64,000 nt of DNA. Source: Thermoprotei archaeon (GTDB taxonomy: Archaea; Thermoproteota; Thermoprotei; Gearchaeales; Gearchaeaceae). A program made the translations under genes and the position numbers. A model generated the notes under the pieces. The model was not told where the DNA came from. It searched no databases and saw nothing but the letters and a program-made list of their open reading frames with translations. The DNA lies in contig JAFMCU010000002.1 in NCBI GenBank assembly GCA_017857595.1, positions 458 to 64,457 of the forward strand, written 5' to 3'. Positions 1 through 64,000 of the stretch are shown piece after piece (positions within the stretch are counted from its first letter, which is position 1; the number at the start of each line of letters is the position of its first letter).

Positions 1-224
1 ATGCCTTTGTCCCCACGGGTAATCCGTTTCACCAAGGTTTCGCCTTCCTCAGCATGCTACATTCGTTGCCGAACGTAACATAACATCATTGACATTTAGC
101 GAAACCTTGTCCGTTTCTGTTATTTACCAGGCCTTCCGGCCTATGCCTCACGGCATCGTGGGTCCTTTTGTGACGGAGGACTTTCCTCAGGTTAAACCTG
201 ATAGCTACTCTATGCTCCCTTACC
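1..224 (-). ncRNA. rnpB: RNase P RNA, 5' portion (the rest runs off the window start)
   Basis: GC-rich island in AT-rich DNA. The minus strand reads ...CUGAGGAAAGUCCUCCGUCAC..., containing the universal CR-I GAGGAAAGUCC (forward 178-188). Further on are GGCCUGGUAAAUAACAGAAACGG and CCUUGGUGAAACGG, which resemble conserved RNase P core segments. The exact 5' end is uncertain. Confidence 0.6.
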
Positions 225-276
225 TATTTTTAGAATTATTTAATTATTTTAATATTTTTATTGTTAAAATAGCAAA

Positions 277-1608
277 ATGATAATAAGAATTGGACTAGAT
301 GATACTGATAATTTAAATTATGGCTGCACAACTTACATTGCAGCTGAAATTATAGAGGAAATATTTAAACATGGTTATAATCTTAAAGATTTTCCATATT
401 TAGTGAGACTAAACCCAAACATACCTTACAAGACAAGAGGAAATGCATCAATATCATTGATAGTTGATGGCGATGAAAATTTAATAAATTTAATAATTAA
501 TAAATTGAAGAACTTTAAATTTATAATAGACCCTTTAAGGAATAAACCACAGCCTGTTTTAGCATTTTATGTTTCTAATAAAATACCTAATGGATTAAGA
601 AATTTTTATAAAAAAGCTTTAACACAGGTCATAAATATTGATGAAGCTATAGAAATAGCGAATAAATATAAAATAAATTACTACCCTTTACTTAATGGAA
701 CTAGAGGGTTAATAGGTTCCTTAGCTGCAATTGGTGCTGATTTATCAAAAGAATATTCATATGAATTATTAGCATACAGAGACTTAAATGATACATTAAC
801 TCATAGAAATATATCTTATAAATTAGTTGAGAAAATGGATGAAATTTTTTCTGAATCTACTTTCGGGAATATTGATAAAAATAAAAAGAGGGTGTTAATA
901 ACACCGCATGGTTCTGATCCTGTTTTTCTTGGTATTAGAGGATATGATCCTAATAAACTCATTCAAGCATATAATTTTTTGAATGTAGAAGATAAAATTA
1001 CGAAATGGATAATTTATAAAACAAATCAGGGTACTGATATACATTTAAAAATTGCAAAAGAATTAGATATTTATAAGCCATATTACGTGTTTAATAAAAC
1101 TGTAATACTTATCGAAGATCCTAAAATTATTTGTGGCGGCCATGTAATACTTAAGGTTAGAATAAAAGATATAGTGATGGATGCCATCGCATACAAACAG
1201 AGTGGTATACTTAATAGATTTGCAAGATTACTTAAAAAAGGGGATATCATAGAAATAGGTGGGGGTATTAATAAAAACTCTTCTATAAACATTGAAAAAA
1301 TAATTGTTAAAAAACTAACTACTAGAGAACAAAAAATTATCCCATATTGCATTTATTGTGGTAAAAAAATGGATTCGGAAGGCGATGGCCAGGGAATACG
1401 TTGTGATAATTGCGCTCAGAAATATCCGTTTAAATTTTCTTTTATAGTAAAAGAAAATTGCGCCTACTTAAAAGACGGAATGATAATATTACCTGATTAT
1501 AGTAGCAGAAGACACCTATCTAAATATGAGAATTATACTACAAGTAAAGTGATAAAATTTAGTAGCCAATATTTCCACTTTAAATTAAAGCAGACAAACA
1601 TTACTTAG
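277..1608 (+). CDS. tiaS: tRNA(Ile2) 2-agmatinylcytidine synthetase TiaS
   Basis: 443 aa. The N-terminus MIIRIGLDDTDN..GCTTY is typical of TiaS/DUF1743. There is a C-terminal zinc ribbon CIYCGKK...CDNC. Confidence 0.8.
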   Translation: MIIRIGLDDTDNLNYGCTTYIAAEIIEEIFKHGYNLKDFPYLVRLNPNIPYKTRGNASISLIVDGDENLINLIINKLKNFKFIIDPLRNKPQPVLAFYVSNKIPNGLRNFYKKALTQVINIDEAIEIANKYKINYYPLLNGTRGLIGSLAAIGADLSKEYSYELLAYRDLNDTLTHRNISYKLVEKMDEIFSESTFGNIDKNKKRVLITPHGSDPVFLGIRGYDPNKLIQAYNFLNVEDKITKWIIYKTNQGTDIHLKIAKELDIYKPYYVFNKTVILIEDPKIICGGHVILKVRIKDIVMDAIAYKQSGILNRFARLLKKGDIIEIGGGINKNSSINIEKIIVKKLTTREQKIIPYCIYCGKKMDSEGDGQGIRCDNCAQKYPFKFSFIVKENCAYLKDGMIILPDYSSRRHLSKYENYTTSKVIKFSSQYFHFKLKQTNIT

Positions 1609-2461
1609 CTAACAAAACACCATAATTAATTTCTCTAATTATTTTAAATCCTGCTTGTTTACATCTACTCTTTATTTTATTTACAATGCTTTTATGAGAA
1701 AGAGATCCTACATAACCAACATAGTGGAAAAGAAGTCCTTTATTTGGCAATATTGAATAAATTAACTTGTATATGTCAAGTGAATAAAGTTCTTCGGCGA
1801 TTCTGAAAGAAGGAGGGTCATAAATAATTTTATTAAAGTAACCTTTTCTTATTTCTTCCAAAGATTCTCTAATATCACTAAGAATTATAGGTATATTAGC
1901 CAAATCTCTTGACCAAGGATTATATTCAGCTATGCGTAGTACATTTATATCCTTTTCAACTGTTATAATTTTCAAAGGATGCCTACGAAAAGCTTGTATT
2001 GCAGTATAACCTAAGCCTGTACATAAATCTAAAACTCTGTCATATCTTCTTATATTTAACAATTTAACTTTTATTGCTGAATCTTCCCATGGTGTTATAC
2101 CTTTGATTCTATGCATATGTATCCCATTTATTTCTAATGTAGGTGCTGTATCGCCTATGTATTTCAACTTATAAAAATTACCTTTATCAAAAAATTGCAA
2201 CACTTTAACTATCCCATCGTTATAGGAATAAACAGTATTCTCATTAGATTCTCTTGCTATATTTCTAATAATATCAACAGGTATTATATGATCTTTATAA
2301 TGCAAATAATTATTTTTTAAAAGGATGTTTGCCTTAGACAGGCCCAAATCCAATGTATCTTCAAACAATGATTGCCCCTTCTTTATATACCGCATTATTC
2401 TCTCACATAAATTCTTTGTTAGAATAATTGATTCTCGATATGAAAAAATATAAATACGCAC
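1601..2461 (-). CDS. Class I SAM-dependent methyltransferase (COG2521-like predicted archaeal methyltransferase)
   Basis: 286 aa. SAM motif I VLDLCTGLGYTA and a post-motif IYDPPSF (DPPx type). Substrate unknown. Confidence 0.55.
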   Translation of the reverse strand: MRIYIFSYRESIILTKNLCERIMRYIKKGQSLFEDTLDLGLSKANILLKNNYLHYKDHIIPVDIIRNIARESNENTVYSYNDGIVKVLQFFDKGNFYKLKYIGDTAPTLEINGIHMHRIKGITPWEDSAIKVKLLNIRRYDRVLDLCTGLGYTAIQAFRRHPLKIITVEKDINVLRIAEYNPWSRDLANIPIILSDIRESLEEIRKGYFNKIIYDPPSFRIAEELYSLDIYKLIYSILPNKGLLFHYVGYVGSLSHKSIVNKIKSRCKQAGFKIIREINYGVLLAK

Positions 2462-2487
2462 AACCCCCTTAATTATAGAGTTTTTAT

Positions 2488-3342
2488 TTAAAATTTCTTC
2501 CTTATTTCTAAATCAATTCTATACTTTGCCTTACCAGGCGAGTAATTACTAACTTTGCTAAATGACAAAATTTTAAAATTGTTCAGACGACTTTCTTTTA
2601 GATCATTTTCAACTATTTTCTCTATTTCATTGAATGTATAATCTGTATTCACAATTTTATAATAATGTAGAATACCTCCACTATCTTTTAAACAGCCTAT
2701 TCCTAATTTTAAATAATCCTTTGAAATAAGCGGCAATGTCATTATAACTCTATCAGCATAATTATCAAAAAATGGACAAACATTTAATACGTCGTCATTT
2801 ATGCATAAAATCTTATTGCCAACCTTATTCAAAATTTTATTATATAACATGTAATTAAACGCTTCTTCATTTTTCTCTATTGCAACAATTATTTGCACAT
2901 CCGGCTGCTTCTTTGCTATTGCTATAGCATAAGGGCACGCGCCTGCGAACATATAAATTATTTTTTCACCAGCTTTTACACTATTTGCTATATCAATTCT
3001 ATCTTTCGCATCTCTAGTTGAGAAATACATTTTTAATGGATCTACACGTAAATAATACCCGTATTCTTTATGAATAACATCAGTTTCACCTGGCATCAGA
3101 ATTTCATAGTTGTATAATCTATATTCGCCTAATCTAGGCCCTTTTTTCCTCAAAACAGCTTTAACATTTTTATGTATATTTTTTATTGCTTCTGCAATTT
3201 TTATTTTATAGTTTTCTAATTCCTGAGGAATTTCGATAATAGCAACTTGCCCTTTTTTTGATCCAATCAAATCATAACTGTTAGGTATTAAGCTATGAAG
3301 TTCTTTAGGTATGATATTTGATAAATATTGTTTAATTTTCAT
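2488..3342 (-). CDS. trm5: tRNA (guanine37-N1)-methyltransferase Trm5/Taw22 family
   Basis: 284 aa. Met-10+ like pattern YYLRVDPLKMYFSTRDAKDRIDIA..GEKIIYMFAGACPYAIAIAK. Confidence 0.75.
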   Translation of the reverse strand: MKIKQYLSNIIPKELHSLIPNSYDLIGSKKGQVAIIEIPQELENYKIKIAEAIKNIHKNVKAVLRKKGPRLGEYRLYNYEILMPGETDVIHKEYGYYLRVDPLKMYFSTRDAKDRIDIANSVKAGEKIIYMFAGACPYAIAIAKKQPDVQIIVAIEKNEEAFNYMLYNKILNKVGNKILCINDDVLNVCPFFDNYADRVIMTLPLISKDYLKLGIGCLKDSGGILHYYKIVNTDYTFNEIEKIVENDLKESRLNNFKILSFSKVSNYSPGKAKYRIDLEIRKKF

Positions 3343-3358
3343 TTTTTATAAAATGATA

Positions 3359-3433
3359 TAGCGGGGGGTGGATTTGAACCACCGACCTCTGGGTTATGAG
3401 CCCAGCGGAATAACCTGGCTTTCCCACCCCGCT
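3359..3433 (-). tRNA. Initiator tRNA-Met (CAU)
   Basis: Hand-folded cloverleaf AGCGGGG-TG-GGAA..TTCC-G-CTGGG-CTCATAA-CCCAG-..-GGTGG-TTCAAAT-CCACC-CCCCGCT-A. It has A1:U72 and three G:C pairs (29-31:39-41), the archaeal initiator signature. No encoded CCA. Confidence 0.85.
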
Positions 3434-3580
3434 AATTTATTCAATATATTATGTTCATATGTGATATTTAATTTTTATAAAACCCCCTTATTTTCCACTG
3501 GAAAAATAATTTGAAAATAAATCGATTTTTAAAATAAAACTATAATTATCTAAAGATTTTCAGTGGAAAAAATGGGGTGA

Positions 3581-4930
3581 TTATGTAACATTATTATTTA
3601 TTTTTTTTAATTCTTCTTCGAGTATATCTAGTCCTTTTTCAATGAATTTTTCTTCCAAATTAAGAGGCGGTGCAATTCTTATTACTGATTTTCCTGCAGT
3701 TATTATTAATAAGCCCCTCTTCCAACAATTGATTATAAGATCATTAGCTTCTTTCATTGCATACTCTTTTGTTTTCTTATTTTTTACAAGTTCAACACCT
3801 ATCATAAAACCTTTACCTCTAACATCACCTATAATCTCATATCTTTCCTTCATTTCATTTAGCCTATTTAGAATTTCTTTACTTAGTAAAGAGACTCTAT
3901 CTAATAACTTTTCTTCTTCAATGACTTTTATAGTTTCAATTGCCGCAACACATGCTAGAGGATTCCCACCAAATGTAGAAGCATGAGCTCCTTTTGCCCA
4001 TTTCATGATTTTATCCCTTGCTACAGTAATGCCTAGAGGTAGGCCGCTAGCAATTGCTTTGGCTATTGTGATGATATCAGGTTCAATTCCATAGTGTTCT
4101 ATAGCAAACCACTTACCTGTCCTTCCAATACCCGCTTGTACTTCATCATCTATTAGAAGTATATTATGTTTGCCCGTAATCTTTTTTAACCTTTTGAAGA
4201 AATCGTCAGGAGGCCATACAAACCCGCCTTCACCTAATACAGGTTCAAATATTATTCCTGCAATTTCTTCCGGCGAAACCATTTTCCCAAAAATCCATTC
4301 TTCTATAAAATCTAAACAAAAGTAATTACAATCAGGAAAGTTTTTTCCGAATGGACATCTATAGCAATAAGGATAGGGTACATGCACAGTACTTGGTAAT
4401 AAAGGGCCAAATTTTTCTCTATGAACGGATTTTGACGCTGTCATGCTAAGGGATCCATATGTTCGCCCATGAAATGATCCAATAAATCCCATTAAATACT
4501 GTCTGCCAGTATAATATCTTGCTAATTTTAATGCTGCCTCATTAGCTTCAGTTCCGCTATTTGCATAATGAAATTTTAATTTATCCTTTATAGGGATAAT
4601 GTTCTTTAAGATTTTTGCCAATTCTAAAACTTCAGTATAATAAAAGTCTGTAATGCTATAATGAATCAATTTTTCTGCTTGTTGTTTTATCGCTTTAACA
4701 ACCCTATCGTGTTTACCTATATTTAAGCATAAAAGACCTGAATTAAAATCAATGTATTTATTACCATCTACATCAATAACTATATTTCCTTCAACCTTAT
4801 CAACATACAATGGATAGTATCTTGCGTATGATGGAGAGATTAAATCTTCATCGATCTTTAAATATTCTCTGGCCTTTTTCCCTGGCGGTTCTTCTAAAAT
4901 AATAGGTAGACCTTTTTCATCAACAACCAT
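3581..4930 (-). CDS. Class III PLP aminotransferase (4-aminobutyrate/acetylornithine aminotransferase family)
   Basis: 449 aa. LIDDEVQAGIGRTGKWFAIEHYGIEPDIITIAKAIASGLPLG and GSFHGRT motifs. Confidence 0.8.
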   Translation of the reverse strand: MVVDEKGLPIILEEPPGKKAREYLKIDEDLISPSYARYYPLYVDKVEGNIVIDVDGNKYIDFNSGLLCLNIGKHDRVVKAIKQQAEKLIHYSITDFYYTEVLELAKILKNIIPIKDKLKFHYANSGTEANEAALKLARYYTGRQYLMGFIGSFHGRTYGSLSMTASKSVHREKFGPLLPSTVHVPYPYCYRCPFGKNFPDCNYFCLDFIEEWIFGKMVSPEEIAGIIFEPVLGEGGFVWPPDDFFKRLKKITGKHNILLIDDEVQAGIGRTGKWFAIEHYGIEPDIITIAKAIASGLPLGITVARDKIMKWAKGAHASTFGGNPLACVAAIETIKVIEEEKLLDRVSLLSKEILNRLNEMKERYEIIGDVRGKGFMIGVELVKNKKTKEYAMKEANDLIINCWKRGLLIITAGKSVIRIAPPLNLEEKFIEKGLDILEEELKKINNNVT

Positions 4931-4996
4931 AATATATAAAGTAACTACTTCTTCATAAGTTTATTAAATTTATTTTAGTCAAATATATTAAAAATT

Positions 4997-5485
4997 ATGG
5001 GTAAAATTTTATCTTATAAAATTCAACCCCCTAAGGATGTTAACATAATAATAGGGCAATCTCATTTTATAAAAACTGTAGAAGATATATATGAAGCAAT
5101 TATGAATGCGTCTTCGAATATAAAGTTTGGTGTTGCATTTTGTGAATCATCAGGACCACGTCTAATAAGGAAAGATGGTAATGATAATAATCTAATTGAG
5201 TTAGCAGTGGAATATGCAAAAAATCTTGCATGCGGTCATTTATTTGTTATCTGCATTAAGCAGGGTTTTCCTATTAATATATTAAATAATATAAAAAATT
5301 TACCTGAAGTGGTAAACATATATTGCGCTACGGGTAACCCCGTCTTAGCTGTGATTTATGAGGAAGATGAACAAAGAGGCCTTCTGGGCGTATGTGATGG
5401 TTTTACACCTTTAGGAGTAGAAGATGAAGAACATGTTAATGAAAGAATAACTTTTCTAAGAAAAATAGGTTATAAAAGAGGATAA
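4997..5485 (+). CDS. Adenosine-specific kinase-like protein (PF04008 / PAE2307 family)
   Basis: 162 aa. The pattern IIGQSHFIKTVEDIYEA...FCESSGPRLIR...CGHLFVI matches the family as I remember it. Confidence 0.45.
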   Translation: MGKILSYKIQPPKDVNIIIGQSHFIKTVEDIYEAIMNASSNIKFGVAFCESSGPRLIRKDGNDNNLIELAVEYAKNLACGHLFVICIKQGFPINILNNIKNLPEVVNIYCATGNPVLAVIYEEDEQRGLLGVCDGFTPLGVEDEEHVNERITFLRKIGYKRG

Positions 5486-7227
5486 ATAGAAAAAATAAGT
5501 ATATTAACCACAGCATACAATAAATATGGTAAAATTTTACCATATTTAATAAGATCTAAAGTTGCTTTTTCATATATTATTGGCAAATCTCCAAATATTT
5601 TCAGCCTCGGTGTGCTTAGCGTCGAAAAGCCAACAATTGCATCTTCAACAGAATTAATAGATGCTTTTATAGCACTCTCTATTATATTGCATAATTTATT
5701 CCAGCTGTTTTTATCGTAGCCTAGTGGGTAATAACTATTTTTACCAGAAAAGCTTGCAGTCAATATATGTGAGTCAGTAGAGCATATAATTAGTTCTGTT
5801 ACTAAATTATTTAGCCTTTTTTCTATGTATCTTCTTAACTCTAAAATCATATTGTTCGAGTCAATTAGAATTAATGAATAAATGTCATCTTTTAATTTAA
5901 ATGTTATTACTTTGCCTATACCTGTGGTTTCTTTCCTAAATTCGGGGGGGACATAAAATTTATAATGCCCAATTTTTGTTTCATAGCAATTTGCATTTTT
6001 TAATTCTTCTATTAATTCTTTTATGCATCTTAATAATACACTGTTTATTTCTTCAATACAGGTCTTTATGTTATCACTATAAGAATTATGAGCATCTATT
6101 AAGAATAAATCTATAAAACCATTGTTTTTTGCAAATTTTCTTGCTTCTTCTTTAACTTTTATATCTATATCATCAAGTATTCCTTCTTTATTAGCTTGAA
6201 CTATTGCAATTATTAGATTATTTATTTTAAATCCTTTAACTTCTATACCATTATATATTTTTTTAACAATTCTAGATATCTTTAATGGCTGATTTGTATA
6301 AATTTTATTTATCTTATCAATCAATGTTTTTATAAATAAATTTTTATCATCGCTTGAAGTTAGATCATAAGCATGAGTTGTAGGACCATGAAATGGATAT
6401 ATTTCAACACCATTATGAAGTAATAATATTGTAGGCAAATCAGAGCTTCCTACATTTAAGAAAGGGCCTGGGTGTATTGGTAATTCTAACAAAGCTATAC
6501 CATGAGTATTTATATTGTTTTTTTTATTGAACTTTATTATAGGCACATCAAAAGATTTTTTAAAAATTTTTTCATCTTTTAGAACAGTCTCATAATAATA
6601 GTGATTTTTAGTTAACCATGTCAATAGGAAACCTTTAAAATGCTTAATAGCGTCAAATTTGTATTTCTTTTTGCTTATTATTCCAACATATTTTAGATAC
6701 AATAAAACCAAGATAATTGATAATATGTTAATAACATATAATTTTATTATTATTTCATATAAATTATTTATGTTATAAATAATAATCAATAAATATAAAA
6801 GCATATTTGTTATAATTATAAATTGGTATATTAAAAATATCTTAATTCTTGAAGATTTCGTCGTGAATAAATAAGTTATATATGATAATGTTGAAAATGT
6901 TATTACAAAAGAACTTGAAAAATATATTTTATATATTGGGATTGTAAACCAAATTATTACTGCTAAGATAATTCCGCCTAAATTGAATGTTTGTAATGCA
7001 ATGACTCGCCTAAAATTTATTTGTTTATCACCTAATTTAAGTAGTAAACTTGCCGGTACTAGCAGAATAGAAGCTAAGAAGTAATACAATAAATACTTAT
7101 AGTTAATTATGATCATAAAAGCTAAATTAATTGTGAAAAATAGTAAAGCTAAAATAATAACCTTAAATAAGGAAGGCGTAGACTTCAGTTCTTTATAATA
7201 CGCCGTCCAGTTCTTTGAGCTAATCAT
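5470..7227 (-). CDS. Polytopic membrane protein with a large C-terminal soluble domain (DUF2070/COG3356-like)
   Basis: 585 aa. The N-terminal ~200 aa are very hydrophobic with multiple predicted TM helices. The C-terminal domain carries HPGPF..GSSDLP, IDAHNS and CSTDSH motifs. Confidence 0.45.
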   Translation of the reverse strand: MISSKNWTAYYKELKSTPSLFKVIILALLFFTINLAFMIIINYKYLLYYFLASILLVPASLLLKLGDKQINFRRVIALQTFNLGGIILAVIIWFTIPIYKIYFSSSFVITFSTLSYITYLFTTKSSRIKIFLIYQFIIITNMLLYLLIIIYNINNLYEIIIKLYVINILSIILVLLYLKYVGIISKKKYKFDAIKHFKGFLLTWLTKNHYYYETVLKDEKIFKKSFDVPIIKFNKKNNINTHGIALLELPIHPGPFLNVGSSDLPTILLLHNGVEIYPFHGPTTHAYDLTSSDDKNLFIKTLIDKINKIYTNQPLKISRIVKKIYNGIEVKGFKINNLIIAIVQANKEGILDDIDIKVKEEARKFAKNNGFIDLFLIDAHNSYSDNIKTCIEEINSVLLRCIKELIEELKNANCYETKIGHYKFYVPPEFRKETTGIGKVITFKLKDDIYSLILIDSNNMILELRRYIEKRLNNLVTELIICSTDSHILTASFSGKNSYYPLGYDKNSWNKLCNIIESAIKASINSVEDAIVGFSTLSTPRLKIFGDLPIIYEKATLDLIKYGKILPYLLYAVVNILIFSIYPLL

Positions 7228-7264
7228 TTGGACTCTAAATTTTATATTTTATAAGTATTTATTT

Positions 7265-7438
7265 TTAAATTACAATTATGTTTGCATTTAATAGAATAAC
7301 GATTGATACGAGTAATATACTTAATATTATAAGCAATCCTGGGTTGATCTTTATTTTTGAAAGATCTTCCTCGTAATATGCAATAAGCCCAGCTGAACTA
7401 ATAGGAGTGGCCTCTTTTTTTCGTCTACTCCTGGACAT
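7265..7438 (-). CDS. secG: Preprotein translocase subunit Sec61-beta (SecG), not in the ORF track
   Basis: My own translation gives 57 aa: MSRSRRKKEATPISSAGLIAYYEEDLSKIKINPGLLIILSILLVSIVILLNANIIVI. It has the basic N-terminus, the SAGLI.Y.EE motif and a single C-terminal TM helix, as in archaeal Sec61-beta. Confidence 0.75.
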   Translation of the reverse strand: MSRSRRKKEATPISSAGLIAYYEEDLSKIKINPGLLIILSILLVSIVILLNANIIVI

Positions 7439-7458
7439 TTTTATTATATTTCTTATTT

Positions 7459-9663
7459 TTATTCTTTATTAAAATATTTATCCAATTTTTCGTAAAATTC
7501 CTTTTCATTGTATAGAGCACTATAAATTATTTTCATCTTCTTAAATAATCTTTCAGCTGTATAATTATTCTTTTCCTCAAGTTTTAATAAATGCTTTTTA
7601 AGCACATCGTTTTTTAATTCATATGAGATCTTATTTTTGCATCTGAAACATCGAGCATTTAAGGTAATAAAAGGATAGCTCTCACCGCATCTTTTACACG
7701 TAACCTTAATATTAACTTCACTTGTAATAATACTAACTAAACTTTTTAGTGGAAATACTTGCATGATTGTATCAGTTGTTATTGGGGCTCTAACCTTTAG
7801 TCTTATAGCAAATTTGTCTTTATAAGATGATACTTTATTATTAATTTGGTCGTTTAATATTATAAATTTTATATTAAAAATATTATTATCAATTAATGGC
7901 GAGTAGTTTATTAATATATCATTTAAAAAATATAAACTTATATCATTGGTCGCTGCGTATTCATTAAATAATTTATTATATAATTCAGGAGAGATGATAG
8001 CATATTCAGTATCAATATAACCTTTAACTATTACTGGATAGAATATTAAACCTTCCGAATTTGATATCAATAGAATGTTCAATAGATTTTTAAATAATCT
8101 TTTAGCTGAACCAATTAATAATTCCATTTCTTCTTTTAAATAGTCATTGATTTTTTCTATATTCTGCTTAAGTGAACTAGGGAGTAAAATTTCATTATAA
8201 TTAAGTTCAATCTCTTGCGAATCATCTATTACAATTTTACAGGGAATAGCCTTACATTTTATTTCAGCTAAAGCTACTTCGTTTATATCAATTGAATGCT
8301 TTAATCTAACTAAAGTTTTCAACGGATATTCTATGAGATGGATATCTTTATAATGCGGTATTAATTTTTCTGTTTCATCATAACCTAGAATTTTATTAGA
8401 AAATTTTTTAAGTAATCTTAAATAATTGATCTGTTCTACATAAGCTGATAAGGTGGTAGAGCCACATACTTCACAACTGGTATCTTTTCTAATATCATTA
8501 CAGTTGGTACAATAATATAACAAACTTTTGTTTAAATTGCATTCTGAACAATACTCAAAAATATCAACCTTGCCACATTTTTTACATAAAAAATGATGAA
8601 CTTCAACGTTAATTGTTTTATCAAATTGGTTTTTGAAAATAGCTGGCAATATGCAGTTGAAAGCCTCTTTGGGTTCTACATTTTCATCTAAAATAGTTAA
8701 TTTCAATGTTTCTTTTGAATCGAATTTGCTTCTTTCATTTAAAAATACTATTGTATCAATAGTATTTTTATTAATTATAAAAGCATGTTTAGAATTATAA
8801 TGTTGATAATTATCATTTTCATTTATGTATATGCAAGTCATATTTGATAAATTAAATACATTAATTAATGGTATATTAATATTGACTAAAACATTATTTT
8901 TTAATATAATTGATTTATTAACTAAATTACATAAATCATATAAATATTCTAAATTGATATTTAAATATTTACATTTTTTTAATATATTATAAACTTTATG
9001 ATTTTTGTATAGTATTAAATATATAGCATGATATAATAAATAAGGTATCATACTATTATTATCAGTATCTATAATATTTATCTTAATAGAATTTATTAAA
9101 ATATAAAATATATCAAATAGGTTGTTAAATACATCTATCGAGTTGGTATCAAAGTTACTTACCAAATATCCCCATGCTTGATCTTTTAATTCAGAATTTA
9201 CTTTATAACTAGAAGCATTTATTGTTTCTCTAATTTTTTCACCAAACAGGTAGGTAAGAAAACATACCCAAGGATTTTTAATAAACTCTTTCTTATCCAC
9301 CACAATTGTGATATTATTACCTTTTTCTATGTCTTCTTGATAAACTGCCTTTATACTATAAATTGGTGTTTTAAATTTAAAGTCAAAAAACCAGAGAAGT
9401 GCTGCTATTACACCTTTTTTAAGATTTTCATTAGTATCGGTATCTAAATTAATCTTTTTTAATGAGATATTTTCAATCAATTCTAAGCACGAACTTATTT
9501 TATCTGTATTATTAGCGGTCAAGAAGAAATTAGCAAGTTCAAAAGAGTTAAAGAACAGTAATAATAAATCATCCATATCTAATTTATAAAAAGGGAAAAT
9601 ACCTTCTTTTCTTAACGGTCTAAATTGGTTTTCTATATTAAATATATCAGATAAAATTTCCAT
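7459..9663 (-). CDS. Multi-zinc-ribbon protein, candidate degenerate homologue of the PolD large subunit (DP2)
   Basis: 734 aa. Four CxxC pairs at aa 360-400 (FLCKKCGKVDIFEYCSECNLNKSLLYYCTNCN..CEVCG). C-terminal CKRCGESYPFITLNARCFRCKNK is followed by ISYEL..KKHL..YTAERL..IYSALY. FLNDILINYS resembles DP2 LLDALLNFS. See findings. Confidence 0.45.
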   Translation of the reverse strand: MEILSDIFNIENQFRPLRKEGIFPFYKLDMDDLLLLFFNSFELANFFLTANNTDKISSCLELIENISLKKINLDTDTNENLKKGVIAALLWFFDFKFKTPIYSIKAVYQEDIEKGNNITIVVDKKEFIKNPWVCFLTYLFGEKIRETINASSYKVNSELKDQAWGYLVSNFDTNSIDVFNNLFDIFYILINSIKINIIDTDNNSMIPYLLYHAIYLILYKNHKVYNILKKCKYLNINLEYLYDLCNLVNKSIILKNNVLVNINIPLINVFNLSNMTCIYINENDNYQHYNSKHAFIINKNTIDTIVFLNERSKFDSKETLKLTILDENVEPKEAFNCILPAIFKNQFDKTINVEVHHFLCKKCGKVDIFEYCSECNLNKSLLYYCTNCNDIRKDTSCEVCGSTTLSAYVEQINYLRLLKKFSNKILGYDETEKLIPHYKDIHLIEYPLKTLVRLKHSIDINEVALAEIKCKAIPCKIVIDDSQEIELNYNEILLPSSLKQNIEKINDYLKEEMELLIGSAKRLFKNLLNILLISNSEGLIFYPVIVKGYIDTEYAIISPELYNKLFNEYAATNDISLYFLNDILINYSPLIDNNIFNIKFIILNDQINNKVSSYKDKFAIRLKVRAPITTDTIMQVFPLKSLVSIITSEVNIKVTCKRCGESYPFITLNARCFRCKNKISYELKNDVLKKHLLKLEEKNNYTAERLFKKMKIIYSALYNEKEFYEKLDKYFNKE

Positions 9664-10264
9664 TAACTACACTAATATATAATCCTACTATGACCGGATA
9701 TAAAATATTGTCGTTTATCTCAATTGGCAAGCTATCTAAAATAAAAATAATTGCAGATAAAAATAAGGCAAATATTAAGTTCATTATTTGAAATGACATA
9801 GCAAGCATAACTGCAGAACCAATAATAGAACCAACTAAACTTTTAGATCGGTTGTATGGTATTCGAGGCTTAGGTATCAACAAACCGCAAACGCTCATAA
9901 TAGGGTCAATAATTGTAACCGTTAGGCTTGAGACTATAAATATTATTGGTTGAAATAATATAGAAGAGATTAAAAATCCCGCTATAGAGTAAGTATGTGC
10001 TCCCACATAAGTTTTTTCATATGATCTAGCCAAGGTTTCAGCTAATTTTTTTAGTGGAAACTGTATATAGATTCTTATCCTTATTAGATCAGATATTATA
10101 GCAACTCCTAATAATAATGTATATAGTGTTATACTTAAATATCTGCCAAAAATCAAATAAAATATAAGAAGAAGTAACCCTATGGTTACATGGAAGGCTT
10201 TTCGAAGTATCTCCTTATGTAACTGTTTAATTTTATCATTTTCATAATTTATCTTCATGAGCAA
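9647..10264 (-). CDS. CTP-dependent polyprenol (dolichol/phytol) kinase family membrane protein (CTP_transf_1 superfamily)
   Basis: 205 aa polytopic protein. N-terminal LRKAFHV (RKxxH) and C-terminal IDPIMSVCG...IPYNRSKSLVGSIIG resemble the GDxxA..G...KSxxGS motif of COG0170. Confidence 0.55.
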   Translation of the reverse strand: MLMKINYENDKIKQLHKEILRKAFHVTIGLLLLIFYLIFGRYLSITLYTLLLGVAIISDLIRIRIYIQFPLKKLAETLARSYEKTYVGAHTYSIAGFLISSILFQPIIFIVSSLTVTIIDPIMSVCGLLIPKPRIPYNRSKSLVGSIIGSAVMLAMSFQIMNLIFALFLSAIIFILDSLPIEINDNILYPVIVGLYISVVNGNFI

Positions 10265-10985
10265 TTTCTTTTAAAAGTTTTTCATAACTATTCTCTAATA
10301 CATTACCCATTACAATTATATCTGCGCCAGCTTTTAACAATCTATTAGCATTCTCAATATCTTTTATGCCTCCGCCAGCGATAATTGGTATTGAAACTAT
10401 TTCTCTAACTTTCTTTATAACTTTCTCAGGTATAGGTTCTTCCGTTCCTGAACCAGCTTCTAAATAAACGAAACGCATTCCTAATAATTCAGCTGCCAAA
10501 GCATAATAGCTTATTAATTCGGCATATTTATAAGGTATTTTTTTAGCCCATCCTATATGTCCGGCCACCCCGCCTTCACCTAGTATTAAATATCCAACAG
10601 GTATAGTTTCTATATTGTATTTCTTAATTATAGGAGAGGCAAGCATTTGCGCTTCTATTATATAATATGGATTTTCAGAATTAAGCAAACTAATGAAAAA
10701 AATCGCATCTGCTTCTTGAGATATAGAATAGACACCACTGGGAAAAATCACTATGGGTATTTTTATCTCATTTTTGATTATTTTTATTGTTTTATCCATT
10801 AAGCTTTCAGAAATACCAGTTGAGCCACCAATTAGTATTAAAGGTGAGTTTGTTATATCTATAAATTTTTTTATAAATGTTAGCTTATTCATATCAAACT
10901 TTTGAGGATCTATTAAAGGCAAATATGTAGGATACCTTTTTTCAACTCTTTCATTTAATAATTGTTCTATTCTGCCAATTTTCAT
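10242..10985 (-). CDS. pcrB: Geranylgeranylglyceryl phosphate synthase (PcrB/GGGPS family)
   Basis: 247 aa. Motifs LIDPQK, GGSTG, VYLEAGSG and IIAGGGIK of the TIM-barrel GGGPS family. Confidence 0.8.
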   Translation of the reverse strand: MKIGRIEQLLNERVEKRYPTYLPLIDPQKFDMNKLTFIKKFIDITNSPLILIGGSTGISESLMDKTIKIIKNEIKIPIVIFPSGVYSISQEADAIFFISLLNSENPYYIIEAQMLASPIIKKYNIETIPVGYLILGEGGVAGHIGWAKKIPYKYAELISYYALAAELLGMRFVYLEAGSGTEEPIPEKVIKKVREIVSIPIIAGGGIKDIENANRLLKAGADIIVMGNVLENSYEKLLKEIAHEDKL

Positions 10986-11224
10986 TTTATAATACCACTA
11001 TAGTATTTATCTACAAATAGGTTATATGCATCAACAGGTTCGCCTCCTAAATAAAGTTCGACTGTAGCATTTAATTCACATGATCCGCATCTAACATATG
11101 CGTTATTTTCTTCCTTATTAATGTTTACAAAGACAGACTGTTTGCCACATTTAGGGCAAATAAATATTTTAGGTATCTTTCTTACCACTTTTTTGACTAT
11201 CTTTCTCCTTTTTCTTCTTCCCAT
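10982..11224 (-). CDS. elf1: Transcription elongation factor Elf1 homologue (zinc ribbon)
   Basis: 80 aa. Basic N-terminus MGRRKRRK, then F.CPKCGK...V.CGSC and PVDAYNLFVD, matching the eukaryotic/TACK Elf1 pattern (CxxC..CxxC..IDVYxxWxD). Confidence 0.75.
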   Translation of the reverse strand: MGRRKRRKIVKKVVRKIPKIFICPKCGKQSVFVNINKEENNAYVRCGSCELNATVELYLGGEPVDAYNLFVDKYYSGIIK

Positions 11225-11322
11225 TATTCACCACTCTTAATAAGGATGTACGCGATGATGCCGAATAGAGAAATTATTGTTATTATATAATATAAGTCCG
11301 TTAATATTGTAACAATATCCAT
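11224..11322 (-). CDS. Possible 32-aa single-TM micro-protein, translationally coupled to elf1
   Basis: My own translation gives MDIVTILTDLYYIITIISLFGIIAYILIKSGE. The stop TAA shares one nt with the elf1 ATG (TAATG). There is no homology evidence. Confidence 0.25.
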   Translation of the reverse strand: MDIVTILTDLYYIITIISLFGIIAYILIKSGE

Positions 11323-11349
11323 GACTACTATTAAATTAATTTAAGACTT

Positions 11350-11727
11350 TTATATAAGACTTGCGAGATTTAAATTTTTGCGCTGATAAGCTGCATTAAA
11401 AATATCATAGAGCTGTTCTTTTCTCAGTTTATACTCATTCATTGAATTACATAACGAGCATGCAATTAAATGATAACATGCTTTATTTTTATTACGCATT
11501 ATAATGTTAGTAAATCCTAAACATGAACACCATTCGTCTTTAATAACCAAGTAGTTAGACGCCTTACCTTGCACATAAAATAAATTATTATATTTTATCT
11601 TAAAGTGAAGCTTATTTATTTTATTACTAATTATCAACTCTTTAGCGATTCGAATTTTTTTAGATTCTCTCTTAATTATTCCAAATCTCTTAATATATAA
11701 CCTAATTTTCTTTTTCAATTTTTTCAT
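11350..11727 (-). CDS. SWIM-type zinc-finger protein
   Basis: 125 aa from MKKLKKK. SWIM motif WCSC-x14-CYH (CxCxnCxH). The track ORF (to 11787) is an artefactual extension through the tRNA-Pro gene. Confidence 0.55.
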   Translation of the reverse strand: MKKLKKKIRLYIKRFGIIKRESKKIRIAKELIISNKINKLHFKIKYNNLFYVQGKASNYLVIKDEWCSCLGFTNIIMRNKNKACYHLIACSLCNSMNEYKLRKEQLYDIFNAAYQRKNLNLASLI

Positions 11728-11729
11728 AG

Positions 11730-11803
11730 TGGGACTGCCAGGATTTGAACCTGGGTCACTAGGGCCCGAGCCTAGCAGTCTGACCAAGCTAGCCTACAGT
11801 CCC
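11730..11803 (-). tRNA. tRNA-Pro (CGG)
   Basis: GGGACTG...CTAGG-CTCGGGC-CCTAG...CCAGG-TTCAAAT-CCTGG-CAGTCCC-A. Anticodon CGG followed by G37. GC-rich island. Confidence 0.8.
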
Positions 11804-11886
11804 AATATTTAATTATAGTATTTATAATTTAAAATTAGCAGTTCCGAATAAGGGAACATTTAAATTACTATTTTTTAAATATCTTC

Positions 11887-13932
11887 ATGTTAGATTTTGG
11901 GCTTATAAGGGCAGTTAGTAATAATCTCAGACTTATGATACTTTATTACTTGAGTAATAAACAATGTTGTTCTATAAAAGAATTAAGCGCGTATTTAAGG
12001 TTGCCCGAAAAAAAATATAATTTTTTGTATTATCATGTAAAAAAAATGTTAGACTTCGGATTGATCTATAAAAATAATGAGGGATTAATATGCTTAACAA
12101 AAAAGGGTAAAAACTTGATTAACGTCTTGATTGATTTAAATAGATGGTCAAACGATTATAAAGAAGAGGATAAGTATATTATAAATTTGGATGGTTCTCT
12201 AAATAAAATAAGCATCCCCTATATAATTTCATATCTAAAAGGAAATTTTAATTTAGAACATGAAAATATTTTTAAAATATCTCAAATTATATATGAAAAA
12301 ATATCATCTTCAAATAAAAACCTCTACACTAATAGCGATATTTTAAAACTCCTCTTGACTACTTTCATTAAGGATAATTCATCAAAAGATTATCAATATC
12401 TATTAGATTCAGTTTTTATAACATTTCCATTTGAAAAAATATTATATTCCAATAATAAAAATTATGATATATGTATATTAAATCGAGAATATTATAATGA
12501 ATATTTCGTTAACAAGTTCTTAGATTATAATCAGATTATTTATTTTAAGATGAATTATTTTAATATTATAGATAAATATAATTTATTATCCGATGTAATA
12601 GATTTTTCCTTAAGAATTTGCATAAATAATTTAAATTTTGATAATATATTATACGACGAGTCATATATAAATAAATTAATTAAATTAATAAATAAATCTA
12701 TATTAGGTTGTAACATAGAATTATATTTCAATGATAATAATGTCAATAAAGTATCTAGCGTAGATCTAAAATTGTTATATCCATATATAATCTATATCCT
12801 AAGCATGTTAAATGAAAGGAAATTAATGATATCATTAAGGTCATATAATGATCTTAAGTGTATCAGTTCATTAACGGACGAAAATCTCTTAAAATATATA
12901 TTATATAGCAACATGATTAAAAATTTACCAAGCTGGAATTTTTTTGTGAGTAGAGAGATTTCTTCGTTGGTTAATTTTGTGAATAACACTAATAATTCTT
13001 TACTTGAATTATTTCCCTCTATTTCGTTTAGTAATGAATCAAGCATTAGTTTAACTTCTTATGGTTTTATAGGTGATGAATCCTCAACAACTTTTAATAT
13101 TAATTCACTGGTTTCTTTGAATTTACCTAAAATATTATTGGATAGTAAATCGAATGAAAACTTATTTTACGATACATTAGAGGATTTGTCTGTAAGTTTA
13201 TTCAAATATTTTGATAAAAGATATAAATTTCTGACCGATACAAGCTACAATACCCAAGTTACAAATGAGACATGCTTAAATTTTAGAATAAATATAAACG
13301 GGTTGTTTGAATATGTATACATTCTAACTGGAGAAACATTGCAGGAAAATAAAAATACCCAAAAAGAATATATAAAGCTTCTTAATTTCCTAAATAATGT
13401 AACAAACGAATTTCTACAGAATAGAGATTACGATGTGAAAATTTCAATTCTCAATGACGGAGTTTCACCTATTAAGTTTAGAGAGACGTCAATAGTAAAT
13501 AAGTTAAACAAGCTGCCTATTAGATATAGGCGCTATTTAATGCATAATGGTATTTCATGTAGTATAATTCCAAGCTGTTTTAATTACTCATCAATTTACG
13601 AGAAGATAATCAGAGAAACTCCTATTGTTTCTTTAATAAAAGGGGGGTATAATTATGAACTATGGCTTGATTTGAATAAGTTAAAAATAAATAAGCTACA
13701 AGAATTGTTCGAAAGTACATTATTGAAATATAAAATGAAAAACATAGAATTGAATTATTTTATAACGTTATGTATGCGGTGTAAAAATAAATATTTAGGT
13801 TTCTATGAGAGTTGTCCTTCATGCGGAAGTCATAACTTATTTTACGTAGCTAAGAATTACACAAAAATAGTAAAATTAGCATACGAGGGTGCGAAACAGT
13901 TATTAGAAAATAACTATTTATACATTATTTAA
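11887..13932 (+). CDS. wHTH plus ATP-cone-like plus class III ribonucleotide reductase (NrdD)-like protein, apparently lacking catalytic residues
   Basis: 681 aa. ArsR-like wHTH at aa 10-75. aa 97-165 are ATP-cone-like (YIINLDGSLNKISIPYIISYL...). NINSLVSLNLPKILLDS compares with NrdD NNLGVVTLNLPRIALDS. The C-terminal CMRC-x10-CPSCGS ribbon is followed by AKNYTK where NrdD has SRITGY. See findings. Confidence 0.5.
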   Translation: MLDFGLIRAVSNNLRLMILYYLSNKQCCSIKELSAYLRLPEKKYNFLYYHVKKMLDFGLIYKNNEGLICLTKKGKNLINVLIDLNRWSNDYKEEDKYIINLDGSLNKISIPYIISYLKGNFNLEHENIFKISQIIYEKISSSNKNLYTNSDILKLLLTTFIKDNSSKDYQYLLDSVFITFPFEKILYSNNKNYDICILNREYYNEYFVNKFLDYNQIIYFKMNYFNIIDKYNLLSDVIDFSLRICINNLNFDNILYDESYINKLIKLINKSILGCNIELYFNDNNVNKVSSVDLKLLYPYIIYILSMLNERKLMISLRSYNDLKCISSLTDENLLKYILYSNMIKNLPSWNFFVSREISSLVNFVNNTNNSLLELFPSISFSNESSISLTSYGFIGDESSTTFNINSLVSLNLPKILLDSKSNENLFYDTLEDLSVSLFKYFDKRYKFLTDTSYNTQVTNETCLNFRININGLFEYVYILTGETLQENKNTQKEYIKLLNFLNNVTNEFLQNRDYDVKISILNDGVSPIKFRETSIVNKLNKLPIRYRRYLMHNGISCSIIPSCFNYSSIYEKIIRETPIVSLIKGGYNYELWLDLNKLKINKLQELFESTLLKYKMKNIELNYFITLCMRCKNKYLGFYESCPSCGSHNLFYVAKNYTKIVKLAYEGAKQLLENNYLYII

Positions 13933-14250
13933 TTAGCCACCGTGAACAAAAGAAAATATAGTTAATGAATCTCCCTTTTTAATAATCTTCCTTTCATTTA
14001 ACCAAGCAGGAAATACCTTCCCATTATATTCTATTAAAATATCTGAAGAAATATCGTTTTGTTCATTTAAAATCCTATTTTTAAATTCTGTTCCCAACTT
14101 ATTGGATAAATTATTAATTAACTCTTTAAGTTCTATTTCATTATCAGTTATTTCTAAAATAATCTCATCAGTCTTAGCAATGCCTTTTAGTACACCTTTT
14201 AAACTTACTTTGATAATTTTATTACTCAAATATAAAGCACACATGATCAA
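13933..14250 (-). CDS. Beta-grasp ubiquitin-like / sulfur-carrier protein (MoaD/ThiS/SAMP/Urm1 family) with C-terminal Gly-Gly
   Basis: 105 aa ending ...GDSLTIFSFVHGG-stop. MoaD-like pattern IKVSLKG...ILIEYNGK....L..GDS..I.P.V.GG. The start is uncertain because of the N-terminal extension MIMCALYLSNK. Confidence 0.6.
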   Translation of the reverse strand: MIMCALYLSNKIIKVSLKGVLKGIAKTDEIILEITDNEIELKELINNLSNKLGTEFKNRILNEQNDISSDILIEYNGKVFPAWLNERKIIKKGDSLTIFSFVHGG

Positions 14251-15070
14251 TCAATCGTTCCTCTATAATACATGGGGGTTCTCTCTTCACTACTTTTTTA
14301 TTCTTTAAAAAAGCTAAAAAAGATTTTTTAGCTTCTTCAAGATTATCATTCTTTAAAAAATCTATGGGATAGTTTACATTATATACTTTAGCAGGAAAAA
14401 TATGCCTAGTTGTTTTTGCGGGGAATAAAATATTGTATTTTGCATTTTCAATCACTTCTCTTTTAGTTACTTTTTGTGGTATAATATAAAAATATTTAAG
14501 ATGTTCTTTTGATTTTATCTCTTTTAGTAATTCTTCTTCAGTAATAAATTCGATTTTTCCATTTAACAAGATAACTTCATTGTCAAATTTTTTTATTAAA
14601 TCATTTATTTTTATGTAATTATCTTCGGCAATTAAAAATATATCACCCTTACTAATAAAAAAAGCTGAATTTGATGAATTAAAAGTATTATTATAGTCTC
14701 CGCTTACATGGATAACTTTTAATTTATAATTTTTTATCACTTTTCTTACGATGCTTGAATCATTGACTTTAAACTTTCTGATCCATCTTTGAACTTCTAC
14801 AAGATTATTTATATAGTCGATTAAAACTACAGGCACGCTGAAAACACCTAATCTCTTTAGTGCCTCAAAACGATGCATTCCATCCAGTATAACATTTGTT
14901 ATCTTATCCACTATTATTGGATGTTTTACTAACTTTTTGCGTACCATATCTTCTACTATTTTATTAACGGCTTCTTCTATTACTTCTTCGTGAGGCAGCA
15001 ATTTTTTGATCTCAAATAATGTGATTTCTATCTTAAAATTATCAAAATATAAGTCATATGGTTCATTCAT
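14222..15070 (-). CDS. ParB/sulfiredoxin-fold domain protein (possibly related to archaeal ADP-dependent serine kinase SerK)
   Basis: 282 aa. The N-terminal domain LLPHEEV...HPIIVDKITNVILDGMHRFEALKRLG..VPVVLIDY has the DGxHR motif of the ParB N-terminal/Srx fold. Confidence 0.5.
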   Translation of the reverse strand: MNEPYDLYFDNFKIEITLFEIKKLLPHEEVIEEAVNKIVEDMVRKKLVKHPIIVDKITNVILDGMHRFEALKRLGVFSVPVVLIDYINNLVEVQRWIRKFKVNDSSIVRKVIKNYKLKVIHVSGDYNNTFNSSNSAFFISKGDIFLIAEDNYIKINDLIKKFDNEVILLNGKIEFITEEELLKEIKSKEHLKYFYIIPQKVTKREVIENAKYNILFPAKTTRHIFPAKVYNVNYPIDFLKNDNLEEAKKSFLAFLKNKKVVKREPPCIIEERLIDHVCFIFE

Positions 15071-15113
15071 ACTTTTACTACGTTTTTACATTGAATAAAA
15101 GTATCAATAAATT

Positions 15114-15338
15114 TTAGCTAACTTCTTCTCCTTTAGGCGATGTCTTTTTGATTTCATATCTTACAAGTCTCGCTATGTAGCCTGCTAATACATTTCTCTC
15201 CTTTTTTGTTAATTTATTACCATATAATTTTCGCAATGATTCTTTTATATCCTCAAATTTGTTTTTGAATAAGTCTTTTCTTTTCTCAAATAGCAGATAT
15301 CCAATTCTTTTAATTTGTTTACTAACGACTCTTCCCAT
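15114..15338 (-). CDS. rps17e: 30S ribosomal protein S17e (eS17)
   Basis: 74 aa. MGRV..K.IKR......EK....F...F...K......NKLTKKERNVLAGYIARL matches eS17 (MGRVRTK..KLRNKIAGYVTHL). Confidence 0.8.
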   Translation of the reverse strand: MGRVVSKQIKRIGYLLFEKRKDLFKNKFEDIKESLRKLYGNKLTKKERNVLAGYIARLVRYEIKKTSPKGEEVS

Positions 15339-15362
15339 ATACTAAGATTCAATCCTTGAAGG

Positions 15363-15370
15363 TTTATAAA
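15363..15370 (-). promoter_or_regulatory. TATA-like box (TTTATAAA) candidate for rps17e
   Basis: Lies 25-32 nt upstream of the rps17e ATG (15338) in the divergent intergenic region. Confidence 0.3.
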
Positions 15371-15387
15371 AAATTAATCAAAAAAAG

Positions 15388-15395
15388 TTAAATAA
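15388..15395 (+). promoter_or_regulatory. TATA-like box (TTAAATAA) candidate for the thermosome gene
   Basis: Ends 32 nt upstream of the ATG at 15427. Confidence 0.3.
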
Positions 15396-15426
15396 TACAT
15401 CTAACAAATAGTAAAAATAGCTTAAC

Positions 15427-17085
15427 ATGGCGATCGCATCACCTTCTGCTGTAGTCCCTGTATTAATTTTAAAAGAGGGGTCTCAAAGAACAACTGGTTT
15501 CGAAGCATTAAGAGCAAATGTAGCAGCAGCTAGAGCAATAGCAGAAACAGTTAAAACATCATTAGGACCAAGAGGAATGGATAAAATGCTAGTAGACAGT
15601 ATAGGGGATATTACCATAACGAATGACGGTGCAACAATACTAAACGAAATTGAAGTGCAGCATCCAGCAGCTAAGCTATTAGTTCAAATATCTAAGACTT
15701 TAGATGATGAAGTAGGCGATGGAACTACTAGCGCAGTTGTTATAGCAGGTGAACTTTTAAGAGAAGGAGAAGCTTTGATAGAAAAGAATGTGCATCCGAC
15801 TCTTATTGTAACAGGATATAAAAAAGCTTTATCAAGAGCAAAGGAATTACTAGAAAAATATGCAATCAACGTTAATCCATATGATGATGAAATTTTGAAA
15901 AAAGTATGTTTAACTGCAATTCATGGTAAAGCTGTTGGTTCTGTTAGGGATTATTTAGCTGAAATATGTGTTAAGGCCGTTAAACAAGTAACTGAAGAAA
16001 GAGATGGACGAAGGATAGCTGACCTAGATAGAATACAGATTATTAAAAAACAAGGTGGAAGCTTATACGATACAAAATTAATAAATGGTATTGTCATAGA
16101 TAAAGAAGTTGTTCATCCAGGCATGCCTAAAAGGATTGAAAATGCAAGAATAGTACTTTTAGACGCTCCATTAGAAATAGAAAAACCTGAAATTGATGCC
16201 GAAATAAGGATTACAGACCCTGCACAGCTTAAGGCTTTCCTTGGAGAAGAAGAAAAAATATTAAGAAATATGATCGAAAAAATTAAATCACCTGAAATTA
16301 ATGCAAATGTTGTTTTCTGTCAAAAGGGTATCGACGATATAGCTCAACATTATCTAGCAAAGAGTGGTATTTTAGCTGTTAGAAGAGTTAAAAAGTCAGA
16401 CATGGAAAAATTAGCACTAGCAACAGGGGCAAAAATTGTAAGTAATATAGAAGATTTAACATCTTCAGATGTAGGAGAAGCTAAATTAGTTGAAGAAAGA
16501 AAGGTGGGAGAAGATAAAATGGTCTTTGTAGAAGGCTGTAAGAATCCAAAAGCAGTTAGTATTTTAATAAGAGGAGGATTAGAAAGATTGGTAGATGAAG
16601 CAGAGCGTTCAATAATTGACGGACTAAGTGTTGTTTCAGATGTTATTGAAGACCCAAGGATATGTATCGGCGGGGGTGCAATAGAGATAGAAATCGCAAA
16701 AGAATTAAGAGATTTTGCCAAAACAATTGGAGGAAGAGAACAATTAGCAATTGAAAGTTTCGCAACCGCATTAGAAGGTATACCAAGAGTGCTTGCAGAG
16801 AACGCAGGAGTGGATCCTATAGACGTACTAGCTGAGTTAAGAGCTATTCATACAAAACCAGACGGCAAATATTATGGAATAAATGGCTTAACTGGAAAAC
16901 CAGCCAATTTATATGAGCTAGGTATTGTAGAACCTTTCAATGTAAAGTTACAAGTTCTAACAGGAGCAACAGAAGCCGCTTCAACCATATTAAGGATAGA
17001 TGAAATTGTAGCAGCTTCCAAAATATCCAAAGAACCATCCACTAAACCCCCAAAGAGTGAGGAAGAAGAAAAAAGCAGCGATTAA
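15427..17085 (+). CDS. ths: Thermosome subunit (group II chaperonin)
   Basis: 552 aa. [31 protein letters not shown] and a C-terminal acidic tail. Confidence 0.95.
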
Positions 17086-17655
17086 TTGAATATTCTTATA
17101 ATAGGTACACCGGGCGTTGGAAAAACAACAATTTCTATTAAACTTTCTTTGGATTTTAAATTAAACTATTTTAATTTAAATACAATATTTTATTATTTTA
17201 ATATGTTTTCAGGTTTTGATAAAATTCGTAATTCTAGAATTATAAAAATAAATAAAAATAAAACTTTATTGATAAATTTTTTTAAAAAAATCACTAATTC
17301 CATTATAGATACTCATATAGACAATATACCATTTTCAAATATTGACGTTGTTTTTGTTATTCGTCGCAATCCTTTAGTTCTAATAGTTCAGCTTAAGAAG
17401 AAATATAAAGAGAAGAGAAAGATTATTGAAAATGTCGAGAGTGAATTCATAAATTTGATTTCTGATAGCATACATAGCAAATTTGATAAAAGAATACCAG
17501 TTTTAGATGTAGCATCATATAAACAGATTTATAAATCATTAAAAGACATTAGAATAACTAAAAAGGAGTCAACTAAAGTGATAGATTGGATTAGAATATT
17601 ATCTAAAACGAATGCTATTGATAAATATTACAAACATATTAACAATTTTAAATAA
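17086..17655 (+). CDS. Fap7/AK6-like P-loop NTPase (putative adenylate kinase-type)
   Basis: 189 aa. MNILIIGTPGVGKTTIS P-loop at the extreme N-terminus. TTG start immediately after the thermosome stop codon. Confidence 0.55.
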   Translation: MNILIIGTPGVGKTTISIKLSLDFKLNYFNLNTIFYYFNMFSGFDKIRNSRIIKINKNKTLLINFFKKITNSIIDTHIDNIPFSNIDVVFVIRRNPLVLIVQLKKKYKEKRKIIENVESEFINLISDSIHSKFDKRIPVLDVASYKQIYKSLKDIRITKKESTKVIDWIRILSKTNAIDKYYKHINNFK

Positions 17656-18784
17656 ATAATATATAATTATCATCTTTATTACAATTATTAATACCAAATA
17701 ATTTTATTATATAGACATAATTTAGATTAATAATTAGTAAAAACTCATCTGTTTTTGGTATCAAATTCTTTAGCTTTATCTTCTTTAGGGTATCTTCACT
17801 TAAGATCTCTATAATTTTGTTGTGCAGATCCATGTAGCTATCATATGATATCAACATTATGTTGAAATATCTCAGTAAGTCTAGTTTTACAATATCATCA
17901 GTGATATAGAAAAGAATTATATTTTTCATTTTCAATACGGTATTAAGCATATCATATAGTTGTAAATTGTATTTTTCTATATGATTAATTATCAAGGTAG
18001 GAATGTTTAATATGAATATTATCTCATCTTTCATAAAGTAAATATAATATAAAATGATATAGAGAAGCATTAATTTAAAGTTGATTTCCAAATTAGATGA
18101 AAGTGGAATTATAAATATTTCTTGCTGATCTGCATCTACTTTACTTATTTTAATATTTTGTACTATTAAGTTATCAATTTTACTTAACTTACTTATTATT
18201 GAATACCTAGTTTCATTTTCAAAAGGGGTTCTAAGCATCAGATTCTTAACGCTTGATATTATCATTTTAAAATCAATTATTTCTTCATTCGGTGTATCAA
18301 ATAAATTATTTAATACATTGTAAAATAACGATGATTCCATATTAGAAAAGTCACATACAGTTTTAATTGTGTCTGTTATGAACTTTGATATTGTACTCTT
18401 ATCTATATAAAATAATTTACTTATAATATAATTGATATTTTTAATCAACAAAATATTAACTGACTGATCGTCTAAACCTAATATTATGTTATTCCAATCG
18501 AAAATTATAATTTTTTTATCTTTATATTTTAATAATATATAATTTATAAATTTCTTAATCTTATCATTTTTATCATATATTATATATAAATGACTATACT
18601 TTTTATAATTAATATCTACACTCCTATTTAGTTGATCATTAAAGCCTATTCTCAAAGCGTGGCTTAATTCGTTGCATATTAAAATAGAATATTCAAAAAT
18701 ATTGTCAAATACTTTACATAGTAATATGACACCTTCAATGTTATGATTTATATCTTTTTTCGCTCTTTTTATTATGTTAAGCAT
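17648..18784 (-). CDS. Hypothetical protein, last gene of the pilus-like operon
   Basis: 378 aa, N/I/K-rich, with no motif I recognise and no Walker A. Overlaps the upstream gene by 13 nt. Confidence 0.4.
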   Translation of the reverse strand: MLNIIKRAKKDINHNIEGVILLCKVFDNIFEYSILICNELSHALRIGFNDQLNRSVDINYKKYSHLYIIYDKNDKIKKFINYILLKYKDKKIIIFDWNNIILGLDDQSVNILLIKNINYIISKLFYIDKSTISKFITDTIKTVCDFSNMESSLFYNVLNNLFDTPNEEIIDFKMIISSVKNLMLRTPFENETRYSIISKLSKIDNLIVQNIKISKVDADQQEIFIIPLSSNLEINFKLMLLYIILYYIYFMKDEIIFILNIPTLIINHIEKYNLQLYDMLNTVLKMKNIILFYITDDIVKLDLLRYFNIMLISYDSYMDLHNKIIEILSEDTLKKIKLKNLIPKTDEFLLIINLNYVYIIKLFGINNCNKDDNYILFI

Positions 18785-19179
18785 TCAAAAAAATCATAAA
18801 TTAGGCGGTTAATTTTACTATTTTTTAGGCACTCAATTTTTTTACCGAACACTGCTTCAAGTTTTATTTTTACATTTTCGAATGCGTTTTCAATATTTGA
18901 AGGATTTTTGAAAAGAGATTTTGTCCATACTAACGCATATAGTCTTGGTTCATTGCCATAATCTTTAACATTTAAATTAGTACCTGTAAAGAAAATTATA
19001 TTAAGTTTAAGATCTTGTGCATCTTTTATACAAGACATTAAAATTTCTCTATTAATTTGGTTTATTGATTCAGATGTTATAATAAGGATCATGATAAAAA
19101 AATAAATGGCTTTATTCCTTTTTCTTATGAAATGAATATTTTTGTTATAATGTATAAATTTTAAGTTATTCCAATCCAT
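18772..19179 (-). CDS. Hypothetical protein with an N-terminal hydrophobic segment (possible minor pilin-like)
   Basis: 135 aa. RKRNKA-IYFFIMILIITSE could be a class III signal peptide plus hydrophobic helix. This is a weak call. Confidence 0.35.
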   Translation of the reverse strand: MDWNNLKFIHYNKNIHFIRKRNKAIYFFIMILIITSESINQINREILMSCIKDAQDLKLNIIFFTGTNLNVKDYGNEPRLYALVWTKSLFKNPSNIENAFENVKIKLEAVFGKKIECLKNSKINRLIYDFFECLT

Positions 19180-19394
19180 TTGGCTATTTGAGTTAATATA
19201 TTAGTGATTTGGTTGAGGATATTGCTCATATTGTTACCTACATTATTAAACATGTTAGAATAATAACCCTTTAAGCCAAGTAGTACTCCTGCAACTATAC
19301 TTAGAACTATTGAAAATGCAACTGCTGCTACCCCTAATAGCAAACCTTCTTCAAGTATAGGCGAACCTCTTCTCTTTTTAATGTTTATTTTCAT
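19161..19394 (-). CDS. Short type IV pilin-like protein (Flp/Epd-like) with a class III signal peptide
   Basis: 77 aa. MKINIKKRRG-SPILEEGLLLGVAAVAFSIVLSIVAGVLLGL has a basic leader, Gly at -1, Glu at +5 and a ~25-aa hydrophobic helix, followed by an amphipathic C-terminal helix. Confidence 0.6.
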   Translation of the reverse strand: MKINIKKRRGSPILEEGLLLGVAAVAFSIVLSIVAGVLLGLKGYYSNMFNNVGNNMSNILNQITNILTQIAKWIGIT

Positions 19395-19420
19395 TTCAAA
19401 TAATTTTTAGTATTTAGTAT

Positions 19421-20071
19421 TTAAGCTACTATATGTAATAAAGTAAAAAACAAAATGGTTTGAATTAAAAAATAGGTCACTGATGAAAAAATTTCATGCT
19501 TAATAATGTTTGAGTAGCCATAAATTATTCTCATTATAAAAAATACAATAATAACAGTTAATATGTAATAATAAGTTATAATATAAATGTTAGGTATTAT
19601 TAAGCTTAATAAATATGTATTTTTTTCACTTAGTAAAAAATTATGGCTAACAATTGTAAAATTAATGAGCCAAGGTAAAATTCCGTATATTAAGGCCAAA
19701 GAGAAATTTAAGAGTAGTAGTTTTTTTTCTAAAGAATTGAAATAATTCGTAATTTCTTCAAATGCCTGATTTATTTCATATAATGAATTAAATATTTTAT
19801 CAATACTTTGCTTAACCTTTCTAGCTATGTTAGGTAAATCAGTTATTAACTCAATAATTTCATAGTAATCTCTATAATTTTTTTGTGTAATCTTGAGTAA
19901 TTTATTAGCAGGTACGCCTTTTTTCAATAAGCTTATTTCAGCATCCATCTCTTTTTTCAAAAGGGGGTTATACTTAATACTTTCTAGTATTATTTTTTCT
20001 AAGCTGTATACACTGTATTTCCCTATTATTTGTGCTAATAGAAATCCTATTATTCTTCTATTCTTTTTCAT
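19421..20071 (-). CDS. Single-domain T2SSF-type pilus platform membrane protein (TadC/FlaJ-half-like)
   Basis: 216 aa. A cytoplasmic helical region (EISLLKKGVPANKLLK...) is followed by predicted TM helices. Confidence 0.5.
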   Translation of the reverse strand: MKKNRRIIGFLLAQIIGKYSVYSLEKIILESIKYNPLLKKEMDAEISLLKKGVPANKLLKITQKNYRDYYEIIELITDLPNIARKVKQSIDKIFNSLYEINQAFEEITNYFNSLEKKLLLLNFSLALIYGILPWLINFTIVSHNFLLSEKNTYLLSLIIPNIYIITYYYILTVIIVFFIMRIIYGYSNIIKHEIFSSVTYFLIQTILFFTLLHIVA

Positions 20072-20564
20072 TATTTATTTTCCTCTTATATTTCATAGAC
20101 ATATAAAATATAATTATAACTAATATTATCACATAATACTGCATATTTATATTATAGAAAATAATAAATAAAATAACTATAAATGGTATAAAATAAAACA
20201 TTATCATTATTATTGTAATAAATATATTAATTTTATCCATCATATCTATAAATTTGATTTTATATGAATATATTATATTACTAAATTTATTATAATCTAG
20301 ATTACCTTTGAAATAATAATCATTAACAATTTGCATTAAATCACTTGCGTTTATTTTATTTAAATAGTAAGATATTATTTTATAGTTATCTATGCCCTTA
20401 TTTATTAATCTAAATAAATCATAATTTTTATGATTACTAATAATGAATGTAATATAGCTGTATAAAGTATGTTTTGATGATTTCAATAGCAAATACTTTA
20501 ATATTAGAATTACGAATAATATTTTTCTGCTTTGAACTATCTCTAACTCATTTATATATACCAT
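20058..20564 (-). CDS. Single-domain T2SSF-type pilus platform membrane protein (TadB/FlaJ-half-like)
   Basis: 168 aa. One N-terminal TM helix, a helical region LFRLINKGIDNYKIISYYL..GNLDYNKFSN, then C-terminal TM helices. Confidence 0.45.
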   Translation of the reverse strand: MVYINELEIVQSRKILFVILILKYLLLKSSKHTLYSYITFIISNHKNYDLFRLINKGIDNYKIISYYLNKINASDLMQIVNDYYFKGNLDYNKFSNIIYSYKIKFIDMMDKINIFITIIMIMFYFIPFIVILFIIFYNINMQYYVIILVIIIFYMSMKYKRKINNEKE

Positions 20565-20566
20565 TG

Positions 20567-22276
20567 TTAACTAACCATTAAATTATTATATATTATGTCT
20601 ATGTCATCTCGTAATTTATTGAATTTGAGTTTATCGTTAATTTTATTAGATTGTAGTATGCCGTTCTCAAGGCTTAAATTATTAATATCGTATATTTTAA
20701 TAAGTTCTGTGTTATCTTTATCTTTATTCCAATTTATTTCGTATATGCATTTTAATTTTCTAAGTATTTTATTATTATCAAACGATCTTTCCATGTAAAC
20801 AATCAGATCTAGAGAAGGAATGCAAGATGGGTGTATATTATGCTGTATTATCCATCTATTTATTAATTCTTGAACAGACGCTGCATGGCATGTCATAATT
20901 CCTTTTAGCCCAGCTAATAGTGCATGAAATACTGCTTGAGAATGTTCTTTTGTCTGAATTTCTCCAAAAAATATCCAATCTGGAGAACGATGTAACATTT
21001 TTACGATTTCTTTACTTTTAGTTGAATATTTGTCTGAAACATCTATAGAGCTAGCTTTTATGAATAAACTTTTCTCTTTTTTAATAAACGCATAAACTTC
21101 TTCTACATCTTCAATAAATACTTTTCTCCAATAATTAGGTAAATGTTCAGAGATTGCATACGCTAAAGTAGTTTTACCGCTGTTTGGTTCTCCACATATA
21201 GCAATAGAAAATCTATTTCTAGCAGAATAAATTAAAAATGCAGCTACTTTGGGTTCTATACTATTTAATTTTATTAAATCGTGCATATTTAGCATTTTTT
21301 TATTAAATTTACGTACGTCTATTGCTGTATCTGTTACAATAGGAAAGACATCTATAGCTATTCTTAAGTTTATGTTCTCATCAAGAATATTTAATTTGAC
21401 TGAAGGATTGCTCAGATTTATTTCTTCACCGCTAATAATGCTAATTGCAGTCTTTAATTTTTCTACGTCAGTAGAAGTTAAAAATACATTAGTATCGCAT
21501 CTGCCAAATTTTACATGATCAATATATACCCAACTATTTTCTTTATCTAAATATATTTCTTGAATATCTGTATCTTCAAGCAATGTGAAAAATCTTCTAA
21601 GATTATTGCTTAACCCAGCAACATCTTCAATAAGTCTTAATTTATGAAATTTTAATGTAGATTTATTTATTCTTTCATTTTCTACATTTACAATGTAAAG
21701 ATAGTTCTCTCCTTTTTTAATCAGCTTTATAGTTGAAAAAAGCAAAGGTTTTATCTCATGAACTTTATCTGTAGTTACATACCAATCTTCATCTAGTGTG
21801 ATATCTGGTTCAAAAACTCTTTCATAAACTTTATCAAATTCATATCCCATTTCTAAATAAAGTGCTATTTCTCGCAAAATTTTAATAGGTGCTCCATATA
21901 ATTCTCGCTCTAAAATTTTTTTTCTAAATGTTTCATTTTCAAATAAAAATTCAGCAGGTTCAAATAAAATCCGAGTTATTTCATCTTTCTTAATTTTCAA
22001 AAAGTATTTATAAAATAAAAAAAATTTTTTAGAATTAAAAAAATCTAATAATTTTTTATAAGATAATATTATGCTCTCATTATATGATTTTTTTATTCTA
22101 TTATTAGAAAAGCACAGTCTAACAGCTTTAATGCTTAATGTGTTTAAAATAGTTAAAGTTTTTTGCCTACAATATATATTTTTTTCTAATCCTATTTGAT
22201 TATCTTCTAAAGGGCAGATAAATTTAAGAAGGTTACTTCTCCTAAAACAACTACAATATTCACATTTACTTCTCAT
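20567..22276 (-). CDS. Type II/IV secretion-family ATPase (FlaI/PilB/TadA/VirB11 T2SSE superfamily)
   Basis: 569 aa. Walker A CGEPNSGKTT, Walker B region RSPDWIFFGEI, His box GIMTCHAAS and the upstream ...AIDVRKF motif. The N-terminal ~230 aa domain starts with a Cys cluster. Confidence 0.8.
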   Translation of the reverse strand: MRSKCEYCSCFRRSNLLKFICPLEDNQIGLEKNIYCRQKTLTILNTLSIKAVRLCFSNNRIKKSYNESIILSYKKLLDFFNSKKFFLFYKYFLKIKKDEITRILFEPAEFLFENETFRKKILERELYGAPIKILREIALYLEMGYEFDKVYERVFEPDITLDEDWYVTTDKVHEIKPLLFSTIKLIKKGENYLYIVNVENERINKSTLKFHKLRLIEDVAGLSNNLRRFFTLLEDTDIQEIYLDKENSWVYIDHVKFGRCDTNVFLTSTDVEKLKTAISIISGEEINLSNPSVKLNILDENINLRIAIDVFPIVTDTAIDVRKFNKKMLNMHDLIKLNSIEPKVAAFLIYSARNRFSIAICGEPNSGKTTLAYAISEHLPNYWRKVFIEDVEEVYAFIKKEKSLFIKASSIDVSDKYSTKSKEIVKMLHRSPDWIFFGEIQTKEHSQAVFHALLAGLKGIMTCHAASVQELINRWIIQHNIHPSCIPSLDLIVYMERSFDNNKILRKLKCIYEINWNKDKDNTELIKIYDINNLSLENGILQSNKINDKLKFNKLRDDIDIIYNNLMVS

Positions 22277-22637
22277 TTGATTTCTTTAAAAGAAATGGTA
22301 AATTATCGTTAATAATAGAAAATAGGTTATTGGTTTTATTATCTACCTCTGTGACCTTCTTCTCTATGTTATCCATTCTGCTTTTTAATGAGTTCAGTGT
22401 AGCTTTTACATTTGCAAGATCAAAACTTAAGCTTAGTATATCTTTTTCTAACGTAGCTAAATCAGAGTATTGCTCATCATCTTTCTCAACATTTTGAGGT
22501 TCCACATCTTTTAGTAACTCATTTATCTTGTTATTATCAACACCAAAATTTTCCAATAATTTTTTAATTATGTTAACATCTATTTTGTTATCTATCAGAA
22601 TTTTGACAAATTTTTCTAATTCTATTTTGTATGGCAT
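22266..22637 (-). CDS. Coiled-coil protein of unknown function
   Basis: 123 aa. Acidic linker plus heptad-like LATLEKDILSLSFDLANVKATLNSLKSRMDNIEKKVTEVD. Overlaps both neighbouring genes. Confidence 0.45.
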   Translation of the reverse strand: MPYKIELEKFVKILIDNKIDVNIIKKLLENFGVDNNKINELLKDVEPQNVEKDDEQYSDLATLEKDILSLSFDLANVKATLNSLKSRMDNIEKKVTEVDNKTNNLFSIINDNLPFLLKKSNEK

Positions 22638-23599
22638 TTTTCCTTTATTAATGCTAGAATGAAGGGTAGATTATCACGTATGGAAAATTCTGGTATCTCA
22701 CAAATTTTTGATACGTTTTTTTGGCTTAATAAAGGTCTTATATAAAGTCTTTCAGCTACAACCTTATTTGCTAAATATAGTATTGTTGCTGCCAAAACTA
22801 AAGGACTTTTACCTTGTATTTTCACAGGGTCAAGTTTACTTATTATATCTATTGCTTCCTTTTTAATTAAGTTTAAAACTACCTTAGCCGGTATCTTATT
22901 GTTCATATTTTCTTCATAATCTTTATGCAAGTCTGACTCTTTCTGAATAAAGTTAATGTATCTTTCAAGGTAGGTTTTTAACATATATTCATAAGAAATA
23001 GGCTTATCTATCAATTTCTTATTAATGATTGAAGCGCACCATGCTATATTGCTTTTAACTACACGATGACCAATTTTTCTATACACTCTAACTATTTCAT
23101 CAAGGCTCATAACTTTGTTTCCGCCATATATTCTGCTAGTTATAAGTAAGCATGCCGCTGATATTGTGGGCTGAGTGAATTTTAATGCTAATGATTTAAA
23201 TAATTTTATAGACTTGATATAAAGGGTCAATGAATTAATAGCCAACTGTCTGCTGAATCCTATTTCTGAACAAATTTGCATTAAATTGTTTAGTATTTCA
23301 CTGTTTACTTTTATTGTAGCTTGAAACGCTTTCAATTTGTCGTCCAACTTTTTCATCGTATATAAATAACGTTGAATATTCTCGTTTGGTATCTTGTTTT
23401 GAAAATCTTTAAACACATATGAATTCATTAATAATTTACCACCTAAAGGAACGCTAGGTAAACTATTTCCATCATCGTCAATTTTTTCTTCATTCAAAAT
23501 CATTTGATCATAATCAATTAAACCGCACTGTGTACAAACTAGCTTATTATCATTATTAATTAGCATGGAACCACATTCTCTACATTTATTCGTATTCAT
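22622..23599 (-). CDS. tfb: Transcription initiation factor TFB (TFIIB) homologue, divergent B-reader/linker
   Basis: N-terminal ribbon CRECGS..LVCTQCGLI and two cyclin-like repeats (PTISAACLLITSRIYG; GKSPLVLAATILYLA). I prefer the ATG at 23599. The track start at 23608 is a TTG. Confidence 0.75.
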   Translation of the reverse strand: MNTNKCRECGSMLINNDNKLVCTQCGLIDYDQMILNEEKIDDDGNSLPSVPLGGKLLMNSYVFKDFQNKIPNENIQRYLYTMKKLDDKLKAFQATIKVNSEILNNLMQICSEIGFSRQLAINSLTLYIKSIKLFKSLALKFTQPTISAACLLITSRIYGGNKVMSLDEIVRVYRKIGHRVVKSNIAWCASIINKKLIDKPISYEYMLKTYLERYINFIQKESDLHKDYEENMNNKIPAKVVLNLIKKEAIDIISKLDPVKIQGKSPLVLAATILYLANKVVAERLYIRPLLSQKNVSKICEIPEFSIRDNLPFILALIKEKCHTK

Positions 23600-23629
23600 T
23601 CTCTTCAAGAAAGCTTTGATAATTATGGA

Positions 23630-23637
23630 TTAAAAAT
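23630..23637 (-). promoter_or_regulatory. TATA-like box (minus strand reads ATTTTTAA) candidate for the tfb operon
   Basis: Lies 31-38 nt upstream of the ATG at 23599. Confidence 0.3.
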
Positions 23638-23753
23638 GACTACGATGCTTAGTAGAACTGTGGTTTATTAATAGAAAATTTTAGACGAATTTTTTTACTA
23701 TGTAAGAGTCAATCGAAAGTATTAATTATTATTTGTAATATTATTGAATTATT

Positions 23754-24170
23754 ATGTCTCTCGCATTTAAAAATAGAGTAATTAACGAATTATTAAATTT
23801 GGTAGATAAGGAAGTTGAGGTTGTAACTGTACAAGGAAAGTCCTATAAAGGTAAAATTGTAGGTATAGAACCTGAATCTTTCAATGTAGTTTTGTCTGAT
23901 GCTAAAGATGCAGAGAATAATTCGTATCCTTTAATAGCTTTACATGGAACTGTTGTAGGCGAAATTAAACTTTTGGGGCAATATTACAATCTAAAAGAAT
24001 TAGCTGATAAACTTGAAAAAATATTCCCTAGATTAGTATCTTATGATGAATCTTCTAAAATCATTATAGTAGCTGATAAAATTAAGGTTCATCGAGACGG
24101 TACTGTTGAAGGAACCGGACCATTAGCCGATAAGGTTAGAGCTGCTTGTAATGAATTTTTTAAGCAATAA
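23754..24170 (+). CDS. Sm-like (LSm) domain protein with a C-terminal extension (SmAP3-like)
   Basis: 138 aa. Sm fold pattern LLNLVDKEVEVVTVQGKSYKGKIVGIEPESFNVVLSDA...LHGTVVGEIKL. Confidence 0.5.
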   Translation: MSLAFKNRVINELLNLVDKEVEVVTVQGKSYKGKIVGIEPESFNVVLSDAKDAENNSYPLIALHGTVVGEIKLLGQYYNLKELADKLEKIFPRLVSYDESSKIIIVADKIKVHRDGTVEGTGPLADKVRAACNEFFKQ

Positions 24171-24173
24171 TTA

Positions 24174-25790
24174 ATGGTATTTGAAATAATAGATAAGACA
24201 CTATCAGCTAGAATTGGAAAGATTTACACTGCAAAAGGTTTTATAGAAACACCAGCATTGCTTCCAGTTATTAGTGTAAGCCCTAAAACCGAAATAATAG
24301 TTTGGTTAAAAGAACTTGGCTGTCGTTCTATCATCACAAACGCATACTTATTATGGAAGAAGCTAAAAGGTAAAAAAATTAACATCCATGAATATTTCTC
24401 ATTTCCTTATCCTATAATGACTGATTCTGGAGGTTATCAGATACTAAAATATGGAGAAGTAGAAATAACACCATTGAAGTCTTTGCTATATCAAATATCC
24501 ATATCAAGCGATATATGCACCTTACTTGATTATCCTACGGGACTAACTCATGATTTGGAAGAGGCCAAGCGTAGTGTAAATCTAACAATACGGAGGGCTA
24601 AAATGGCTAAAAAAATTTTAGATAATACTAGATCCTTAATTGTAGCTCCAATTCAAGGCGGGTTCTATTATAATCTTCTACGGAAATGCGCTAGAGATTT
24701 ACGCAATTTAGATTATCCTTATTATGCTATCGGTAGTCCTACAGGTCTTATGGAAAAATATGAATACGCTAAAGTGTTAAAAATGGTACTAATAGTTAAG
24801 CTAATTTTAGGTCCGCAATATCCTATTCATTTATTTGGTGCAGGTCATCCAATGTTTTTTCCTTTTATTGTAGCTTTAGGAATAGATACATTTGATTCAG
24901 CAGCGTATAGTATTTATGCTAAAGATAATCGCTACTTAACAAGAAGCAGAACATATAGATTAGAAGACCTAAATTATTTTCCATGTAATTGCGATATTTG
25001 CAGAAAATGGGAGACAAGTGAGTTTAAAAGATTAAATGAAACAGAGAGGAAATTGCTGCTGGAGAAGCATAATTTATATGTTTCGCTTGAAGAAATAAAG
25101 CATATAAAGTTACATATCGAAGAAGGTACATTATGGAATTATCTTCAAGAAAAAGCCCGAGTTCATCCGGCTTTATTCAGCGCTTTCCTTTTTATTAAAG
25201 ATAATATTAAATATTTAACAAGATATCATCCAATATCCAAAGCAGATGTGAGTGGAATATTTTTCTTTGATAAAGTTTCTTCAATACACCCTGATGTTAT
25301 AATTTATCGAAAAAAGTTCATAGAAAATTTTAAAGTTGCAGGTCCATACGTTCTCTTAATTCCATTTACTTCTTATAAGCCTTTTTCAAGAAGCAAAGAA
25401 ACTCTATATCTAATTAAATTACTTTTATCATCGTCCAGTGAAAATATACTACAAAGGATATCCATAATATATTATGGATATCCTTTCTTATTAGTTCCTC
25501 TAGAATTATCTGAAACTTATCCTACGGCACAATGGGAAGGAAAAATAGGCTCTTGCTATATTGACAAATCTTTTCAGTCTCACTTAAAAGACATATTCAA
25601 AATTGAATCGATTTTAAAGATTATAATTTTTTATGATAAAAAATATAAACGATTACTTAATATTTTATTAGACTTTTTCAAAGAGAATAACATTAACTTT
25701 ATTAATATTAATATGAATGATGGTTTGATTGAGACTTTAAAAGAAAATGAAAACATAATACTAAAAGAATTAAATCCAGCTAATGTTTAA
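24174..25790 (+). CDS. tgtA: Archaeosine tRNA-guanine transglycosylase (ArcTGT)
   Basis: 538 aa. IMTDSGGYQ, GAGHPMFF, FDSAAY and the zinc site CNCDIC. Confidence 0.85.
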   Translation: MVFEIIDKTLSARIGKIYTAKGFIETPALLPVISVSPKTEIIVWLKELGCRSIITNAYLLWKKLKGKKINIHEYFSFPYPIMTDSGGYQILKYGEVEITPLKSLLYQISISSDICTLLDYPTGLTHDLEEAKRSVNLTIRRAKMAKKILDNTRSLIVAPIQGGFYYNLLRKCARDLRNLDYPYYAIGSPTGLMEKYEYAKVLKMVLIVKLILGPQYPIHLFGAGHPMFFPFIVALGIDTFDSAAYSIYAKDNRYLTRSRTYRLEDLNYFPCNCDICRKWETSEFKRLNETERKLLLEKHNLYVSLEEIKHIKLHIEEGTLWNYLQEKARVHPALFSAFLFIKDNIKYLTRYHPISKADVSGIFFFDKVSSIHPDVIIYRKKFIENFKVAGPYVLLIPFTSYKPFSRSKETLYLIKLLLSSSSENILQRISIIYYGYPFLLVPLELSETYPTAQWEGKIGSCYIDKSFQSHLKDIFKIESILKIIIFYDKKYKRLLNILLDFFKENNINFININMNDGLIETLKENENIILKELNPANV

Positions 25791-25804
25791 TTATAATATT
25801 AATA

Positions 25805-26944
25805 ATGACTATAATAGATAATATAAAAAGATCACCAACTATAAGCCTAAGTGAGAAAATAAAAGACTTAAAATCGAAAGGAATCGAGGTTCTTTCTTTA
25901 TCAATAGGCGAACCTCATTTCAATACGGATAAGCGTATAATTGAAGAAGCCTATAATGCGATGCTCGAAGGTGATACACATTATGTTAATTCACAGGGTA
26001 TACTTAAACTAAGGGAAGAAATAGCAAATAAAGTTAAGCAAGAGAACTCAATACAAGCTCTTCCTTCTAATATAGCGGTGATACCTGCAAAGTTTGCAAT
26101 CTACGCCTCTTTGATTTCTTTGTTAGAAGAAGGTGATGAAGTAATGATATCTAATCCATGCTGGGTAAGTTATGAAAGCCAAATAATGCTAGCTAGAGGC
26201 AAACCAGTATATTATAATTTAAACGATGACTATTCTATAGATTTTGACGATCTTGTCTCTAAAATAACTAATAAAACGAGAGCGATAATAATCAATTCTC
26301 CTCATAACCCAACTGGGTATGTTTTGACATATAACGAAGTTAAACAATTAGTTGATATAGCAAAGGATTACGATATTTATTTGATTAGTGATGAAATCTA
26401 TGAAAAATTTATTTATGAAGGCGAGCATATTTCACCAGCAAGTTTAGAATTTGAACATATAATAACTATTAATGGTTTTTCTAAAGCTTATGCAATGACA
26501 GGTTGGAGATTAGGTTATGTTGTAGCTAATGATATAATCATTAATAAGATTGTATCATTCATTGATCAAACACTGACGTGTATGCCTCCATTTATTCAAA
26601 GGGCTGCTTTAAAATGTCTTCAAATTGGGGATAGTATATATAAATATTATAGAGATGAATATCGTAAAAATAGAGATTATGTCTACAAAATACTATCAGA
26701 ATTAAGCAATATTGAAGTGATTAAACCTAAGGGAACTTTCTACATGTTTCCAAAATATAATTTCCAAATAGATTCATTATCGTTTACTGAAAGTTTATTA
26801 GCGAAAGAAAAAGTAGCTGTTGTTCCTGGCATTGCATTTGGAAGTAAAGGCGAATATCATATTAGAATATCATTTGCAACATCGTATGATTTGCTAGAAA
26901 AAGCAATGGATAGATTTACTAGGTTTGTAAGAAAATTTGAATAG
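25805..26944 (+). CDS. Class I/II PLP aminotransferase (aspartate aminotransferase family)
   Basis: 379 aa. NSPHNPTG and FSKAYAMTGWRLGY motifs. Confidence 0.85.
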   Translation: MTIIDNIKRSPTISLSEKIKDLKSKGIEVLSLSIGEPHFNTDKRIIEEAYNAMLEGDTHYVNSQGILKLREEIANKVKQENSIQALPSNIAVIPAKFAIYASLISLLEEGDEVMISNPCWVSYESQIMLARGKPVYYNLNDDYSIDFDDLVSKITNKTRAIIINSPHNPTGYVLTYNEVKQLVDIAKDYDIYLISDEIYEKFIYEGEHISPASLEFEHIITINGFSKAYAMTGWRLGYVVANDIIINKIVSFIDQTLTCMPPFIQRAALKCLQIGDSIYKYYRDEYRKNRDYVYKILSELSNIEVIKPKGTFYMFPKYNFQIDSLSFTESLLAKEKVAVVPGIAFGSKGEYHIRISFATSYDLLEKAMDRFTRFVRKFE

Positions 26945-27685
26945 CTACATATACAATATTTTACTATCTGGCGGAGGTTGTTGTTTTAATTTCTCTATTT
27001 GTTGTGTGACATCTAATTCAAGTTTCTTTTCAAGTAGTAAATCTTGTTCAATTTTGGTTAAGTCTATTTTTGTTTTGAATTGTTCTATTAATATTTTAAG
27101 GGCTTTATACGTAGCCTTTAAATCATATTCATAAATTCTAGCATACGGTAAAATACAGACTGCTGGGAATTTCTTTTCCTCAAATTTAGCTAGTAATAAA
27201 GCAAGCGGACCTACAATGGATAACCTTTTCTCTAGCGGTTGAGCAAACGGTTTCATAATATTTTTAAATTGACTTGTATAAGCTATTCTAACATCATCAG
27301 AACCTTCCTTTACTTTTTCAGCCAATCCTCCAAATAAAATCGCAAACTTGAATTCGTTTTCTACAACCCAATTTGCAATTATATTTGCATAGCTATATAC
27401 ATCCTTTGATTCAGGAATAGCTTCATTGACAAGAATAATGAAATCATTAAAATTATATAATTCAAAAGGTAATCCTATTCTATCATTTTCCATTCTTATT
27501 ATCATTGGCATTCTTTTTAAACTAACATACCCTATAAATTCTGCTTCTTTTTGCATTGATAAATACTTAGATGTTAGATAACCGACAGCGCCAACACCAT
27601 GAAATCCAGTTATAAATACCTTATTTCTACCGATTGGCTGTTTAATTAGTTTAAAACCATTTTCCTTGAGTAATATTATTTTCAT
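26945..27685 (-). CDS. PAC2-family proteasome assembly chaperone (PbaA/PbaB-like)
   Basis: 246 aa. FITGFHGVGAVGYLTSKYL is typical of the PAC2/COG1938 family. Confidence 0.65.
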   Translation of the reverse strand: MKIILLKENGFKLIKQPIGRNKVFITGFHGVGAVGYLTSKYLSMQKEAEFIGYVSLKRMPMIIRMENDRIGLPFELYNFNDFIILVNEAIPESKDVYSYANIIANWVVENEFKFAILFGGLAEKVKEGSDDVRIAYTSQFKNIMKPFAQPLEKRLSIVGPLALLLAKFEEKKFPAVCILPYARIYEYDLKATYKALKILIEQFKTKIDLTKIEQDLLLEKKLELDVTQQIEKLKQQPPPDSKILYM

Positions 27686-27745
27686 CTATATAATTTACAA
27701 TAAATCATATATAAATAGAATGTAGTTGAGATTATCAATACTTCA

Positions 27746-29008
27746 ATGGCAGTGTTCATAAAATTATTAGGTGGTGGAGGTGAAATAGGTAGAAATGCGA
27801 TTGAAATAAATTATAATAATAACTCAATTCTACTAGATTATGGTGTTATATTTAATTCAGAAATTGGTTTTCCTCTTAATGTAAACTTAAAAAAATTAAT
27901 TGGTATTATAATTTCGCATGCGCATTTAGATCATATAGGGGCTTTACCTTTAATATACAGTTCTAGCATAAATCCTAAGATCTATTTTAATTCTATGACA
28001 TCAGAATTAATGAATTTACTATTGCTGGATTTTTTAAAAGTCTCTAAAGGGAATCTTCAATTTGACGAAACGGGAATTTTAAAAATATTTGAAAAAAGTA
28101 GTAATGTACCATTTAAATATGATTTCATTATCAATGATTTTTCGATTAAAGTAGGAAATGCAGGACATATACCAGGTAGCTGGATTATCAGTGTTGAAGT
28201 AAAAAATAAAAAAATACTATATACAGGTGATTTCAATGTATATGATACAAAGTTATTAAATGGAGCTGAAGTTATAGAAAGAAACGTAGACCTTTTAATT
28301 TGTGAATCTACATATGCATGTGTTAATCATATTGATAGGCAAAAAGTAGAAAAATTATTTATAGAAAAAGTTTTAGAAACTTTAGAGAATAAAGGTAATG
28401 TTTTAATTCCTTCATTTGCTGTGGGAAGGTCGCAAGAAATTCTATGCATATTACAGAAATATAACATTAAATATCCAATTTTTTTAGATGGAATGGCTAG
28501 AAAAGCAAGCAGTATCATGTTAAAATATCCCGAGTATTTTAAAGATTATAACTTACTTAAATCATCTCATGATTTAGCTATTTGGGTTAATAATGAGAGA
28601 GAAAGAAAGCGAATATTAGATGAGCCATCGATTATAATTTCGCCAGCTGGAATGCTTAAAGGTGGACCCGCTTTAAATTACATCAAAAAAATAATTTCTG
28701 ATTCTCGTAATTCTATATTATTCGTAGGTTATCTTGCAGAAAACACACCAGGGAGAGAAATTTTAGAATCTCACACATTTACAACTGAAACATCAAAAGA
28801 AAAAGTTAAGGCTAATGTATATTGGTTTGGTTTATCATCCCATACAGACATGAAAGGAATAATAGATTATATAAAAGAAGTTAATCCACAAAAGGTAATG
28901 TTTATACACGGAGAAGTTGAAAGAATAATCGAAATGAGTAAATTAATTAAAAATAATTATTCTATAGATATTATTTTGGGCAAAACCGGTGAAAGTATTG
29001 AAGTTTGA
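27746..29008 (+). CDS. Beta-CASP metallo-beta-lactamase RNase without KH domains (aCPSF2 / aRNase J-like)
   Basis: 420 aa. LGGGGEIGRN, HAHLDHIGALP, GDFN and ESTY motifs, with a C-terminal SSHTD..FIHGE. Confidence 0.75.
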   Translation: MAVFIKLLGGGGEIGRNAIEINYNNNSILLDYGVIFNSEIGFPLNVNLKKLIGIIISHAHLDHIGALPLIYSSSINPKIYFNSMTSELMNLLLLDFLKVSKGNLQFDETGILKIFEKSSNVPFKYDFIINDFSIKVGNAGHIPGSWIISVEVKNKKILYTGDFNVYDTKLLNGAEVIERNVDLLICESTYACVNHIDRQKVEKLFIEKVLETLENKGNVLIPSFAVGRSQEILCILQKYNIKYPIFLDGMARKASSIMLKYPEYFKDYNLLKSSHDLAIWVNNERERKRILDEPSIIISPAGMLKGGPALNYIKKIISDSRNSILFVGYLAENTPGREILESHTFTTETSKEKVKANVYWFGLSSHTDMKGIIDYIKEVNPQKVMFIHGEVERIIEMSKLIKNNYSIDIILGKTGESIEV

Positions 29009-29876
29009 TAAAAATTTTAGCTTTATTTTAGATTATATAGTTGTAATTTCATTACTTTCATCATTTTCATACTTTTTATCTTTATATTTACAATCGTCTA
29101 AATCATTTGTTAACCAAATCTCATCGATTATACAGACTACTCAAATTTCGATTATATTCGTTCAAAGTATATTATTAGTAGGTGCAGCGATATTAATGGC
29201 TATTATAATATTATTTTTATTAATAAAGAAAAATTATATCTTAATAAGATACATTTTTGTATTATTAATATGTTTTTCTGTATTATATATTAATATATTA
29301 TATTTCAATCCATTATACAATTTATTTTTAAATATTGAATATAATTTATTAATATACCTAATAATAATATTCATTTCTAGTTTGTTATCATATGGTGTTT
29401 TTTACGCTAAAAGTAATATATATAATGAGATTAGTTTAATAACAATAACAAGTCAAATTGGGGCTTTGCTAGGTAATATATTTAATATATTGCAAACGAC
29501 TATAATATTAATTTTATTTTCAATATATGATATTTTTTCTGTATTTTGGGGACCTATAGGTAAAATTGTTAGCAATTTAGAAAATGAAGAGAAATATAAT
29601 CTATCTCTTGATTCAAAAGAATCTGAATTATTTCTTCATGGCATGTTTCTTAGAATTAGTAATATAGAAATAGGTATAGGCGACTTAGTTTTTTATTCAA
29701 TGCTAATTTCTAATGTTACTTCATTAGGGGTTATCCCATTAATTTTTGCGTTAGTAGGAATTTCATTAGGTTATTTTATTACAATTAACATGACTAAAAA
29801 ATTTAGAATATTCCCAGGATTGCCTATACCTGTTATTATATCATTAGCTTTAATATGGATTTTTATATATTTATAA
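28989..29876 (+). CDS. Presenilin/signal-peptide-peptidase-like intramembrane aspartyl protease (A22 family)
   Basis: 295 aa polytopic protein. YD (FSIYDIFSVF), GxGD (IGIGDLVFYS) and a PAL-like FPGLPIP, in the canonical order. GTG start. Confidence 0.6.
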   Translation: MKVLKFDKNFSFILDYIVVISLLSSFSYFLSLYLQSSKSFVNQISSIIQTTQISIIFVQSILLVGAAILMAIIILFLLIKKNYILIRYIFVLLICFSVLYINILYFNPLYNLFLNIEYNLLIYLIIIFISSLLSYGVFYAKSNIYNEISLITITSQIGALLGNIFNILQTTIILILFSIYDIFSVFWGPIGKIVSNLENEEKYNLSLDSKESELFLHGMFLRISNIEIGIGDLVFYSMLISNVTSLGVIPLIFALVGISLGYFITINMTKKFRIFPGLPIPVIISLALIWIFIYL

Positions 29877-30060
29877 CGTTTACTTTCACATTATTTAAAA
29901 TTTCATTTACTTCATTTTGATCTTTAGCTTTATATGTGTATAACATATTCTTAGTTCTAATTTTTATTTTAATTTCTTCTTTGTTATGCTTTACTCTACA
30001 TTCAATCGCTTTTGGGATTATTTTCAATAGTTCTTCTTTACTTTTTATTTCATGAGGCAT
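29863..30060 (-). CDS. rpl38e: 50S ribosomal protein L38e (eL38)
   Basis: 65 aa. MPHEIKSKEELL....ECRVKHNKEEIKIKIRTKNMLYTYK parallels eL38 [37 protein letters not shown]. Confidence 0.65.
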   Translation of the reverse strand: MPHEIKSKEELLKIIPKAIECRVKHNKEEIKIKIRTKNMLYTYKAKDQNEVNEILNNVKVNVINI

Positions 30061-30096
30061 AATTTTCTATATTATTAACATATTATTAAAAAATTT

Positions 30097-30170
30097 TGGG
30101 CCGGCCCGGACTTGAACCGGGGACCCCTACCGCGTCAGGGTAGTATCCTACCAAGCTAGACGACCGGCCC
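30097..30170 (-). tRNA. tRNA-Val (GAC)
   Basis: GGGCCGG...CTACC-CTGACGC-GGTAG...CCCGG-TTCAAGT-CCGGG-CCGGCCC-A. Confidence 0.8.
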
Positions 30171-30171
30171 A

Positions 30172-30243
30172 TGGACCGGGAGGGATTCGAACCCTCGACC
30201 TTCCGCACGCCAAGCGGACATTCTACCACTGAACTACCGGCCC
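30172..30243 (-). tRNA. tRNA-Ala (GGC)
   Basis: GGGCCGG-TA-GTTC-AGTGGTA-GAAT-G-TCCGC-TTGGCGT-GCGGA-AGGTC-GAGGG-TTCGAAT-CCCTC-CCGGTCC-A. The G3:U70 Ala identity pair is present. Confidence 0.85.
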
Positions 30244-30270
30244 ACATTAAATTTCAAAAATTTTTATATT

Positions 30271-30417
30271 TTAATTTTTTAATTTTTTTGTTTTACCGAA
30301 GCCACAATATGCACAGAACTTTTTTGTAATATTATATGAATGATATCCACATCTTCTACATCTACCATGCGTTGGCTTTTTATTCCTTTTCCCAAAAGAT
30401 GTTGTACCTTTTACCAT
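30271..30417 (-). CDS. rpl37e: 50S ribosomal protein L37e (eL37), not in the ORF track
   Basis: My own translation gives [48 protein letters not shown]. It matches the eL37 pattern GKGT.SFGKR...H..CRRCG......K..C..CG. Confidence 0.85.
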
Positions 30418-30418
30418 A

Positions 30419-30637
30419 TTATGCAGGAGATATCATGATAACATTATCTCCTCTTATGATTAAAGTTCCCAGTTTTCTCGTATTGCCGTCTTTTTGAACC
30501 TCTTCAGCTTCCTGCAATATAAGATTCATATGTAAATCATAGCTCTTTAAAATTCCTCTAATTTCCCTACCTCCTTTAAGTTTGATTAACACGGGTTGTC
30601 CCATCATTCCTTGCAGAAATTCTTGTGAAGATGACAT
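30419..30637 (-). CDS. Sm-like archaeal protein (SmAP1/LSm)
   Basis: 72 aa. [32 protein letters not shown]...[16 protein letters not shown]. Classic Sm-L37e gene pair. Confidence 0.85.
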
Positions 30638-30687
30638 TTTTTACTTTTATATTTCTTAATATTTAAACATTATATATAGTTTTCATA

Positions 30688-31179
30688 ATGAGTGAATTAA
30701 AAAAAGTAAGACAGCTCAGTAAATCTGAATCAAGAGAAATAGTTAAAATCGCAATTGAGAAGAATTTTTTAACTAAAAATGAAAAGATAAGACAAGTTGG
30801 AGTATACGATGTTTCAGACACTTCGAAAATTTTCATCATTAATAGTGATCCGATTCTTCTTCAGATTGATGGTGAAATATATCCGTCCCTTTTTAATGAA
30901 ATACGTAGTGTTTTGCCTAAAGTAGTAGTGGATGAAGGTGCTATAAAACATATATTAAACGGCGCTGATGTTATGGCCCCTGGCATAGTTTCTTTTCCAT
31001 CAGGCGTAAAGCAAAATGATTTGGTATCAATTCGCACTCAAAATAATAAAATAATAGGTATAGGGATTGTTATGGAATCGTTTGAAGAAAAACTGGCAAT
31101 GAAGAAAGGAAAAGTAATAAAGACTATTCACTATGTAGGAGATCCAATTTTTAGAATATGTTCAAAATTATCAAAATAA
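30688..31179 (+). CDS. PUA-domain RNA-binding protein (MCT-1/Tma20-like, COG2016)
   Basis: 163 aa. The C-terminal half VVVDEGAIKHILNGADVMAPGIV is typical of PUA domains. Confidence 0.6.
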   Translation: MSELKKVRQLSKSESREIVKIAIEKNFLTKNEKIRQVGVYDVSDTSKIFIINSDPILLQIDGEIYPSLFNEIRSVLPKVVVDEGAIKHILNGADVMAPGIVSFPSGVKQNDLVSIRTQNNKIIGIGIVMESFEEKLAMKKGKVIKTIHYVGDPIFRICSKLSK

Positions 31180-33084
31180 TTATTTCACTCTTATTGTTTC
31201 TCCAACTTCAGGTACATATGTTGATATATGAAAGTCTTTTCTTATTGCTTGGGATAAATTATGTAATTTACTAGGTTCTCCATGGCATAATATAACATTC
31301 TTTGGTTTGGTTGGCAAATTTTTTAAATAGTTTAGCAATTGTTGTCTATCTGAATGTCCTGAAAATCCTTCAGCAGAATACACTTTTAGCTTGACATGAA
31401 TAATTTCATTTTTTTCTCCAGGAAGATACACTTCTTTCGCTCCATCTTTAATTCTTCTGCCTAACGTGTTTTCAACTTGAAAGCTTGTAAAAATTATTGC
31501 ATTTTTTTCATCGCCAGCTAATAACTTAAAATATTCCACAGCAGGTCCACCTGTAAGCATGCCAGAGGTGGCTACTATGATACATGGACCTGCTTCGACA
31601 ACTTCTTTCCTATCAGCTACATCTTTAATCAAATTGAAGTACTCAGACGTGAATGGATTTACCCCTTCTCTAAAAACTTTTTCTTTAACTTCGTAGGAAA
31701 GTTCTTCTAAAAATGCAATGTGAATAGCAGTGGTTTCATGAATCATTCCTTCTACTAAAACAGGTACTTTAGGAAGCAAATTGTTTTCCATGCCTTCAAA
31801 TATGGTTAATAGAATTTCTTGTGCCCTTCCAACAGCAAGCATGGGCATTAATACTTTTCCACCGTTTTCAATAGTATTTTTAATTATTTCGATAAGTTGA
31901 TTAGTTGCTTCAATCCTATTTGGCATTATATCTTCAGGACCGCCATAGGTGCCTTCCATTATAATTGTTTCATTTCTTTTAAATTGATTGAATGCTTGGT
32001 CTAATAATCTAGTCTTAGCATATTTAAAATCCCCTGTATATACTAAATTATGATATCCTTCTCCAAAATGTAGATGAACTATACTAGAACCGAGTATGTG
32101 ACCAGCATTATATAATGTTAATTTAACATTAGGTGCGATATCAACAACTTCACCATAATCTAAAGTAAAAGTGTGTATTAAAGCATTAGTCAAATCAGCA
32201 TAGGAATAAGGAGCAGGTTTTCCTTCCTTTTGTGTAATATTAAGGTAGTCACTAATGATGAGTGTCATTAAATATTTAGTAGGTTCTGTCATGTATACTG
32301 GTCCTCTGTATCCATATTTGAATAAATAAGGCAAAGCTGAGCAATGGTCAAAATGAGCATGAGAAATTACTATAGCGTCTAATTTTTCAATTAACTTATC
32401 TATTAGGTAAAAAGCAGGAAATTCTTCATTTATAGTTTTTGCACCAGGCTTTAATCCTGCATCTAATAAAATGTTACTCGTATCTGTAGAAATAAGAAAA
32501 CAACTCCTTCCAACTTCATTGGCCCCTCCTAAATGTATTATTCTTATATTACCTACATTTTCAAGAATTGGTTCTCTATTAATTCTCATTCCTATGTTTA
32601 TTATTTCTTTATACTGTTCACTTAATTTTGAGAAAGTATATGAATCAACTGTTTTCATTATATCAGATTCTATAGGTGGTTTTCTATGGAGAATAACTTT
32701 CCAGCCGGTTTTATTTACTATTTCCCATATATTTACATCACCTCTACCTCTAATTAGGGAAGGTCTAAGAGCGTATAAGTGAACTTCTCCTCTAATATCA
32801 TCAAAATAAATTAAATTTTCATCTAATAACGCATCTTTTGGTACTAAACTTTTTATAATTTCTTTAGCTTTTTCCTTTTCAACTCTAATTTCATCTAGTG
32901 GTCTAATTAGTATTTTTTTTCTTAATGCCTTAGCCAGCTTAGGTGCTATTCCGGTCTCTCCTGTTATTAAAGAAATATTATCAGTGTATAATGATAGATA
33001 AGGACCTTCGAATTCTATTTTAATGTTAACATCTTTTGGTAAGTATTCAAATAAAACATTCTTAATTTTATCATATAAAGACAT
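31180..33084 (-). CDS. aCPSF1 / FttA: KH-domain beta-CASP ribonuclease (transcription termination factor)
   Basis: 634 aa. N-terminal KH-like region, then GGANEVGRSC, HAHFDHCSALP, GDFK and a C-terminal GFSGHSD..LCHGE. Confidence 0.85.
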   Translation of the reverse strand: MSLYDKIKNVLFEYLPKDVNIKIEFEGPYLSLYTDNISLITGETGIAPKLAKALRKKILIRPLDEIRVEKEKAKEIIKSLVPKDALLDENLIYFDDIRGEVHLYALRPSLIRGRGDVNIWEIVNKTGWKVILHRKPPIESDIMKTVDSYTFSKLSEQYKEIINIGMRINREPILENVGNIRIIHLGGANEVGRSCFLISTDTSNILLDAGLKPGAKTINEEFPAFYLIDKLIEKLDAIVISHAHFDHCSALPYLFKYGYRGPVYMTEPTKYLMTLIISDYLNITQKEGKPAPYSYADLTNALIHTFTLDYGEVVDIAPNVKLTLYNAGHILGSSIVHLHFGEGYHNLVYTGDFKYAKTRLLDQAFNQFKRNETIIMEGTYGGPEDIMPNRIEATNQLIEIIKNTIENGGKVLMPMLAVGRAQEILLTIFEGMENNLLPKVPVLVEGMIHETTAIHIAFLEELSYEVKEKVFREGVNPFTSEYFNLIKDVADRKEVVEAGPCIIVATSGMLTGGPAVEYFKLLAGDEKNAIIFTSFQVENTLGRRIKDGAKEVYLPGEKNEIIHVKLKVYSAEGFSGHSDRQQLLNYLKNLPTKPKNVILCHGEPSKLHNLSQAIRKDFHISTYVPEVGETIRVK

Positions 33085-33093
33085 CAGAGCACT

Positions 33094-33735
33094 TTATAAG
33101 TATTTTTTAATTTCTTCTTCTTTAAGAAACACAATCCCTTCCTTAGTCACATAAGCAACATCTATACCTTCTCCAGTAAACAAATCCCATCTTATTGCAC
33201 TTTTTAATGCATCAACAGCTAATTTTAATGCATCATCTAATGATAATTTAGGATTATATCTGGATTCAATTACACCTAAAGCATAAGGTGAGCCTGATCC
33301 TCTTGCAATATATTTCTCTTGCGTTAGTGATCCTAACGGGTCTATTGTAAATAAGGACGGTCCAAAATCATCATACCCACCCAAATTGAGCTCAACTATG
33401 TATGGCAATATTCGTGAGCTAAAAAGTAATATGGATGCATAATTTGCTAAACTTTTAATTGGTATTCTTCTATCACTATTCATAGAATAAAGTTTTGATC
33501 TTATCCTTAGCTGATCTACTATAAATTGCGCATCTGCTACACCACCGGCAATAGTAGTAATAACATGTTCATCGATTTCTAAGATTTTTTTACCTACTTT
33601 ATGTGCAATTTTCTTACTATACGATTCGGTAACTCTTCTATCAGCTGCAAAAATTACTCCTTCTTCAACTGTTATTGCTACGGTAGTTGTTCCAGTATGA
33701 ATTATATTTATATTGGATTTATCCAAGAATTTCAC
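33094..33735 (-). CDS. psmB: Proteasome beta subunit (catalytically competent type)
   Basis: 213 aa. Propeptide ...IIHTG followed by TTTVAI (Thr1), with Asp17 (AADRR) present. Confidence 0.85.
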   Translation of the reverse strand: MKFLDKSNINIIHTGTTTVAITVEEGVIFAADRRVTESYSKKIAHKVGKKILEIDEHVITTIAGGVADAQFIVDQLRIRSKLYSMNSDRRIPIKSLANYASILLFSSRILPYIVELNLGGYDDFGPSLFTIDPLGSLTQEKYIARGSGSPYALGVIESRYNPKLSLDDALKLAVDALKSAIRWDLFTGEGIDVAYVTKEGIVFLKEEEIKKYL

Positions 33736-33789
33736 CTATTTAAAAGATTTATGAATAAATTATTAAATATAACTTATAAATGTATCTTT

Positions 33790-34527
33790 TTACTTATTTA
33801 GAATTCTTTCCTTCACTTCTTCTGGTCTTTTCCATTCTATTTCAAATTTCACATTATTAATTTTTTTGAATAAATCTTGTATGTCATTTAGATATAATCT
33901 TAATGCCTGCTGTGAATCAGGTATATCGAGGATATCATCTTTTAATTTTACAGTTAAACTATCATCTTTCAATTCTAAGGCAACGTCTTCTTTCTTTAAT
34001 GTTTTAATTCGTTGAATAATCAACTCTATTAACTTTTCTTCATCGCTCAATAATTTTCTTTTAAAAATAATTTTATATATCAAACTTTTACCAGCTAGGG
34101 GGTGGTTAAAATCAATTATTGCACGTCCACCGCTCACTCCTATCACAGTTCCTTCTTTATCTTTAACACGGATTATATCACCTGGTCTTGGTATAACCCC
34201 TTCTTTGGCCATTTCTTTAACATTTATAACTTTAATTTTAGTAGGATCTTTAATTCCAAAAGCCTTCTCTGGTTCTAATTCAATCGTTACTTCATTACTA
34301 GTGATTTCTCCTAACTTTAGTAATTTTTCTTCGACATTTTGGTTAAATCTATTAGATCCTAATATTAATAAAATGGGAGTAAAGCTTAGACCCTCTTTTG
34401 AGAACTTTTCTTTTTTAGCTACGTCTTCTATATTTGTATCTATTAGTTGGTTATTCTCTTTAATTCTAACTTCAAAATCTACTAAATAATAGCTGCCTTC
34501 TTCAAGCGTTAATTTTTCTTCTGACAT
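33790..34527 (-). CDS. Long-type FKBP peptidyl-prolyl cis-trans isomerase
   Basis: 245 aa. YYLVDFEVRI..N.LIDTN and FNHPLAGKSLIYKIIF motifs. Confidence 0.7.
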   Translation of the reverse strand: MSEEKLTLEEGSYYLVDFEVRIKENNQLIDTNIEDVAKKEKFSKEGLSFTPILLILGSNRFNQNVEEKLLKLGEITSNEVTIELEPEKAFGIKDPTKIKVINVKEMAKEGVIPRPGDIIRVKDKEGTVIGVSGGRAIIDFNHPLAGKSLIYKIIFKRKLLSDEEKLIELIIQRIKTLKKEDVALELKDDSLTVKLKDDILDIPDSQQALRLYLNDIQDLFKKINNVKFEIEWKRPEEVKERILNK

Positions 34528-34562
34528 AATTTTACACCTTAATGTTCTCTATTTATTGTTAT

Positions 34563-35108
34563 TTATTTATTCTCTTTTTTAAGCTTCCTCTTAATTAACA
34601 ATTCAGGGTATGTTTCCTCTATAATCAAATCTTCAGCTAAGCCTAATTTTTTCATCAAATTATTCAACTTTGTTCTGTTAAAATTTTGTTTTAGTATCTC
34701 AATTTCTATAAAATCGCCTATTTTATCCACTTTATCTACACATAATTCAAAATCGTCCAAGCGATAAATTTCTCTTTCTTTCTTTATCGACAATATTTTG
34801 TTAAATCCTATCTTTTTAAACAAATATAATAGTTTGCTTTTATCGACAAGTGAGAATTCAATTGTTATTTCTTTTCTAATTTTTTCTCTTGTTTTAGCTC
34901 TTTTATCTTTAAATGTGAGAAATAATTTGCCTTCTTCTTCCCTAATTCTTAATGCCTTATCGTTTTTAAAAAGAACTAAATTTTTTTGATCTAAGTATAT
35001 ATCTGTTTGTTGTATAGTTTTTATATAATTAGCCCCTATATTGTTTAATGTATTTCTTATCAATTTAGGGTTTGAAATTTTGAACTTTAACTCTATCTCA
35101 TAATTCAT
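34563..35108 (-). CDS. CYTH-domain protein (CyaB/thiamine triphosphatase-like triphosphate tunnel metalloenzyme)
   Basis: 181 aa. N-terminal EIELKF (ExExK signature), plus LRIREE and IEIE motifs. Confidence 0.7.
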   Translation of the reverse strand: MNYEIELKFKISNPKLIRNTLNNIGANYIKTIQQTDIYLDQKNLVLFKNDKALRIREEEGKLFLTFKDKRAKTREKIRKEITIEFSLVDKSKLLYLFKKIGFNKILSIKKEREIYRLDDFELCVDKVDKIGDFIEIEILKQNFNRTKLNNLMKKLGLAEDLIIEETYPELLIKRKLKKENK

Positions 35109-36214
35109 AACTTTTGCATTTTTTCTATAGTGAAAGAAAGCTTTTCCATCGTATATTCAACCATGTCATCATTTATTATCCCCATACAACCAATTCTAAT
35201 AATATCTTCTTTTATTTTTCCAAAACCTGCTGCAATGTCAATATTAAAGTTTTCTTTTATACTCTTTGTAATTTCAGAAGCTTTTAATCCTCTAGGAGTT
35301 TTTAGCGCAATGACGGTTACAGATTTATCTTCATTTCTTGGATAAATTTCCAACCCTATATTATGTGCGTGTTGATAGAATAAATCAGAGCATTTTTTAT
35401 GTCTATTGAATACGTTATATAATCCTTCATTTCTTATCAATTCCAAAGATGTATCTAATGCATAAAAAAGTGGAACTGCTGGTGTATATGGCGTTTCTTT
35501 TTTTAGATGAAAATCCATATAAGGTTTAAGGTCAAAATAACTCGAATAAACTTCAGTATTTTTATCATACTTATCTATCGCATCTTTAGACACCGAAACT
35601 AGGGCTAACCCAGGAGGGCTTGCTAAACATTTTTGACTTCCAGTAATATGAACATCGATTTTCCATTTATCAGTAGGTATGTCGACACCGCCTAGTATTG
35701 AAATTGAATCAACTATATTTATGGCACCTTTATCCTTTGAAACTTTTAACATCTTTTCCATATCCCATGCAGTAACACCTGTAGAAGTTTCATTCGCAAC
35801 TAATGCAAAAACATCAATTTGAGCATATTTATCAAAAATTTCTTTAATATCATCATAGTTAGGCGCTGTACCATAAGGATAATCAATTTTAATTACCTGT
35901 TTGCAAATTTTTAATACAGCTCTATATAACCTTTCACTAAATTCTCCAAATACAGGGACCACAACCTTATCGTTTTTTTCTATAAAATTTATTACGCCAA
36001 ATTCGACACCGCCTGTGCCTGAAGATGATAAGATAAATATGTCATTATCTGTTTGAAAAACATACTTTAGTTTTTCTTGGAGATTAGAGTAAAGATCATG
36101 AAATTCTTTTCCTCTATGATTGATAATTGGTTTTTGCATCGATCTCAAAGTTTCTTCATGAATATTAGTAGGTCCAGGCAGCATTATTAGCGGTTTCATA
36201 TAATTATATTTCAT
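35105..36214 (-). CDS. Class V PLP aminotransferase (serine/alanine-glyoxylate aminotransferase family)
   Basis: 369 aa. LMLPGPT, HRGKEF and TGSQKCLASPPGLA (PLP lysine). Confidence 0.8.
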   Translation of the reverse strand: MKYNYMKPLIMLPGPTNIHEETLRSMQKPIINHRGKEFHDLYSNLQEKLKYVFQTDNDIFILSSSGTGGVEFGVINFIEKNDKVVVPVFGEFSERLYRAVLKICKQVIKIDYPYGTAPNYDDIKEIFDKYAQIDVFALVANETSTGVTAWDMEKMLKVSKDKGAINIVDSISILGGVDIPTDKWKIDVHITGSQKCLASPPGLALVSVSKDAIDKYDKNTEVYSSYFDLKPYMDFHLKKETPYTPAVPLFYALDTSLELIRNEGLYNVFNRHKKCSDLFYQHAHNIGLEIYPRNEDKSVTVIALKTPRGLKASEITKSIKENFNIDIAAGFGKIKEDIIRIGCMGIINDDMVEYTMEKLSFTIEKMQKL

Positions 36215-36243
36215 TAATTAAAGTAGTTATATTTTGATAAGTT

Positions 36244-37029
36244 ATGATAGCTATAATAACAGATTTTGGGAGCGAGAGTATTTATGTATCTCAATTAATA
36301 AATAGGATTAAATCTATTAACCCAATTGAAGAAATTATAGTAATAACTAACAATATAAAAAAACATAATATTCTAGAAGGGGCGTTTATACTAAGAGAAG
36401 CTTGTAGATATTTAATAAATGGCACCATTGTGGTAGCTGTAGTAGATCCAGGAGTAGGGAGTGAAAGAAAGCCTTTGATAGTTGAAACGAATAAGCATAT
36501 TTTAGTAGGTCCTGATAATGGCGTGTTATACTTGGCATCCATAGAAGAAGGAATAAAAACAATTTATGAAATAGATATTGAAAAATTATTCATTCAATCA
36601 GTTTCTAACACGTTCCATGGAAGAGATGTTTTTGCTCCCATTGCAGCATTGCTAAGTTTAGGTTATAAACCTAGCTATTTTTCCAAAAGCTTATCATCCA
36701 TGAATAAAATTCAATTGCCTTCTGTGAAGATATTTGATGATAAAATAGTGGGAGAAGTTATTTTTATTGATCAATTCGGAAATATTGTGACAAACATATC
36801 CTCAAATTTACTGAAAGAATTGAAAATCACTTATAATACAATTATTAAGGTAAAAATAAAAGATTCAGAGGTGAAATTACCTTTTGTAAAAACTTATTCT
36901 GAGGTTAAATTAGGTGATCCCTTAATACTTATTGACAGTTTTGATTTATTAGAGATTGCGATTAATCAAGGAAATGCAAAAGAAAAGTTTAATATTGAGG
37001 TAGGAGAGACCGTTAGTCTTTTAATTTAA
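36244..37029 (+). CDS. SAM hydroxide adenosyltransferase / SAM hydrolase (DUF62 family)
   Basis: 261 aa. IITDFG, VVDPGVGSERKP, GPDNG and TFHGRDVFAP. Confidence 0.8.
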   Translation: MIAIITDFGSESIYVSQLINRIKSINPIEEIIVITNNIKKHNILEGAFILREACRYLINGTIVVAVVDPGVGSERKPLIVETNKHILVGPDNGVLYLASIEEGIKTIYEIDIEKLFIQSVSNTFHGRDVFAPIAALLSLGYKPSYFSKSLSSMNKIQLPSVKIFDDKIVGEVIFIDQFGNIVTNISSNLLKELKITYNTIIKVKIKDSEVKLPFVKTYSEVKLGDPLILIDSFDLLEIAINQGNAKEKFNIEVGETVSLLI

Positions 37030-37086
37030 AATTTTAAAAAACGACATTTAATAACTAGGCTTTAACAATAATAAATTTGATTAATT

Positions 37087-37698
37087 ATGTCTGAAAGTTT
37101 GGAATTTACTGGCGCTACAATAGTAGGATTAGTGTATGAAGGGGGTGTTGTATTAGCTGGAGAAAAAAGGGTCGCATTAGGAAATTATTTGTTAAGTAAA
37201 GCTGGGAAAAAAGTTTTTAAGGTTTTAGATAACGTTGGAATTGCAAGCGCTGGTCTATTAGCAGATATGCAAGCAATTTCAAAAATTTTTGCAGCTGAAT
37301 TAAGGATGTATGAATTGATCAATAAAAGATTGCCTTCTATTAGAAGTGCGGCTAAATTGTTGTCTAATATCCTATATAGTAGAAAGTATTTTCCATATTT
37401 AACCACAATCTTAGTAGGTGGAATAGATAGTTCTGGTCCGCACTTATATAGCTTGGATCCAATTGGTTCCTTAATAGAAGATAAATATGTAACTTTAGGG
37501 AGCGGTGCCGAATTATCACTAAGTATTTTAGAATCAGAGTATAATGAAAAACTTGCAAAATCTGAAGCAGTAGAGCTCGCATATAAATCAGTTAAAATAG
37601 CATGCGGTCGTGATGTATTGTCAGGAGACGGTGTAGACATGCTTGTAATTGATTCACAAGGAGTTGAAGAACTGTTTAGACCGCTCAAATCTATTTAA
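37087..37698 (+). CDS. psmB: Proteasome beta-type subunit with Thr1 replaced by Ala (probably non-catalytic)
   Basis: 203 aa. ..EFTG-ATIVGLVYEGGVVLAGEKR aligns with HTG-TTTVAI of the other beta subunit. Glu17 and Lys33 are kept at canonical spacing. Confidence 0.8.
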   Translation: MSESLEFTGATIVGLVYEGGVVLAGEKRVALGNYLLSKAGKKVFKVLDNVGIASAGLLADMQAISKIFAAELRMYELINKRLPSIRSAAKLLSNILYSRKYFPYLTTILVGGIDSSGPHLYSLDPIGSLIEDKYVTLGSGAELSLSILESEYNEKLAKSEAVELAYKSVKIACGRDVLSGDGVDMLVIDSQGVEELFRPLKSI

Positions 37699-37770
37699 TA
37701 ACCATTATATTTATTTTAGCATAGTAATTTTTTGTTATTTTTAGTAAGTTATTGATGGAAAATATAAAAA

Positions 37771-37843
37771 CGGGCGCGACGGGATTCGAACCCGCGACCC
37801 TTGGGTTAAAAGCCCAATACTCTTCCTGGCTGAGCTACGCGCC
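37771..37843 (-). tRNA. tRNA-Lys (UUU)
   Basis: GGGCGCG-TA-GCTC-AGCCAGGAA-GAGT-A-TTGGG-CTTTTAA-CCCAA-GGGTC-GCGGG-TTCGAAT-CCCGT-CGCGCCC-G. Confidence 0.85.
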
Positions 37844-37913
37844 CATTCTCCTTTAATCGTATTTATTATCATAAATATATTATTAACTTTTCCTTGGCAA
37901 AAAATTGAAATAA

Positions 37914-37921
37914 TTTTATAA
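37914..37921 (+). promoter_or_regulatory. TATA-like box (TTTTATAA) candidate for the rpoH-led RNAP operon
   Basis: Ends 35 nt upstream of the rpoH ATG (37956) and is preceded by a purine-rich GAAATAA (BRE-like). Confidence 0.35.
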
Positions 37922-37955
37922 GTTACTTAATATATTTTTAAAACAATTTCATAAG

Positions 37956-38201
37956 ATGGAAAAGGATAATTATGATATTCTTGAGCATGAGCTTGTACCT
38001 AAGCATGTAGTATTATCTAAAGAAGAATCCAAAAAGCTTTTAAAAAGACTGAAAGTTAAACCTTATAATTTGCCATGGATAAGAGCTTCTGACCCTGTAT
38101 GTAAAAGGATTGGTGCTAAACCGGGCAGCATAATAAAAATAATAAGAAAAAGTCCTACAGCCGGTATAACTGTATATTATAGATTTGTAATACCTGGGTA
38201 A
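37956..38201 (+). CDS. rpoH: DNA-directed RNA polymerase subunit H (Rpo5)
   Basis: 81 aa. HELVPKH..LS.EE...LL....V....LP.I...DPV....GAKPG.I.KI.R.S.TAG. Confidence 0.9.
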
Positions 38202-38202
38202 A

Positions 38203-41200
38203 ATGCCAATGAAAGAGGAAATAAATAACGAAGATTTATGGATTTTAGTTGAAAGCTTCATTAGAGAAAGAGGTCTAGTAAGGTTACATCTCGATTCCTA
38301 TAATGAATTTATCAAAAAAGGTTTACAACAAATAATAGATGAGGTAAAAAGAATAGAAGTTAAAGTTGCAGGTGTTAGTATCCCTGGCTTTTACATAGAA
38401 TTAGGAAAGGTGGAAGTAGGAGAACCAAGAATCAAAGAAGCAAAAGGGTTCAACATAAAAGTTACACCTAATGAATGTAGATTAAGAGGATTAACTTATT
38501 CTGCTCCAATTTATTTAGAAATGGAACTTTACAAGGATGGCAATCCAATAGGTAAAGAAAAAATTGAAATAGGAGATATTCCTGTGATGGTAAAATCTGA
38601 GAAATGCTCACTATCCAAGTTAAATAGGGAAGAATTGGTCCAAGCTGGAGAAGATCCAGACGATCCCGGAGGTTATTTTATTATAAACGGAACGGAACGC
38701 GTTATAGTTGCTCAAGAAGATCTTGCTGAAAACAGAATCTTGTTAGATGTATCTCAAAGAAGTTCTTCTGCTACTCATGTTGCTAAGGTAATTTCAGCAA
38801 TTCCTGGTCAACGCTCCTCAGTGACCGTAGAAAGGAGTAAAGAAGGAATATTATATATTACCTTTCCTGCTGTACCCGGTAGAATTCCACTCTTCATTGT
38901 GCTAAGAGCCTTAGGATTAAAGACAGATCAAGAAATATCGGAGGCAATATCACATGAACCTGTAATTTTATCTCAGCTATATCCTTCCTTTATAGAAATG
39001 GAAAAAGTGCCTACCCCTGAAGCTGCAATAGAGTATATTGGTAACAGGGTGGCGCATGGAAGACCACGAGAAAAAAGAATAGAAGCAGCTGAATTAGTTC
39101 TAGATAGGAACCTATTACCTCATCTTGGAACTACGAAGGAAGCTAGATTGAAAAAGGCCTATTATTTGGCTCAAATGGCAAATGCAGTTATTGAGGCTGA
39201 CTTAGGCATGAGACCTTTAGATGATAAAGACCATTATAAGAATAAAAGACTTAAATTAGCAGGAGATCTATTAGCTATACTATTTAGGAGCGTTTTCAAT
39301 AGTTTTGTTAAGGATGTAGTATATCAATTAGAAAAGTTATCTGAAAAAAGGAGGGAGGAAATAGAATTAAGTTTGCTTGTTAGATCTGACATTATTACTG
39401 AGAAAATTATGTATGCCTTAGCAACAGGTAATTGGGTTGGAGGAAAAACAGGAGTTAGCCAACTATTGGATAGAACTAATTATTTATCAACATTGAGTCA
39501 TCTTAGGCGAGTAGTATCACCATTAAGTAGAACCCAACCACATTTTGAGGCAAGAGATCTTCATCCAACTCAATGGGGAAGAATATGTCCTGTTGAAACT
39601 CCTGAAGGGCCTAACTGTGGATTAGTTAAAAATTTAGCTTTATTAGCTACAGTTTCTGTAGGCGGTTATAGAGATGAAGTTAAGAGTATTTTACTTAATA
39701 ACTTAAAAATTACAACAAAGGCTACTAGAGATAAAGATTATGCAAATATATATTTAGATGGAGAGTTAATTGGCAGGTATGAATTTCCTGAAAAGCTCGT
39801 AGAAAATATTAGAAAATTGAGAAGAAAAAGAATATTCCCGTATGAGTTAAGTATTGTTTATTATGAAAAGCCTACAGTCAAAGAAATCCATATAAACACT
39901 GATGCAGGCCGAATTTTAAGACCGGTGTTGATAGTTGAAGAAGGAAAAATTAAATTAAAAAAGGAGCATATAGAAAAGATTAAAAGCGGTGAACTGACAT
40001 GGAGTGATCTTTTGGGAGATGTTATAGAGTATTTAGATGCAGAAGAAGAGGAAAATGCATATATCGCAGTCGATTATAAAAATGTAACGACTGAACATAC
40101 CCATGCTGAGTTACCTCCAGCAACAATCCTTGGCTTGGTCGCCTCAGTAATTCCTTACGCTGATCATAATCATTCTCCAAGGAATACATTTGAAGCTGCA
40201 ATGGGTAAACAAGCTTTAGGTTTTCCCTTCTCAAATCCTTTTAGAAGAGCTGATAGTAGAGCGCATCTTCTTCATTATCCACAAATACCATTAGTAATAA
40301 CTAAGACTATGAAAATTAGTGGTGTATTAAGAAGACCATTTGGCCAAAATATGGTAGTTGCAGTTTTATCATATACTGGTTATAATATTCAAGATGCTAT
40401 TATAATAAATAAATCATCTGTTGACAGAGGTTTAGCTAGATCAACATTTTTCAGACTTTATGAAGCTGAGGAGCATCGATATCCAGGGGGGACCCATGAT
40501 TCAATAGAAATTCCGCAACCTGGCATAAAAGGATATTACGCACATGAATTTTATGCGAAATTAGATGAAGATGGTGTTATTATACCAGAACTAGAAGTGA
40601 AAGGTGGTGAGGTGTTGATTGGTAAAACAAGTCCACCACGTTTCTTAGAGGAATTTAAAGAAGTGGAACCTCGTCTTCAAAGGAGAGATACCTCGGTAAT
40701 GCTTAGACATGAAGAGAAAGGTATTGTTGATACTGTAATTATGACCAATACAACTGATGATAATGTTTTTGTAAGAGTTAAAGTCAGAGATAATAGAATA
40801 GCTGAAATCGGTGATAAATTTGCTTCAAGGCATGGTCAAAAGGGTGTCATTGGGATCCTTTTAAATCAAGAAGATATGCCTTTCACAGAGAGTGGTATAG
40901 TACCAGACCTTATAATAAATCCACACGCAATTCCTTCTCGAATGACAATAGGACAATTGTTGGAATCAATTGCAGGTAAATATGCCGCTCTATCAGGTCA
41001 TATAGTTGATGGAACACCTTTTGAAGGGGTTAATGAAAAAACTTTAAGAGAAGAATTGGAAAAATATGGCTTTAAATCAACAGGCAAGGAAATAATGTAC
41101 AATGGTTTAACAGGAGAAAAAATGGTTGCCGAAGTGTTCATAGGTATTGTTTATTATCAAAAATTACATCATATGGTCAGTGATAAGATACACGCTCGTG

Positions 41201-41559
41201 CGAGAGGACCTGTTCAAATACTAACTAGACAACCAACTGAAGGAAGAGCAAGAGAGGGCGGATTACGTTTTGGAGAAATGGAAAGAGATTGTTTAATTGC
41301 GTATGGAGCTTCTTCAATTCTTCAAGATGTTTTATTAGAGATGTCAGACCCAACTTATATTTATGTATGTAAAAAATGTTATTCTATGGCGTATTTCGAT
41401 AGTAAAAAAAATAGTTTTAATTGTCATTTCTGTGGGTATCACCAAGACATAGCAAAGGTAAAAGTAGCATATGCATTTAAGTTGCTGCTTCAAGAATTGA
41501 TGAGCATGTGCATTTATCCAAGACTTATTGTTGAAGAAAAGATAAAGAGGTGGGCCTAA
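38203..41559 (+). CDS. rpoB: DNA-directed RNA polymerase subunit B (Rpo2), unsplit
   Basis: 1118 aa. GYFIINGTERV, SRHGQKGV, GGLRFGEMERDC and a C-terminal zinc ribbon CKKC..CHFCG. Confidence 0.97.
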   Translation: MPMKEEINNEDLWILVESFIRERGLVRLHLDSYNEFIKKGLQQIIDEVKRIEVKVAGVSIPGFYIELGKVEVGEPRIKEAKGFNIKVTPNECRLRGLTYSAPIYLEMELYKDGNPIGKEKIEIGDIPVMVKSEKCSLSKLNREELVQAGEDPDDPGGYFIINGTERVIVAQEDLAENRILLDVSQRSSSATHVAKVISAIPGQRSSVTVERSKEGILYITFPAVPGRIPLFIVLRALGLKTDQEISEAISHEPVILSQLYPSFIEMEKVPTPEAAIEYIGNRVAHGRPREKRIEAAELVLDRNLLPHLGTTKEARLKKAYYLAQMANAVIEADLGMRPLDDKDHYKNKRLKLAGDLLAILFRSVFNSFVKDVVYQLEKLSEKRREEIELSLLVRSDIITEKIMYALATGNWVGGKTGVSQLLDRTNYLSTLSHLRRVVSPLSRTQPHFEARDLHPTQWGRICPVETPEGPNCGLVKNLALLATVSVGGYRDEVKSILLNNLKITTKATRDKDYANIYLDGELIGRYEFPEKLVENIRKLRRKRIFPYELSIVYYEKPTVKEIHINTDAGRILRPVLIVEEGKIKLKKEHIEKIKSGELTWSDLLGDVIEYLDAEEEENAYIAVDYKNVTTEHTHAELPPATILGLVASVIPYADHNHSPRNTFEAAMGKQALGFPFSNPFRRADSRAHLLHYPQIPLVITKTMKISGVLRRPFGQNMVVAVLSYTGYNIQDAIIINKSSVDRGLARSTFFRLYEAEEHRYPGGTHDSIEIPQPGIKGYYAHEFYAKLDEDGVIIPELEVKGGEVLIGKTSPPRFLEEFKEVEPRLQRRDTSVMLRHEEKGIVDTVIMTNTTDDNVFVRVKVRDNRIAEIGDKFASRHGQKGVIGILLNQEDMPFTESGIVPDLIINPHAIPSRMTIGQLLESIAGKYAALSGHIVDGTPFEGVNEKTLREELEKYGFKSTGKEIMYNGLTGEKMVAEVFIGIVYYQKLHHMVSDKIHARARGPVQILTRQPTEGRAREGGLRFGEMERDCLIAYGASSILQDVLLEMSDPTYIYVCKKCYSMAYFDSKKNSFNCHFCGYHQDIAKVKVAYAFKLLLQELMSMCIYPRLIVEEKIKRWA
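41547..41552 (+). promoter_or_regulatory. Shine-Dalgarno-like GAGGTG for rpoA1
   Basis: Lies 7 nt upstream of the ATG at 41559 and is complementary to the conserved 16S 3' end (..CACCUCC). Confidence 0.45.
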
Positions 41560-44156
41560 TGGAAGAAACAGAATATGTAATTAAAACCATCAAATTTGGT
41601 ATACTTTCACCTGAACATATAAAGAAAATGTCTGTTGTTACTATTACCGTGCCCGATACTTATGATGAAGAATGGGTACCGATACCTTTTGGATTGATGG
41701 ATAGAAGATTAGGTACTTTAGAACCTCTACAAAGATGTGAGACATGCGGAGAGAGAATGGAGCAATGTCCTGGTCATTTTGGAAGGATAGAACTTGCACG
41801 ACCAGTAATCCACATTGGTTTTATAAAATACATAACTATGATCTTACAAACTACATGTTCAGAATGTGGTAGGATATTGTTAGATGACAATTCTATAAGG
41901 CGTTATAAAGATTATTATCTGAGATTTAAAAATAAAAAATTGCATTATTTTGCAACATTAATAAATAATATAGTTGTAAAAAAAGCATCACAAGCTAGTA
42001 AATGTCCACATTGTAAAGCAACTAAGCTAAAAATAAAATTTGAGAGACCTTTTTCAATAATTGAAGAGATGAATGGAGAAAGTAAAATTTTAACGCCTTA
42101 TGAAGTTCATGATAGACTTAAAAAGATACCTGATGAAGATGTTGAATTATTAGGTTTTGATCCTGTTTATGCCAGACCTGAATGGGCAGTTTTGTTTACA
42201 TTACCAGTTCCACCTATTAGCATAAGACCATCCATTACTTTAGAAACAGGAGAAAGATCCGAGGATGATCTAACTCATAAGTTAGGAGATATAGTTAGAA
42301 CAAATGAAAAGTTGAAACAGAGTATTGAATCAGGTTCTCCACAATTAATTATAGATGAACATTGGAATCTCTTACAGTTCCATGTTGCAACTTATTTTGA
42401 TAATGAAATTGCTGGTTTATCACAGTCTGTACATAGATCAGGACGTCCTCTTAAGACCTTTGCTCAAAGGTTAAAAGGAAAAGAAGGTAGATTTCGAAGT
42501 AATTTATCTGGTAAAAGAGTTGATTTTTCTGCGAGAACTGTAATCTCTCCTGATCCGTTTATAAGCATTAACGAAGTCGGTGTCCCATATGATGTAGCAA
42601 TGAGATTGACTGTGCCAGAAAAAGTTACTCAATGGAATATAGATAGACTTAAGGAAGCTGTAAGAAAAGGTCCAAATGAATTAGGAGGTGCAAATTATGT
42701 AATAAGACCTGATGGTAGACAAATAGATTTGCGTTTCGTAAAAGATCGAAATGTACTTGCTGATCAATTAGAGCCAGGTTACATTGTAGAGAGGCATTTG
42801 ATGGACGGCGATCTAGTTATATTCAATAGGCAACCTTCATTACATAGAATATCAATCATGGCGCATCAAGTTAAATGCCTACCTGGAAAAACATTGAGAA
42901 TAAATCCCATGGTATGTCCACCTTATAATGCTGATTTCGATGGTGATGAAATGAATCTATTTGTTCCACAAGATAGTGAAGCAAGAAGTGAAATGGAGAC
43001 TATCATGAAAGTTGAGAAGCAAATGTTAACTCCTAGATATGGCGGTATGATTATAGGAGCTCTTCATGACTATATAACATCAGCTTACATTTTAACAAAA
43101 AAGGATACGAAACTTAGTCGTTTTATAGCATCTTACATTTTAGGATTGGCTGGTTATAGAGAACCAATTGAATTATCTAATGAAATAAAAGGTAGAGAAA
43201 TATTTAGTAAACTTTTACCTAATATAGATTTTGAAGGAAAACCGTTAGCTGTATTCAATGAAGAAGATAAAAAATTAGTTATAAAAGCAGGTAGAATTTT
43301 ATCTGGCGTAATAGATCATAACGCAATTGGAGATCAGAAAGCCCATACACTTTTACATAAAATTTATTTAACATTTGGACCTGAATTTACTAAAGATTTT
43401 ATAGATAAATTAGGTAAGTTGTTAATAGGCTATCTTGATCATTATGGCTTTTCTATAGGATTAGATGAAGAAGATCTTCCAGATGAAGCCTATGCCAATA
43501 TAAATGAAGCTATAAGAAAGCACCTTAAGAAAGTCGATGAATATATTGAAATGTATAGGAAAGGTCTTTTAGAAAGGGAGCCTGGAGCAACTGTAGAAGA
43601 AACATTAGAACAAAAGATCATGGATGAATTGAATCTTGCTAGAGATGAAGCAGGAAAAATTGCAGAAAAATATTTCAATCAAGACAATTCTATACTTATT
43701 ACAGCAAAAACTGGAGCAAGAGGTAAGATGTTAAATCTGTTCCATATGGCTGCATGTATAGGTCAACAATCACTTAGAGGCAAAAGAATAACTAGGGGGT
43801 ATGAGAATAGGACGTTGCCTCATTTCAAAAAAGGAGATATTTCGCCGTATGCGAGAGGATTTATCAAAAGTAATTATAAAAAAGGACTTTCGCCTTTAGA
43901 ATTCTTCTTTCATGCAATTTCTGGTAGAGAGGGATTAGTAGATACAGCTGTTCGTACTTCACAAAGCGGATATATGCAAAGAAGATTAATCAATGCTTTA
44001 TTGGATGTTTATGTAGAGTACGACGGTACAGTTAGGGATGCTGAAGGTAATATAATACAGTTTTTATATGGTGAAGATGGTATCGATCCAACGTACAGCT
44101 TTGGTCAAGAGCCAGTTGATTTGGATAGTATAATAAAAGATGAACTTGAAAAATGA
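41559..44156 (+). CDS. rpoA1: DNA-directed RNA polymerase subunit A' (Rpo1N)
   Basis: IKFGILSPEHIKKMS, CxxCG/CPGHFG zinc site and NADFDGDEMN. I prefer the ATG at 41559 (TAATG overlap with the rpoB stop, preceded by an SD) over the track's GTG at 41550. Confidence 0.95.
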   Translation: MEETEYVIKTIKFGILSPEHIKKMSVVTITVPDTYDEEWVPIPFGLMDRRLGTLEPLQRCETCGERMEQCPGHFGRIELARPVIHIGFIKYITMILQTTCSECGRILLDDNSIRRYKDYYLRFKNKKLHYFATLINNIVVKKASQASKCPHCKATKLKIKFERPFSIIEEMNGESKILTPYEVHDRLKKIPDEDVELLGFDPVYARPEWAVLFTLPVPPISIRPSITLETGERSEDDLTHKLGDIVRTNEKLKQSIESGSPQLIIDEHWNLLQFHVATYFDNEIAGLSQSVHRSGRPLKTFAQRLKGKEGRFRSNLSGKRVDFSARTVISPDPFISINEVGVPYDVAMRLTVPEKVTQWNIDRLKEAVRKGPNELGGANYVIRPDGRQIDLRFVKDRNVLADQLEPGYIVERHLMDGDLVIFNRQPSLHRISIMAHQVKCLPGKTLRINPMVCPPYNADFDGDEMNLFVPQDSEARSEMETIMKVEKQMLTPRYGGMIIGALHDYITSAYILTKKDTKLSRFIASYILGLAGYREPIELSNEIKGREIFSKLLPNIDFEGKPLAVFNEEDKKLVIKAGRILSGVIDHNAIGDQKAHTLLHKIYLTFGPEFTKDFIDKLGKLLIGYLDHYGFSIGLDEEDLPDEAYANINEAIRKHLKKVDEYIEMYRKGLLEREPGATVEETLEQKIMDELNLARDEAGKIAEKYFNQDNSILITAKTGARGKMLNLFHMAACIGQQSLRGKRITRGYENRTLPHFKKGDISPYARGFIKSNYKKGLSPLEFFFHAISGREGLVDTAVRTSQSGYMQRRLINALLDVYVEYDGTVRDAEGNIIQFLYGEDGIDPTYSFGQEPVDLDSIIKDELEK

Positions 44157-45346
44157 AACTTTCAAAATATTTTGTTAAAAAATTAAGAAACGAGGGTGTT
44201 TCTGAATATGTAATACGAAAATTACAAGAAAAATTATCTACTTATCAAGAAATTCCCACGAAGGTTTTGAAAAAGATAGTTGAAAAGGTTATAGAAAAAT
44301 ACAACTCAGCACTAATAGAACCGAGCGAAAATATAGGCGTGGTCACAGCTCAATCTGTAGGTGAACCGGGCACCCAAATGACATTAAGGACATTTCACTT
44401 TGTAGGGGTAAAAGAATTAAATGTAACGCTCGGATTGCCACGATTAATAGAAATATTTGATGCAAGAAATAAACCCTCTACTCCAACAATGATTGTGCCG
44501 CTTAAGAAGCCATATTCTCAGAGTAAAGACAAAGCTATGAAGGTTGCAATAAAATTAGAGGAATTATTAGTCGAAGATATATTGACCGATCATGAAACAG
44601 ATGAAAACGCGATGGAAGTTATATTATATTTAGATAAAGACGCTATGAAATCAAGGGATGTGAAAGTCAAAGATTTAAAAGCTCTCTTACAAAAGATCAA
44701 AAATGTTAAAGTGTTATATTCAGAATCTGATCCAAGTGTAATAAGGATTTCTCCATTACAACAGTTAAATATTAAGCAATTAAACAAATTAAAAGATAGG
44801 GTCTTAAATCTTAAGATAAAAGGAATTTCTGGTATTCGTAGAACAGTCGTTAGAAGAGTTGATAAAGAAGATGGTACCTTTGAATGGGTCATAGCTACTG
44901 AGGGCTCTAATTTAAAAGATATGTTGAAGGTTCCAGAAGTAGATAGAAACCGTGTTTATACAAACGATATTTTTGAAGTTTACAATGTATTAGGAATAGA
45001 AGCAGCAAGAATCGTGATAATTAGAGAAGCAATGAAAGTACTTGAAGATCAAGGTTTAGATGTAAATATAAAACATATAATGTTAATAGCTGATGCTATG
45101 ACAAGAACTGGTAAAATAAAGCAAATAGGAAGACATGGTATTGTAGGCGAAAAGCCTAGCCCATTAGCAAAGGCTGCTTTCGAAATAACTACCAAGCACC
45201 TATATGATGCAGCTATTCGAGGTGCTATAGACGAATTAAAAGGAGTTGCTGAAAATATTATAGTGGGGCAGCCAATAAAGACGGGTACAGGGAAAGTGAA
45301 AATGTATTTTGATATAATGAAATATATAGAAAATTTGGCAAGTTGA
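44153..45346 (+). CDS. rpoA2: DNA-directed RNA polymerase subunit A'' (Rpo1C)
   Basis: 397 aa. GVVTAQSVGEPGTQMTLRTFHFVG. Confidence 0.95.
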   Translation: MKLSKYFVKKLRNEGVSEYVIRKLQEKLSTYQEIPTKVLKKIVEKVIEKYNSALIEPSENIGVVTAQSVGEPGTQMTLRTFHFVGVKELNVTLGLPRLIEIFDARNKPSTPTMIVPLKKPYSQSKDKAMKVAIKLEELLVEDILTDHETDENAMEVILYLDKDAMKSRDVKVKDLKALLQKIKNVKVLYSESDPSVIRISPLQQLNIKQLNKLKDRVLNLKIKGISGIRRTVVRRVDKEDGTFEWVIATEGSNLKDMLKVPEVDRNRVYTNDIFEVYNVLGIEAARIVIIREAMKVLEDQGLDVNIKHIMLIADAMTRTGKIKQIGRHGIVGEKPSPLAKAAFEITTKHLYDAAIRGAIDELKGVAENIIVGQPIKTGTGKVKMYFDIMKYIENLAS

Positions 45347-45347
45347 A

Positions 45348-45656
45348 ATGGTAGAAATAGAAAAAGAACTTCCTCTTTTATTTAAAACAGGTAAAGTTGT
45401 GTATGGTTTTAGAGAAGTAATGAAAACAATTTATGCTAAAAAAGTATTGGGTCTTATTGTAGCAAGAGATATACCTAAGAATCTCTACGATAAATTGATT
45501 TACTATGCTAAAATATTTTCCATACCGTATTATATTTATGAAGGAAGTAGTAAAGAATTAGGGGTTTTATGCGGGAAAAAGTTTGTAATCTCCAGCATAG
45601 CTATTCTTTCACCTGGTGAATCGAGTATTTTAAATTTATTTGAAGTTTCGAAATGA
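45348..45656 (+). CDS. rpl30e: 50S ribosomal protein L30e (eL30)
   Basis: 102 aa. Occupies the conserved position between rpoA2 and nusA. GKVVYGFREV.K and LGVLCGK motifs. Confidence 0.85.
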   Translation: MVEIEKELPLLFKTGKVVYGFREVMKTIYAKKVLGLIVARDIPKNLYDKLIYYAKIFSIPYYIYEGSSKELGVLCGKKFVISSIAILSPGESSILNLFEVSK

Positions 45657-46090
45657 GTGAAGGAATAAAATTAGGGAATAGAGAACTCGAATTCATTAAT
45701 TTATTTGAATTAATAAGCACAGTAAAAGTTAAAGACTGTATTATTGATGAGGGGTTTAATAGAATAATTTTCTTAGTAAACCCAAAAGAAGTGGGTTTGG
45801 CTGTAGGTAAAAATGGTGAACGAGTGCAACTTTTTAAAAAGATGACATCCTTAGATGCAGAAGTTATACCTTATTATGAAACTCCTGAAGAGATGATTAA
45901 AGGGTGCTTCTTCCCTTTTGATATTAAAGAAATAAAGCTAACCACCAATCTAAAAGGAGAAAAGATAGCATATGTGTACACAGATCCTTCCATTAAAGCA
46001 AGAGTAATAGGCGCTAAAGGTAAAAATATTACCAGAGCTAAAATAATTGCAAAAAGATATTTTGGTATAAAGAATGTTATTGTTGTTTAA
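45653..46090 (+). CDS. nusA: Archaeal NusA-like termination factor (two KH domains)
   Basis: 145 aa. GLAVGKNGERV and VIGAKGKNITRAK (GxxG KH loops). Confidence 0.85.
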   Translation: MSEGIKLGNRELEFINLFELISTVKVKDCIIDEGFNRIIFLVNPKEVGLAVGKNGERVQLFKKMTSLDAEVIPYYETPEEMIKGCFFPFDIKEIKLTTNLKGEKIAYVYTDPSIKARVIGAKGKNITRAKIIAKRYFGIKNVIVV

Positions 46091-46127
46091 CTTTAAAAAT
46101 ATGCATTATTATTATTTTTAATTAAAA

Positions 46128-46565
46128 ATGGGAAGATCACCTGCAGGATTATTTGGGGCAAGGAAATTAGCATTAAAAAATCAAAAATTTAGATGGAGTA
46201 AACCAGAGTATAAAAAAAGGATGTTAAGACTTAAAGAAAAATTTGATCCGTTAGAAGGTGCCCCTCAAGCTAGAGGTATAGTAATAGAAAAAGTGGGTGT
46301 TGAATCTAGACAGCCAAATTCAGCGGTTAGAAAATGTGTTCGTGTTCAATTAGTTAAAAATGGGAAACAAATTACAGCTTTTGTTCCAAAAGACGGCGCA
46401 TTAAATTTCATTTCTGAGCATGATGAAGTAATAGTTGAAGGAATTGGTGGACCTCAGGGAAGAGCTTATGGAGATTTACCAGGCGTAAGATGGAAAGTAA
46501 TAAAGGTTAATGGTGTCTCTTTAAGTGAAATATTAAAAGGTAAAAAGCAAAAACCACAAAGATAA
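46128..46565 (+). CDS. rps12: 30S ribosomal protein S12 (uS12)
   Basis: 145 aa. [24 protein letters not shown]. Confidence 0.95.
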
Positions 46566-47143
46566 TGTCAATAGTATTAAATAAATTACTCGCTTTTGGC
46601 AGATGGAATGCAGAGGAAGTCAAAGTTAACGATATATCATTAGTTAAATACATAAATCTAAAAAATCTTCTAGCCCCACATACAAGTGGACGATTAGTTA
46701 AAAAGAGATTTGGCAAAGCTAATGTACCAATTTACGAGAGGCTAGCTAATCAATTAATGAAACCAGGGGAGAATCAAGGTAAAAAATTAAAAGCTTTAAA
46801 TATCGTTTATAAAGCATTTACGATTATTGAACTTAGGACCAGACAAAATCCTATACAAGTGCTAGTAAATGCTATTGAAAATTCAGCTCCTAGAGAAGAA
46901 ACTACAAGAATATTGCTAGGAGGAATAGTTTACCATGTCGCTGTTGATGTAGCACCACAAAGAAGAGTAGATCTTGCTATTAGGTGGATATGTGAAGGGG
47001 CAAGAGAATCATCTTTTAATAATCCAAAACCTATTGAAGAAAGTCTAGCTGATGAAATAATTTTAGCTTCTAGAGCAGATCCAAAATCTTATGCAGTAAG
47101 GAAAAAGGAGGAAGTTGAGAGAATTGCATTATCTTCAAGATAA
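46565..47143 (+). CDS. rps7: 30S ribosomal protein S7 (uS7)
   Basis: 192 aa. Conserved position, with the [14 protein letters not shown] motif. Confidence 0.92.
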
Positions 47144-47202
47144 AAATTTAATTAAATTTATAAATGAATAATAATAAAGATAAGTTATCTCTGTGATAGA
47201 TT

Positions 47203-48504
47203 ATGTCGGAGAAAAAACCTCATTTGAATTTAATAGTAGCGGGTCATGTAGATCATGGTAAATCAACAACTACAGGACACATTCTAACATTGCTTGGTGT
47301 AGTAGATCCAAAGAAAAGAGCTGAAGTCGAAGAAGAAGCTAAAAAGCGCGGTAAAGAATTTGCTAAGTATGCATGGATATTAGACACATATAAAGAGGAA
47401 AGAGAAAGAGACATGACAATAGATTTAACTTTCTTAAAATTTGAAACAAAGAAATATTTCTTTACAATTATCGATGCTCCAGGTCATAGAGACTTTGTAA
47501 AGAACATGGTTACTGGTGCGTCACAAGCTGATGCTGCATTGCTTGTGGTTTCTGCCAAAAAAGGCGAATTTGAAGCTGGAGTAGGAGCAACAGGACAAAC
47601 AAGAGAACATGCATTCTTGTTAAGAACGATGGGTGTTTCCCAAATAGTAGTAGCAATAAATAAGATGGACGATCCTTCTGTTAATTGGAGTAAAGAAAGA
47701 TACGAAGAGGTAAGAAAAGGAATATTAGATTTATTAAGACAAGTTGGATATCAAGTAGACAAAATAAGAGTTGTCCCGATTTCAGCTTGGTACGGGGATA
47801 ATTTAGTAGAAAGAAGTAAAAATACACCTTGGTATAACGGTCCCACATTAGCTGAGGCATTTGATGAATTTATAGTTCCTCCAAGGCCTGTAGATAAGCC
47901 TTTAAGAATACCTGTAGAAGCAGTTTATTCGATAACGGGTGTAGGTACTGTTCCTACAGGAAGGGTAGAAACAGGTCGTTTAAGAGTGGGTGACGTGGTG
48001 ATAGTTATGCCCTCAGGGAAGAAAGGAGAAGTTAGGTCAATAGAGATGCATCATACTCCTAGACAAGAAGCTTTACCTGGCGATAACATTGGTTTTAATG
48101 TAAAAGGATTAGAAAAAACTGATGTAAAGAGAGGAGATGTATTTGGAAGTGGAAACAGTGTTCCAACAGTAGCTGATTCTATAATTGCAAGAATATTCGT
48201 GATATATCATCCTACTTCAATAACGGTTGGATATACGCCGGTCATGCATATTCATACTGCAACAATAGCTACAAAATTTGAAGAAATACAGAAAAAGATA
48301 GATCCAAGAACAGGCTCCACGATAGAGGAAAATCCTAAATTTATTAAACAAGGTGATGCTGCTATTGTGAAATTAAAGCCCATAAGACCTGTAGTAGTAG
48401 AAAAATATTCCGACTTTCCAGGATTGGGAAGATTTGCAATAAGAGATATGGGAAGAACAATAGCTGCAGGTGTTGTATTGGAAGTTATACCTGCTAAAGC
48501 ATAA
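47203..48504 (+). CDS. tuf: Translation elongation factor EF-1 alpha
   Basis: 433 aa. KPHLNLIVAGHVDHGKST, DAPGHRDF and NKMD. Confidence 0.97.
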   Translation: MSEKKPHLNLIVAGHVDHGKSTTTGHILTLLGVVDPKKRAEVEEEAKKRGKEFAKYAWILDTYKEERERDMTIDLTFLKFETKKYFFTIIDAPGHRDFVKNMVTGASQADAALLVVSAKKGEFEAGVGATGQTREHAFLLRTMGVSQIVVAINKMDDPSVNWSKERYEEVRKGILDLLRQVGYQVDKIRVVPISAWYGDNLVERSKNTPWYNGPTLAEAFDEFIVPPRPVDKPLRIPVEAVYSITGVGTVPTGRVETGRLRVGDVVIVMPSGKKGEVRSIEMHHTPRQEALPGDNIGFNVKGLEKTDVKRGDVFGSGNSVPTVADSIIARIFVIYHPTSITVGYTPVMHIHTATIATKFEEIQKKIDPRTGSTIEENPKFIKQGDAAIVKLKPIRPVVVEKYSDFPGLGRFAIRDMGRTIAAGVVLEVIPAKA

Positions 48505-48812
48505 TGCCTAGGATAGCAAGAATATACTTATACGCAACAAACATTCGAGATCTAGAAAATGTAGTGAATGATATAAAGAAGATTGCCGATGCAGAAAATG
48601 GGAGAGTCGCAGGTCCAATACCTTTACCAGTAAAGAGGTTAAAGGTCGTAACTAGAAAGACTCCCTGCGGAGATGGCACCCATACATTTGATAGATGGGA
48701 GTTAAGGATACATAAAAGAATAATAGATGTTTTAGCTACAGAAGGAATGATGAGACAACTTGCAAGAATAAAGATACCATCCAACGTAAGGATTTCTATA
48801 AATATAAAATAA
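48504..48812 (+). CDS. rps10: 30S ribosomal protein S10 (uS10)
   Basis: 102 aa. ARI.L......LE.V...I....E..G..V.GPIPLP.K.L.V..RK.P.G.G. TAATG coupling to tuf. Confidence 0.92.
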   Translation: MPRIARIYLYATNIRDLENVVNDIKKIADAENGRVAGPIPLPVKRLKVVTRKTPCGDGTHTFDRWELRIHKRIIDVLATEGMMRQLARIKIPSNVRISINIK

Positions 48813-48855
48813 ATAATTTTTATTTGTTATTATTAATTTTTAATTGTCTTGATGA

Positions 48856-48961
48856 GCCGGGACTAGCCGGGATAACTTTCCCGAAAGCCTAGCGGACAAG
48901 GCGCAGGCCTTGAGAGCCTGTGGGGATTTTCCCCGCGTGGGTTCGAATCCCACTCCCGGCG
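48856..48961 (+). tRNA. tRNA-Ser (UGA) with a 12-22 nt extra insertion between the acceptor 5' strand and the D-arm (probable non-canonical intron)
   Basis: 3' portion: GCC-TAGCGGACAA-GGC-G-CAGGC-CTTGAGA-GCCTG, long variable arm GGGGATTTTCCCC, GTGGG-TTCGAAT-CCCAC-TCCCGGC-G. The acceptor 5' strand GCCGGGA occurs twice (48856-62 and 48866-72). Confidence 0.7.
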
Positions 48962-48970
48962 ATAGAAACA

Positions 48971-48995
48971 TTTTTTTTGTTTAAATTTGTTTTTT
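48971..48995 (+). terminator. Oligo-T tracts (T8 then T6): candidate archaeal terminator after rps10/tRNA-Ser
   Basis: CATTTTTTTTGTTTAAATTTGTTTTTT begins 10 nt after the tRNA 3' end. Confidence 0.4.
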
Positions 48996-49106
48996 AGAAT
49001 ATTTTTTTAAATTTTCACCATAACTTTGAATAAAATTTTTAAATAATAATTCATCCATAAATCAAAAAATTTTTATGTAATTATTTACGATAATTAACAT
49101 AATTAA

Positions 49107-49514
49107 ATGGGGGCTAGGGAACAATTAAGACAAAATTCTGTTCTCGAACTTGGAAGACATATTGTAGCTGACATTAGGGTAGAAAACAAAGAAATTTTAA
49201 CAGATATTAACTTTTTCAAAAAATTATTATATCAAAGCGCTATTAAAGCAAACTTAAAAGTGATAGGCGAAAGTCATTATAAATTTGATAAAACAGGAGG
49301 GTTTTCTTTTATGCTTTTTATAGCGGAATCTCACATATCTATTCATACATGGCCTGAATACGGTTATGCAGCATTGGATATTTTTACATGCGGAGAAAAT
49401 GCTAAACCTTGGGAAGCTTTTAACTTTATTATTCAACATTTAAAAGTTGAAAAGGTAAATGTTATGGAACTTAAACGTGGAATACTTGATAAAAGCATTG
49501 AAAGATTTGTTTAA
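49107..49514 (+). CDS. speH: S-adenosylmethionine decarboxylase proenzyme (pyruvoyl type)
   Basis: 135 aa. The self-cleavage/active-site block FIAESHISIHTWPEYGYAALDIFTCG. Confidence 0.88.
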   Translation: MGAREQLRQNSVLELGRHIVADIRVENKEILTDINFFKKLLYQSAIKANLKVIGESHYKFDKTGGFSFMLFIAESHISIHTWPEYGYAALDIFTCGENAKPWEAFNFIIQHLKVEKVNVMELKRGILDKSIERFV

Positions 49515-49549
49515 AAAATTAATTATTTGATGTATTAATAAAAAAATAT

Positions 49550-49663
49550 ATGGGAGGAAAACAAAGAACATCAATTTTTATGGATAAAAGTAAGCAACAA
49601 CAGAGTACTGTAAAGAAAGAAGAAAAACAAAAGGAGAAAGAGAAAGAAAGTAAAAATAAATAA
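49550..49663 (+). CDS. Possible 37-aa Lys/Glu/Gln-rich micro-protein
   Basis: My own translation gives MGGKQRTSIFMDKSKQQQSTVKKEEKQKEKEKESKNK. It fills the gap in front of the DUF171 gene, stopping 4 nt before its TTG start. There is no homology evidence. Confidence 0.25.
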   Translation: MGGKQRTSIFMDKSKQQQSTVKKEEKQKEKEKESKNK

Positions 49664-49666
49664 CAT

Positions 49667-50461
49667 TTGGCAGATTTTAATGTAATTATACCAAGCGATA
49701 TTTTTTCTGATATACCTAATTTAAGAGAAAAAACTGTTAGAATCGCTAATTTTGTACGAATTATTAATCTTTTTCGTGTAAAAAGATTAATAATATTTCA
49801 CCATCATAAACAAGATAAAGAGTTTGAATTATTATTAGATTTTTTTCTTACACCATCTTATCTAAGAAAGTTTAAATTTAAATTAGATAGAAGATTAAGA
49901 TTTACTGGTTGTGCTCCACCTATTAGAGCATTTTATGAAAGTTGGAAAGAAAAAAGAATAGGTATAATTATTGATTATGATCCAATTAATAATATCTCTA
50001 AAATTGAAGCAGGTTTATCTAATCAAATTAAGATTAGAACAAATAAAAATCTAGTAGGAAAGATCATAACAGTAAAAAAAATTGAAAAAAATTGGGAAAT
50101 ATGCAGTGAAAATACACCTGAGGAGATTATAAAACCAATATTTATAAAAAATATTACCCAATTCTTGAATAATTTAAATCGAGAAACAATACTTATCATA
50201 TCTACTTCCAGAAAAGGGAAAATGATAAATCTCAATCTTCTAAATGAACTTAATCAAAAAATTAAAAAAGTTAACGAAATCTTTTTTGTTTTTGGTTCGC
50301 CTAAGGAAGGCCTATATGAAATCTACAAAGAAATTGGTGAAAACTTAGAAGATTTATCTGATTATGTTCTTAATTTATTCCCTAATCAGGGTATAGAAAC
50401 AATTAGGACTGATGAAGCAATTTTTGGTACTTTGAGCATTTTTAATATCTTGCGATCTTAA
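49667..50461 (+). CDS. SPOUT-superfamily RNA methyltransferase (DUF171/COG2106, SPOUT1-like)
   Basis: 264 aa with a TTG start. VIIPSDIFSDIPNLREKTVRIANFVRIINLFRVKRLIIF matches the family N-terminus. This is the usual position upstream of rpl3. Confidence 0.6.
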   Translation: MADFNVIIPSDIFSDIPNLREKTVRIANFVRIINLFRVKRLIIFHHHKQDKEFELLLDFFLTPSYLRKFKFKLDRRLRFTGCAPPIRAFYESWKEKRIGIIIDYDPINNISKIEAGLSNQIKIRTNKNLVGKIITVKKIEKNWEICSENTPEEIIKPIFIKNITQFLNNLNRETILIISTSRKGKMINLNLLNELNQKIKKVNEIFFVFGSPKEGLYEIYKEIGENLEDLSDYVLNLFPNQGIETIRTDEAIFGTLSIFNILRS

Positions 50462-50513
50462 AGTATATATTTAAAAAACTTTATTAATAAACTCATTCAA
50501 ATCAGTTGTTAAG

Positions 50514-51479
50514 ATGAGCGCTCCAAGAAGAGGTTCAATGGCATATTATCCTAGAGTAAGAGCTAGAAGCATAAGAGTTAGAGTAAAATCTTGGCCTATT
50601 TTGGCTGAGGAGACAAGATTATTAGGTTTTCCTGCATATAAGGCATTTGCTGCTCAAGCAGCTCTTATTGACACAGCTGAAAAGTCTCCATTATTTGGTA
50701 AAGAAGTCATAAAAGCATGTACCGTATTAGAATGTCCTGACATTTTTGTATTAGGATTAAAATTTTATACATATGAAAATGGCAGATTAGCAAGTTTACT
50801 TACAATCTATTCTCAAAATTATCCTGACAAAATATCAAAATATTTAGGAAAAATAGCAAAAAGTAGGTATACAATCAATGATCTACAAAATTACATTAAT
50901 AAAATTTGTGAAGTTAGAGCATTGGTCGCAACTCAGCCCTATTTAACTACTATAGGTAAAAAAAGACCTGAAATATTTGAAGTGAAAATAAGCGGTAACA
51001 TTAATGAGGCGATTGAATATGGTAAAAATCTTCTAGGTAAATTCGTTAGCGTAGATGAGATATTTAAAGATCTTCAATTAGTAGATATAATAGGTGTTAC
51101 AAAAGGTAAAGGCTTTCAAGGTGTTGTTAAGAGGTTTGGTGTAAAAATTCTGCCAAGATGGCATAAGCATCGAAAGGGAAGTAGAAAAATAGGTTCAATT
51201 GGACCGATAGAGCCTAGTTTAATGAGATATGTCCCAAGACCTGGTAAAATGGGTTTTCATAGAAGAACAGAGTATAATAAACAAATATTGAAAATAGGTG
51301 ATGATTTAACAATTATTAATCCAAAAGGTGGTATCAAACATTATGGTTTAATAAGGAATAAATATATAATCATTGCTGGGAGTGTAATGGGTCCTCCTAA
51401 AAGAATTATATTCCTACGATTTCCAATAAGACCTAGAAAAAGAGTAAAATCTTATAAATTTGAAAAGATTTTGCTATGA
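50514..51479 (+). CDS. rpl3: 50S ribosomal protein L3 (uL3)
   Basis: 321 aa. PRRGSMAYYPRVRA and TKGKGFQGVVKRFG. Confidence 0.95.
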   Translation: MSAPRRGSMAYYPRVRARSIRVRVKSWPILAEETRLLGFPAYKAFAAQAALIDTAEKSPLFGKEVIKACTVLECPDIFVLGLKFYTYENGRLASLLTIYSQNYPDKISKYLGKIAKSRYTINDLQNYINKICEVRALVATQPYLTTIGKKRPEIFEVKISGNINEAIEYGKNLLGKFVSVDEIFKDLQLVDIIGVTKGKGFQGVVKRFGVKILPRWHKHRKGSRKIGSIGPIEPSLMRYVPRPGKMGFHRRTEYNKQILKIGDDLTIINPKGGIKHYGLIRNKYIIIAGSVMGPPKRIIFLRFPIRPRKRVKSYKFEKILL

Positions 51480-52294
51480 ATAAAGTAGAAAATATTGAAG
51501 TTTTTGTTATTGGACAAGATGGAAGCGTGGATAGTAAATTAAGCTATATACCCAAGCCTTTTTTAAGCGAGTATAGATATGATTTAATCAAAAGGGCATT
51601 TTTAACGGAAGAACAGAATAAAAAGCAACCCAAAGGAGTTGACCCTTTAGCAGGCAAGAGAACCTCAGCTGAAAGCTGGGGCGTAGGATATGGAGTGGCT
51701 CGAGTTCCAAGAGTAAAAGGAGGGGGTACTCCAAGAGCAAATCAAGGCGCCTTCGCACCTAATACCATTGGCGGATATAATCCTACAGCACCTAAGTCTA
51801 ATAAAGTTATTAAAGTTAAAATTAATCGTAAAGAAAAGATTAAAGCTCTATTTAGTGCGATAGCTGCTACAATGAATATAGAATTAATACAGAAAAGAGG
51901 GCATATAATTACGAATCCAGATATAAAATTACCAATAGTACTAAGTGAAAATGCTTGTAAAATAAATAAAGTAAAGGATGCAATAAGACTGTTGAAAAAT
52001 TTGGGTTTATATAATGATATAGAAAGAGTTAGTAAAACTATTAAAATCAGAGCCGGTAAAGGAAAAATGCGTGGTAGGAGATATAAAGAAAGAAAAAGCT
52101 TATTGCTTGTTACTTTAGGAGATGAACCGATTAAATTCGCTTTAAACAACTTACCTGGAGTAGATGTGAGCAATGTTAGAAATTTACCTATTCATAAATT
52201 AGCTCCTGGCGGGCATCCTGCTAGATTAACAGTATGGACTATTAACGCATATAAATATTTGGCACAAAAATATGGTTTTATTGGTGTAATGTGA
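51476..52294 (+). CDS. rpl4: 50S ribosomal protein L4 (uL4)
   Basis: 272 aa. SWGVGYGVARVPRVKGGG and RAGKGKMRGRRY. Confidence 0.93.
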   Translation: MNKVENIEVFVIGQDGSVDSKLSYIPKPFLSEYRYDLIKRAFLTEEQNKKQPKGVDPLAGKRTSAESWGVGYGVARVPRVKGGGTPRANQGAFAPNTIGGYNPTAPKSNKVIKVKINRKEKIKALFSAIAATMNIELIQKRGHIITNPDIKLPIVLSENACKINKVKDAIRLLKNLGLYNDIERVSKTIKIRAGKGKMRGRRYKERKSLLLVTLGDEPIKFALNNLPGVDVSNVRNLPIHKLAPGGHPARLTVWTINAYKYLAQKYGFIGVM

Positions 52295-52554
52295 TGAGCA
52301 TCAAAACTATTATAAATAGGTTTGTGATATCAGAGAAAGCGTTAAAAATGGCTGAAAAAGAAAATAAAATTACAGTGATTGTATCTCTTGATTCCACAAA
52401 AAAAGATATAGCCAAGCAGTTAGAAAAAGACTATAATTTAAAAGTGGAAAAAATTAATGTTATTATAACACCAAAAGGAGAAAAAAAGGCCATTGTAAAA
52501 TTGCAAAAGGATCAATCAGCTATTGATTTTTACTCTAAAATAGGTTTGATATAA
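52291..52554 (+). CDS. rpl23: 50S ribosomal protein L23 (uL23)
   Basis: 87 aa. Conserved position, with SEKALKMAEKENKITVIV and KKAIVKL. Confidence 0.9.
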   Translation: MMSIKTIINRFVISEKALKMAEKENKITVIVSLDSTKKDIAKQLEKDYNLKVEKINVIITPKGEKKAIVKLQKDQSAIDFYSKIGLI

Positions 52555-53282
52555 TGGGTAAAAAATTAAGACAGCAAAGAGCTGGAAGAGGAACATCAAC
52601 TTTTATATCTCCAAGTTGGAGAAGAGTAGCTAAAATTAAATATCCTAGTTGGCTATACCCTTTGGTTAATGAAAGAGGTCTAGTAAAAGGAGTAATAGAA
52701 GATATAATTCCTGAAAGTGGAAGGGATGCACCGTTATGCTTGATTAAATTGGATAATGGTAAAAGTTTTTACAACATAGGTGCTGAAAATGTCTTTAAAG
52801 GAAGTGAGATTCAAATAGGCAAACAAGTTGAATTGAAAATTGGAAATATATGTGAGATAGGAAATCTTCCTGAAGGAACTGTAGTATTTAATATTGAAAG
52901 AAGACCTGGCGATGGTGGAAAACTTGTAAGAGCTGCAGGTACATATTCAACTATTGTTTCTCAAACTCAAAAAGGTACTATAATCAGTTTACCTTCTGGT
53001 AAAATGATCGAAGTTGATAAAAAATGTTTTGCTACTATAGGTCTCGTAGCAGCTAGTGGAAAAAGCGATAAAGTGCTTTTAAAAGCAGGAAAAAGTTATC
53101 ATAAATATAAAGCTAAAGCAAGAAAATGGCCTACTGTGAGAGGCAAAGCTATGTATGCTGCATCACATCCGCATGGCGGTGGCTCACATCCGAAGGGTGG
53201 CAGAGTAGTAAAGCGAACAGCACCACCTGGCCAAAAAGTAGGTTTTTATGCTTCAAAAAGAACTGGTAGAAGAAAGGGCTAA
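52554..53282 (+). CDS. rpl2: 50S ribosomal protein L2 (uL2)
   Basis: 242 aa. NIERRPGDGGKLVRAAG and SHPHGGGSHPKGG. Confidence 0.95.
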   Translation: MGKKLRQQRAGRGTSTFISPSWRRVAKIKYPSWLYPLVNERGLVKGVIEDIIPESGRDAPLCLIKLDNGKSFYNIGAENVFKGSEIQIGKQVELKIGNICEIGNLPEGTVVFNIERRPGDGGKLVRAAGTYSTIVSQTQKGTIISLPSGKMIEVDKKCFATIGLVAASGKSDKVLLKAGKSYHKYKAKARKWPTVRGKAMYAASHPHGGGSHPKGGRVVKRTAPPGQKVGFYASKRTGRRKG

Positions 53283-53317
53283 AAATATATAACATAGTTT
53301 TATAATAAATAAATACC

Positions 53318-53713
53318 ATGCCAAAAGAATTCACTTATCGTGGTTTTACATTCGACGAATTAAGTAAATTACCAATGGATGAATTTATTAATTTATTAAA
53401 ATCAAGAGAGAGAAGAATATTGAAAAGAGGATTATTGAAAAAACATAAAGCATTAATTGAAAAAATAAGAAATGCAAAAAAAGGCATTTATAATAAACCA
53501 ATAAGGACACATGCTAGAGATATGGTAATTTTACCTGATATGGTAAATCTTACTATAAATGTATATAACGGTAAAGAATTTGTCCCAGTTGAAATTAAGC
53601 CTGAGATGATTGGTCATAGATTAGGGGAATTTGCAATTACTACGAAGAAAGTTATACATGGTGAACCTGGATTAAGAGCGACAAGAGGATCAATGTACGT
53701 ACCGTTAAAGTAA
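53318..53713 (+). CDS. rps19: 30S ribosomal protein S19 (uS19)
   Basis: 131 aa. [32 protein letters not shown]. Confidence 0.93.
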
Positions 53714-54175
53714 ATGCCAACTTTCGGTTATTCAATTAAGGGATTAGATGAAACAAAATCTGTATTAGCTAGTGGACGTGATCTTAATATATCTTTTAAA
53801 GAAGCTGTGGAAGTTTGTAGATATATAAAGGGAAGAAGCTTAGAAGAAGTTAAAGCTATATTAAACGATATAATAGAGGGTAAAAGAGCAATACCTTTTA
53901 GAAGATTTAAGAAAAAAGTTCCTCATCATAAAAATGATGGTAAAATTGGTTCAGCACGATATCCAATTAAAGTAGCTAAGGAATTGTTGAAATTAGTTGA
54001 ATCATTAGAAAGTAATGCTGAATTTAAAGGATTGGATATTTCAAAAGTTAAATTGATACACTGTTGTGCACAAAAAAGTTTCAAAATAAAAAAGTACATA
54101 CCAAGGGCATTTGGTCGGTCAACACCGTATTTTAGGGAATTAGTTCATATTGAATTAGCGGGTGTTGAATCATAA
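53714..54175 (+). CDS. rpl22: 50S ribosomal protein L22 (uL22)
   Basis: 153 aa. Conserved position, with the pattern ASGRDLNISFKEAVEVCRYIKG. Confidence 0.9.
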   Translation: MPTFGYSIKGLDETKSVLASGRDLNISFKEAVEVCRYIKGRSLEEVKAILNDIIEGKRAIPFRRFKKKVPHHKNDGKIGSARYPIKVAKELLKLVESLESNAEFKGLDISKVKLIHCCAQKSFKIKKYIPRAFGRSTPYFRELVHIELAGVES

Positions 54176-54828
54176 TGCCAACAACAGCAAAACTTTTTGT
54201 ACAAACTTATAAGTTAAATGCTGAAATTATAGAATACTTACAAAATAAGTTAAAAGAAGCAGGAATAGATAAAATAGAAATTCAACAATTTGCAGCAGGA
54301 ATAAGAATAATTATGGATGTAGAAAAACCAAGATTGGCTTTAGGCCCACATGGGTTAAAAATTAAAGAAGTAGAAGAAGAAATTAAGTCTAAATTCGGTG
54401 TTAAAAATATTGAAATATTTGTTAATGAAGCTAAGGATATTTTCCTTAGTCCTTCAATTGTAGCTAATAAAATAGCAATAGCATTAGAGCGTGGTATACA
54501 TTTTAGAAGAGTTGCGAATTTAATGCTTAAACAAATTATGGATTCAGGAGCAAGAGGAGCAGAAATAGTCATAAGCGGAAAACTTGTTAGCGAAAGAGCC
54601 AGATTTGAAAAATTTAGAGCTGGGGTTATACCTAAATCAGGGGATCCAAGATTTAAATTCGTAAAGGAAGCTAAAACATCGGTATTATTAAAGCCAGGTG
54701 TTTATGGAATTAAGGTGAGAATTGTTCCTCCTGTAGAACTAGCTGAAGATCGTATTGCTTCCTTAAAAGAGATGGCTGTAGCTAATATTGAAGAACATAA
54801 GTTAGAAAATGAAGCTAAAAGATCTTAA
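54175..54828 (+). CDS. rps3: 30S ribosomal protein S3 (uS3)
   Basis: 217 aa. KH domain, ALERGIHFRR and GAEIVISGKL. Confidence 0.93.
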   Translation: MPTTAKLFVQTYKLNAEIIEYLQNKLKEAGIDKIEIQQFAAGIRIIMDVEKPRLALGPHGLKIKEVEEEIKSKFGVKNIEIFVNEAKDIFLSPSIVANKIAIALERGIHFRRVANLMLKQIMDSGARGAEIVISGKLVSERARFEKFRAGVIPKSGDPRFKFVKEAKTSVLLKPGVYGIKVRIVPPVELAEDRIASLKEMAVANIEEHKLENEAKRS

Positions 54829-55036
54829 AAAATTGACGAGAGAAGAACGGTTAAAAAGATTATTAGAATTAAAATTAGAGCTTATCAAAGCTAAGTCAAT
54901 TTTTTTAGCAGGCAAACCACAAAAGAATGTCAAATTAGTTAGGAATATTAAAAAGGAAATAGCTAGAATATTGACAATTGAAAGAGAGGAAGAACTAAAG
55001 AAAAAAGTAAGTAAAAATGAAGATAAGCAAGTATAA
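54809..55036 (+). CDS. rpl29: 50S ribosomal protein L29 (uL29)
   Basis: 75 aa. LKDLKKLTREERLKRLLELKLEL...IKKEIARILT. Confidence 0.88.
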   Translation: MKLKDLKKLTREERLKRLLELKLELIKAKSIFLAGKPQKNVKLVRNIKKEIARILTIEREEELKKKVSKNEDKQV

Positions 55037-55277
55037 TATTCACGCTCATGAGTTGATGGGATTATATGTTAAATGTATAGATAAAAAGGGAAAACTAATA
55101 CATGAAGGAATCGTGTATAATGAAACAAAAAATCAAATCTGGTTAAAAAGAGATAAGATGATAAAGAAATTACTAAAAGTCTCTTATGATTTCATATTTA
55201 ATTATAACGGCCAAAGCTTTAAATTAGTTGGTCGAAAATTGATAGGTGAACCGGAGGAAAGGGCGAAAAAACTATGA
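55017..55277 (+). CDS. rnp1: RNase P protein component 1 (Rpp29/Pop4)
   Basis: 86 aa. HELMGLYVKCID..GKLIHEGIVYNETKNQIWL...KKLLKVSYDFIF......KLVGRKLIGEPEER. Conserved slot between L29 and S17. Confidence 0.8.
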   Translation: MKISKYNIHAHELMGLYVKCIDKKGKLIHEGIVYNETKNQIWLKRDKMIKKLLKVSYDFIFNYNGQSFKLVGRKLIGEPEERAKKL

Positions 55278-55597
55278 AGAAGAGAATAATATTTGGTATT
55301 GAACCTCCAGAAAAATTGTGTAATGATATCCATTGTCCATTCCACGGTAATATAAGTGTAAGAGGAAAGATAGATGAAGGTATTGTAATAAAATTAAAAG
55401 CGAATAAAACTGCAACTGTTCAAAAGGAATATACTGTTTTTATAAGAAAATATCAAAGGTATGAAAGAAGAAGAAGCAAATACCACGTTCACGTTCCTGA
55501 ATGTTTAGAAGTTAAAGAAAATGATAAGGTAATATTTGGTGAAACAAGACCTATATCTAAAACTGTATCTTCAGTAATCTTAAAGGTGATTAAATAG
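55274..55597 (+). CDS. rps17: 30S ribosomal protein S17 (uS17)
   Basis: 107 aa. CPFHG...VRG, YERRRSKYHVH and GETRPISKT. Confidence 0.92.
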   Translation: MKKRIIFGIEPPEKLCNDIHCPFHGNISVRGKIDEGIVIKLKANKTATVQKEYTVFIRKYQRYERRRSKYHVHVPECLEVKENDKVIFGETRPISKTVSSVILKVIK

Positions 55598-55640
55598 AAC
55601 ATGTTTATATTGTGCATAATAAACATTATATCTATATCAA

Positions 55641-55646
55641 GGTGAT
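55641..55646 (+). promoter_or_regulatory. Shine-Dalgarno-like GGTGAT for rpl14
   Basis: Lies 5 nt upstream of the ATG at 55652 and is complementary to the 16S 3' end (AUCACC). Confidence 0.5.
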
Positions 55647-55651
55647 ATCTT

Positions 55652-56077
55652 ATGGTTAAACGAGGAGGTAAAAGTACTGTTGCGGTATTTAAACCGCATA
55701 TTAGTAGAGGCATTCCTACTAATGCTATCGTTAATTGTGCTGATAACACTGGAGTTTTAAAGGCAAAGGTTATAGCAGTTTTTGGTTTAAAAACAAAAAA
55801 AAGACAGCTTCCTACAGCCTCAGTTGGGGACATGGTAAAAATAACAGTTAAAAGTGGTAAATCCGAACTTCGAAGTCAATTATTTAACGCAGTTGTAATA
55901 AGGCAAAGAAAGCCATACAGGAGAGCGGATGGGTCATGGATATGTTTTGAAGATAATGCTGTAGTTATATTAACTCCTGAAGGTGATGTAAAAGGTACGG
56001 AAATATACGGGCCCGTAGCAAAGGAAGCAGCAGAAAGATGGCCTAAGGTAGCTGCATTAGCCTCTATAATAATATAA
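55652..56077 (+). CDS. rpl14: 50S ribosomal protein L14 (uL14)
   Basis: 141 aa. VNCADNTGVLKAKVI and AVVIRQRKPYRR.DG. Confidence 0.95.
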   Translation: MVKRGGKSTVAVFKPHISRGIPTNAIVNCADNTGVLKAKVIAVFGLKTKKRQLPTASVGDMVKITVKSGKSELRSQLFNAVVIRQRKPYRRADGSWICFEDNAVVILTPEGDVKGTEIYGPVAKEAAERWPKVAALASIII

Positions 56078-56079
56078 CA

Positions 56080-56442
56080 ATGGCATCAGCACAACCAAGA
56101 AGACAAAGAAAGCTTTTGTATAAAAAATATACAAATAAAGACTATGGAAAGTTACTACATGCACATTTGAGTAAAGAACTTCGGGAAAAATATAAAGTAC
56201 GTTCTATTCGTGTTAGAAAAAATGATGTAGTAAGAGTGTTGCGAGGCTCATATAAAGGAATAGAAGGTAAAGTTGCAAGGGTAGATGCTGAAAGAGGTTT
56301 TGTATATATTGAAGGTTTAACAAGAAAGACTATGCGAGGTAGACCCTCAATGATTCCAATACATGCTTCTAAATTGCTTTTAGTAAAGCTTGACTTATCA
56401 GATAAATATAGATTAGAGAAATTGGAAAATTTATCTAAGTAA
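56080..56442 (+). CDS. rpl24: 50S ribosomal protein L24 (uL24)
   Basis: 120 aa. KOW motif VRKNDVVRVLRGSYKGIEGKV. Confidence 0.92.
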   Translation: MASAQPRRQRKLLYKKYTNKDYGKLLHAHLSKELREKYKVRSIRVRKNDVVRVLRGSYKGIEGKVARVDAERGFVYIEGLTRKTMRGRPSMIPIHASKLLLVKLDLSDKYRLEKLENLSK

Positions 56443-56443
56443 A

Positions 56444-57214
56444 ATGTGCGGTCATATTAAAAGGTTAACTGTACCATACTTTTGGCCGATTTTGAAGAAA
56501 GAATATAAGTGGGCTATCAAACCTATACCTGGCCCTCATCCTAAAGAATATAGCATTCCATTAGCATATTTAATAAGAGAAGTCTTTGGCTATGCATCAA
56601 ATCTAAAAGAAGTTAAGTATATTTTATCAAGACGATGGGTAAAAAGAGATAAGAAAGTTGTTACTGATTATCGTTACCCAATTGGGTTTATGGATGTATT
56701 GGATTTCATTAAAGATAAGAATTCATACAGAATTTTACCTTATAAAGGATATCCATTAGTTGTATCTAAAATAAGTGAAGCGGAATCATTTTTTAAATTA
56801 TGCAAAATAATAAATAAAAATTCTGTAAAAGGCGGAAAAATTCAAATAACTTTACATGATGGTAGAAACTTTTTAGTAGAAGAAGCTGATTCAAATAAGT
56901 TTAAAATTAACGATACAGTCATTGTTAGTTTGCCGGATCAATCTATAAAAGATATCATAAAATTTGAAGTAGGTAAGTATTGTTTAATTTATAGAGGTGA
57001 AAATGCAGGTGAACATGGTGTTTTAAAAAGTATAGAAGAGCTAATACCAAGAAAAAATAGCATAGTGACTATTGAAAATGAAAAAGGATTAAATATTAAG
57101 ACAAACATACAATACGCTATATGCATTGGTTATGAAAAACCATTAATTAAATTTATAAATTCTGAAGATGATTATGTAAAACCATCAATATATACAAAAA
57201 TAAGGTTCTTGTAA
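56444..57214 (+). CDS. rps4e: 30S ribosomal protein S4e (eS4)
   Basis: 256 aa. HIKRLTVPYFWPI, YPIGFMDV and a C-terminal KOW-like domain. Confidence 0.92.
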   Translation: MCGHIKRLTVPYFWPILKKEYKWAIKPIPGPHPKEYSIPLAYLIREVFGYASNLKEVKYILSRRWVKRDKKVVTDYRYPIGFMDVLDFIKDKNSYRILPYKGYPLVVSKISEAESFFKLCKIINKNSVKGGKIQITLHDGRNFLVEEADSNKFKINDTVIVSLPDQSIKDIIKFEVGKYCLIYRGENAGEHGVLKSIEELIPRKNSIVTIENEKGLNIKTNIQYAICIGYEKPLIKFINSEDDYVKPSIYTKIRFL

Positions 57215-57215
57215 A

Positions 57216-57767
57216 ATGAGCATATCACAAGAAGAAGTTAAGCAAATAGAACAATCAAAACAAAATCCAATGAAAAACATAAAAATTTTATCAGTAGTTA
57301 TAAATATGTCTGTAGGACCTTCTGAAGATAGATTAAATAGAGCAATTGCAGTTCTGACTAAATTAACTGGGCAAAAGCCCTCAATTAGAAGAGCTAAAAA
57401 AACAATTAAAGAGTTTAAAATACGTAAAAATGAACCAATAGCTTGTATTGTTACAATTAGGGGAAAAAAAGCAGAAGATTTAATCAATAGATTGTTCGAG
57501 GCGGTAAATAGGAAGTTAAAATCAGCTTCTTTTACAAGTTACGGCAATTTTAGCTTTGGAATAAAAGAGTATATTGATATACCAGGTATGTCATATGATC
57601 CATCGATCGGAATTTTAGGGATGGATGTAGCAGTGAATCTAGGTAGACCTGGCTATAGAGTTAAATATAGAAAGAGGCGTAGTTCTAAAATAGGAAAGAA
57701 TCATCTAATAACTAAAGAAGAAGCAATCGAGTTTATAAGAAATAAATTTAATGTGGTAATCGAATAA
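57216..57767 (+). CDS. rpl5: 50S ribosomal protein L5 (uL5)
   Basis: 183 aa. [29 protein letters not shown] and [12 protein letters not shown]. Confidence 0.94.
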
Positions 57768-57928
57768 TGGGAAGTCCAAAACCTAAGGATAGGAAATTTG
57801 GAAAAATTACCCATAGATGTAGAAGATGCGGAACCACGGACGGTGTTATAAGAAAATATGGATTATTATATTGCAGACGATGTTTCAGAGAAATTGCTCC
57901 TTTAATGGGATTTAAAAAATACGAATGA
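57767..57928 (+). CDS. rps14: 30S ribosomal protein S14 (uS14, zinc-ribbon type), not in the ORF track
   Basis: My own translation gives [53 protein letters not shown] (53 aa). CxxC..CxxC, with TAATG coupling to rpl5. Confidence 0.9.
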
Positions 57929-57974
57929 AAATTTTATATAAAAATAATTACATAATATAAACTTAATCAAATTT

Positions 57975-58358
57975 ATGAACTTATTAGCTAATGTTTTAAG
58001 CGCTATAAATAATGCAGAAGCTAGAGGTAAAAAGGAGTGTTTAATTTATCCTTCGTCAAAATTTGTTGCTTCAGTTTTAAGAGTTATGCAAAAGAATGCG
58101 TATATAGGAGAATTTGAAATTATCGATGATGGTAGGGGCGGTAAATTCAGAATTCAATTAATGGGTAGGATTAATAAATGCGGAATAATTAAACCTCGAA
58201 TAGGAGTTGGTTATCGAGAACTATTGAAATATGAAAGCAAATATTTACCAAGTAAGGATTTAGGAATTTTAATTGTTTCAACACCAAAAGGAGTTATGAC
58301 AAGTAAAGAAGCTCTTGAACAAAAAACTGGAGGAGTGCTTATAGCCTATGTCTATTAA
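57975..58358 (+). CDS. rps8: 30S ribosomal protein S8 (uS8)
   Basis: 127 aa. [18 protein letters not shown] and [13 protein letters not shown]...A......GG. Confidence 0.93.
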
Positions 58359-58920
58359 TCAATTATTGTATCAGTATAGAGAAGAAATCGATATACCTAG
58401 TGAAGTAACTGTAGATGCTAATAATTATGTCATAACAATTAAGGGTCCTTTAGGGCAAATAATCAAAGATTATTCTCCTAACAAGTTATTTTTATCGAAA
58501 AACGCGTATCGAATATTTGTAGAAAACTCTAAAGTAATTGTAGAAACCTACATTAAGGGTAAAAGAGGTCTATCTTTATGCAGAACTCTTGCATCTAAAA
58601 TTAGAAACTCTATAAAAGGTGTGATGAAAGGTTATACATATAAATTAAAAATAATATATTCTCATTTCCCTGTTAATATTAAGGTAAAAGACGATAAAGT
58701 CTTTATTGAAAATTTCATAGGTGAGAGAGGACCTAGACTTGCTCGTATAATAGGAAAGGATACAAAAGTCAAAGTTGAAGGTGAAGATATAATAATAAAT
58801 GGCATAGATAAGGATGAAGTTAGTCAAACAGCAGCTAATATTCAATTGGCTACAAAAATAAAGAAACGAGATCCTAGAAAATTCTTGGACGGTATTTATA
58901 TATATTACAGGGAAAAATGA
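58348..58920 (+). CDS. rpl6: 50S ribosomal protein L6 (uL6)
   Basis: 190 aa. Conserved position, with [10 protein letters not shown] and IENFIGER. Confidence 0.9.
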
Positions 58921-59294
58921 AACAAAGAGATTTAAAAATTTGGAAGGAACAAAAGAAAAAAATACCAGATTTCATTCGTTCAGATTCTTGGAAGGTAAAA
59001 AGATTAGAGAATAGTGGTTGGAGAAAACCTAAGGGATTAGAAAATAAAATGAGATTGAAAAGAAAAGGATGGCCACCAATTGTAAAAATTGGTTATAGAA
59101 AAATAAGAAGCGTAAGAGGGCTCCATCCTTCAGGCTTAAAAGAAGTTTTAGTTTATAATGAAAAAGAGCTTGTCGGCCTTGATCCAGAAAATACAATTGT
59201 TAGAATTTCATCTAGTGTTGGTAAATTAAAAAGGATTAAAATAATAGATGAATGCAATAAATTAGGTATAAAAGTAGCTAACCCAAGAATATGA
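58917..59294 (+). CDS. rpl32e: 50S ribosomal protein L32e (eL32)
   Basis: 125 aa. WRKPKGLENKMRLKRKGWP..V.IGYR and HPSG. Confidence 0.92.
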   Translation: MKQRDLKIWKEQKKKIPDFIRSDSWKVKRLENSGWRKPKGLENKMRLKRKGWPPIVKIGYRKIRSVRGLHPSGLKEVLVYNEKELVGLDPENTIVRISSSVGKLKRIKIIDECNKLGIKVANPRI

Positions 59295-59698
59295 GCTTAG
59301 AATATATAAAACGACTAGCTGCAGAAGTTGCAGGTGTAGGTAAGAGTAGAATATTTATTGATCCAGAGGAATATGATACGTTATCTACAGTAATATCTAA
59401 AGATGAAGTTAGAAAATTAATGAATCAAGGAATTATCAGAGTATTGCCAAAAAAAGGACTAACTAATAGAAAAAAGAATAAAAAGAGAAGAAAAGGTGAA
59501 GGTAGTATAAAAGGGAAAAGAAAAAGTCTTCAGAAAGAAGAATATGTTAAAAATGTGCGTTCTTTAAGAGCTTTTGCCAAAAAACTATACGTTAAAAAAA
59601 TAATTGACTCTAAAACTTATAGACAAATAAGGAGATACATAAAAGCAGGTATTATCGATACCAAATCTAAGATAAAATCATTCATAGGTCAACAATAA
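59291..59698 (+). CDS. rpl19e: 50S ribosomal protein L19e (eL19)
   Basis: 135 aa. KRLAAEVAGVGKSRI.IDPEE plus a basic K/R tract. Confidence 0.92.
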   Translation: MSLEYIKRLAAEVAGVGKSRIFIDPEEYDTLSTVISKDEVRKLMNQGIIRVLPKKGLTNRKKNKKRRKGEGSIKGKRKSLQKEEYVKNVRSLRAFAKKLYVKKIIDSKTYRQIRRYIKAGIIDTKSKIKSFIGQQ

Positions 59699-59699
59699 A

Positions 59700-60269
59700 A
59701 TGGTTAAAAGATTAAAATTTAAGAGGAGATTTTTAAACTTGACGAATTATGCTAAAAGAAAAGTTTTTGTTGAATCAGGAAAATTAAGGTTGGTTGTTAG
59801 ATTTTCAAATAGGTATATTTTAGCTCAAATTATTAAAGCAGAAATTAGAGGTGATAATTGTCTAGTTTCTGTTCATTCTTCTGAACTTAAAAAACTTGGC
59901 TGGCCCTTTTCTTTAAAAAATATTCCTGCAAGTTATCTTGTTGGGTATATGATTGGAAAGAAAGCCTTAAAAAAAGGTATAGAAGAAGTTGCTTTAGACA
60001 TAGGTTTAAAAATGCCCACAAAAGGTGCTCGTGTATTCGCAGTTGCTAAAGGTGCGATTGATGCAGGATTAAAATTGCCAATAAATGAAGAAGTTATTCC
60101 TGATGAAAAAAGAATTAAAGGTTATCATATAATAGAATACTACAATATGATAAAAAATGATGAATCTAAGAAAGTATTTTTATCAACTTATCGTTCAAAC
60201 GAATCTAATATAGAAAAATTACCAGATATAATAAGTGGAATTATTAATAAGATAAATACAGATATCTAA
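59700..60269 (+). CDS. rpl18: 50S ribosomal protein L18 (uL18)
   Basis: 189 aa. RLVVRFSNRYILAQII and the C-terminal IPDE.RI.G.HI. Confidence 0.92.
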   Translation: MVKRLKFKRRFLNLTNYAKRKVFVESGKLRLVVRFSNRYILAQIIKAEIRGDNCLVSVHSSELKKLGWPFSLKNIPASYLVGYMIGKKALKKGIEEVALDIGLKMPTKGARVFAVAKGAIDAGLKLPINEEVIPDEKRIKGYHIIEYYNMIKNDESKKVFLSTYRSNESNIEKLPDIISGIINKINTDI

Positions 60270-60270
60270 A

Positions 60271-60876
60271 ATGTCATTAGCTGAATCCTGGCAACCAAGA
60301 ACAAAATTAGGGTCGCTTGTAAAGGAAGGTAGCATCACATCGGTTGATCAAATTTTTGAAAATAACTTTAGGATTCAAGAACCTGAGATAGTTGATATCC
60401 TTATACCAAATCTTCAAGTAGTTGTACTTTATTCAAGGCCTGTTCAGAAACAAACTGCTTCAGGTGAACTTACTAGATTTGAAAGTTTAGTTGTGGTAGG
60501 AGATAAAAATGGACATCTAGGATTAGGTCTGGGTAAGGCACGACAAACAAGAAGCGCTATAGAAAAAGCTACAAATGAAGCAAAATTAAATTTAATACCT
60601 GTTTTGAGAGGTTGTGGAAGTTGGGAATGTTCATGCGGTCGACCTCATAGTGTACCATATGTAACTATAGGCAGAATGGGCTCTGTTAGAATAAAAATTA
60701 TGCCAGCACCCCTCGGTCTAGGATTAGTCGCAGGTGATTTTATAAAGCCCATATTTACTTTGGCTGGTATTAGTGATGTATGGACTTGGACTAAAGGTGA
60801 AACAAGAAATAGGATTAATTTCGCTTTAAGTACTTACGATGCATTAAAAAAGTTATACAAATTTACAACCTTTTAA
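60271..60876 (+). CDS. rps5: 30S ribosomal protein S5 (uS5)
   Basis: 201 aa. VVVGDKNGHLGLGLGKA and PAPLGLGLVAG. Confidence 0.94.
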   Translation: MSLAESWQPRTKLGSLVKEGSITSVDQIFENNFRIQEPEIVDILIPNLQVVVLYSRPVQKQTASGELTRFESLVVVGDKNGHLGLGLGKARQTRSAIEKATNEAKLNLIPVLRGCGSWECSCGRPHSVPYVTIGRMGSVRIKIMPAPLGLGLVAGDFIKPIFTLAGISDVWTWTKGETRNRINFALSTYDALKKLYKFTTF

Positions 60877-60877
60877 C

Positions 60878-61339
60878 ATGCCAATAATATTTGCTATAGT
60901 AAGGATAAGAAGTTTAATAGACCGAAATTCTAAAATTAGATTGACTGCTCGATATTTAAGATTAACAAGAACAAATACATGTACTTTATTTCCTGAATCA
61001 CCTCAATTAAAAGGTATGCTAGATGCTGTATCAACTATTGCAACATTCGGAGAAATAAATAAGGAAACTCTTGTAGAGCTACTGAAGAAAAGAGGAAGAA
61101 TAGCTGGTAATAAGCCACTTACGCTAGAATTTATCAATAAATATGGATATTCAAGTTTTGAACAAATTGCTGAAGAAATAATTAAAACAGGTAAATTTCC
61201 TTCCTTCATCAAACCTGTATTTCGATTAAGTCCGCCAAGAAAAGGTTTTAAGAGATCGTTAAAAAAATTTTATGCGGAAGGTGGAGAACTAGGATATAGG
61301 AATGGAGACATAAATGAATTAATTTTAAGAATGATATAA
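60878..61339 (+). CDS. rpl30: 50S ribosomal protein L30 (uL30)
   Basis: 153 aa. FAIVRIRS........I..T...LRL.R.N.C.L. Conserved position. Confidence 0.9.
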   Translation: MPIIFAIVRIRSLIDRNSKIRLTARYLRLTRTNTCTLFPESPQLKGMLDAVSTIATFGEINKETLVELLKKRGRIAGNKPLTLEFINKYGYSSFEQIAEEIIKTGKFPSFIKPVFRLSPPRKGFKRSLKKFYAEGGELGYRNGDINELILRMI

Positions 61340-61363
61340 TAAATAATGTAATTAATTTCAAAA

Positions 61364-61816
61364 ATGACTATAAGAAGAGAAAAAAAATCTAGGAAAAGAA
61401 GAGGATATCGTGTTCATGGTTATGGCAGAACAGGTCAACATAGGAAAAGTGGAAGTAAAGGAGGTATTGGTAAAGCTGGTAGAAAATCTGGCAAACATAA
61501 ATATTCATGGGTATTAAAGTATGAACCTGATTACTTTGGAAAACATGGTTTTCGAAATCCAAATTATGTAGAAAAAAGATCAATTGATTTGCTAGAAATT
61601 ACCAATTTAGTTGATAATTTAATAGTCAATAATAAAATCGATAAAGAAGACGATTTCTACAAGATAGATGTTTCGGAATACGGTTATGATAAGGTATTGG
61701 CTGGTGGAACACTTAAGCATAAATTAAAAATCATATCTAAAGAATTTAGCAAGAAAGCTGAAGAAAAAATTAGAGCTTTAGGCTCAATACCCATTTTGAA
61801 AAATGCCAGCGCTTGA
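61364..61816 (+). CDS. rpl15: 50S ribosomal protein L15 (uL15)
   Basis: 150 aa. RKRRGYRVHGYGRTGQHRKSGSKGG.G.AG. Confidence 0.92.
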   Translation: MTIRREKKSRKRRGYRVHGYGRTGQHRKSGSKGGIGKAGRKSGKHKYSWVLKYEPDYFGKHGFRNPNYVEKRSIDLLEITNLVDNLIVNNKIDKEDDFYKIDVSEYGYDKVLAGGTLKHKLKIISKEFSKKAEEKIRALGSIPILKNASA

Positions 61817-63242
61817 ATATTTAAGGCCAATTTTTAGCATATTGCCAGAGGTTCCCAAGCCTAGAAAAACAGTATCATTTAGAGAAAAACTTCTTTGGAC
61901 AACAATAGCTTTGACAATCTACTTGGTTTTTACAGAAGTACCATTATATCCTTTATCAAAAGTATCCAATGCCCAATCGTATAATCCTTTATTTTCGATT
62001 ATATTTGCAACAAGATTTGGTACGTTAGCGCATTTAGGAGTAGGACCGATTGTTACAGCAGGTTTGATAATGCAACTTCTTGTTGGTTCAAAAATTATAA
62101 GCTTAGATTTAACAGATAAAAATCAGCGAGCGTTATTTACAGGTACACAAAAGTTTTTAGCTTTAATATTTACACTGTTTGAAAGTATAGTTTTTATTAC
62201 AAGCGGTCTATTACCCGTAGCAAATTTAAGCGAGGGCATTCTTGTTGTTTTACAATTGTTTTTCGTCGGAATAATAATAATATTATTAGATGAATTATTA
62301 CAAAAAGGTTGGGGTTTTGGTAGTGGAGTTAGTTTATTTATTCTTGCAGGTGTAGCTCTTCAAATATTTAGCGAACTATTTAGTCCAATCGCTATAGCAC
62401 CTAATCAATTTTTTGGACTGGTACCTAATATATTACTTGTAGCATCAGGTAATGGCAATTTTTGGTATTTATTACTAGGCAATCCAAATTTTGCTTCTTC
62501 TCCTTCAATAATAGGTCTTGTTTCAATGATTGTAGTTTTCATTTTATTGGTGTATCTTCAATCTGTTAAGGTTGAGATACCTGTTGCATATCCTAAATAC
62601 GGTGGAATTAAGGCTAAAATACCACTGCAGCTTTTATATGTATCAAACGTACCTGTAATATTGGCTGCAGCTCTTACAGCTAACTTGTTATTTTTAACTC
62701 AATTAGCTTGGAGTCGATATAATTTGAGTGGTAGCAATCCAATCTTATCTGCTTTTGGATACTTTAAATATGTCCAATCAGGAACATCTTCAACACCGGT
62801 ACCCGCAGGAGGATTAATATATTACTTGACACCACCACAAAATTTTTACCAAGCAATGTTGGATCCTGTAAGGGCTATTGTTTACGTTATTATATTCAGC
62901 TTATTATGTATCTTATTTTCATTTGCGTGGGTAGAAACATCTGGCATGAGTGCAGAAGAACAAGCAAAGAAGATGATACAATCAGGGTTGCAAGTTCCTG
63001 GTTTTAGGCAAAGTAATATTGTAATATCTACTTTATTAAAAAGATATATACCTACTTTAACATGGTTTAGCGGTTTGCTCGTAGGTCTTTTAGCAAGCGT
63101 ATCTGATATTTTTGGCGTAATAGGAACAGGTATAGGCATTCTCTTAGCTATAGGTATAATATATCAGTATTATATGATATTAGCTCAGCAAAGATTAGAA
63201 GAAGAATTTCCATCTATTGCTAGATTTCTAGAGGGAAAGTAA
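61803..63242 (+). CDS. secY: Preprotein translocase subunit SecY
   Basis: 479 aa, ten hydrophobic segments. FRGTLA-like RFGTLAHLGVGPIVTAGLIMQLL, LDELLQKGWGFGSGVSLFI and the SecY position after L15. Confidence 0.95.
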   Translation: MPALEYLRPIFSILPEVPKPRKTVSFREKLLWTTIALTIYLVFTEVPLYPLSKVSNAQSYNPLFSIIFATRFGTLAHLGVGPIVTAGLIMQLLVGSKIISLDLTDKNQRALFTGTQKFLALIFTLFESIVFITSGLLPVANLSEGILVVLQLFFVGIIIILLDELLQKGWGFGSGVSLFILAGVALQIFSELFSPIAIAPNQFFGLVPNILLVASGNGNFWYLLLGNPNFASSPSIIGLVSMIVVFILLVYLQSVKVEIPVAYPKYGGIKAKIPLQLLYVSNVPVILAAALTANLLFLTQLAWSRYNLSGSNPILSAFGYFKYVQSGTSSTPVPAGGLIYYLTPPQNFYQAMLDPVRAIVYVIIFSLLCILFSFAWVETSGMSAEEQAKKMIQSGLQVPGFRQSNIVISTLLKRYIPTLTWFSGLLVGLLASVSDIFGVIGTGIGILLAIGIIYQYYMILAQQRLEEEFPSIARFLEGK

Positions 63243-63737
63243 ATGTTAATCAACTTACTTTCTTTAGTATTGCTTAATTATAATGAACCAATCGTAGCTA
63301 ATCTTTTAATATTATTGTTATCAATACCCGCTCCTTTAGCTTCTTCATTGGTTAGTAGAATATTGATTGCTAAATTTTTTGGTATAGATAGATACAAACA
63401 AATTATGAGAGAAATTAGAGAGTTTGATAGAGAATATATGAAAGCTTTGCGTGAGAAAGATAATGTAAAATTGGAAAAAATGAGCAAAAGAAAACCTTAT
63501 ATAGATAAAATGAGGGCTAACACTTTTAAAGTAAGCATGATAAATACAGTTATTCTTTTCCCGCCATTCCTTTTCTTCTATTTTTGGTTATTATCAGTTT
63601 TTGACAGTATGAATGTAGCATATTTTCCACTATTAGGTACAACATTTTATATTCAAACATATTTTTGGTATATCATTTGTTCATTCATGGTCAGCTTACT
63701 TATAAATAGATTAATCGGTATATTATATCAATATTAA
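63243..63737 (+). CDS. DUF106 family membrane protein (archaeal Oxa1/YidC/EMC3-superfamily insertase-like)
   Basis: 164 aa. TM1, then the charged coiled region RYKQIMREIREFDREYMKALREKDNVKLEKMSKRK, then two TM segments. Typical DUF106 layout and position after secY. Confidence 0.6.
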   Translation: MLINLLSLVLLNYNEPIVANLLILLLSIPAPLASSLVSRILIAKFFGIDRYKQIMREIREFDREYMKALREKDNVKLEKMSKRKPYIDKMRANTFKVSMINTVILFPPFLFFYFWLLSVFDSMNVAYFPLLGTTFYIQTYFWYIICSFMVSLLINRLIGILYQY

Positions 63738-63739
63738 TT

Positions 63740-63994
63740 ATGCCACGACCAGGTCTCAGAGGTAAGCCTAGCAAAATAGTGAAAACACCTGGGGGTAAGC
63801 ACATACTTAGAAAAGTCGATAAAAAGAGGGGTAAAGATAAATGTGCAATATGTAAAGGATATTTAAATGGTACGTATCACGGCGTTGGGGGTTTATCCAA
63901 ATCTTCAAGAAGACCTAAAAGACCATATGGCGGTTATATTTGTTCAAGATGCTTGCAAAACCTATTAGAAAAAGCAATTTTATCTAAAATATAA
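63740..63994 (+). CDS. rpl34e: 50S ribosomal protein L34e (eL34)
   Basis: 84 aa. KTPGGKHILRKVDKKRGKDKCAICKGYLNG...RPYGGYICSRC. Confidence 0.88.
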   Translation: MPRPGLRGKPSKIVKTPGGKHILRKVDKKRGKDKCAICKGYLNGTYHGVGGLSKSSRRPKRPYGGYICSRCLQNLLEKAILSKI

Positions 63995-64000
63995 ATTTGA

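Follow-up and report, generated by a model that had tools for sequence, protein, structure and literature searches.

The predicted product of a gene at positions 7459-9663 (minus strand) of a 64,000-nucleotide stretch of a Thermoprotei archaeon contig (referred to as the window) is, as judged from sequence and structural models, a truncated homologue of DP2, the large subunit of the replicative archaeal DNA polymerase PolD, without the catalytic triad. The ORF listing gave the gene as complete, with an ATG start and 734 aa. Canonical DP2 has a length of about 1100-1300 aa, and on the same evidence the gene is a DP2 descendant, probably inherited vertically, that has been cut to about 60% of the usual length and is predicted to be catalytically dead. 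An initial annotation had suggested a DP2-derived protein without the acidic catalytic motif, and this was supported by profile and profile-profile comparisons, an AlphaFold model searched with Foldseek, and the alignment of the DxDxD position.

Descent from DP2

When a profile of 10 family members was compared with the PDB, P. abyssi DP2 was matched at E=3.4e-27 in three collinear stretches, and positions 344-711 of the profile corresponded to 692-1178 of DP2. The three segments that had initially been described as DP2-like were thus real, in the same order as in DP2, and similar far beyond chance. The profile-profile comparison was also highly significant: hhalign against a DP2 alignment gave a probability of 99.9 and E=5.4e-34, with aa 348-734 corresponding to DP2 from position 622 to the end, down to the last C-terminal residue. 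In a Foldseek search of the PDB with the whole AF2 model, the top 8 matches were DP2 only (E=4e-16 to 3e-12), and RNAP beta' chains came next. With the window protein alone as a query, the four best matches in the PDB were all DP2 (phmmer), and the NCBIfam model PRK14714 (DP2) was matched at E=4.4e-10; the curated cutoffs were missed by far (37.7 bits vs 1791 for PRK14714, and 32 vs 1269 for a second DP2 model). No significant match to PolC_DP2_N, PolC_DP2_central, or PolC_DP2_cat of Pfam was found in the window protein or any of the 10 family members, and Pfam-based annotation misses the gene completely. A search of 1.84 billion proteins with a 2-sequence profile returned the family, two short forms from Nitrososphaeria, and otherwise DP2 wherever checked, and nothing else.

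The weak Pfam matches of single members were to generic zinc-ribbon families (DZR, HypA, and Zn_ribbon_6), and these matches, together with the lack of a significant PolC_DP2 hit, could point to a generic multi-zinc-ribbon protein that is unrelated to DP2 and resembles it by chance. However, this explanation is refuted by the profile E-values (1e-27 to 1e-34) and by the independent structure search (E=4e-16), and its probability is close to nil: regions outside the zinc modules (DPBB-2, LLxDxLLNxS, and the CTD helices) were aligned as well, and the gene is in positional orthology with the Pfam-recognisable DP2 of locus L024 (P0015, GCA_038872495.1). In L024, which represents a related AT-rich lineage, elf1-GGGPS is followed by a full-length DP2, in which the N-terminal, central, and catalytic domains of Pfam were all recognised, with E-N-N-N-T where DxDxD is expected. 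Outside the family, tblastn with the window protein gave no better match than this DP2 (E=1e-11).

Domain organization and the active site

Canonical DP2 (P. abyssi and T. kodakarensis; PDB 5IJL, 6HMS, 6T8H, and 6KNB) has the same domain order as the family, and the two have in common Zn-I/Zn-II, a helical region with E-P-x-E-K-x-x-L-R-x-K-H, DPBB-2, LLxDxLLNxS, the CTD with Zn-III, and a PIP-like peptide. On the other hand, the family protein differs from canonical DP2 in that it has neither a DPBB-1/GGFRxRYGR domain nor D956/D958, and its gene does not adjoin DP1 or cdc6.

The tandem Zn-I/Zn-II (aa 357-403; 8455-8595, minus strand) contains eight Cys residues as four CxxC pairs (C360, C363, C372, and C375, and C385, C388, C397, and C400 as the ligands), seven of which are invariant in the family and the remaining one nearly so. 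These residues aligned with the zinc ligands of DP2 (Zn-I/II; described in PMC4996933) by phmmer, the family profile, and hhalign. The segment alone was sufficient to find DP2 in the PDB (phmmer; best match 6knb_B at E=4.8e-4, with aa 348-391 corresponding to DP2 703-746). The likeness of the four CxxC pairs to the zinc modules of DP2, which had been proposed from the outset, therefore stood, and only the nucleotide range assigned to them, about 9 nt off, had to be corrected to 8455-8595. The helical region and DPBB-2 scaffold of the catalytic domain (aa 404-590; 7894-8454, minus strand) aligned to DP2 ~750-975; DEIILPxS and the LExPxKxxLRxKH helix are located here. In the AF2 model, this region was predicted best, with pLDDT of 75-89 across aa 330-590, and the DPBB-2 fold is kept.

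At the position of KRR(N/D)CDGD(E/G)D in DP2, the window protein has a degenerate active-site loop, FNEYAATNDISLY (aa 566-578; 7930-7968, minus strand). The catalytic residues of P. abyssi DP2 are D956 and D958 in NCDGDED (PMC4996933), and the alignment of this loop with DP2 KRRNCDGDEDAVM revealed that D956 was replaced by A571, D958 by N573, and the third Asp by I575. HMMER, hhalign, and MAFFT placed the loop alike, and the catalytic Asp columns were non-acidic and unconserved in all 10 family members, confirming the suspected loss of the acidic residues. The flanking basic residues (KRR) and the HPxxH motif of DP2 were also gone. The LLxDxLLNxS signature, on the other hand, was retained as FLNDILINYS (aa 579-588; 7900-7929, minus strand), with D582, L584, and N586 being invariant; its correspondence to LLLDALLNFS of DP2, another initial proposal, was reproduced by the family profile, hhalign, and MAFFT.

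Since one barrel (DPBB-1) and the metal-binding aspartates (D956/D958) are absent, DNA polymerase activity is predicted to be lacking; the protein presumably cannot polymerise DNA, and other polymerases must then carry out replication. The invariance of D582, E445, and E491, and the splitting of genes known among large archaeal enzymes, might instead suggest a polymerase that is still active, with a non-canonical active site or with a DPBB-1 fragment supplied in trans. We regard this as very improbable because of the non-acidic, unconserved loop and the lost KRR and HPxxH described above; furthermore, D582 also occurs in canonical DP2, yet lies outside the two catalytic aspartates (PMC4996933), and the metal-binding site would be absent even with a trans-acting DPBB-1.

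A short variable segment (aa 591-640; 7744-7893, minus strand), with pLDDT of <50 across aa 593-637 in the AF2 model, replaces a longer stretch of DP2 between DPBB-2 and the CTD, and the gap in the hhalign alignment corresponded to a net loss of some 80-110 residues. In the CTD, C656, C659, C672, and C675 of the Zn-III zinc ribbon (aa 656-678; 7630-7698, minus strand) are invariant, and the C-terminal helices (aa 684-724; 7492-7614, minus strand) aligned with the CTD helices of DP2 (hhalign); the AF2 model has helices at 686-696 and 701-733. The initial assignment of CKRC...CFRC (aa 656-678) and the following helices to Zn-III and the CTD of DP2 was thus correct. A PIP-box-like motif, EKLDKYF (aa 725-731; 7471-7491, minus strand), aligned to the C-terminal PIP of DP2. 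EKLDK[FY]F was found at the extreme C-terminus in all members, with L727, D728, and K729 being invariant and positions 730-731 aromatic or hydrophobic, and KLDKFF of the family is close to SLDEFF of T. kodakarensis DP2, the PIP of which is ISLDEFFGS (PMC7594292). In T. kodakarensis, DP2 contacts PCNA and primase through this C-terminal motif and DP1 through the CTD (PMC7594292, PMC8096248); from the retained motif and domain alone, we infer that the family protein may bind PCNA and DP1.

The N-terminal all-helical domain (aa 1-250; 8914-9663, minus strand) is a probable counterpart of the N-terminal domain of DP2, and its most conserved block (aa 83-119; 9307-9417, minus strand) reads KGVIAALLWFFDFK..P..I..YQEDIEKGNNIT. 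Positions 29-205 of the family aligned weakly with DP2 43-219 (hhalign; probability of 59-77%, E=2e-5 to 9e-5), and the top 8 Foldseek matches of an AF2 model of this domain only (pLDDT 73) were DP2 chains exclusively, also weakly (E 0.01-1.8). These results suggest that a DP2-type N-terminal domain is probably retained. In place of the ~400-residue central domain of DP2, the protein has a variable low-confidence linker (aa 251-335; 8659-8913, minus strand), with pLDDT of about 30 across aa 252-331 in the AF2 model. DP2 positions ~220-620 had no counterpart in the family by profile comparisons and hhalign, and PolC_DP2_central was significant in none of the 10 members. Neither GGFRxRYGR nor similarity to the central domain was detected in the profile comparisons, in agreement with the initial remark that the N-terminal 350 aa contain nothing like GGFRLRYGR. 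In the alignments, the central domain is entirely missing, and with it both the basic GGFRxRYGR motif and DPBB-1, which in DP2 is the other barrel of the two-barrel active site.

Family, locus, and the proposed DP1 partner

The family consists of about 10 clusters at 50% identity, with intact ORFs of 686-765 aa, and was found in NAG1/Geoarchaeia only (Thermoproteota, about 29% G+C), the host being a hot-spring crenarchaeon. The taxonomy came from a scan of GTDB genomes with the 10-sequence family alignment, which gave 4 loci. The same scan with a 2-sequence alignment, the patterns of which were too specific, gave no locus, and a protein search with a 12-sequence alignment, dominated by low-complexity words, gave two known members and three DP2s. 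Orthologues are present in related genomes, with conserved synteny. The 12 zinc-ligand Cys residues (six CxxC pairs) were invariant in nine of the 10 aligned members, and D582, N586, and L727-D728-K729 in all 10, while the overall identity was just 23-35%. Because the ORFs are intact and the zinc Cys residues and PIP-like motif have been kept despite this low identity, the gene appears to be maintained by selection and not decaying, and the term "relic" in the initial annotation undersells it.

The DP2-like protein had identities of 26-35% between lineages with thermosome identities of 78-92%. This pace (34% for the DP2-like protein vs 92% for the thermosome), which indicates relaxed constraint, was about that of the least constrained neighbours; the initial claim that the divergence is specific to this gene does not hold, because three neighbours (135-aa, 378-aa, and NrdD-like ORFs) diverged equally. 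The window copy differed from a near-identical copy by 3 synonymous and 3 non-synonymous changes. A functionless relic, i.e. a slow pseudogene awaiting deletion, would account for the very fast divergence, the loss of all catalytic determinants, the N/I/K-rich low-complexity stretches, and the two long low-confidence segments. However, this is improbable because similar-length ORFs are uninterrupted in the about 10 clusters and conservation is highly non-uniform: the zinc Cys residues (9/10), LLxDxLLN, the N-terminal block, and KLDKFF have been kept, whereas neutral drift to ~25% identity would erase the zinc Cys residues, LLxDxLLN, and KLDKFF. The overlapping-start coupling in a conserved operon has also been kept.

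The gene is located in a tight co-directional cluster on the minus strand, with elf1 (10982-11224), GGGPS/PcrB (10242-10985), and a gene for a 205-aa membrane protein (9647-10264), which overlaps the start of the DP2-like gene by 17 nt, upstream, and sec61beta (7265-7438) and a DUF2070 membrane protein gene (5470-7227) downstream. The tight operon with elf1 and GGGPS described initially was confirmed by these co-directional ORFs and overlapping starts; the 205-aa membrane protein had no family match, and the label "polyprenol kinase-like" is thus tentative. The order elf1-GGGPS-membrane gene-DP2-like gene-sec61beta was constant in the family, and its upstream part, annotated by Pfam, was conserved in five further lineages. 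No replication genes were found near the locus, and the operon partners (elf1, GGGPS, the membrane protein, and sec61beta) suggest nothing on replication. The contig beyond the window ends adds an rRNA operon, Suf genes, and ribosomal protein/PheRS genes, and no polymerase genes were present in these flanking stretches. Of the "two beta subunits" noted initially, the description holds for two proteasome beta genes and not for RpoB, which is a single 1118-aa ORF in the window.

The close operon linkage to elf1, a gene for a transcription elongation factor, and the absence of replication genes nearby would fit a neo-functionalised nucleic-acid-binding zinc protein with no replication role left, such as a transcription or chromatin factor co-expressed with elf1. 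The DNA-binding helix motif LExPxKxxLRxKH has been kept, and the DPBB-2 remnant of DP2, an RNAP-like two-barrel protein, matches RNAP beta' (Foldseek). Nevertheless, we consider this alternative rather unlikely. The elf1-GGGPS-DP2 order exists with the full-length DP2 in L024, so that the neighbourhood is older than the reduction and little guide to function, and the strict keeping of the DP1-docking CTD and PIP-like peptide is predicted by a replisome role, not by free DNA binding. GGGPS identity to the window copy was 45% in L024 and 48-71% within the family; unlike the family, L024 has no membrane gene between GGGPS and DP2. In L024, a DP1-like gene is located 4 kb away and adjoins cdc6, and its motif I is degenerate (LSNLNVGS).

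In a presence/absence table, arCOG04455 (DP1) was scored present in all five Geoarchaeia genomes (PMC9723716), and Geoarchaeia were already positive for both PolD subunits in this arCOG survey (Kohtz 2022; PMC9723716). The premise that the lineage is held to lack PolD was thus wrong for NAG1/Geoarchaeia, to which the host belongs. No DP1 was detected by tblastn with canonical DP1 in the window and all fetched loci. The best 120 matches of a protein search with a DPANN DP1 were DP1s of the Pacearchaeota/Nanoarchaeota type, and a metagenome scan seeded with the DP1-like protein of L024 gave 80 generic DP1 loci, none of which was on known NAG1 contigs. An AT-rich candidate for the geoarchaeal DP1 (L058) was rejected as a canonical active DP1 that adjoins cdc6, and a conserved 378-aa ORF (17648-18784) and a 469-aa ORF near the Nitrososphaeria protein P0014, considered as cryptic DP1, had no sequence match in the PDB. 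The existence of the DP2-like gene is previously recorded by the arCOG survey, and inactivated DP2s are known in three other lineages; no description of a truncation or inactivation of DP2 in Geoarchaeia was found in the literature covered, which did not include the NAG1 genome papers (Kozubal 2013, Guy 2014). Some caution is needed with arCOG/COG surveys that call Geoarchaeia "PolD-positive" (PMC9723716), though the large subunit found here is predicted to be incapable of acting as a polymerase.

Proposed role and other inactivated DP2s

Because the parts under selection are those that mediate protein contacts in canonical PolD, a role as a non-catalytic PCNA- and DP1-binding adaptor of the replisome appears to be most likely for this dead, truncated DP2 descendant, and we favour it with some reserve. 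The CTD would pair with the DP1 homologue that Geoarchaeia reportedly encode, and at the replication fork, the PIP-like tail would hold the complex of the DP2-like protein and DP1 on PCNA and/or primase. Such an adaptor may be a pure scaffold or the carrier of a DP1 nuclease, while DNA synthesis would be left to other polymerases, presumably of family B. A "fossilised" PolD, in which the dead one-barrel DP2 and DP1 bridge PCNA/primase to the CMG helicase and family B polymerases perform synthesis, is put forward tentatively. If so, it would be an archaeal equivalent, on a polypeptide of its own, of the non-catalytic C-terminal half of Pol epsilon together with Dpb2. We propose that the gene marks an intermediate stage of PolD loss within Thermoproteota.

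According to textbooks and reviews, Crenarchaeota are without PolD and replicate by family B polymerases (PMC4104785, PMC7281927). The present results suggest that, in at least one deep crenarchaeal lineage, PolD was not simply lost, but left a selected non-catalytic remnant of the large subunit, made up of those modules through which active PolD contacts DP1, PCNA, and primase. This remnant may serve as a testable system for roles of PolD in the replisome other than polymerisation. If true, a living series from active PolD through dead full-length (L024) and dead truncated forms to absence would document the replacement of PolD by PolB in Crenarchaeota and, by analogy, the eukaryotic retention of the DP2 CTD and DP1; eukaryotic replicases also retain a DP2-type CTD and an inactive DP1. 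In Pol epsilon, a dead module has been kept along with a zinc CTD of the DP2 type, to which a DP1-family subunit docks, and synthesis is left to PolB (PMC4104785, PMC7281927, PMC7544198). The functional analogy lies in its catalytic subunit, in which an inactive C-terminal polymerase-like half and zinc CTD are bound to the DP1-derived Dpb2. However, the dead module of Pol epsilon has a PolB fold and is fused to active PolB, whereas the family protein is a two-barrel remnant on a separate polypeptide.

Inactivated DP2 homologues have been described in Nitrososphaeria (GCA_002499005-like), Aenigmarchaeota, and Heimdallarchaeota B3/LC3 (Kazlauskas et al. 2020, NAR 48:10142, Fig. S16; PMC7544198), and come with inactivated DP1 (PMC7544198). 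Like the Geoarchaeia family, they are derived from DP2 without an active site, and their hosts replicate with other polymerases; unlike it, they belong to lineages other than Thermoproteota/Geoarchaeia. Two Nitrososphaeria proteins of 705-715 aa (P0013 and P0014) are probably related to the inactivated DP2s in Fig. S16; they retain the zinc modules and CTD, and end in a PIP box, QxSLxEF[WS]. The Nitrososphaeria short form corresponds to DP2 392-1122, whereas the Geoarchaeia family corresponds to 43-219 and 623-1122, and a common truncated ancestor of the two was rejected because different parts of DP2 have been kept. The short forms matched each other at E=4e-24, and each matched DP2 at E=1e-32 to 1e-34; since the mutual match was weaker than that to DP2, the reductions in Nitrososphaeria and Geoarchaeia are suggested to be independent.

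Homology of the ORF at 7459-9663 to PolD large subunit

The ORF at 7459..9663 (minus strand, ATG start, 734 aa) was confirmed with exactly the coordinates of the initial annotation, and alignment programs reproduced, collinearly, all three segments that had been likened to the large subunit (DP2) of the replicative DNA polymerase D of archaea (PolD). When this protein alone was compared with all PDB chains, the only matches below E=0.01 were four DP2 entries, the best being 6knb_B (E=4.8e-4; aa 348-391 with DP2 703-746), together with a second, weak collinear stretch (aa 651-706 with DP2 1118-1179). The NCBIfam DP2 equivalog PRK14714 gave E=4.4e-10, although the score was 37.7 bits where the cutoff is 1791, and a Pfam search of the window protein returned weak zinc-ribbon noise and nothing else.

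One orthologue with 35% identity and the same gene order was found by protein search. When 1.84 billion representative proteins were searched with the resulting two-sequence profile and no word filter, 24 matches were obtained at E<=0.001: ten were members or fragments of the same family (E<1e-43; full-length members of 686-765 aa), two were the short DP2-like proteins P0013 and P0014 (705-715 aa; E~1e-7), and the other 12 were longer proteins, each one checked being a Pfam-recognisable DP2. The alignment of the ten family members (A2) was the basis of a PDB profile search and an AlphaFold2 model. The profile aligned collinearly with P. abyssi DP2 over three stretches (E=3.4e-27; profile 344-711 with DP2 692-1178), and a profile-profile comparison of the family with an alignment of eight DP2s gave a probability of 99.9% (E=5.4e-34) from aa 348 to the last residues of both. 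The model had a mean pLDDT of 65.6 (75-89 across aa 330-590), and the top eight Foldseek matches in the PDB were DP2 chains (E=4e-16 to 3e-12; probability 1.0), followed by RNA polymerase beta' chains, the other proteins built around DP2's double-psi beta-barrel (DPBB). Profile-profile and structure comparisons of the kind proposed with the initial annotation led to DP2. A fortuitous similarity between zinc ribbons, such as the Pfam result by itself might suggest, was excluded by these matches, and chance resemblance to DP2 is a negligible explanation. Combined with the catalytic-site alignment described below, these results upheld the core interpretation: the window protein is almost certainly a dead, truncated derivative of DP2.

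Lost and retained parts of DP2

In DP2, both DPBB-1 and a basic motif, GGFRxRYGR, lie in the central domain. This domain was wholly absent from the alignments, as the initial failure to find anything like GGFRLRYGR had indicated, and was replaced by an unconserved linker of ~85 residues (pLDDT ~30); furthermore, ~100 residues were missing between DPBB-2 and the C-terminal domain (CTD). The catalytic loop was also gone: HPxxHAAKRR(N/D)C-D-G-D-x-D of DP2 corresponded to SPELYNKLFNEYA-A-T-N-D-I of the window protein, and D956 and D958, which are essential in DP2 (PMC4996933), aligned with A571 and N573, respectively. Among ten family members, these columns were variable and never acidic, in agreement with the proposed absence of acidic catalytic residues. 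From these losses, we infer that the window protein would be unable to polymerise DNA.

The retained parts, mapped on DP2 as described in Sauguet et al. 2016 (PMC4996933) and Mayanagi et al. 2020 (PMC7594292), were as follows: Zn-I and Zn-II (aa 357-403; eight Cys); a helical region with LExPxKxxLRxKH, matching EPxEKGILRAKH of DP2; the DPBB-2 scaffold, with DEIILPxS, GLIxYPVKVKG, and the signature LLxDxLLNxS (invariant D582, L584, and N586); the Zn-III ribbon (C656, C659, C672, and C675) and the CTD helices that follow; and, at the C-terminus, EKLDK[FY]F, which is strictly conserved (invariant L727, D728, and K729). An enzyme still active through a non-canonical or trans-complemented site is very improbable given the non-acidic catalytic columns. 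In P0005, a 765-aa family member, the second Cys pair of Zn-I was lost (CNKC...TCYKHK) while Zn-II and Zn-III were kept; of the three zinc sites, Zn-I may thus be under the least constraint.

The N-terminal 250 residues formed an all-helical domain. Family positions 29-205 aligned with DP2 43-219 in profile-profile comparisons (probability 59-77%; E=2e-5 to 9e-5), the two regions lying nearly equidistant from their N-termini, and a model of this domain only (pLDDT 73) gave solely DP2 chains as the top eight Foldseek matches, with weak E values of 0.01-1.8. Homology to the DP2 N-domain is likely, but not proven.

Conservation in the NAG1 lineage and related DP2 forms

A GTDB scan located the family in 'Crenarchaeota archaeon SCGC AAA471-B05 YNPFFA' and in 'Thermoproteota archaeon' MAGs (JBEPZU and JBEPYP), and a further member was present in single-cell assembly GCA_000402895.1 and a 550-kb JGI contig. 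The YNPFFA single cells belong to the NAG1 ('Geoarchaeota') lineage, of which they are the population from Great Boiling Spring; their G+C content is 28.6-32.2% (PMC5671600), with which that of the window (~29%) agreed. Window genes recurred on the 406-kb hot-spring contig Ga0080006_1174983, in which an rRNA operon lies just past window position 1. The ORF belongs to a tightly packed cluster in one direction: elf1 (10982-11224), GGGPS/PcrB (10242-10985), a gene for a 205-aa membrane protein (9647-10264; 17-nt overlap with the start of the DP2-like ORF), the DP2-like ORF, sec61beta (7265-7438), and the DUF2070 gene (5470-7227), all on the same strand. This neighbourhood was identical in every family member with sufficient flanking sequence; the suggested survey for orthologues recovered them, in a conserved setting, from NAG1-lineage genomes.

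Between two lineages, the DP2-like protein was 34% identical, in comparison with 92% for the thermosomes and 68% for GGGPS. This divergence is not specific to the gene, as had been supposed, since two unknown proteins of 378 and 135 aa and an NrdD-like protein in the neighbourhood evolved equally fast. A functionless relic, to which such divergence might point, is improbable: about 10 clusters at 50% identity all had an uninterrupted ORF of comparable length, and the conserved positions were mostly zinc ligands or part of the DPBB-2 signature, the terminal KLDKFF, or one N-terminal block (AALL[WY]FFDF...P...I...YQE[ED]IEKGN). This is the pattern of an enzymatic constraint lost with structural and interaction constraints kept, and not that of a pseudogene; the earlier term 'relic' should accordingly give way to a maintained non-catalytic derivative.

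The best tblastn match of the window protein beyond the family (E=1e-11) was P0015, a DP2 from a related AT-rich lineage (GCA_038872495.1; 545-kb contig) with Pfam-recognisable N, central, and catalytic domains and E-N-N-N-T in place of D-G-D-x-D. Its gene directly follows elf1 and GGGPS, which is where the window gene is also found, and the GGGPS of this lineage was 45% identical to that of the window, just outside the within-family range (48-71%). A DP1 (small subunit) homologue (E=1.7e-41 against P. abyssi DP1) was found 4 kb upstream, adjoining cdc6; at the first phosphoesterase motif, SDxHxGS is replaced by LSNLNVGS, and the metal ligands are therefore lost. This locus (L024 4397-5767 and 8983-12848, from JAVZJZ010000002.1; the DP2 gene is cut by the contig end) likely encodes, as judged from its motifs, a pair of dead DP1 and dead DP2; thus, the related lineage would have a dead full-length DP2 and a degraded DP1. 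P0015 and the window protein share the loss of catalytic aspartates and the elf1-GGGPS site, and differ in that P0015 is full-length; at this locus, reduction appears to have gone one step further in the NAG1 family.

P0013 and P0014 (Nitrososphaeria; 'hypothetical protein') are likewise short, lack the catalytic triad, and have a canonical clamp (PCNA)-binding motif (PIP box), QxSLxEF[WS], at their ends. However, they retain a different part of DP2 (392-1122) and matched the NAG1 family (E=4e-24) more weakly than either matched DP2, which suggests that they were reduced independently. Their loci (L006-L008, 10001-12148; Nitrososphaeria/Nitrososphaerota MAGs) have neighbours unrelated to those of NAG1: AMP phosphorylase, malate/lactate dehydrogenase, aconitase, and the dnaK operon. 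In an AT-rich organism (L023 495-5873; Logan SRR32456871), a 1034-aa DP2 (P0022) has RNKRNNEVK replacing the catalytic aspartates and is encoded two genes downstream of a DP1 with DLHVGS and GDLVDG retained, which points to the pairing of an inactive large subunit with a small subunit that may be active.

Possible role, prior record, and other genes of the window

In canonical PolD, the DP2 CTD docks DP1, which binds Gins51 of the CMG-like helicase, and the C-terminal PIP of DP2 binds PCNA and, ahead of PCNA loading, primase (PMC7594292; PMC8096248). The NAG1 protein is a DP2 homologue that has lost one barrel and the metal-binding aspartates and has kept the zinc modules, CTD, and a PIP-like tail throughout the lineage. 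It may persist as a non-catalytic adaptor, the CTD of which would pair with the geoarchaeal DP1 homologue scored by arCOG HMM (PMC9723716), with KLDKFF recruiting it to PCNA and/or primase; it would then act as a scaffold or carry a DP1 nuclease, and genome replication would fall to family B polymerases. We hold this mechanism at about even odds, the predicted contacts with DP1, PCNA, and primase all deriving from retained motifs. A re-purposed nucleic-acid-binding protein unconnected with replication is unlikely in view of the conserved tail. A search of the window and of the NAG1 loci and contigs found no geoarchaeal DP1 sequence.

Reviews describe Crenarchaeota as being without PolD (PMC4104785, PMC7281927, PMC7544198), and the initial annotation had applied this view to the present lineage. 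However, an arCOG HMM screen by Kohtz et al. 2022 scored 5/5 Geoarchaeia genomes positive for arCOG04455 (DP1) and arCOG04447 (DP2), with zero in Nezhaarchaeia and Marsarchaeia (PMC9723716, Supplementary File 2); the existence of the DP2-like gene is therefore already on record. Kazlauskas et al. 2020 reported lineages that 'lack active DP2' with DP1 inactivated (Nitrososphaeria GCA_002499005-like, Aenigmarchaeota, and Heimdallarchaeota B3/LC3; PMC7544198), and the inactivation of DP2 therefore has precedents. Our literature search, which did not cover the original NAG1 genome papers, found no report of a geoarchaeal DP2 of half length without DPBB-1 and the catalytic aspartates. The window protein is a new architecture among inactivated DP2s and bears on the evolution of the replisome.

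The window context was of the crenarchaeal type: Elf1 was present, S7 was followed by EF-1alpha without EF-2, RpoB (38203-41559) was unsplit, and two proteasome beta-subunit genes were found (33094-33735, minus strand; 37087-37698, plus strand). Two beta-CASP RNases were encoded at 31180-33084 (aFttA/CPSF1-like, with KH domains) and 27746-29008. The NrdD-like protein (681 aa; 11887-13932, plus strand), with an N-terminal HTH and a CxxC...CxxC ribbon at its end, resembled only the C-terminal part of NrdD (Pfam NRDD, 60.7 bits, aa 398-651; NCBIfam NrdD, 45.9 bits against a cutoff of 326) and was 30% identical between lineages, a divergence equal to that of the DP2 derivative; this neighbourhood may contain, in the NrdD-like protein, another derivative of a degenerate enzyme. 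The overlapping 378-aa and 135-aa ORFs (17648-19179, minus strand), conserved yet fast-evolving (30-34% identity between lineages), had no match in Pfam, NCBIfam, or PDB sequences, and were syntenic in all NAG1 loci, adjoining an AAA_18 kinase-like gene and the thermosome. The N-terminal part of a listed 145-aa ORF (11350-11787, minus strand) is probably spurious because its 5' end overlaps a tRNA gene (11730-11803, minus strand); the matching gene is called at 116-125 aa in related loci. The window begins within the RNase P RNA gene (1-219), and directly beyond it (locus L021, 4556-9943) are a tRNA gene and 16S and 23S rRNA genes, which could give a direct rRNA-based placement of the organism.

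Follow-up and report, generated by a model that had tools for sequence, protein, structure and literature searches.

We describe a gene at 11887..13932 (+ strand) of a 64-kb stretch of archaeal DNA, hereafter the window, whose product clearly descends from an NrdD, the class III ribonucleotide reductase (RNR), and has lost the residues of radical chemistry. The gene is complete and, as judged from its open reading frame, Pfam profiles, an AF2 model searched with Foldseek and the relatives P0006-P0019, encodes a winged helix-turn-helix (wHTH), a degenerate ATP-cone, a catalytically dead NrdD barrel, a zinc ribbon and the remnant of a Gly loop, in that order. The reading we favor, with a probability of roughly 0.6, is that of an RNR paralogue turned nucleotide-sensing, NrdR-like transcription factor, of which the window copy would be a divergent nanoarchaeal member. 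The broader proposal, that a family spanning several phyla (Nanoarchaeota, Bathyarchaeia/Hecatellales and Nitrososphaerota) acts as an ATP/dATP-sensing regulator of dNTP-synthesis genes and thus as the archaeal counterpart of NrdR, we consider evenly poised.

The reading frame runs from an ATG at 11887 to a stop codon ending at 13932 and gives a product of 681 amino acids, exactly as predicted in the first-pass annotation. The composition is of low complexity, with N, L, I, K, S and Y prevailing. The protein matches the Pfam NRDD profile (PF13597) with 60.7 bits (E 1.4e-16) against a gathering cut-off of 26.2 bits, with aa 398-651 covering profile positions 272-532 of 562. Its AF2 model (pLDDT 77, pTM 0.68) retrieves class III RNRs as all of its first 35 Foldseek matches, the best being 8p23_B at E 2e-17, and the alignments extend over 570-750 columns, that is, over the whole protein and beyond the C-terminal half alone. 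Profile and structure prediction thus both bear out the likeness to NrdD that had been noticed in the letters. The NrdD-type alpha/beta barrel, devoid of catalytic residues, occupies aa ~195-625 (12469..13761, + strand), with full-length Foldseek matches to 8p23, 9d3x, 4u3e, 4coi and 1hk8 and the NRDD profile over aa 398-651. By sequence, the PDB yields a weak match to the P. copri NrdD 8p23 (E 4.8e-4), which pairs KGGYNYELWL with RGGHIFYVEI and also aligns the CxxC...CPxCGSH ribbon, two resemblances proposed at the outset. The four ribbon cysteines C629, C632, C643 and C646 (13771..13824, + strand) are invariant in every alignment made. Among the few family-wide barrel motifs is NLPK (aa 412-415, 13120..13131, + strand; NLPR in the family), with N412 and P414 nearly invariant and the Asn present in 78 of 79 bathyarchaeial copies; the motif positions given earlier were correct to within one residue, SLNLPKI lying at aa 410-416 (nt 13114-13134). 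All NCBIfam NrdD models score the window protein far under their cut-off (45.9 bits vs 326).

Within this fold, the catalytic residues are missing. The finger loop is retained as a hairpin, ISLTSYGFIG (aa 387-396, 13045..13074, + strand; model strands 387-390 and 393-396), whose tip residues S391/Y392 stand where the thiyl Cys of MGCR/MCCR would be, and a scan of the sequence shows the stretch from aa 326 to 462 to be free of Cys. Likewise, a remnant of the glycyl-radical loop (aa 651-664, 13837..13878, + strand; model strands 651-657 and 660-664) carries Y658/T659 at its tip in place of RxxG[FWY], as alignments, model and Gly positions concur: KNYTKI aligns with RITGYY, and the closest Gly, G668, lies outside the loop in a WNxxK-like helix. 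The Thr at the radical Gly position and the missing finger-loop Cys were the two losses originally named. Two more can be added to them, as no beta-A Cys precedes the D-x-R segment in the alignment and the HxHD motif, which serves the substrate triphosphate (PMC11226230), reads N226-I227-I228-D229 in alignment A1 (12562..12573, + strand); this motif is degenerate family-wide and retained in canonical NrdD neighbours. A radical-SAM CxxxCxxC motif is absent from all ORFs of at least 80 aa within the 64-kb window, in agreement with the earlier remark that no NrdG activase gene is adjacent. The initial description, an NrdD scaffold that is dead and carries a winged helix, therefore holds, with thiyl Cys, Gly, beta-A Cys and HxHD all missing.

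The window protein is not alone. Word-indexed searches, whether started from it or from a 12-sequence alignment, yielded nothing beyond canonical NrdDs and the window protein itself, their candidate lists being flooded by low-complexity words. Relatives were recovered by an exhaustive HMMER search and by a search seeded with better-composed relatives; the former found full-length relatives, among them P0006 (E 6e-65) and P0007 (1e-25), and phmmer against P0006-P0015 gave E values of 6e-65 to 1e-6 over aa 3-677. Three less diverged relatives (P0014, P0017 and P0019) carry a Pfam-positive wHTH, an ATP-cone and a full NRDD domain. Full-length proteins of this architecture come from Nanoarchaeota-like genomes, where the gene order is shared too, from Nitrososphaerota and from hundreds of species of Bathyarchaeia. 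Scanning GTDB species genomes with two peptide patterns, one of them taken from the wHTH recognition helix, confirmed at least 596 relatives, of which the best 80 are all full-length. The gene at 5001-7223 of locus L057 (CP122380.1) is one example of a member with good conservation. Our literature search found no description of a family combining wHTH, cone and dead NrdD, in keeping with the initial impression that the architecture was new.

Among 79 copies from Bathyarchaeia, the residues at the catalytic positions are free to vary, and the ATP-cone and winged helix are best conserved. Cys is found at the beta-A position in none of the 79; the finger-loop Cys is kept in 11, with L/F/S/T and others elsewhere; and the radical Gly is kept in three, being replaced by A (24 copies), S (14), T (11), L/Y or a gap. 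The canonical NrdDs encoded next to family members have the beta-A Cys, the CC finger loop, the Gly and NxN in 14 of 14 cases and an HxHD-type motif in 13 of 14. The share of columns conserved at 90% or more amounts to 44% in the ATP-cone, 24% in the wHTH and 11-12% in the barrel. Transitional states, with a residual Cys or Gly, thus persist among present-day copies.

The ArsR-type winged helix proposed for aa 10-75 (11914..12111, + strand) is probable. The window protein itself scores slightly under the HTH_5 cut-off (20.4 bits vs 22; E 4.9e-4) and also matches HTH_20, while its orthologues pass the HTH_5/HTH_20 cut-offs with 30-33 bits, and aa 13-70 of the model adopt an H-H-H-wing topology (helices 13-25, 30-36 and 41-56; wing strands 60-62 and 68-70). 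In alignment A2, R15, L22 and H50 are invariant and Y49, L54 and G74 nearly so, and Y49-H50 of the recognition helix is invariant or nearly invariant across the family.

The ATP-cone is the weakest part of the observed architecture. The region in question (aa 95-178, 12169..12420, + strand) is collinear with the cones of P0014, P0017 and P0019, which pass the Pfam cut-off, and its model (aa 97-178) forms a beta-hairpin (strands 97-99 and 105-107) followed by helices; hhalign relates it to the family cone with E 2.3e-4, at a probability of just 44%. Pfam ATP-cone (PF03477) has no match at E <= 10 in any of the seven members of the divergent group, the window protein and six relatives, and the Arg, Lys and Glu positions conserved in the cones of the family are occupied by I, N, Y and L in the window protein. 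Of the ATP-cone claimed for aa ~97-165, fold, position and collinearity with true cones thus stand, while the profile match and the conserved basic and acidic residues do not. Since these residues are lost and the Pfam profile fails, a nucleotide-sensing module in the window protein is doubtful.

The gene neighbourhoods suggest a role in the control of DNA-precursor supply. Family genes lie directly upstream of a class II RNR gene in L005 and L012/L013, upstream of a dCTP deaminase (dcd) gene in L011, and close to nrdD in L010; dNTP-synthesis genes are found around L005, L010-L014, L061 and 20 other bathyarchaeial loci. Among the 79 bathyarchaeial loci, 22 have a canonical nrdD or class II RNR gene downstream in the same orientation, at a distance of up to 1.6 kb, seven of these with a glutaredoxin/NrdH-like ORF between the family gene and the RNR gene; the remaining 57 copies have no adjacent RNR gene. 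Because family members often adjoin genes for DNA precursors, they probably regulate those genes. Around the window copy, no RNR, dcd or pyr gene is present within 64 kb. Nor is an RNR gene among the conserved partners in the Nanoarchaeota-like loci, which are Urm1/ThiS-like, ParB_N-like and S17e genes, with an HTH_3 gene in L007/L008. The initial suggestion of a dead NrdD turned NrdR-like regulator consequently fares unequally: the dead scaffold, its fusion to a wHTH, the proximity of the family to nrdD, class II RNR and dcd, and the conservation of cone and wHTH beside drifting catalytic positions speak for it, whereas the degenerate cone of the window copy and the absence of a nearby RNR gene do not.

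For the favored reading we infer DNA binding, effector binding, dimerisation and a regulon along the following lines. NrdD is dimeric. A class III RNR paralogue would have lost its radical chemistry and acquired an N-terminal ArsR-type winged helix, its dead body serving as a dimerising scaffold. ATP/dATP or other (d)NTPs would be bound by the ATP-cone, perhaps by the former specificity site as well, and binding would change the way in which the two winged helices face the DNA. The predicted outcome is control of the promoters of nrdD, class II RNR and dcd, and probably of the gene's own promoter, which would make the family a functional analogue of bacterial NrdR. In the window, the protein retains the winged helix, the barrel, NLP(K/R) and the zinc ribbon, and its cone is without residues of the ligand-contact type; most likely it is still a DNA-binding regulator, with nucleotide sensing weakened or altered in an organism that would be host-dependent for nucleotides.

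A possible, clearly less probable alternative is that the protein binds DNA with no part in nucleotide sensing or RNR control, the barrel being a mere dimerisation scaffold and the targets being other genes or the role a general DNA-associated one. The degenerate cone, the 64-kb window free of nucleotide-metabolism genes, the Nanoarchaeota-like partners listed above (none of them an RNR) and the continued conservation of wHTH and zinc ribbon are all as this alternative would have it. It fits poorly with the orthologues of other phyla, which are strongly tied to RNR and dcd and in which the cone is highly conserved.

The gene order Urm1/ThiS-like, ParB_N-like, S17e and thermosome is common to the window and L007, L008 and L009, and a tRNA-Pro(CGG) gene identified by ARAGORN and Rfam (11729..11803, - strand), divergent from the gene, is found in identical place and orientation in L009 and in the Bathyarchaeia loci L029, L031 and L033, which makes it an orthology marker across phyla. 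Shared flanking gene order and the divergent tRNA together support orthology of the window gene with the L007-L009 copies. The window gene shares 29% identity with its nearest orthologue and evolves fastest in the syntenic block, in which the thermosome reaches 92%. This value is compatible with relaxed constraint, and within the family degeneration has gone furthest in the window copy.

Such divergence could also be taken to mean that the gene is a functionless relic on its way to being lost from a host-dependent nanoarchaeon, an improbable reading to which the low-complexity composition and the degenerate cone likewise lend themselves, as does the absence of de novo nucleotide synthesis from Nanoarchaeota (PMC3655853). 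What weighs against decay is that an intact full-length frame, nowhere truncated, is kept in at least two lineages of 29-31% identity as well as in several that are more distant; that the window copy retains the wHTH residues, NLP, GLFE, GGY and the four ribbon Cys; and that near-identical alleles, differing by just 1-2 residues, recur in many Yellowstone samples. Strongly reduced genomes, moreover, seldom retain dead genes of 2 kb.

It is very unlikely that regulation takes place at the protein level, with the dead subunit pairing with or titrating active RNR or effectors and the wHTH being secondary. Descent from a dimeric enzyme, the adjacent active NrdD gene in many Bathyarchaeia and the strongly conserved cone would agree with it, but the family also adjoins class II RNR and dcd where no NrdD is nearby, the Yellowstone nanoarchaea are reported to have class II and not class III RNR, and the recognition helix of the wHTH belongs to the best-conserved segments, having supplied one of the patterns for the scan with its hundreds of matches. 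A working, extremely divergent class III RNR, or a threonyl-radical variant as among PFL-type enzymes, could draw on the NrdD fold and zinc ribbon, the Thr659 at the former Gly-loop tip, the existence of Ala/Ser/Thr radical enzymes (PMC11528403) and the database name of its relatives; we reject it because the Cys residues (finger loop and beta-A), the HxHD motif and an activase are missing (no CxxxCxxC in the 64-kb window), and further as known aminoacyl-radical enzymes all have the Cys and an adjacent activase and none was found among class III RNRs, as the catalytic columns are free to vary in the family and retained in the adjacent true NrdDs, and as every NCBIfam NrdD model stays far under its cut-off.

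With class III RNR (PF13597; T4 1hk8, T. maritima 4coi/4u3e, P. copri 8p23) the protein shares the whole-body fold, the zinc ribbon, an NLPR-type motif, a cone at the N-terminus with a linker after it, and a hairpin at the Gly-loop site; in contrast to NrdD, it is without the thiyl Cys, the beta-A Cys, HxHD, the NxN flap and the radical Gly, carries an extra N-terminal winged helix and has no activase nearby. The proposed logic resembles that of NrdR, the bacterial RNR repressor made of a Zn ribbon and an ATP-cone: RNR transcription would be adjusted to the ATP/dATP state by a protein that links a DNA-binding domain with an ATP-cone and is encoded close to RNR. There is no homology to NrdR outside the cone, however, the predicted DNA-binding domain being a wHTH instead of a Zn ribbon; the family protein carries a 450-aa dead enzyme body, and the window cone is degenerate. 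The window protein, with its N-terminal wHTH and 681 aa, has no NrdR match in Pfam or NCBIfam. The N-terminal 75 aa resemble ArsR/SmtB-type regulators (HTH_5/HTH_20; also DUF7347) in their helix-turn-helix-wing and in the conserved recognition helix xxYHLxxL, but the metal-site signature is absent and the C-terminal sensor or scaffold is far larger. NrtR, a Nudix-like domain with a wHTH (PMC2330246), offers a precedent for an enzyme fold used as effector or scaffold module in fusion with a DNA-binding domain, for annotation as an enzyme in databases and for recognition via gene neighbourhood; it belongs to another enzyme family and pathway, whereas here it is the accessory cone that is conserved as a sensor, and the old active site appears to have been taken apart. 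Aminoacyl radical enzymes (PMC11528403) have Ala/Ser/Thr for the radical Gly, as in the family and as with Thr659 in the window, but they are of PFL type with catalytic Cys and adjacent activase, and the window protein has neither, the position being free to vary.

As NrdR is rare in archaea (PMC9110341), the family is a concrete candidate for the transcriptional regulator of archaeal RNR. It would also illustrate neatly how a radical enzyme can turn into a pseudoenzyme regulator. In practical terms, claims of class III RNR from archaeal genomes can be wrong, as these dead paralogues pass the Pfam NRDD cut-off and bear the name 'anaerobic ribonucleoside-triphosphate reductase' in databases; such misassignment may extend to reduced symbionts, e.g. 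nanoarchaea, and an 'anaerobic RNR' is reported for Nanoarchaeum equitans (PMC3655853). Under the broader proposal, annotation as active class III RNR would distort metabolic and oxygen-tolerance inference for archaea.

A search for an operator common to REG promoters and REG-to-RNR intergenic regions demonstrated none, the conserved A/T-rich elements of the two differing. The first signals of palindrome and k-mer enrichment in Bathyarchaeia were discarded, as they proved to be the T-arm of tRNA-Pro and an RNase P RNA gene. The bathyarchaeial A/T-rich promoter elements are suggestive, with statistics that ignore relatedness and use a control set of crude ORF starts, and they may be plain BRE/TATA boxes. 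In the window, the promoter region comprises 83 nt (11804..11886, + strand) and contains, besides a palindrome GTTCC-N7-GGAAC (11841-11857) that we rejected as an operator, since at least one such palindrome arose in 41 of 100 shuffles and it is not conserved in L009, A/T-rich TATA-like boxes.

The window gene, a 681-aa open reading frame on the + strand (ATG at 11887, stop ending at 13932), encodes a protein built on the scaffold of a class III ribonucleotide reductase (RNR), as the first-pass annotation had proposed from sequence alone. The Pfam check of that reading returned an NRDD match at aa 398-651 (E 1.4e-16), well over the curated cut-off; all NCBIfam NrdD equivalog models match as well, but far under their cut-offs. 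The sole match in a PDB sequence search was P. copri NrdD, and this alignment reproduces the proposed pairing of the GGY segment and the CxxC...CPxCGSH ribbon with NrdD. Twelve family sequences were used to build an AlphaFold2 model (pLDDT 77, pTM 0.68). Compared with the PDB by Foldseek, it gave class III RNRs as the first 35 matches (best E 2e-17), with class I and II RNRs ranked after them. Because these alignments span 570-750 columns, the NrdD likeness extends to the N-terminal half, which goes undetected by sequence profiles. Sub-threshold Pfam matches of aa 587-651 (window 13645-13839) to TackOD1 (E 2.5e-4) and HypA most likely reflect generic zinc-ribbon similarity.

On this scaffold, both the thiyl Cys and the radical Gly are missing, consistent with the first-pass alignment. 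The protein has 14 Cys, none of them between aa 326 and 462, and the modelled finger-loop hairpin (aa 387-396, ISLT-SY-GFIG), about 20 aa before SLNLPK, carries S391/Y392 at its tip, at the site where canonical enzymes have MGCR or MCCR. The Gly-loop hairpin (aa 651-664), which follows the ribbon, aligns with canonical RITGYY and has Y658/T659 at its tip, in keeping with the Thr claimed for this position, while G668 lies outside the loop in the helix that follows. The catalytic loss is broader than these two residues: the beta-A Cys is also gone, and N226-I-I-D229 stands in place of HxHD, the motif that binds the triphosphate of the substrate in NrdD (PMC11226230). No sizeable ORF of the window contains a radical-SAM CxxxCxxC motif, in agreement with the claimed absence of an adjacent activase gene.

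The two N-terminal modules fared less evenly. The ArsR-type winged helix (wHTH) has the expected topology in the model, and relatives exceed the Pfam cut-off, although the window copy itself falls just under it. The ATP-cone is the weakest part of the claimed architecture in the window protein. It is collinear with the Pfam-positive cones of less diverged relatives and is modelled as a beta-hairpin plus helices, but none of the seven members of its divergent group, the window protein included, gives a Pfam match to the cone, hhalign reaches only E 2.3e-4 (44% probability), and conserved residues of the family consensus (VR.S...E.F.R.KI...LIRE.VN...YRH.LTRLG) are replaced by I, N, Y and L.

When 1.8 billion representatives were searched exhaustively by HMMER with the window protein, 17 proteins were returned, seven of them full-length relatives of 640-680 aa; the closest relative is P0006 (29-31% identity, E 6e-65). 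Four further matches of 725-764 aa were examined (P0014, P0017, P0018 and P0019), and Pfam detects a wHTH, an ATP-cone and a full-length NRDD (NRDD up to 242 bits) in P0014, P0017 and P0019. P0006, P0014 and P0018 are orthologues of the window gene from related genomes, since all four share the gene order Urm1/ThiS-like, ParB_N-like, S17e, thermosome, AAA_18. Additional members from a further search are named at NCBI 'anaerobic ribonucleoside-triphosphate reductase [Bathyarchaeia]' or 'helix-turn-helix domain-containing protein [Nitrososphaerota]'. A scan of GTDB, one genome per species, with two conserved peptides as query confirmed at least 596 relatives; the best 80 of these, among them one in the complete genome of Ca. 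Bathyarchaeum tardum, are all full-length genes from Bathyarchaeia or Hecatellales. Divergently and just upstream of the window gene lies tRNA-Pro(CGG) (11729-11803, - strand), which recurs at this position in the Nanoarchaeota-like locus L009 (7848-7923) and in three Bathyarchaeia loci (L033, 4694-4771; L029, 53-130; L031, 2343-2420). This is an unusually deep cross-phylum conservation of a tRNA-gene pair, and it argues for an old, vertically inherited locus. Outside the window, two proteins from G+C-rich sequence (P0038 and P0039) have ATP-cone and NRDD and lack the winged helix; they seem to lack the radical Gly and, with SRFGVLF at the finger loop, its Cys, and may represent a second, independent inactive-NrdD lineage.

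Across 79 full-length bathyarchaeial copies, the beta-A Cys is never present (E 47, G 7, S 6, others), the finger-loop position varies (L 20, F 16, C 11, S 9, T 5, others), as does the radical Gly position (A 24, S 14, T 11, gap 9, L 5, Y 5, G 3), the NxN flap has been lost and HxHD has degenerated. The 14 canonical NrdDs adjoining regulator genes all retain the beta-A Cys, the CC finger loop, RxTGYY and NxN, and 13 of them an HxHD-type motif. Columns at least 90% conserved make up 44% of the cone, 35% of the linker, 24% of the wHTH and 11-12% of the barrel; in the C-terminal domain they are only the four Zn Cys. In a cross-phylum alignment of nine sequences, 57 of 68 invariant columns fall within the first 250 residues. 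In an alignment, this is the pattern to be expected of a predicted sensor (cone) and output domain (wHTH) carried by a structural scaffold rather than of an enzyme. The finger-loop Cys (TGCR) is kept in 11/79 copies (L023, L027, L034, L036 and seven others), which mostly show Ala or a gap in place of the Gly and Glu in place of the beta-A Cys. Three other copies keep the Gly; all of these look like intermediate stages of inactivation.

Gene neighbourhoods relate the family to nucleotide synthesis. Class II-type RNR genes lie directly downstream, on the same strand, of the P0019 and P0034 genes, a dCTP deaminase gene 17 nt downstream of the P0031 gene, and a canonical nrdD 1.4 kb downstream of the P0029 gene, where pyrB/pyrI adjoin. 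In 22/79 bathyarchaeial loci an RNR catalytic gene (20 nrdD, two class II) follows on the same strand within 1.6 kb, in seven of the 22 with a small glutaredoxin/NrdH-like ORF in between, and pyrB is convergent downstream in 23/79. With three different dNTP-pathway genes linked to it in different lineages, the family seems bound to the pathway by function, not by a frozen accident of gene order.

The simplest model is an NrdR-like transcription factor derived from an NrdD paralogue: having lost catalysis, the paralogue would act as a dimeric winged-helix protein that tunes the expression of dNTP-synthesis genes to the adenine nucleotide state sensed by its ATP-cone. The family would thus work like NrdR, described as rare in archaea (PMC9110341), but is not a member of the NrdR family; it would add to the ATP-cone-based regulators of RNR genes and to enzyme-derived transcription factors such as NrtR. 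In line with the first-pass annotation, a full-text literature search of partial coverage turned up no paper describing DUF7347 or an inactive NrdD fused to an HTH. A search of InterPro IPR012833 by Fu et al. for class III RNRs without the Gly gave none, and Burnim et al., who sorted class III enzymes by finger-loop motif, do not mention HTH-fused inactive NrdDs. No operator could be demonstrated from regulator promoters or regulator-to-RNR intergenic regions. Bathyarchaeial regulator promoters share ACT[CT]TAA-T4-6-A[AG]A[CG] (in L032 as a perfect CTCTAA-N4-TTAGAG palindrome) and the intergenic regions a different element, TACAGAA...TTTWAWAC-N5-12-YCTAA, both by statistics that ignore relatedness; these may be BRE/TATA boxes. 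A perfect GTTCC-N7-GGAAC palindrome between two TATA-like boxes upstream of the window gene (11841-11857) is unique in the window, but is not above chance (at least one in 41/100 shuffles) and is not conserved in L009.

Within the family, the window copy is by sequence the degenerate end. Its conserved charged cone residues are lost and it is the fastest-evolving gene of its block (29% identity to its orthologue, against 92% for thermosome and 74% for GGGP synthase), and a drifting relic is a real alternative. We favour a predicted DNA-binding regulator that still functions but whose nucleotide sensing is weakened or changed, because every lineage seen has kept the 2-kb frame unbroken and the residues of the wHTH, NLP, GLFE, GGY and ribbon are retained. 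The identical protein is encoded on metagenome contigs, up to 249 kb long, from Yellowstone hot springs, and a 99%-identical allele on a 406-kb contig; on this basis the analysis took the source to be a Yellowstone nanoarchaeon. No RNR, dcd or pyr gene lies within the 64-kb window; according to Podar et al. (PMC3655853), de novo synthesis of nucleotides is absent from such nanoarchaea, and a class II RNR is present in the Yellowstone Nst1 genome, whereas N. equitans is said to have an anaerobic RNR.

The window (G+C 23-35%) also encodes six tRNAs, thermosome, RNA polymerase subunits and a GGGP-synthase-type gene. Two genes that overlap each other by 29 nt are convergent with the window gene: a Urm1/ThiS-like ubiquitin-fold gene (13933-14250, -) and a gene for 282 aa that ParB_N matches weakly (14222-15070, -). 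The pair is kept in every Nanoarchaeota-like locus examined (L007, L008, L009). An HTH_3 (Xre-type) gene precedes the regulator gene by 15-46 nt on the same strand in L007 (319-1011) and L008 (178-897), both of them less diverged loci of nanoarchaeal type, and is not at that position in the window or L009. Another fast-evolving, unannotated gene is a 734-aa ORF (7459-9663, -) with several CxxC pairs (zinc-ribbon-like), no Pfam match and 34% identity to its L009 counterpart. A 145-aa ORF (11350-11787, -), whose listed frame extends into the tRNA-Pro gene and which metagenome annotation shortens to 125 aa at most loci, has a CxC...CxH (SWIM-like) pattern and no Pfam match. The window edge cuts through an archaeal RNase P RNA gene (1-219, -); its counterpart in several Bathyarchaeia genomes is found downstream of the regulator gene, either immediately or at about 1.2 kb (L052, 7253-7572; L050, 7255-7575; L035, 8364-8683; L044, 8387-8706).

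Follow-up and report, generated by a model that had tools for sequence, protein, structure and literature searches.

A TFB-linked gene cluster with a FlaI/GspE2-type ATPase, a Flp-like protein and a degenerate CedD-like ATPase in a Thermoprotei archaeon

The window, the whole 64,000-nucleotide stretch analysed here, contains eight minus-strand open reading frames at 17648-23608. In order, they encode a TFB paralogue (22622-23608, 328 aa from a TTG start), a coiled-coil protein (22266-22637, 123 aa), a T2SSE ATPase (20567-22276, 569 aa), the membrane proteins M1 (20058-20564, 168 aa) and M2 (19421-20071, 216 aa), the Flp-like protein p77 (19161-19394, 77 aa), an accessory protein (18772-19179, 135 aa) and a CedD-like HerA/FtsK-family protein (17648-18784, 378 aa). 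Five junctions overlap, by 16, 11, 14, 19 and 13 nt, and two leave gaps of 2 and 26 nt. The ORF listing of the window reproduces exactly the frames, sizes, overlaps and gaps given by an earlier sequence-only reading. Overlaps of at least 10 nt occur at 5 of 7 cluster junctions but at only 7 of the 50 same-strand junctions elsewhere in the window (Fisher p = 0.003), so the cluster is packed more tightly than an already compact genome, although ORF bounds were set at the first possible start codon and overlap lengths may be inflated. A relative, L001, is equally tightly packed (overlaps of 11, 8, 1, 19 and 16 nt). The eight same-direction genes are probably co-transcribed as one operon.

In public gene calls the TFB-like gene begins at an ATG 9 nt downstream (P0152, 325 aa), and this ATG, at 23599, is the probable true start. 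A TATA-like TTTTTAAT lies about 30 nt 5' of it and may be the promoter of a leaderless operon transcript, at the level of a consensus match in an AT-rich genome. The region separating the divergent TFB-paralogue and Lsm genes (23609-23753), read from the sequence, also carries a block, TTAATTAATACTTTC, conserved in alignment with L001 and L003. At the other end, the CedD-like gene is the last of the operon and converges with a plus-strand AAA_18 kinase-like gene (17086-17655; AAA_18 2.1e-14, PF13238 in relatives' gene calls), which is preceded by a plus-strand thermosome subunit gene (15427-17085; PF00118 in relatives' gene calls); both serve as syntenic anchors. Urm1-like, S17e and thermosome genes adjoin the operon in the window.

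On the evidence of its family profile, the first gene of the operon encodes a genuine paralogue with the TFIIB fold, in agreement with the earlier assignment as a TFB homologue. A single-sequence search gave weak matches (PRK00423, 4.5e-8; Zn_Ribbon_TF, 9e-4). The family profile (A4) matches human TFIIB at 2.8e-21 and Pyrococcus TFB at 3e-15 in the PDB, spanning the Zn ribbon and both cyclin repeats. The protein has a Zn ribbon (C9, C12, C25, C28), two cyclin repeats and a C-terminal helix-turn-helix ('FSIRD'). The adjacent 123-aa protein is soluble, combines a small helical domain at its N-terminus with a coiled coil, and has only sub-threshold coiled-coil matches (e.g. FlaC_arch, 0.007). Homologues occur in L001, L003, L006, L010, L024, L009, L027 and several metagenome loci, and in Thermoproteota lineages the usual partner gene is the ATPase or the TFB paralogue.

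Sequence comparison identifies the 569-aa ATPase as a FlaI/GspE2-type T2SSE enzyme. The T2SSE identity was proposed before and holds (PF00437, 1.7e-15), with a further match to NCBIfam FlaI below that model's cut-off (9.9e-27). Walker A, Walker B and the His box are intact, and the two motifs that had been quoted, GEPNSGKTT (Walker A) and MTCHA (His box), are both present. The protein also has a Cys-rich N-terminal module (C5, C8, C21, C36) with a conserved CxxC...CP...CR pattern (alignment A1). Against the PDB, its profile matches 2oap at 1.8e-48, FlaI at 9e-42, CpaF at 2.5e-26 and VirB11 at 6e-16. Because the profile is far nearer archaeal GspE2/FlaI than CpaF/TadA, the Tad/Epd ancestry suggested earlier for the locus is not indicated.

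M1 and M2 had been read as two T2SSF-like proteins. Neither matches the Pfam T2SSF model, M1 matches no Pfam or NCBIfam family and M2 no Pfam family, but the two are a conserved pair, fused into one two-domain protein in Loki/Hel lineages, and an M2 orthologue is PilC-like. M1 consists of a cytoplasmic helical part followed by about two TM segments. It aligns with Asgard M1 (profile-profile 85.5%, E 5.7e-6) and makes up the N-terminal half of the L035 and L007 fusion proteins, while its match to bacterial TadB/C is not significant; it is a candidate single-domain platform subunit. M2 has an N-terminal helical bundle and three TM segments and aligns with Asgard M2 over nearly its full length (hhalign 82%, E 1e-5). 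Asgard M2 in turn aligns with bacterial TadB/C at the T2SSF domain (42%, E 2.7e-4). The model of the window M2 is poor (pLDDT 60), and the AF2 model of the Heimdall orthologue reaches pLDDT 86.8. Its top three PDB matches are the PilC N-domain 2whn, twice, and PilC of 3jc8 (2whn: prob 0.99/0.98, TM 0.63/0.65), with coverage of the N-terminal bundle alone and a Foldseek E of 0.48 despite the prob of 0.99. Judged through the Heimdall model, M2 is a PilC/TadB/C-like single-domain platform subunit. In the main, the earlier interpretation as a type IV filament locus holds. The split platform had been thought unusual. Since archaeal type IV pilus loci often carry two TadC-like genes (PMC4858521), it is not.

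Conservation supports the Flp-like pilin proposed from the sequence. p77 has a basic leader, the sequence RRG/SPILEEGLLLG (the slash marks the putative cleavage site), a single hydrophobic helix (12-45) and, at the C-terminus, an amphipathic one. The class-III/Flp-like motif RG/SPxxEEGLL is kept among 24 aligned homologues, with the Glu at +5 and one Leu invariant, and is 83% identical to that of L001. The best meaningful PDB alignment is to Geobacter PilA at its G/FTLIE cleavage motif and is not significant (E 0.06). p77, the sole ORF of its kind within the window, is a candidate prepilin. The absence of a prepilin peptidase noted earlier stands for the 64-kb window, where none was found, but not for the family: relatives encode an A24 peptidase within the cluster, at 32.3 bits in MK-D1 (L036, above the Pfam cut-off) and 26.1 bits in L. 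ossiferum, and in four Thermoproteota-type loci Peptidase_A24 is the top match, always below cut-off. Small one-TM proteins with pilin-like N-termini are present in related clusters as well. The 135-aa protein matches no Pfam or NCBIfam family. It has a conserved C-terminal part of about 110 aa (alignment A14: L001, L003, L006, L010), its HMM also matches L050, and relatives whose ATPases are 35% identical have a further two TM helices at the N-terminus.

The 378-aa protein had been described as having no recognisable motif, and this overlooked its kinship. By profile comparison it is a degenerate CedD-like HerA/FtsK ATPase, which is a new result. It aligns with the same-position DUF87 ATPases of other lineages (hhalign 91.7%, E 7.6e-7), and those proteins match PF01935 and, best, NCBIfam CedD NF053655 (2.6e-43 to 1.5e-73). 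Among 5462 metagenome ORFs, an HMM of the window's group matches only CedD-like ORFs. In alignment A2 the 378-aa protein has kept neither the glycine loop of Walker A nor the acidic residues of Walker B, and the N-terminal TM domain found in many relatives is missing. The degenerate copy is kept at full length in three diverged genomes, and CedD-like ATPases with intact motifs are retained in most Thermoproteota-type loci.

In a genome scan seeded with the ATPase, the family turned up in Thermoprotei, Nezhaarchaeales, Methanomethylicota, Nitrososphaera and Geothermarchaeota, as well as in many Asgard lineages. Linkage to the TFB paralogue (31/40 archaeal loci, at most 8 kb from the ATPase) and to p77 (28/40) persists despite rearrangements and differing flanking genes. 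An independent, CedD-seeded metagenome scan recovered the same cluster, with the ATPase and p77 in 25/27 loci each and the TFB paralogue in 22/27. The module comprises the TFB paralogue, ATPase, two platform proteins, Flp-like protein and CedD-like ATPase, often with an A24 peptidase and one-TM proteins. Judged from these gene neighbourhoods, it is conserved beside the thermosome across Thermoproteota lineages, with its core in many Asgard archaea, again a new result. Many Thermoproteota-type loci carry the thermosome and AAA_18 pair after the CedD-like gene, and a housekeeping context of thermosome, AAA_18, S17e, Urm1, Lsm and tgtA is common to loci of several such lineages. A CedD-like gene lies near Asgard loci only in L030 and L033 and is absent nearby in most.

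The genes tfb3 (Saci_0665), thermosome-beta (Saci_0666) and cedD (Saci_0667) are consecutive in S. acidocaldarius (PMC10653856, PMC5817253, PMC11823120). Urm1 is Saci_0669, and a small gene, arCOG07188, occurs in the Sulfolobales cedD neighbourhood (PMC5817253, PMC10653856, PMC4569737, PMC2948915). The consecutive Sulfolobus genes therefore look like remnants of the module; synteny alone suggests that the TFB paralogue is homologous to TFB3, and p77 to arCOG07188.

The module is most likely the 'subclade 4D' system of Makarova, an equation drawn from shared features. As published, subclade 4D has two to three components, lacks a pilin, is limited to Pyrobaculum/Thermoproteus and has a truncated ATPase of 335-343 aa; a TFIIB homologue in the operon is its hallmark, and Rpb8 is nearby (PMC4858521). 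A TFB as first cistron, which had been called unusual, is thus already part of a published system. Both share an ATPase with an extra Cys-rich N-terminal region, orphan membrane protein(s) of 4-5 TM directly downstream of it, the TFIIB homologue in the same predicted operon and, in some lineages, a nearby Rpb8 gene. In contrast, the window ATPase is full length (569 aa) and followed by two membrane proteins. The module adds the conserved Flp-like protein and CedD-like ATPase, its relatives add A24 peptidases and pilin-like one-TM proteins, and the family reaches several Thermoproteota-type and many Asgard lineages.

In Sulfolobus, CedD function and the TFB3 dependence of ups, ced and cedD have been described (PMC11823120, PMC11868833, PMC6101591). 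The present module resembles Sulfolobales Ced/Ups in its CedD-family ATPase, in a TFB paralogue (there controlling pilus and DNA-import genes, here presumed to exert control), in its neighbourhood of thermosome, S17e, Urm1 and a small gene near cedD, and in pairing a type IV pilus, here a predicted one, with a DNA translocase. It lacks CedA, CedA1/A2, CedB and Ups genes, its ATPase belongs to another clade than UpsE, and the window CedD-like protein is catalytically degenerate, without a TM anchor. TFB3 is short, without B-finger and HTH, whereas the window paralogue keeps both cyclin repeats and the HTH. With bacterial Tad/Flp (type IVc) the module shares a pair of single-domain platform proteins, a very short G/xxxxE(E/Y)GL pilin and, in relatives, a short A24 peptidase without methyltransferase domain. 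It differs in an ATPase outside the TadA/CpaF clade (CpaF 2.5e-26 versus GspE2/FlaI 1e-48 to 1e-42), M1 and M2 that fall below T2SSF models, and the absence of TadZ, RcpA/secretin and TadD/E/F/G; Tad/Flp has no counterpart of the TFB paralogue or CedD-like ATPase. FlaI/GspE2-type machineries (Aap, Ups, archaellum; A. fulgidus GspE2) provide the closest solved ATPases (2oap, 4ii7) and the same general logic of ATPase, platform and class-III-signal pilin. However, FlaH, FlaX, FlaF/G and archaellins are absent here, the window platform is split and highly divergent, and the pilin has the size of Flp, unlike PilA or archaellins with their globular heads. The bacterial Com pseudopilus, in which the ComGA/GB/GC filament machine is coupled to ATP-driven DNA translocation, may offer a functional analogy only, as its translocases are not homologous (ComEC/ComFA versus CedD-like HerA/FtsK).

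Taken together, we interpret the operon as a reduced copy of an ancient archaeal type-IV-filament-like module, most probably a TFB-controlled pilus-like DNA-translocation apparatus. We regard this reading as evenly balanced between right and wrong. The hexameric ATPase would dock on an M1/M2 heterodimer. p77 would be cleaved at RG/S by an A24 prepilin peptidase, in this lineage encoded outside the cluster, then extracted from the membrane by the ATPase-platform complex and assembled into a short pilus or pseudopilus. The CedD-like hexamer, encoded right after p77, would be the DNA-translocating motor in most lineages, which would make the whole a DNA import or exchange apparatus. The TFB paralogue, with its Zn ribbon and BRE-reading helix-turn-helix kept, may be the dedicated initiation factor that switches the module on, a role modelled on TFB3 for ups, ced and cedD in Sulfolobales. 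DNA pumping by the window copy itself is doubtful because its CedD-like protein lacks the Walker A/B signatures. Given the lost P-loop signature and the absence of minor-pilin-like and peptidase genes from the window cluster, this copy may be limited to a scaffold-assisted pilus or to a reduced role.

It is possible, though on the improbable side, that the locus encodes a plain adhesive Flp/Tad-like minimal pilus, with the TFB paralogue just a regulator and the CedD-like gene a passenger or decayed remnant. The Flp-like motif, the platform-like M2, the intact ATPase motifs, the A24 peptidases of related clusters and the CedD-like protein's degeneracy here and absence from most Asgard loci would all fit. 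However, the tightest linkage in the module is that of p77 and the CedD-like gene (p77 directly upstream in 60/65 loci), intact CedD-like ATPases persist in most Thermoproteota-type loci, even the degenerate copy stays full length in its three diverged genomes, and the ATPase is not of the TadA/CpaF clade. That the operon is instead nearing loss in this lineage, with little or no function, seems quite unlikely to us. The lost P-loop signature, the missing minor-pilin-like and peptidase genes and the strong divergence of all proteins (5/8 without family-model matches) point that way, but all 8/8 ORFs are intact, gene order and sizes hold in relatives whose ATPases are only 45-57% identical, the ATPase retains every catalytic motif, the p77 motif is well kept and the genes remain tightly coupled in translation.

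A mobile conjugative (T4SS/Ced/Ted-like) element, with VirB11-like and VirB4/VirD4-like ATPases and a VirB2/VirB3-like small protein, is very improbable. Secondary matches exist, of the ATPase to VirB11/TrbB and of CedD-like proteins to VirB4/TraC/TrwB models. Against this, the chromosomal housekeeping context recurs across several Thermoproteota-type lineages, no mapped cluster contains an integrase or relaxase, the ATPase is far nearer FlaI/GspE2 than VirB11, and p77, with its single hydrophobic helix and class-III-like motif, lacks a VirB2-like hairpin. We also find unlikely a machine that makes no filament but is tied to transcription or some other process in the cytoplasm, with the ATPase and membrane proteins controlling or sequestering the TFB paralogue. 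It would account for the very long-lived linkage to a TFIIB-fold protein, for an Rpb8 gene that adjoins the TFB paralogue in Nezhaarchaeales (L009) and lies nearby in Pyrobaculum/Thermoproteus (PMC4858521), for a Cys-rich ATPase module that could bind a partner, and for Asgard loci that sit among Cdc6/Orc-like, RFC and PolD genes. Its pilin-less premise is contradicted by the conserved Flp-like p77, by the one-TM proteins with pilin-like N-termini and by the cluster-encoded A24 peptidases.

Makarova et al. 2016 (PMC4858521) and a 2026 preprint by Sivabalasarma & Albers suggested that subclade 4D is repurposed and filament-less. The module described here is far more widespread and more complete than published accounts of subclade 4D state.

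The operon lies on the minus strand (17648-23608) and encodes, in order, a TFB paralogue, a 123-aa coiled-coil protein, an ATPase, two membrane proteins of 168 and 216 aa that are candidate platform subunits (M1 and M2), a 77-aa Flp-like candidate prepilin (p77), a 135-aa protein and a 378-aa CedD-like protein. An ORF listing reproduced all eight minus-strand ORFs and every junction described in the sequence-only reading: five overlaps (16, 11, 14, 19 and 13 nt) and two gaps (2 and 26 nt). This tight packing is more than chance, as overlaps of at least 10 nt occur at 5 of the 7 operon junctions compared with 7 of 50 same-strand junctions in the rest of the window (Fisher p = 0.003). The related contigs L001 and L003-L005 carry the eight genes in identical order and packing, even though ATPase identity there is only 45-57%. 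A conserved TATA-like box is found ~30 nt upstream of the TFB-paralogue ATG, consistent with a leaderless operon transcript, while no convincing conserved internal promoter was seen upstream of p77. The TFB paralogue and Lsm_C are divergent, and the promoter region that separates them contains a block, TTAATTAATACTTTC (window 23700-23730), that is kept in the window, L001 and L003; it may be either the Lsm promoter or a regulatory site that is shared.

The host is an AT-rich archaeon, with a GC content of ~29% across the window and 23-27% around the operon. The window carries an unsplit rpoB and an archaeal RNase P RNA, along with a large cluster of ribosomal protein genes. The host is not in Sulfolobales, since its RpoB matches the RNA polymerases of Sulfolobus and Thermococcus with about equal scores. 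The RNase P RNA (1-219, minus strand; 94 bits) is truncated by the window start, and tRNA genes for Val-GAC and Ala-GGC (30096-30244, minus strand) directly abut, their boundary base being shared or touching.

The ATPase (20567-22276) belongs to the T2SSE family (PF00437, 1.7e-15, above the cut-off). Its Walker A, Walker B, Asp and His boxes are all intact and invariant across the family alignment, and its N-terminus bears a Cys-rich CxxC...CP...CR module conserved in Thermoprotei-type members. Against PDB, the family profile is nearest to Archaeoglobus fulgidus GspE2 (1.8e-48) and Sulfolobus acidocaldarius FlaI (9e-42), and is well separated from CpaF (2.5e-26), VirB11 (6e-16) and PilT. NCBIfam scores likewise favor FlaI (9.9e-27) over the TadA family (9.6e-16). 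The operon therefore has the hexameric T2SSE/PilB/FlaI-family ATPase expected of the type IV filament superfamily. As in the bacterial Tad (type IVc, Flp) system, the operon has two platform-like proteins and an Flp-like protein; the accessories TadZ, secretin and TadE/F/G-type proteins had no match in the cluster by Pfam or NCBIfam. The earlier proposal of a Tad relationship is not supported, since by these profile scores the ATPase is closer to GspE2 and FlaI than to the TadA/CpaF clade.

M1 and M2 were more difficult to place. Neither window protein matched any Pfam or NCBIfam model, and the T2SSF match predicted by the sequence-only reading did not appear in Pfam for either protein or for 10 less divergent orthologues. 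Nor did M1 or M2 profiles return anything meaningful against PDB sequences. Both correspond, by position and by profile comparison, to a conserved pair of homologues found after the ATPase in all lineages, and in Helarchaeota and Lokiarchaeia (loci L035 and L007) the M1-M2 order is fused into a single protein of 500-525 aa. An AlphaFold model of the window M2, built on a Heimdall-dominated alignment, was unusable (pLDDT 60, pTM 0.29), so a Heimdall orthologue was modelled instead (pLDDT 86.8). The three best PDB matches of that model are all PilC: the N-terminal domain of 2whn chains A and B (probability 0.99 and 0.98, TM 0.63 and 0.65, rmsd 2.8-2.9 Å, E 0.48) and PilC in a T4aP machine model. 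By hhalign, M2 aligned with bacterial TadB/C at the T2SSF domain (42% probability, E 2.7e-4); M1 against TadB/C (5%) and M1 against M2 (18.5%) were not significant. On the strength of the PilC matches and the TadB/C alignment, M2 is probably a single-domain platform subunit, and M1 is a candidate for one. The argument that a split platform makes this system unusual is not supported.

Across homologues, p77 begins with K/R-x-x-R-G/A|S-P-L-x-E-E-G-L-L (bar, predicted cleavage site), and the Glu at +5 is invariant in 24 homologues. The window protein starts KKRRG|SPILE(+5)EGLLLGVAAVAF and has one hydrophobic helix at 12-45. Judged by its sequence, this N-terminus is an Flp-like class III signal with predicted cleavage, as expected for a filament subunit of the type IV filament superfamily. 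PDB gave a single biologically sensible alignment, which is not significant and falls on the G|FTLIE cleavage site of Geobacter PilA. A suggested link to Epd pili was not borne out: Epd pilins have Gln at +1 and are processed by EppA, whereas nearly all p77 homologues have Ser at +1. Besides p77, no second ORF with a class III signal was found within the 64-kb window.

No Peptidase_A24 gene was found in the operon or elsewhere in the 64-kb window; the prepilin peptidase may be encoded elsewhere in the host genome. In Lokiarchaeia, the ATPase has a short A24 prepilin peptidase directly upstream, and ahead of the peptidase come p77, an AAA+ protein of Cdc6/Orc type and an ArsR-type HTH protein. 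The peptidase scores 32.3 bits, above the Pfam cut-off, in the cultured MK-D1 (L036) and 26.1 bits in Lokiarchaeum ossiferum (L007). Four weaker matches come from related clusters of Thermoproteota type. We also considered a 295-aa polytopic protein (28989-29876, plus strand) as the missing peptidase and rejected it, as it matches Presenilin rather than A24. Pfam matches it only to Presenilin, in the C-terminal portion with the GxGD/PAL motifs (31.6 bits, just under the cut-off; E 9.7e-8), and it is probably an archaeal presenilin/SPP-like intramembrane protease unrelated to prepilin processing. The gene overlaps a CPSF-like beta-CASP gene by 20 nt, and the pair is syntenic in L001 and L003.

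Related loci have a further set of 3-5 small one-TM proteins (60-320 aa) on the minus strand in the interval from the TFB paralogue to the ATPase (L057, 1984-4194; L067, 4310-6286; L113, 3763-5401; L127, 2241-4437; L006, 5386-6281). Several start M-x-E-L-x-E-K/Y and continue into a hydrophobic stretch; almost no leader is present. These proteins had no family matches and are absent from the window operon. Their N-termini make them candidate minor pilins.

The TFB paralogue (22622-23608) gives weak single-sequence scores, far below family cut-offs, which marks it as a divergent paralogue distinct from the housekeeping TFB. A profile of 21 homologues matches both human TFIIB (2.8e-21) and the TFB of Pyrococcus (3e-15), spanning the Zn ribbon and both cyclin repeats (TFIIB residues 28-293; Pyrococcus TFB core residues 12-196). 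All four Zn-ribbon Cys are present, and the best-conserved block is the 'SIRD' BRE-reading helix-turn-helix. By this profile, the first cistron is a true but divergent TFB paralogue. A word-indexed homologue search with the same profile returned 13 proteins, none of them from Pyrobaculum or Sulfolobus. The original description of a type IV pilus-like module with a TFB paralogue was largely right, apart from Tad ancestry and the unusual split platform.

When all eight proteins were searched, p77, the 135-aa protein and the 378-aa protein had no Pfam or NCBIfam match. For the last of these, hhalign found DUF87/HerA-type ATPases at the equivalent position in other lineages (91.7%, E 7.6e-7). The best NCBIfam model for these positional homologues is CedD, a DNA-translocating ATPase defined only recently (NF053655; 2.6e-43 to 1.5e-73), at 148-248 bits, under the equivalog cut-off of 600. 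An HMM of the window group matches only CedD-like ORFs among 5462 metagenome ORFs. The window protein is without a TM anchor. In the window lineage neither the Walker A glycine loop nor the Walker B acidic pair is conserved, so the window copy is probably catalytically dead. The sequence-only reading had recognized no motif in this protein; its positional homologues place it as CedD-like. CedA (VirB6-like), CedA1/A2 (VirB2-like pilins) and CedB (VirB4-like) had no matches in the cluster by Pfam or NCBIfam, with CedB appearing only as a weak secondary match of the CedD-like proteins.

An ATPase-profile scan of one genome per species, in which the window's own species is not among the matches listed, placed the family, among those matches, in Thermoprotei, Nezhaarchaeales, Methanomethylicota, Nitrososphaera and Geothermarchaeota. 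Asgard carriers among the matches listed are Heimdall-, Loki-, Hel-, Borr-, Sif-, Frey- and Njordarchaeota; two of these matches are to cultured archaea, MK-D1 and Lokiarchaeum ossiferum. With iterated HMMs, the TFB paralogue was detected no more than 8 kb from the ATPase in 31/40 loci and p77 in 28/40, a linkage that persists though orientation, order and flanking genes vary by phylum. An independent metagenome scan seeded with the CedD-like protein recovered the same cluster almost everywhere: the TFB paralogue, 3-4 small one-TM proteins that are encoded on the other strand and whose N-termini resemble those of pilins, often a polytopic protein of 160-215 aa whose top Pfam match, below cut-off, is Peptidase_A24, and then the ATPase, M1, M2, p77 and the CedD-like ATPase. 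Many of these loci end with a convergent AAA_18 gene, with the thermosome beyond where the contig is long enough. In loci with enough upstream sequence (n = 27), the ATPase is present in 25, p77 in 25 and the TFB paralogue in 22. Since the module is common to Thermoproteota-type and Asgard archaea, it is possibly older than their split.

The surroundings of the module differ among lineages. In Loki- and Heimdallarchaeia (L007, 4703-9073; L036, 4752-9152; L034, L018, L022 and L026), the next same-strand genes after p77 encode a Cdc6/Orc1-like AAA+/winged-helix protein and then a 100-aa ArsR-type HTH protein, ahead of the peptidase or ATPase; in some Asgard loci, RFC small subunit and PolD DP2 genes adjoin the module. 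In Sulfolobus, cdc6-2 and tfb3 are both UV-regulated. The Asgard linkage recalls that pair but may be only housekeeping synteny. In Heimdallarchaeota (L014, 6355-9243; L018, L022 and L026; L016, 11692-14565; L019), the module is followed by a conserved protein of ~950-970 aa with 2-3 TM segments and no Pfam match, possibly a lineage-specific surface or accessory component. A variant cluster in L116-L118, L120 and L129 (for example L118, 6627-14251, on a 1.3-Mb contig) has no TFB paralogue nearby and consists of an ATPase of ~470-490 aa, a single platform-like protein of ~400 aa, p77 and a CedD-like ATPase. Conserved proteins of 615 and 425 aa follow it in L116-L118, but not in L129.

Among the closest described systems is subclade 4D (arCOG05558/05557/13890/05559) of Makarova, Koonin and Albers (2016). 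Its ATPase carries an additional Cys-rich region at the N-terminus, and it further has an orphan protein with 4-5 TM segments (PMC4858521, section 14), a TFIIB homologue within the operon, Rpb8 nearby, and 'no potential pilins' ever found (PMC4858521). The supplement uses the label 'C-rich region, subclade 4D, PAE2119-like' (PMC4858521). The Cys-rich N-terminus is present in the operon ATPase, and a TFIIB homologue with Zn finger and cyclin domains is the first cistron. Rpb8/RpoG adjoins the TFB paralogue in Nezhaarchaeales (L009), although it is not adjacent in the window. The nearest proxy for Pyrobaculum and Thermoproteus, a contig labelled 'uncultured Thermoproteales' (L038), carries TFB-like, ATPase, M1, M2 and thermosome genes. 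As the published features match and every positive hallmark is present, we infer that the operon belongs to subclade 4D. Subclade 4D was published without pilins or secreted proteins, whereas p77 is present in the window and most related loci, which suggests that the published definition is incomplete rather than that the window system is different. If membership holds, the published picture lacks an Flp-like subunit, often with its own peptidase and CedD-type ATPase, and a far wider spread.

A second connection comes from Sulfolobus. DNA import there cannot proceed without CedD (Saci_0667/SiRe_1715), a VirD4-like ATPase of the HerA/FtsK type that is induced by UV in a TFB3-dependent manner (PMC11823120, PMC11868833, PMC6101591). 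In S. acidocaldarius, tfb3 is Saci_0665 (PMC5817253, PMC6934391), thermosome-beta Saci_0666 (PMC10653856), cedD Saci_0667 and Urm1 Saci_0669 (PMC4569737). The Sulfolobales neighborhood described by Makarova and Koonin (2010) comprises Urm1, S17e, a small arCOG07188 protein, an SSO0283-family HerA-like ATPase and a divergent thermosome gene (PMC2948915). In the window, Urm1-like, S17e, thermosome and AAA_18 genes come before the operon, which has the CedD-like gene at one end and the TFB paralogue at the other. The simplest reading of this synteny is that Sulfolobus tfb3-thsB-cedD is the orthologous neighborhood after loss of the pilus-machine genes; arCOG07188 may then be the p77 orthologue. 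The Urm1/ThiS-like ORF of the window (105 aa) shares 29 nt with the gene for a 282-aa protein that weakly matches the ParB N-terminal domain (E 4e-4; the pair at 13933-15070, minus strand). This pair adjoins S17e and thermosome, a conserved neighborhood also found around Sulfolobus cedD.

The composition of the operon and its conservation are observed; how the products might act together can be proposed. After processing by the peptidase, p77 would be drawn out of the membrane by an ATPase hexamer seated on an M1/M2 platform and polymerized into a short pilus or pseudopilus, and DNA would be moved by the CedD-type hexamer, genetically welded to p77. The TFB paralogue keeps the parts for TBP-DNA binding and polymerase recruitment and would act as an operon-specific initiation factor, like TFB3 or a bacterial ECF sigma factor. 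Tentatively, and as one possibility, we propose that an Flp-like type IV (pseudo)pilus, a CedD-type translocase and a dedicated TFIIB paralogue form an ancient module, of which Sulfolobus tfb3-thsB-cedD and arCOG07188 are the remnant and from which TFB3 and CedD derive. Subclade 4D and the Asgards reported without type IV filaments would then carry a complete DNA-uptake/exchange apparatus that had gone unrecognized. Four points are new here relative to the sequence-only reading: the eighth gene is CedD-like, the module is deeply conserved in Thermoproteota-type and Asgard archaea, it matches subclade 4D, and synteny ties it to Sulfolobus TFB3/CedD.

It is rather unlikely that the operon makes a plain adhesive Flp-like pilus. 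The loss of the Walker motifs in the window's CedD-like copy speaks for that reading; against it, across loci the CedD-like gene is directly preceded by p77 in 60/65 cases. A filament-less regulatory device is improbable. For subclade 4D, an exit from pilus biology to a transcription-related role has been suggested, with the TFIIB homologue considered specific to Pyrobaculum/Thermoproteus (PMC4858521), and a 2026 preprint (Sivabalasarma & Albers) repeats this view; the conserved Flp-like p77 contradicts the premise that there is no pilin. The module is trimmed in the window lineage: its CedD-like protein is degenerate, minor-pilin-like genes are missing from the operon, and the 64 kb contain no peptidase. 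That it is a decaying remnant there is nonetheless improbable, as all eight ORFs are intact and conserved over ~50% sequence divergence, which argues against a pseudogenized relic. A mobile conjugation element is effectively excluded by the conserved housekeeping context.

If the proposed ancient module is real, subclade 4D would change from an 'enigmatic remnant' to a complete, widely conserved machine with a filament subunit, peptidase and DNA motor. It would also provide an evolutionary origin for TFB3 and CedD, which are key in the Sulfolobus DNA-damage response. Many Asgards, including MK-D1 and Lokiarchaeum ossiferum, would have a type IV filament-like system equipped with a TFIIB-fold factor of its own. 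This would bear on DNA exchange in archaea close to eukaryotes, and on paralogous general transcription factors as operon-specific switches.
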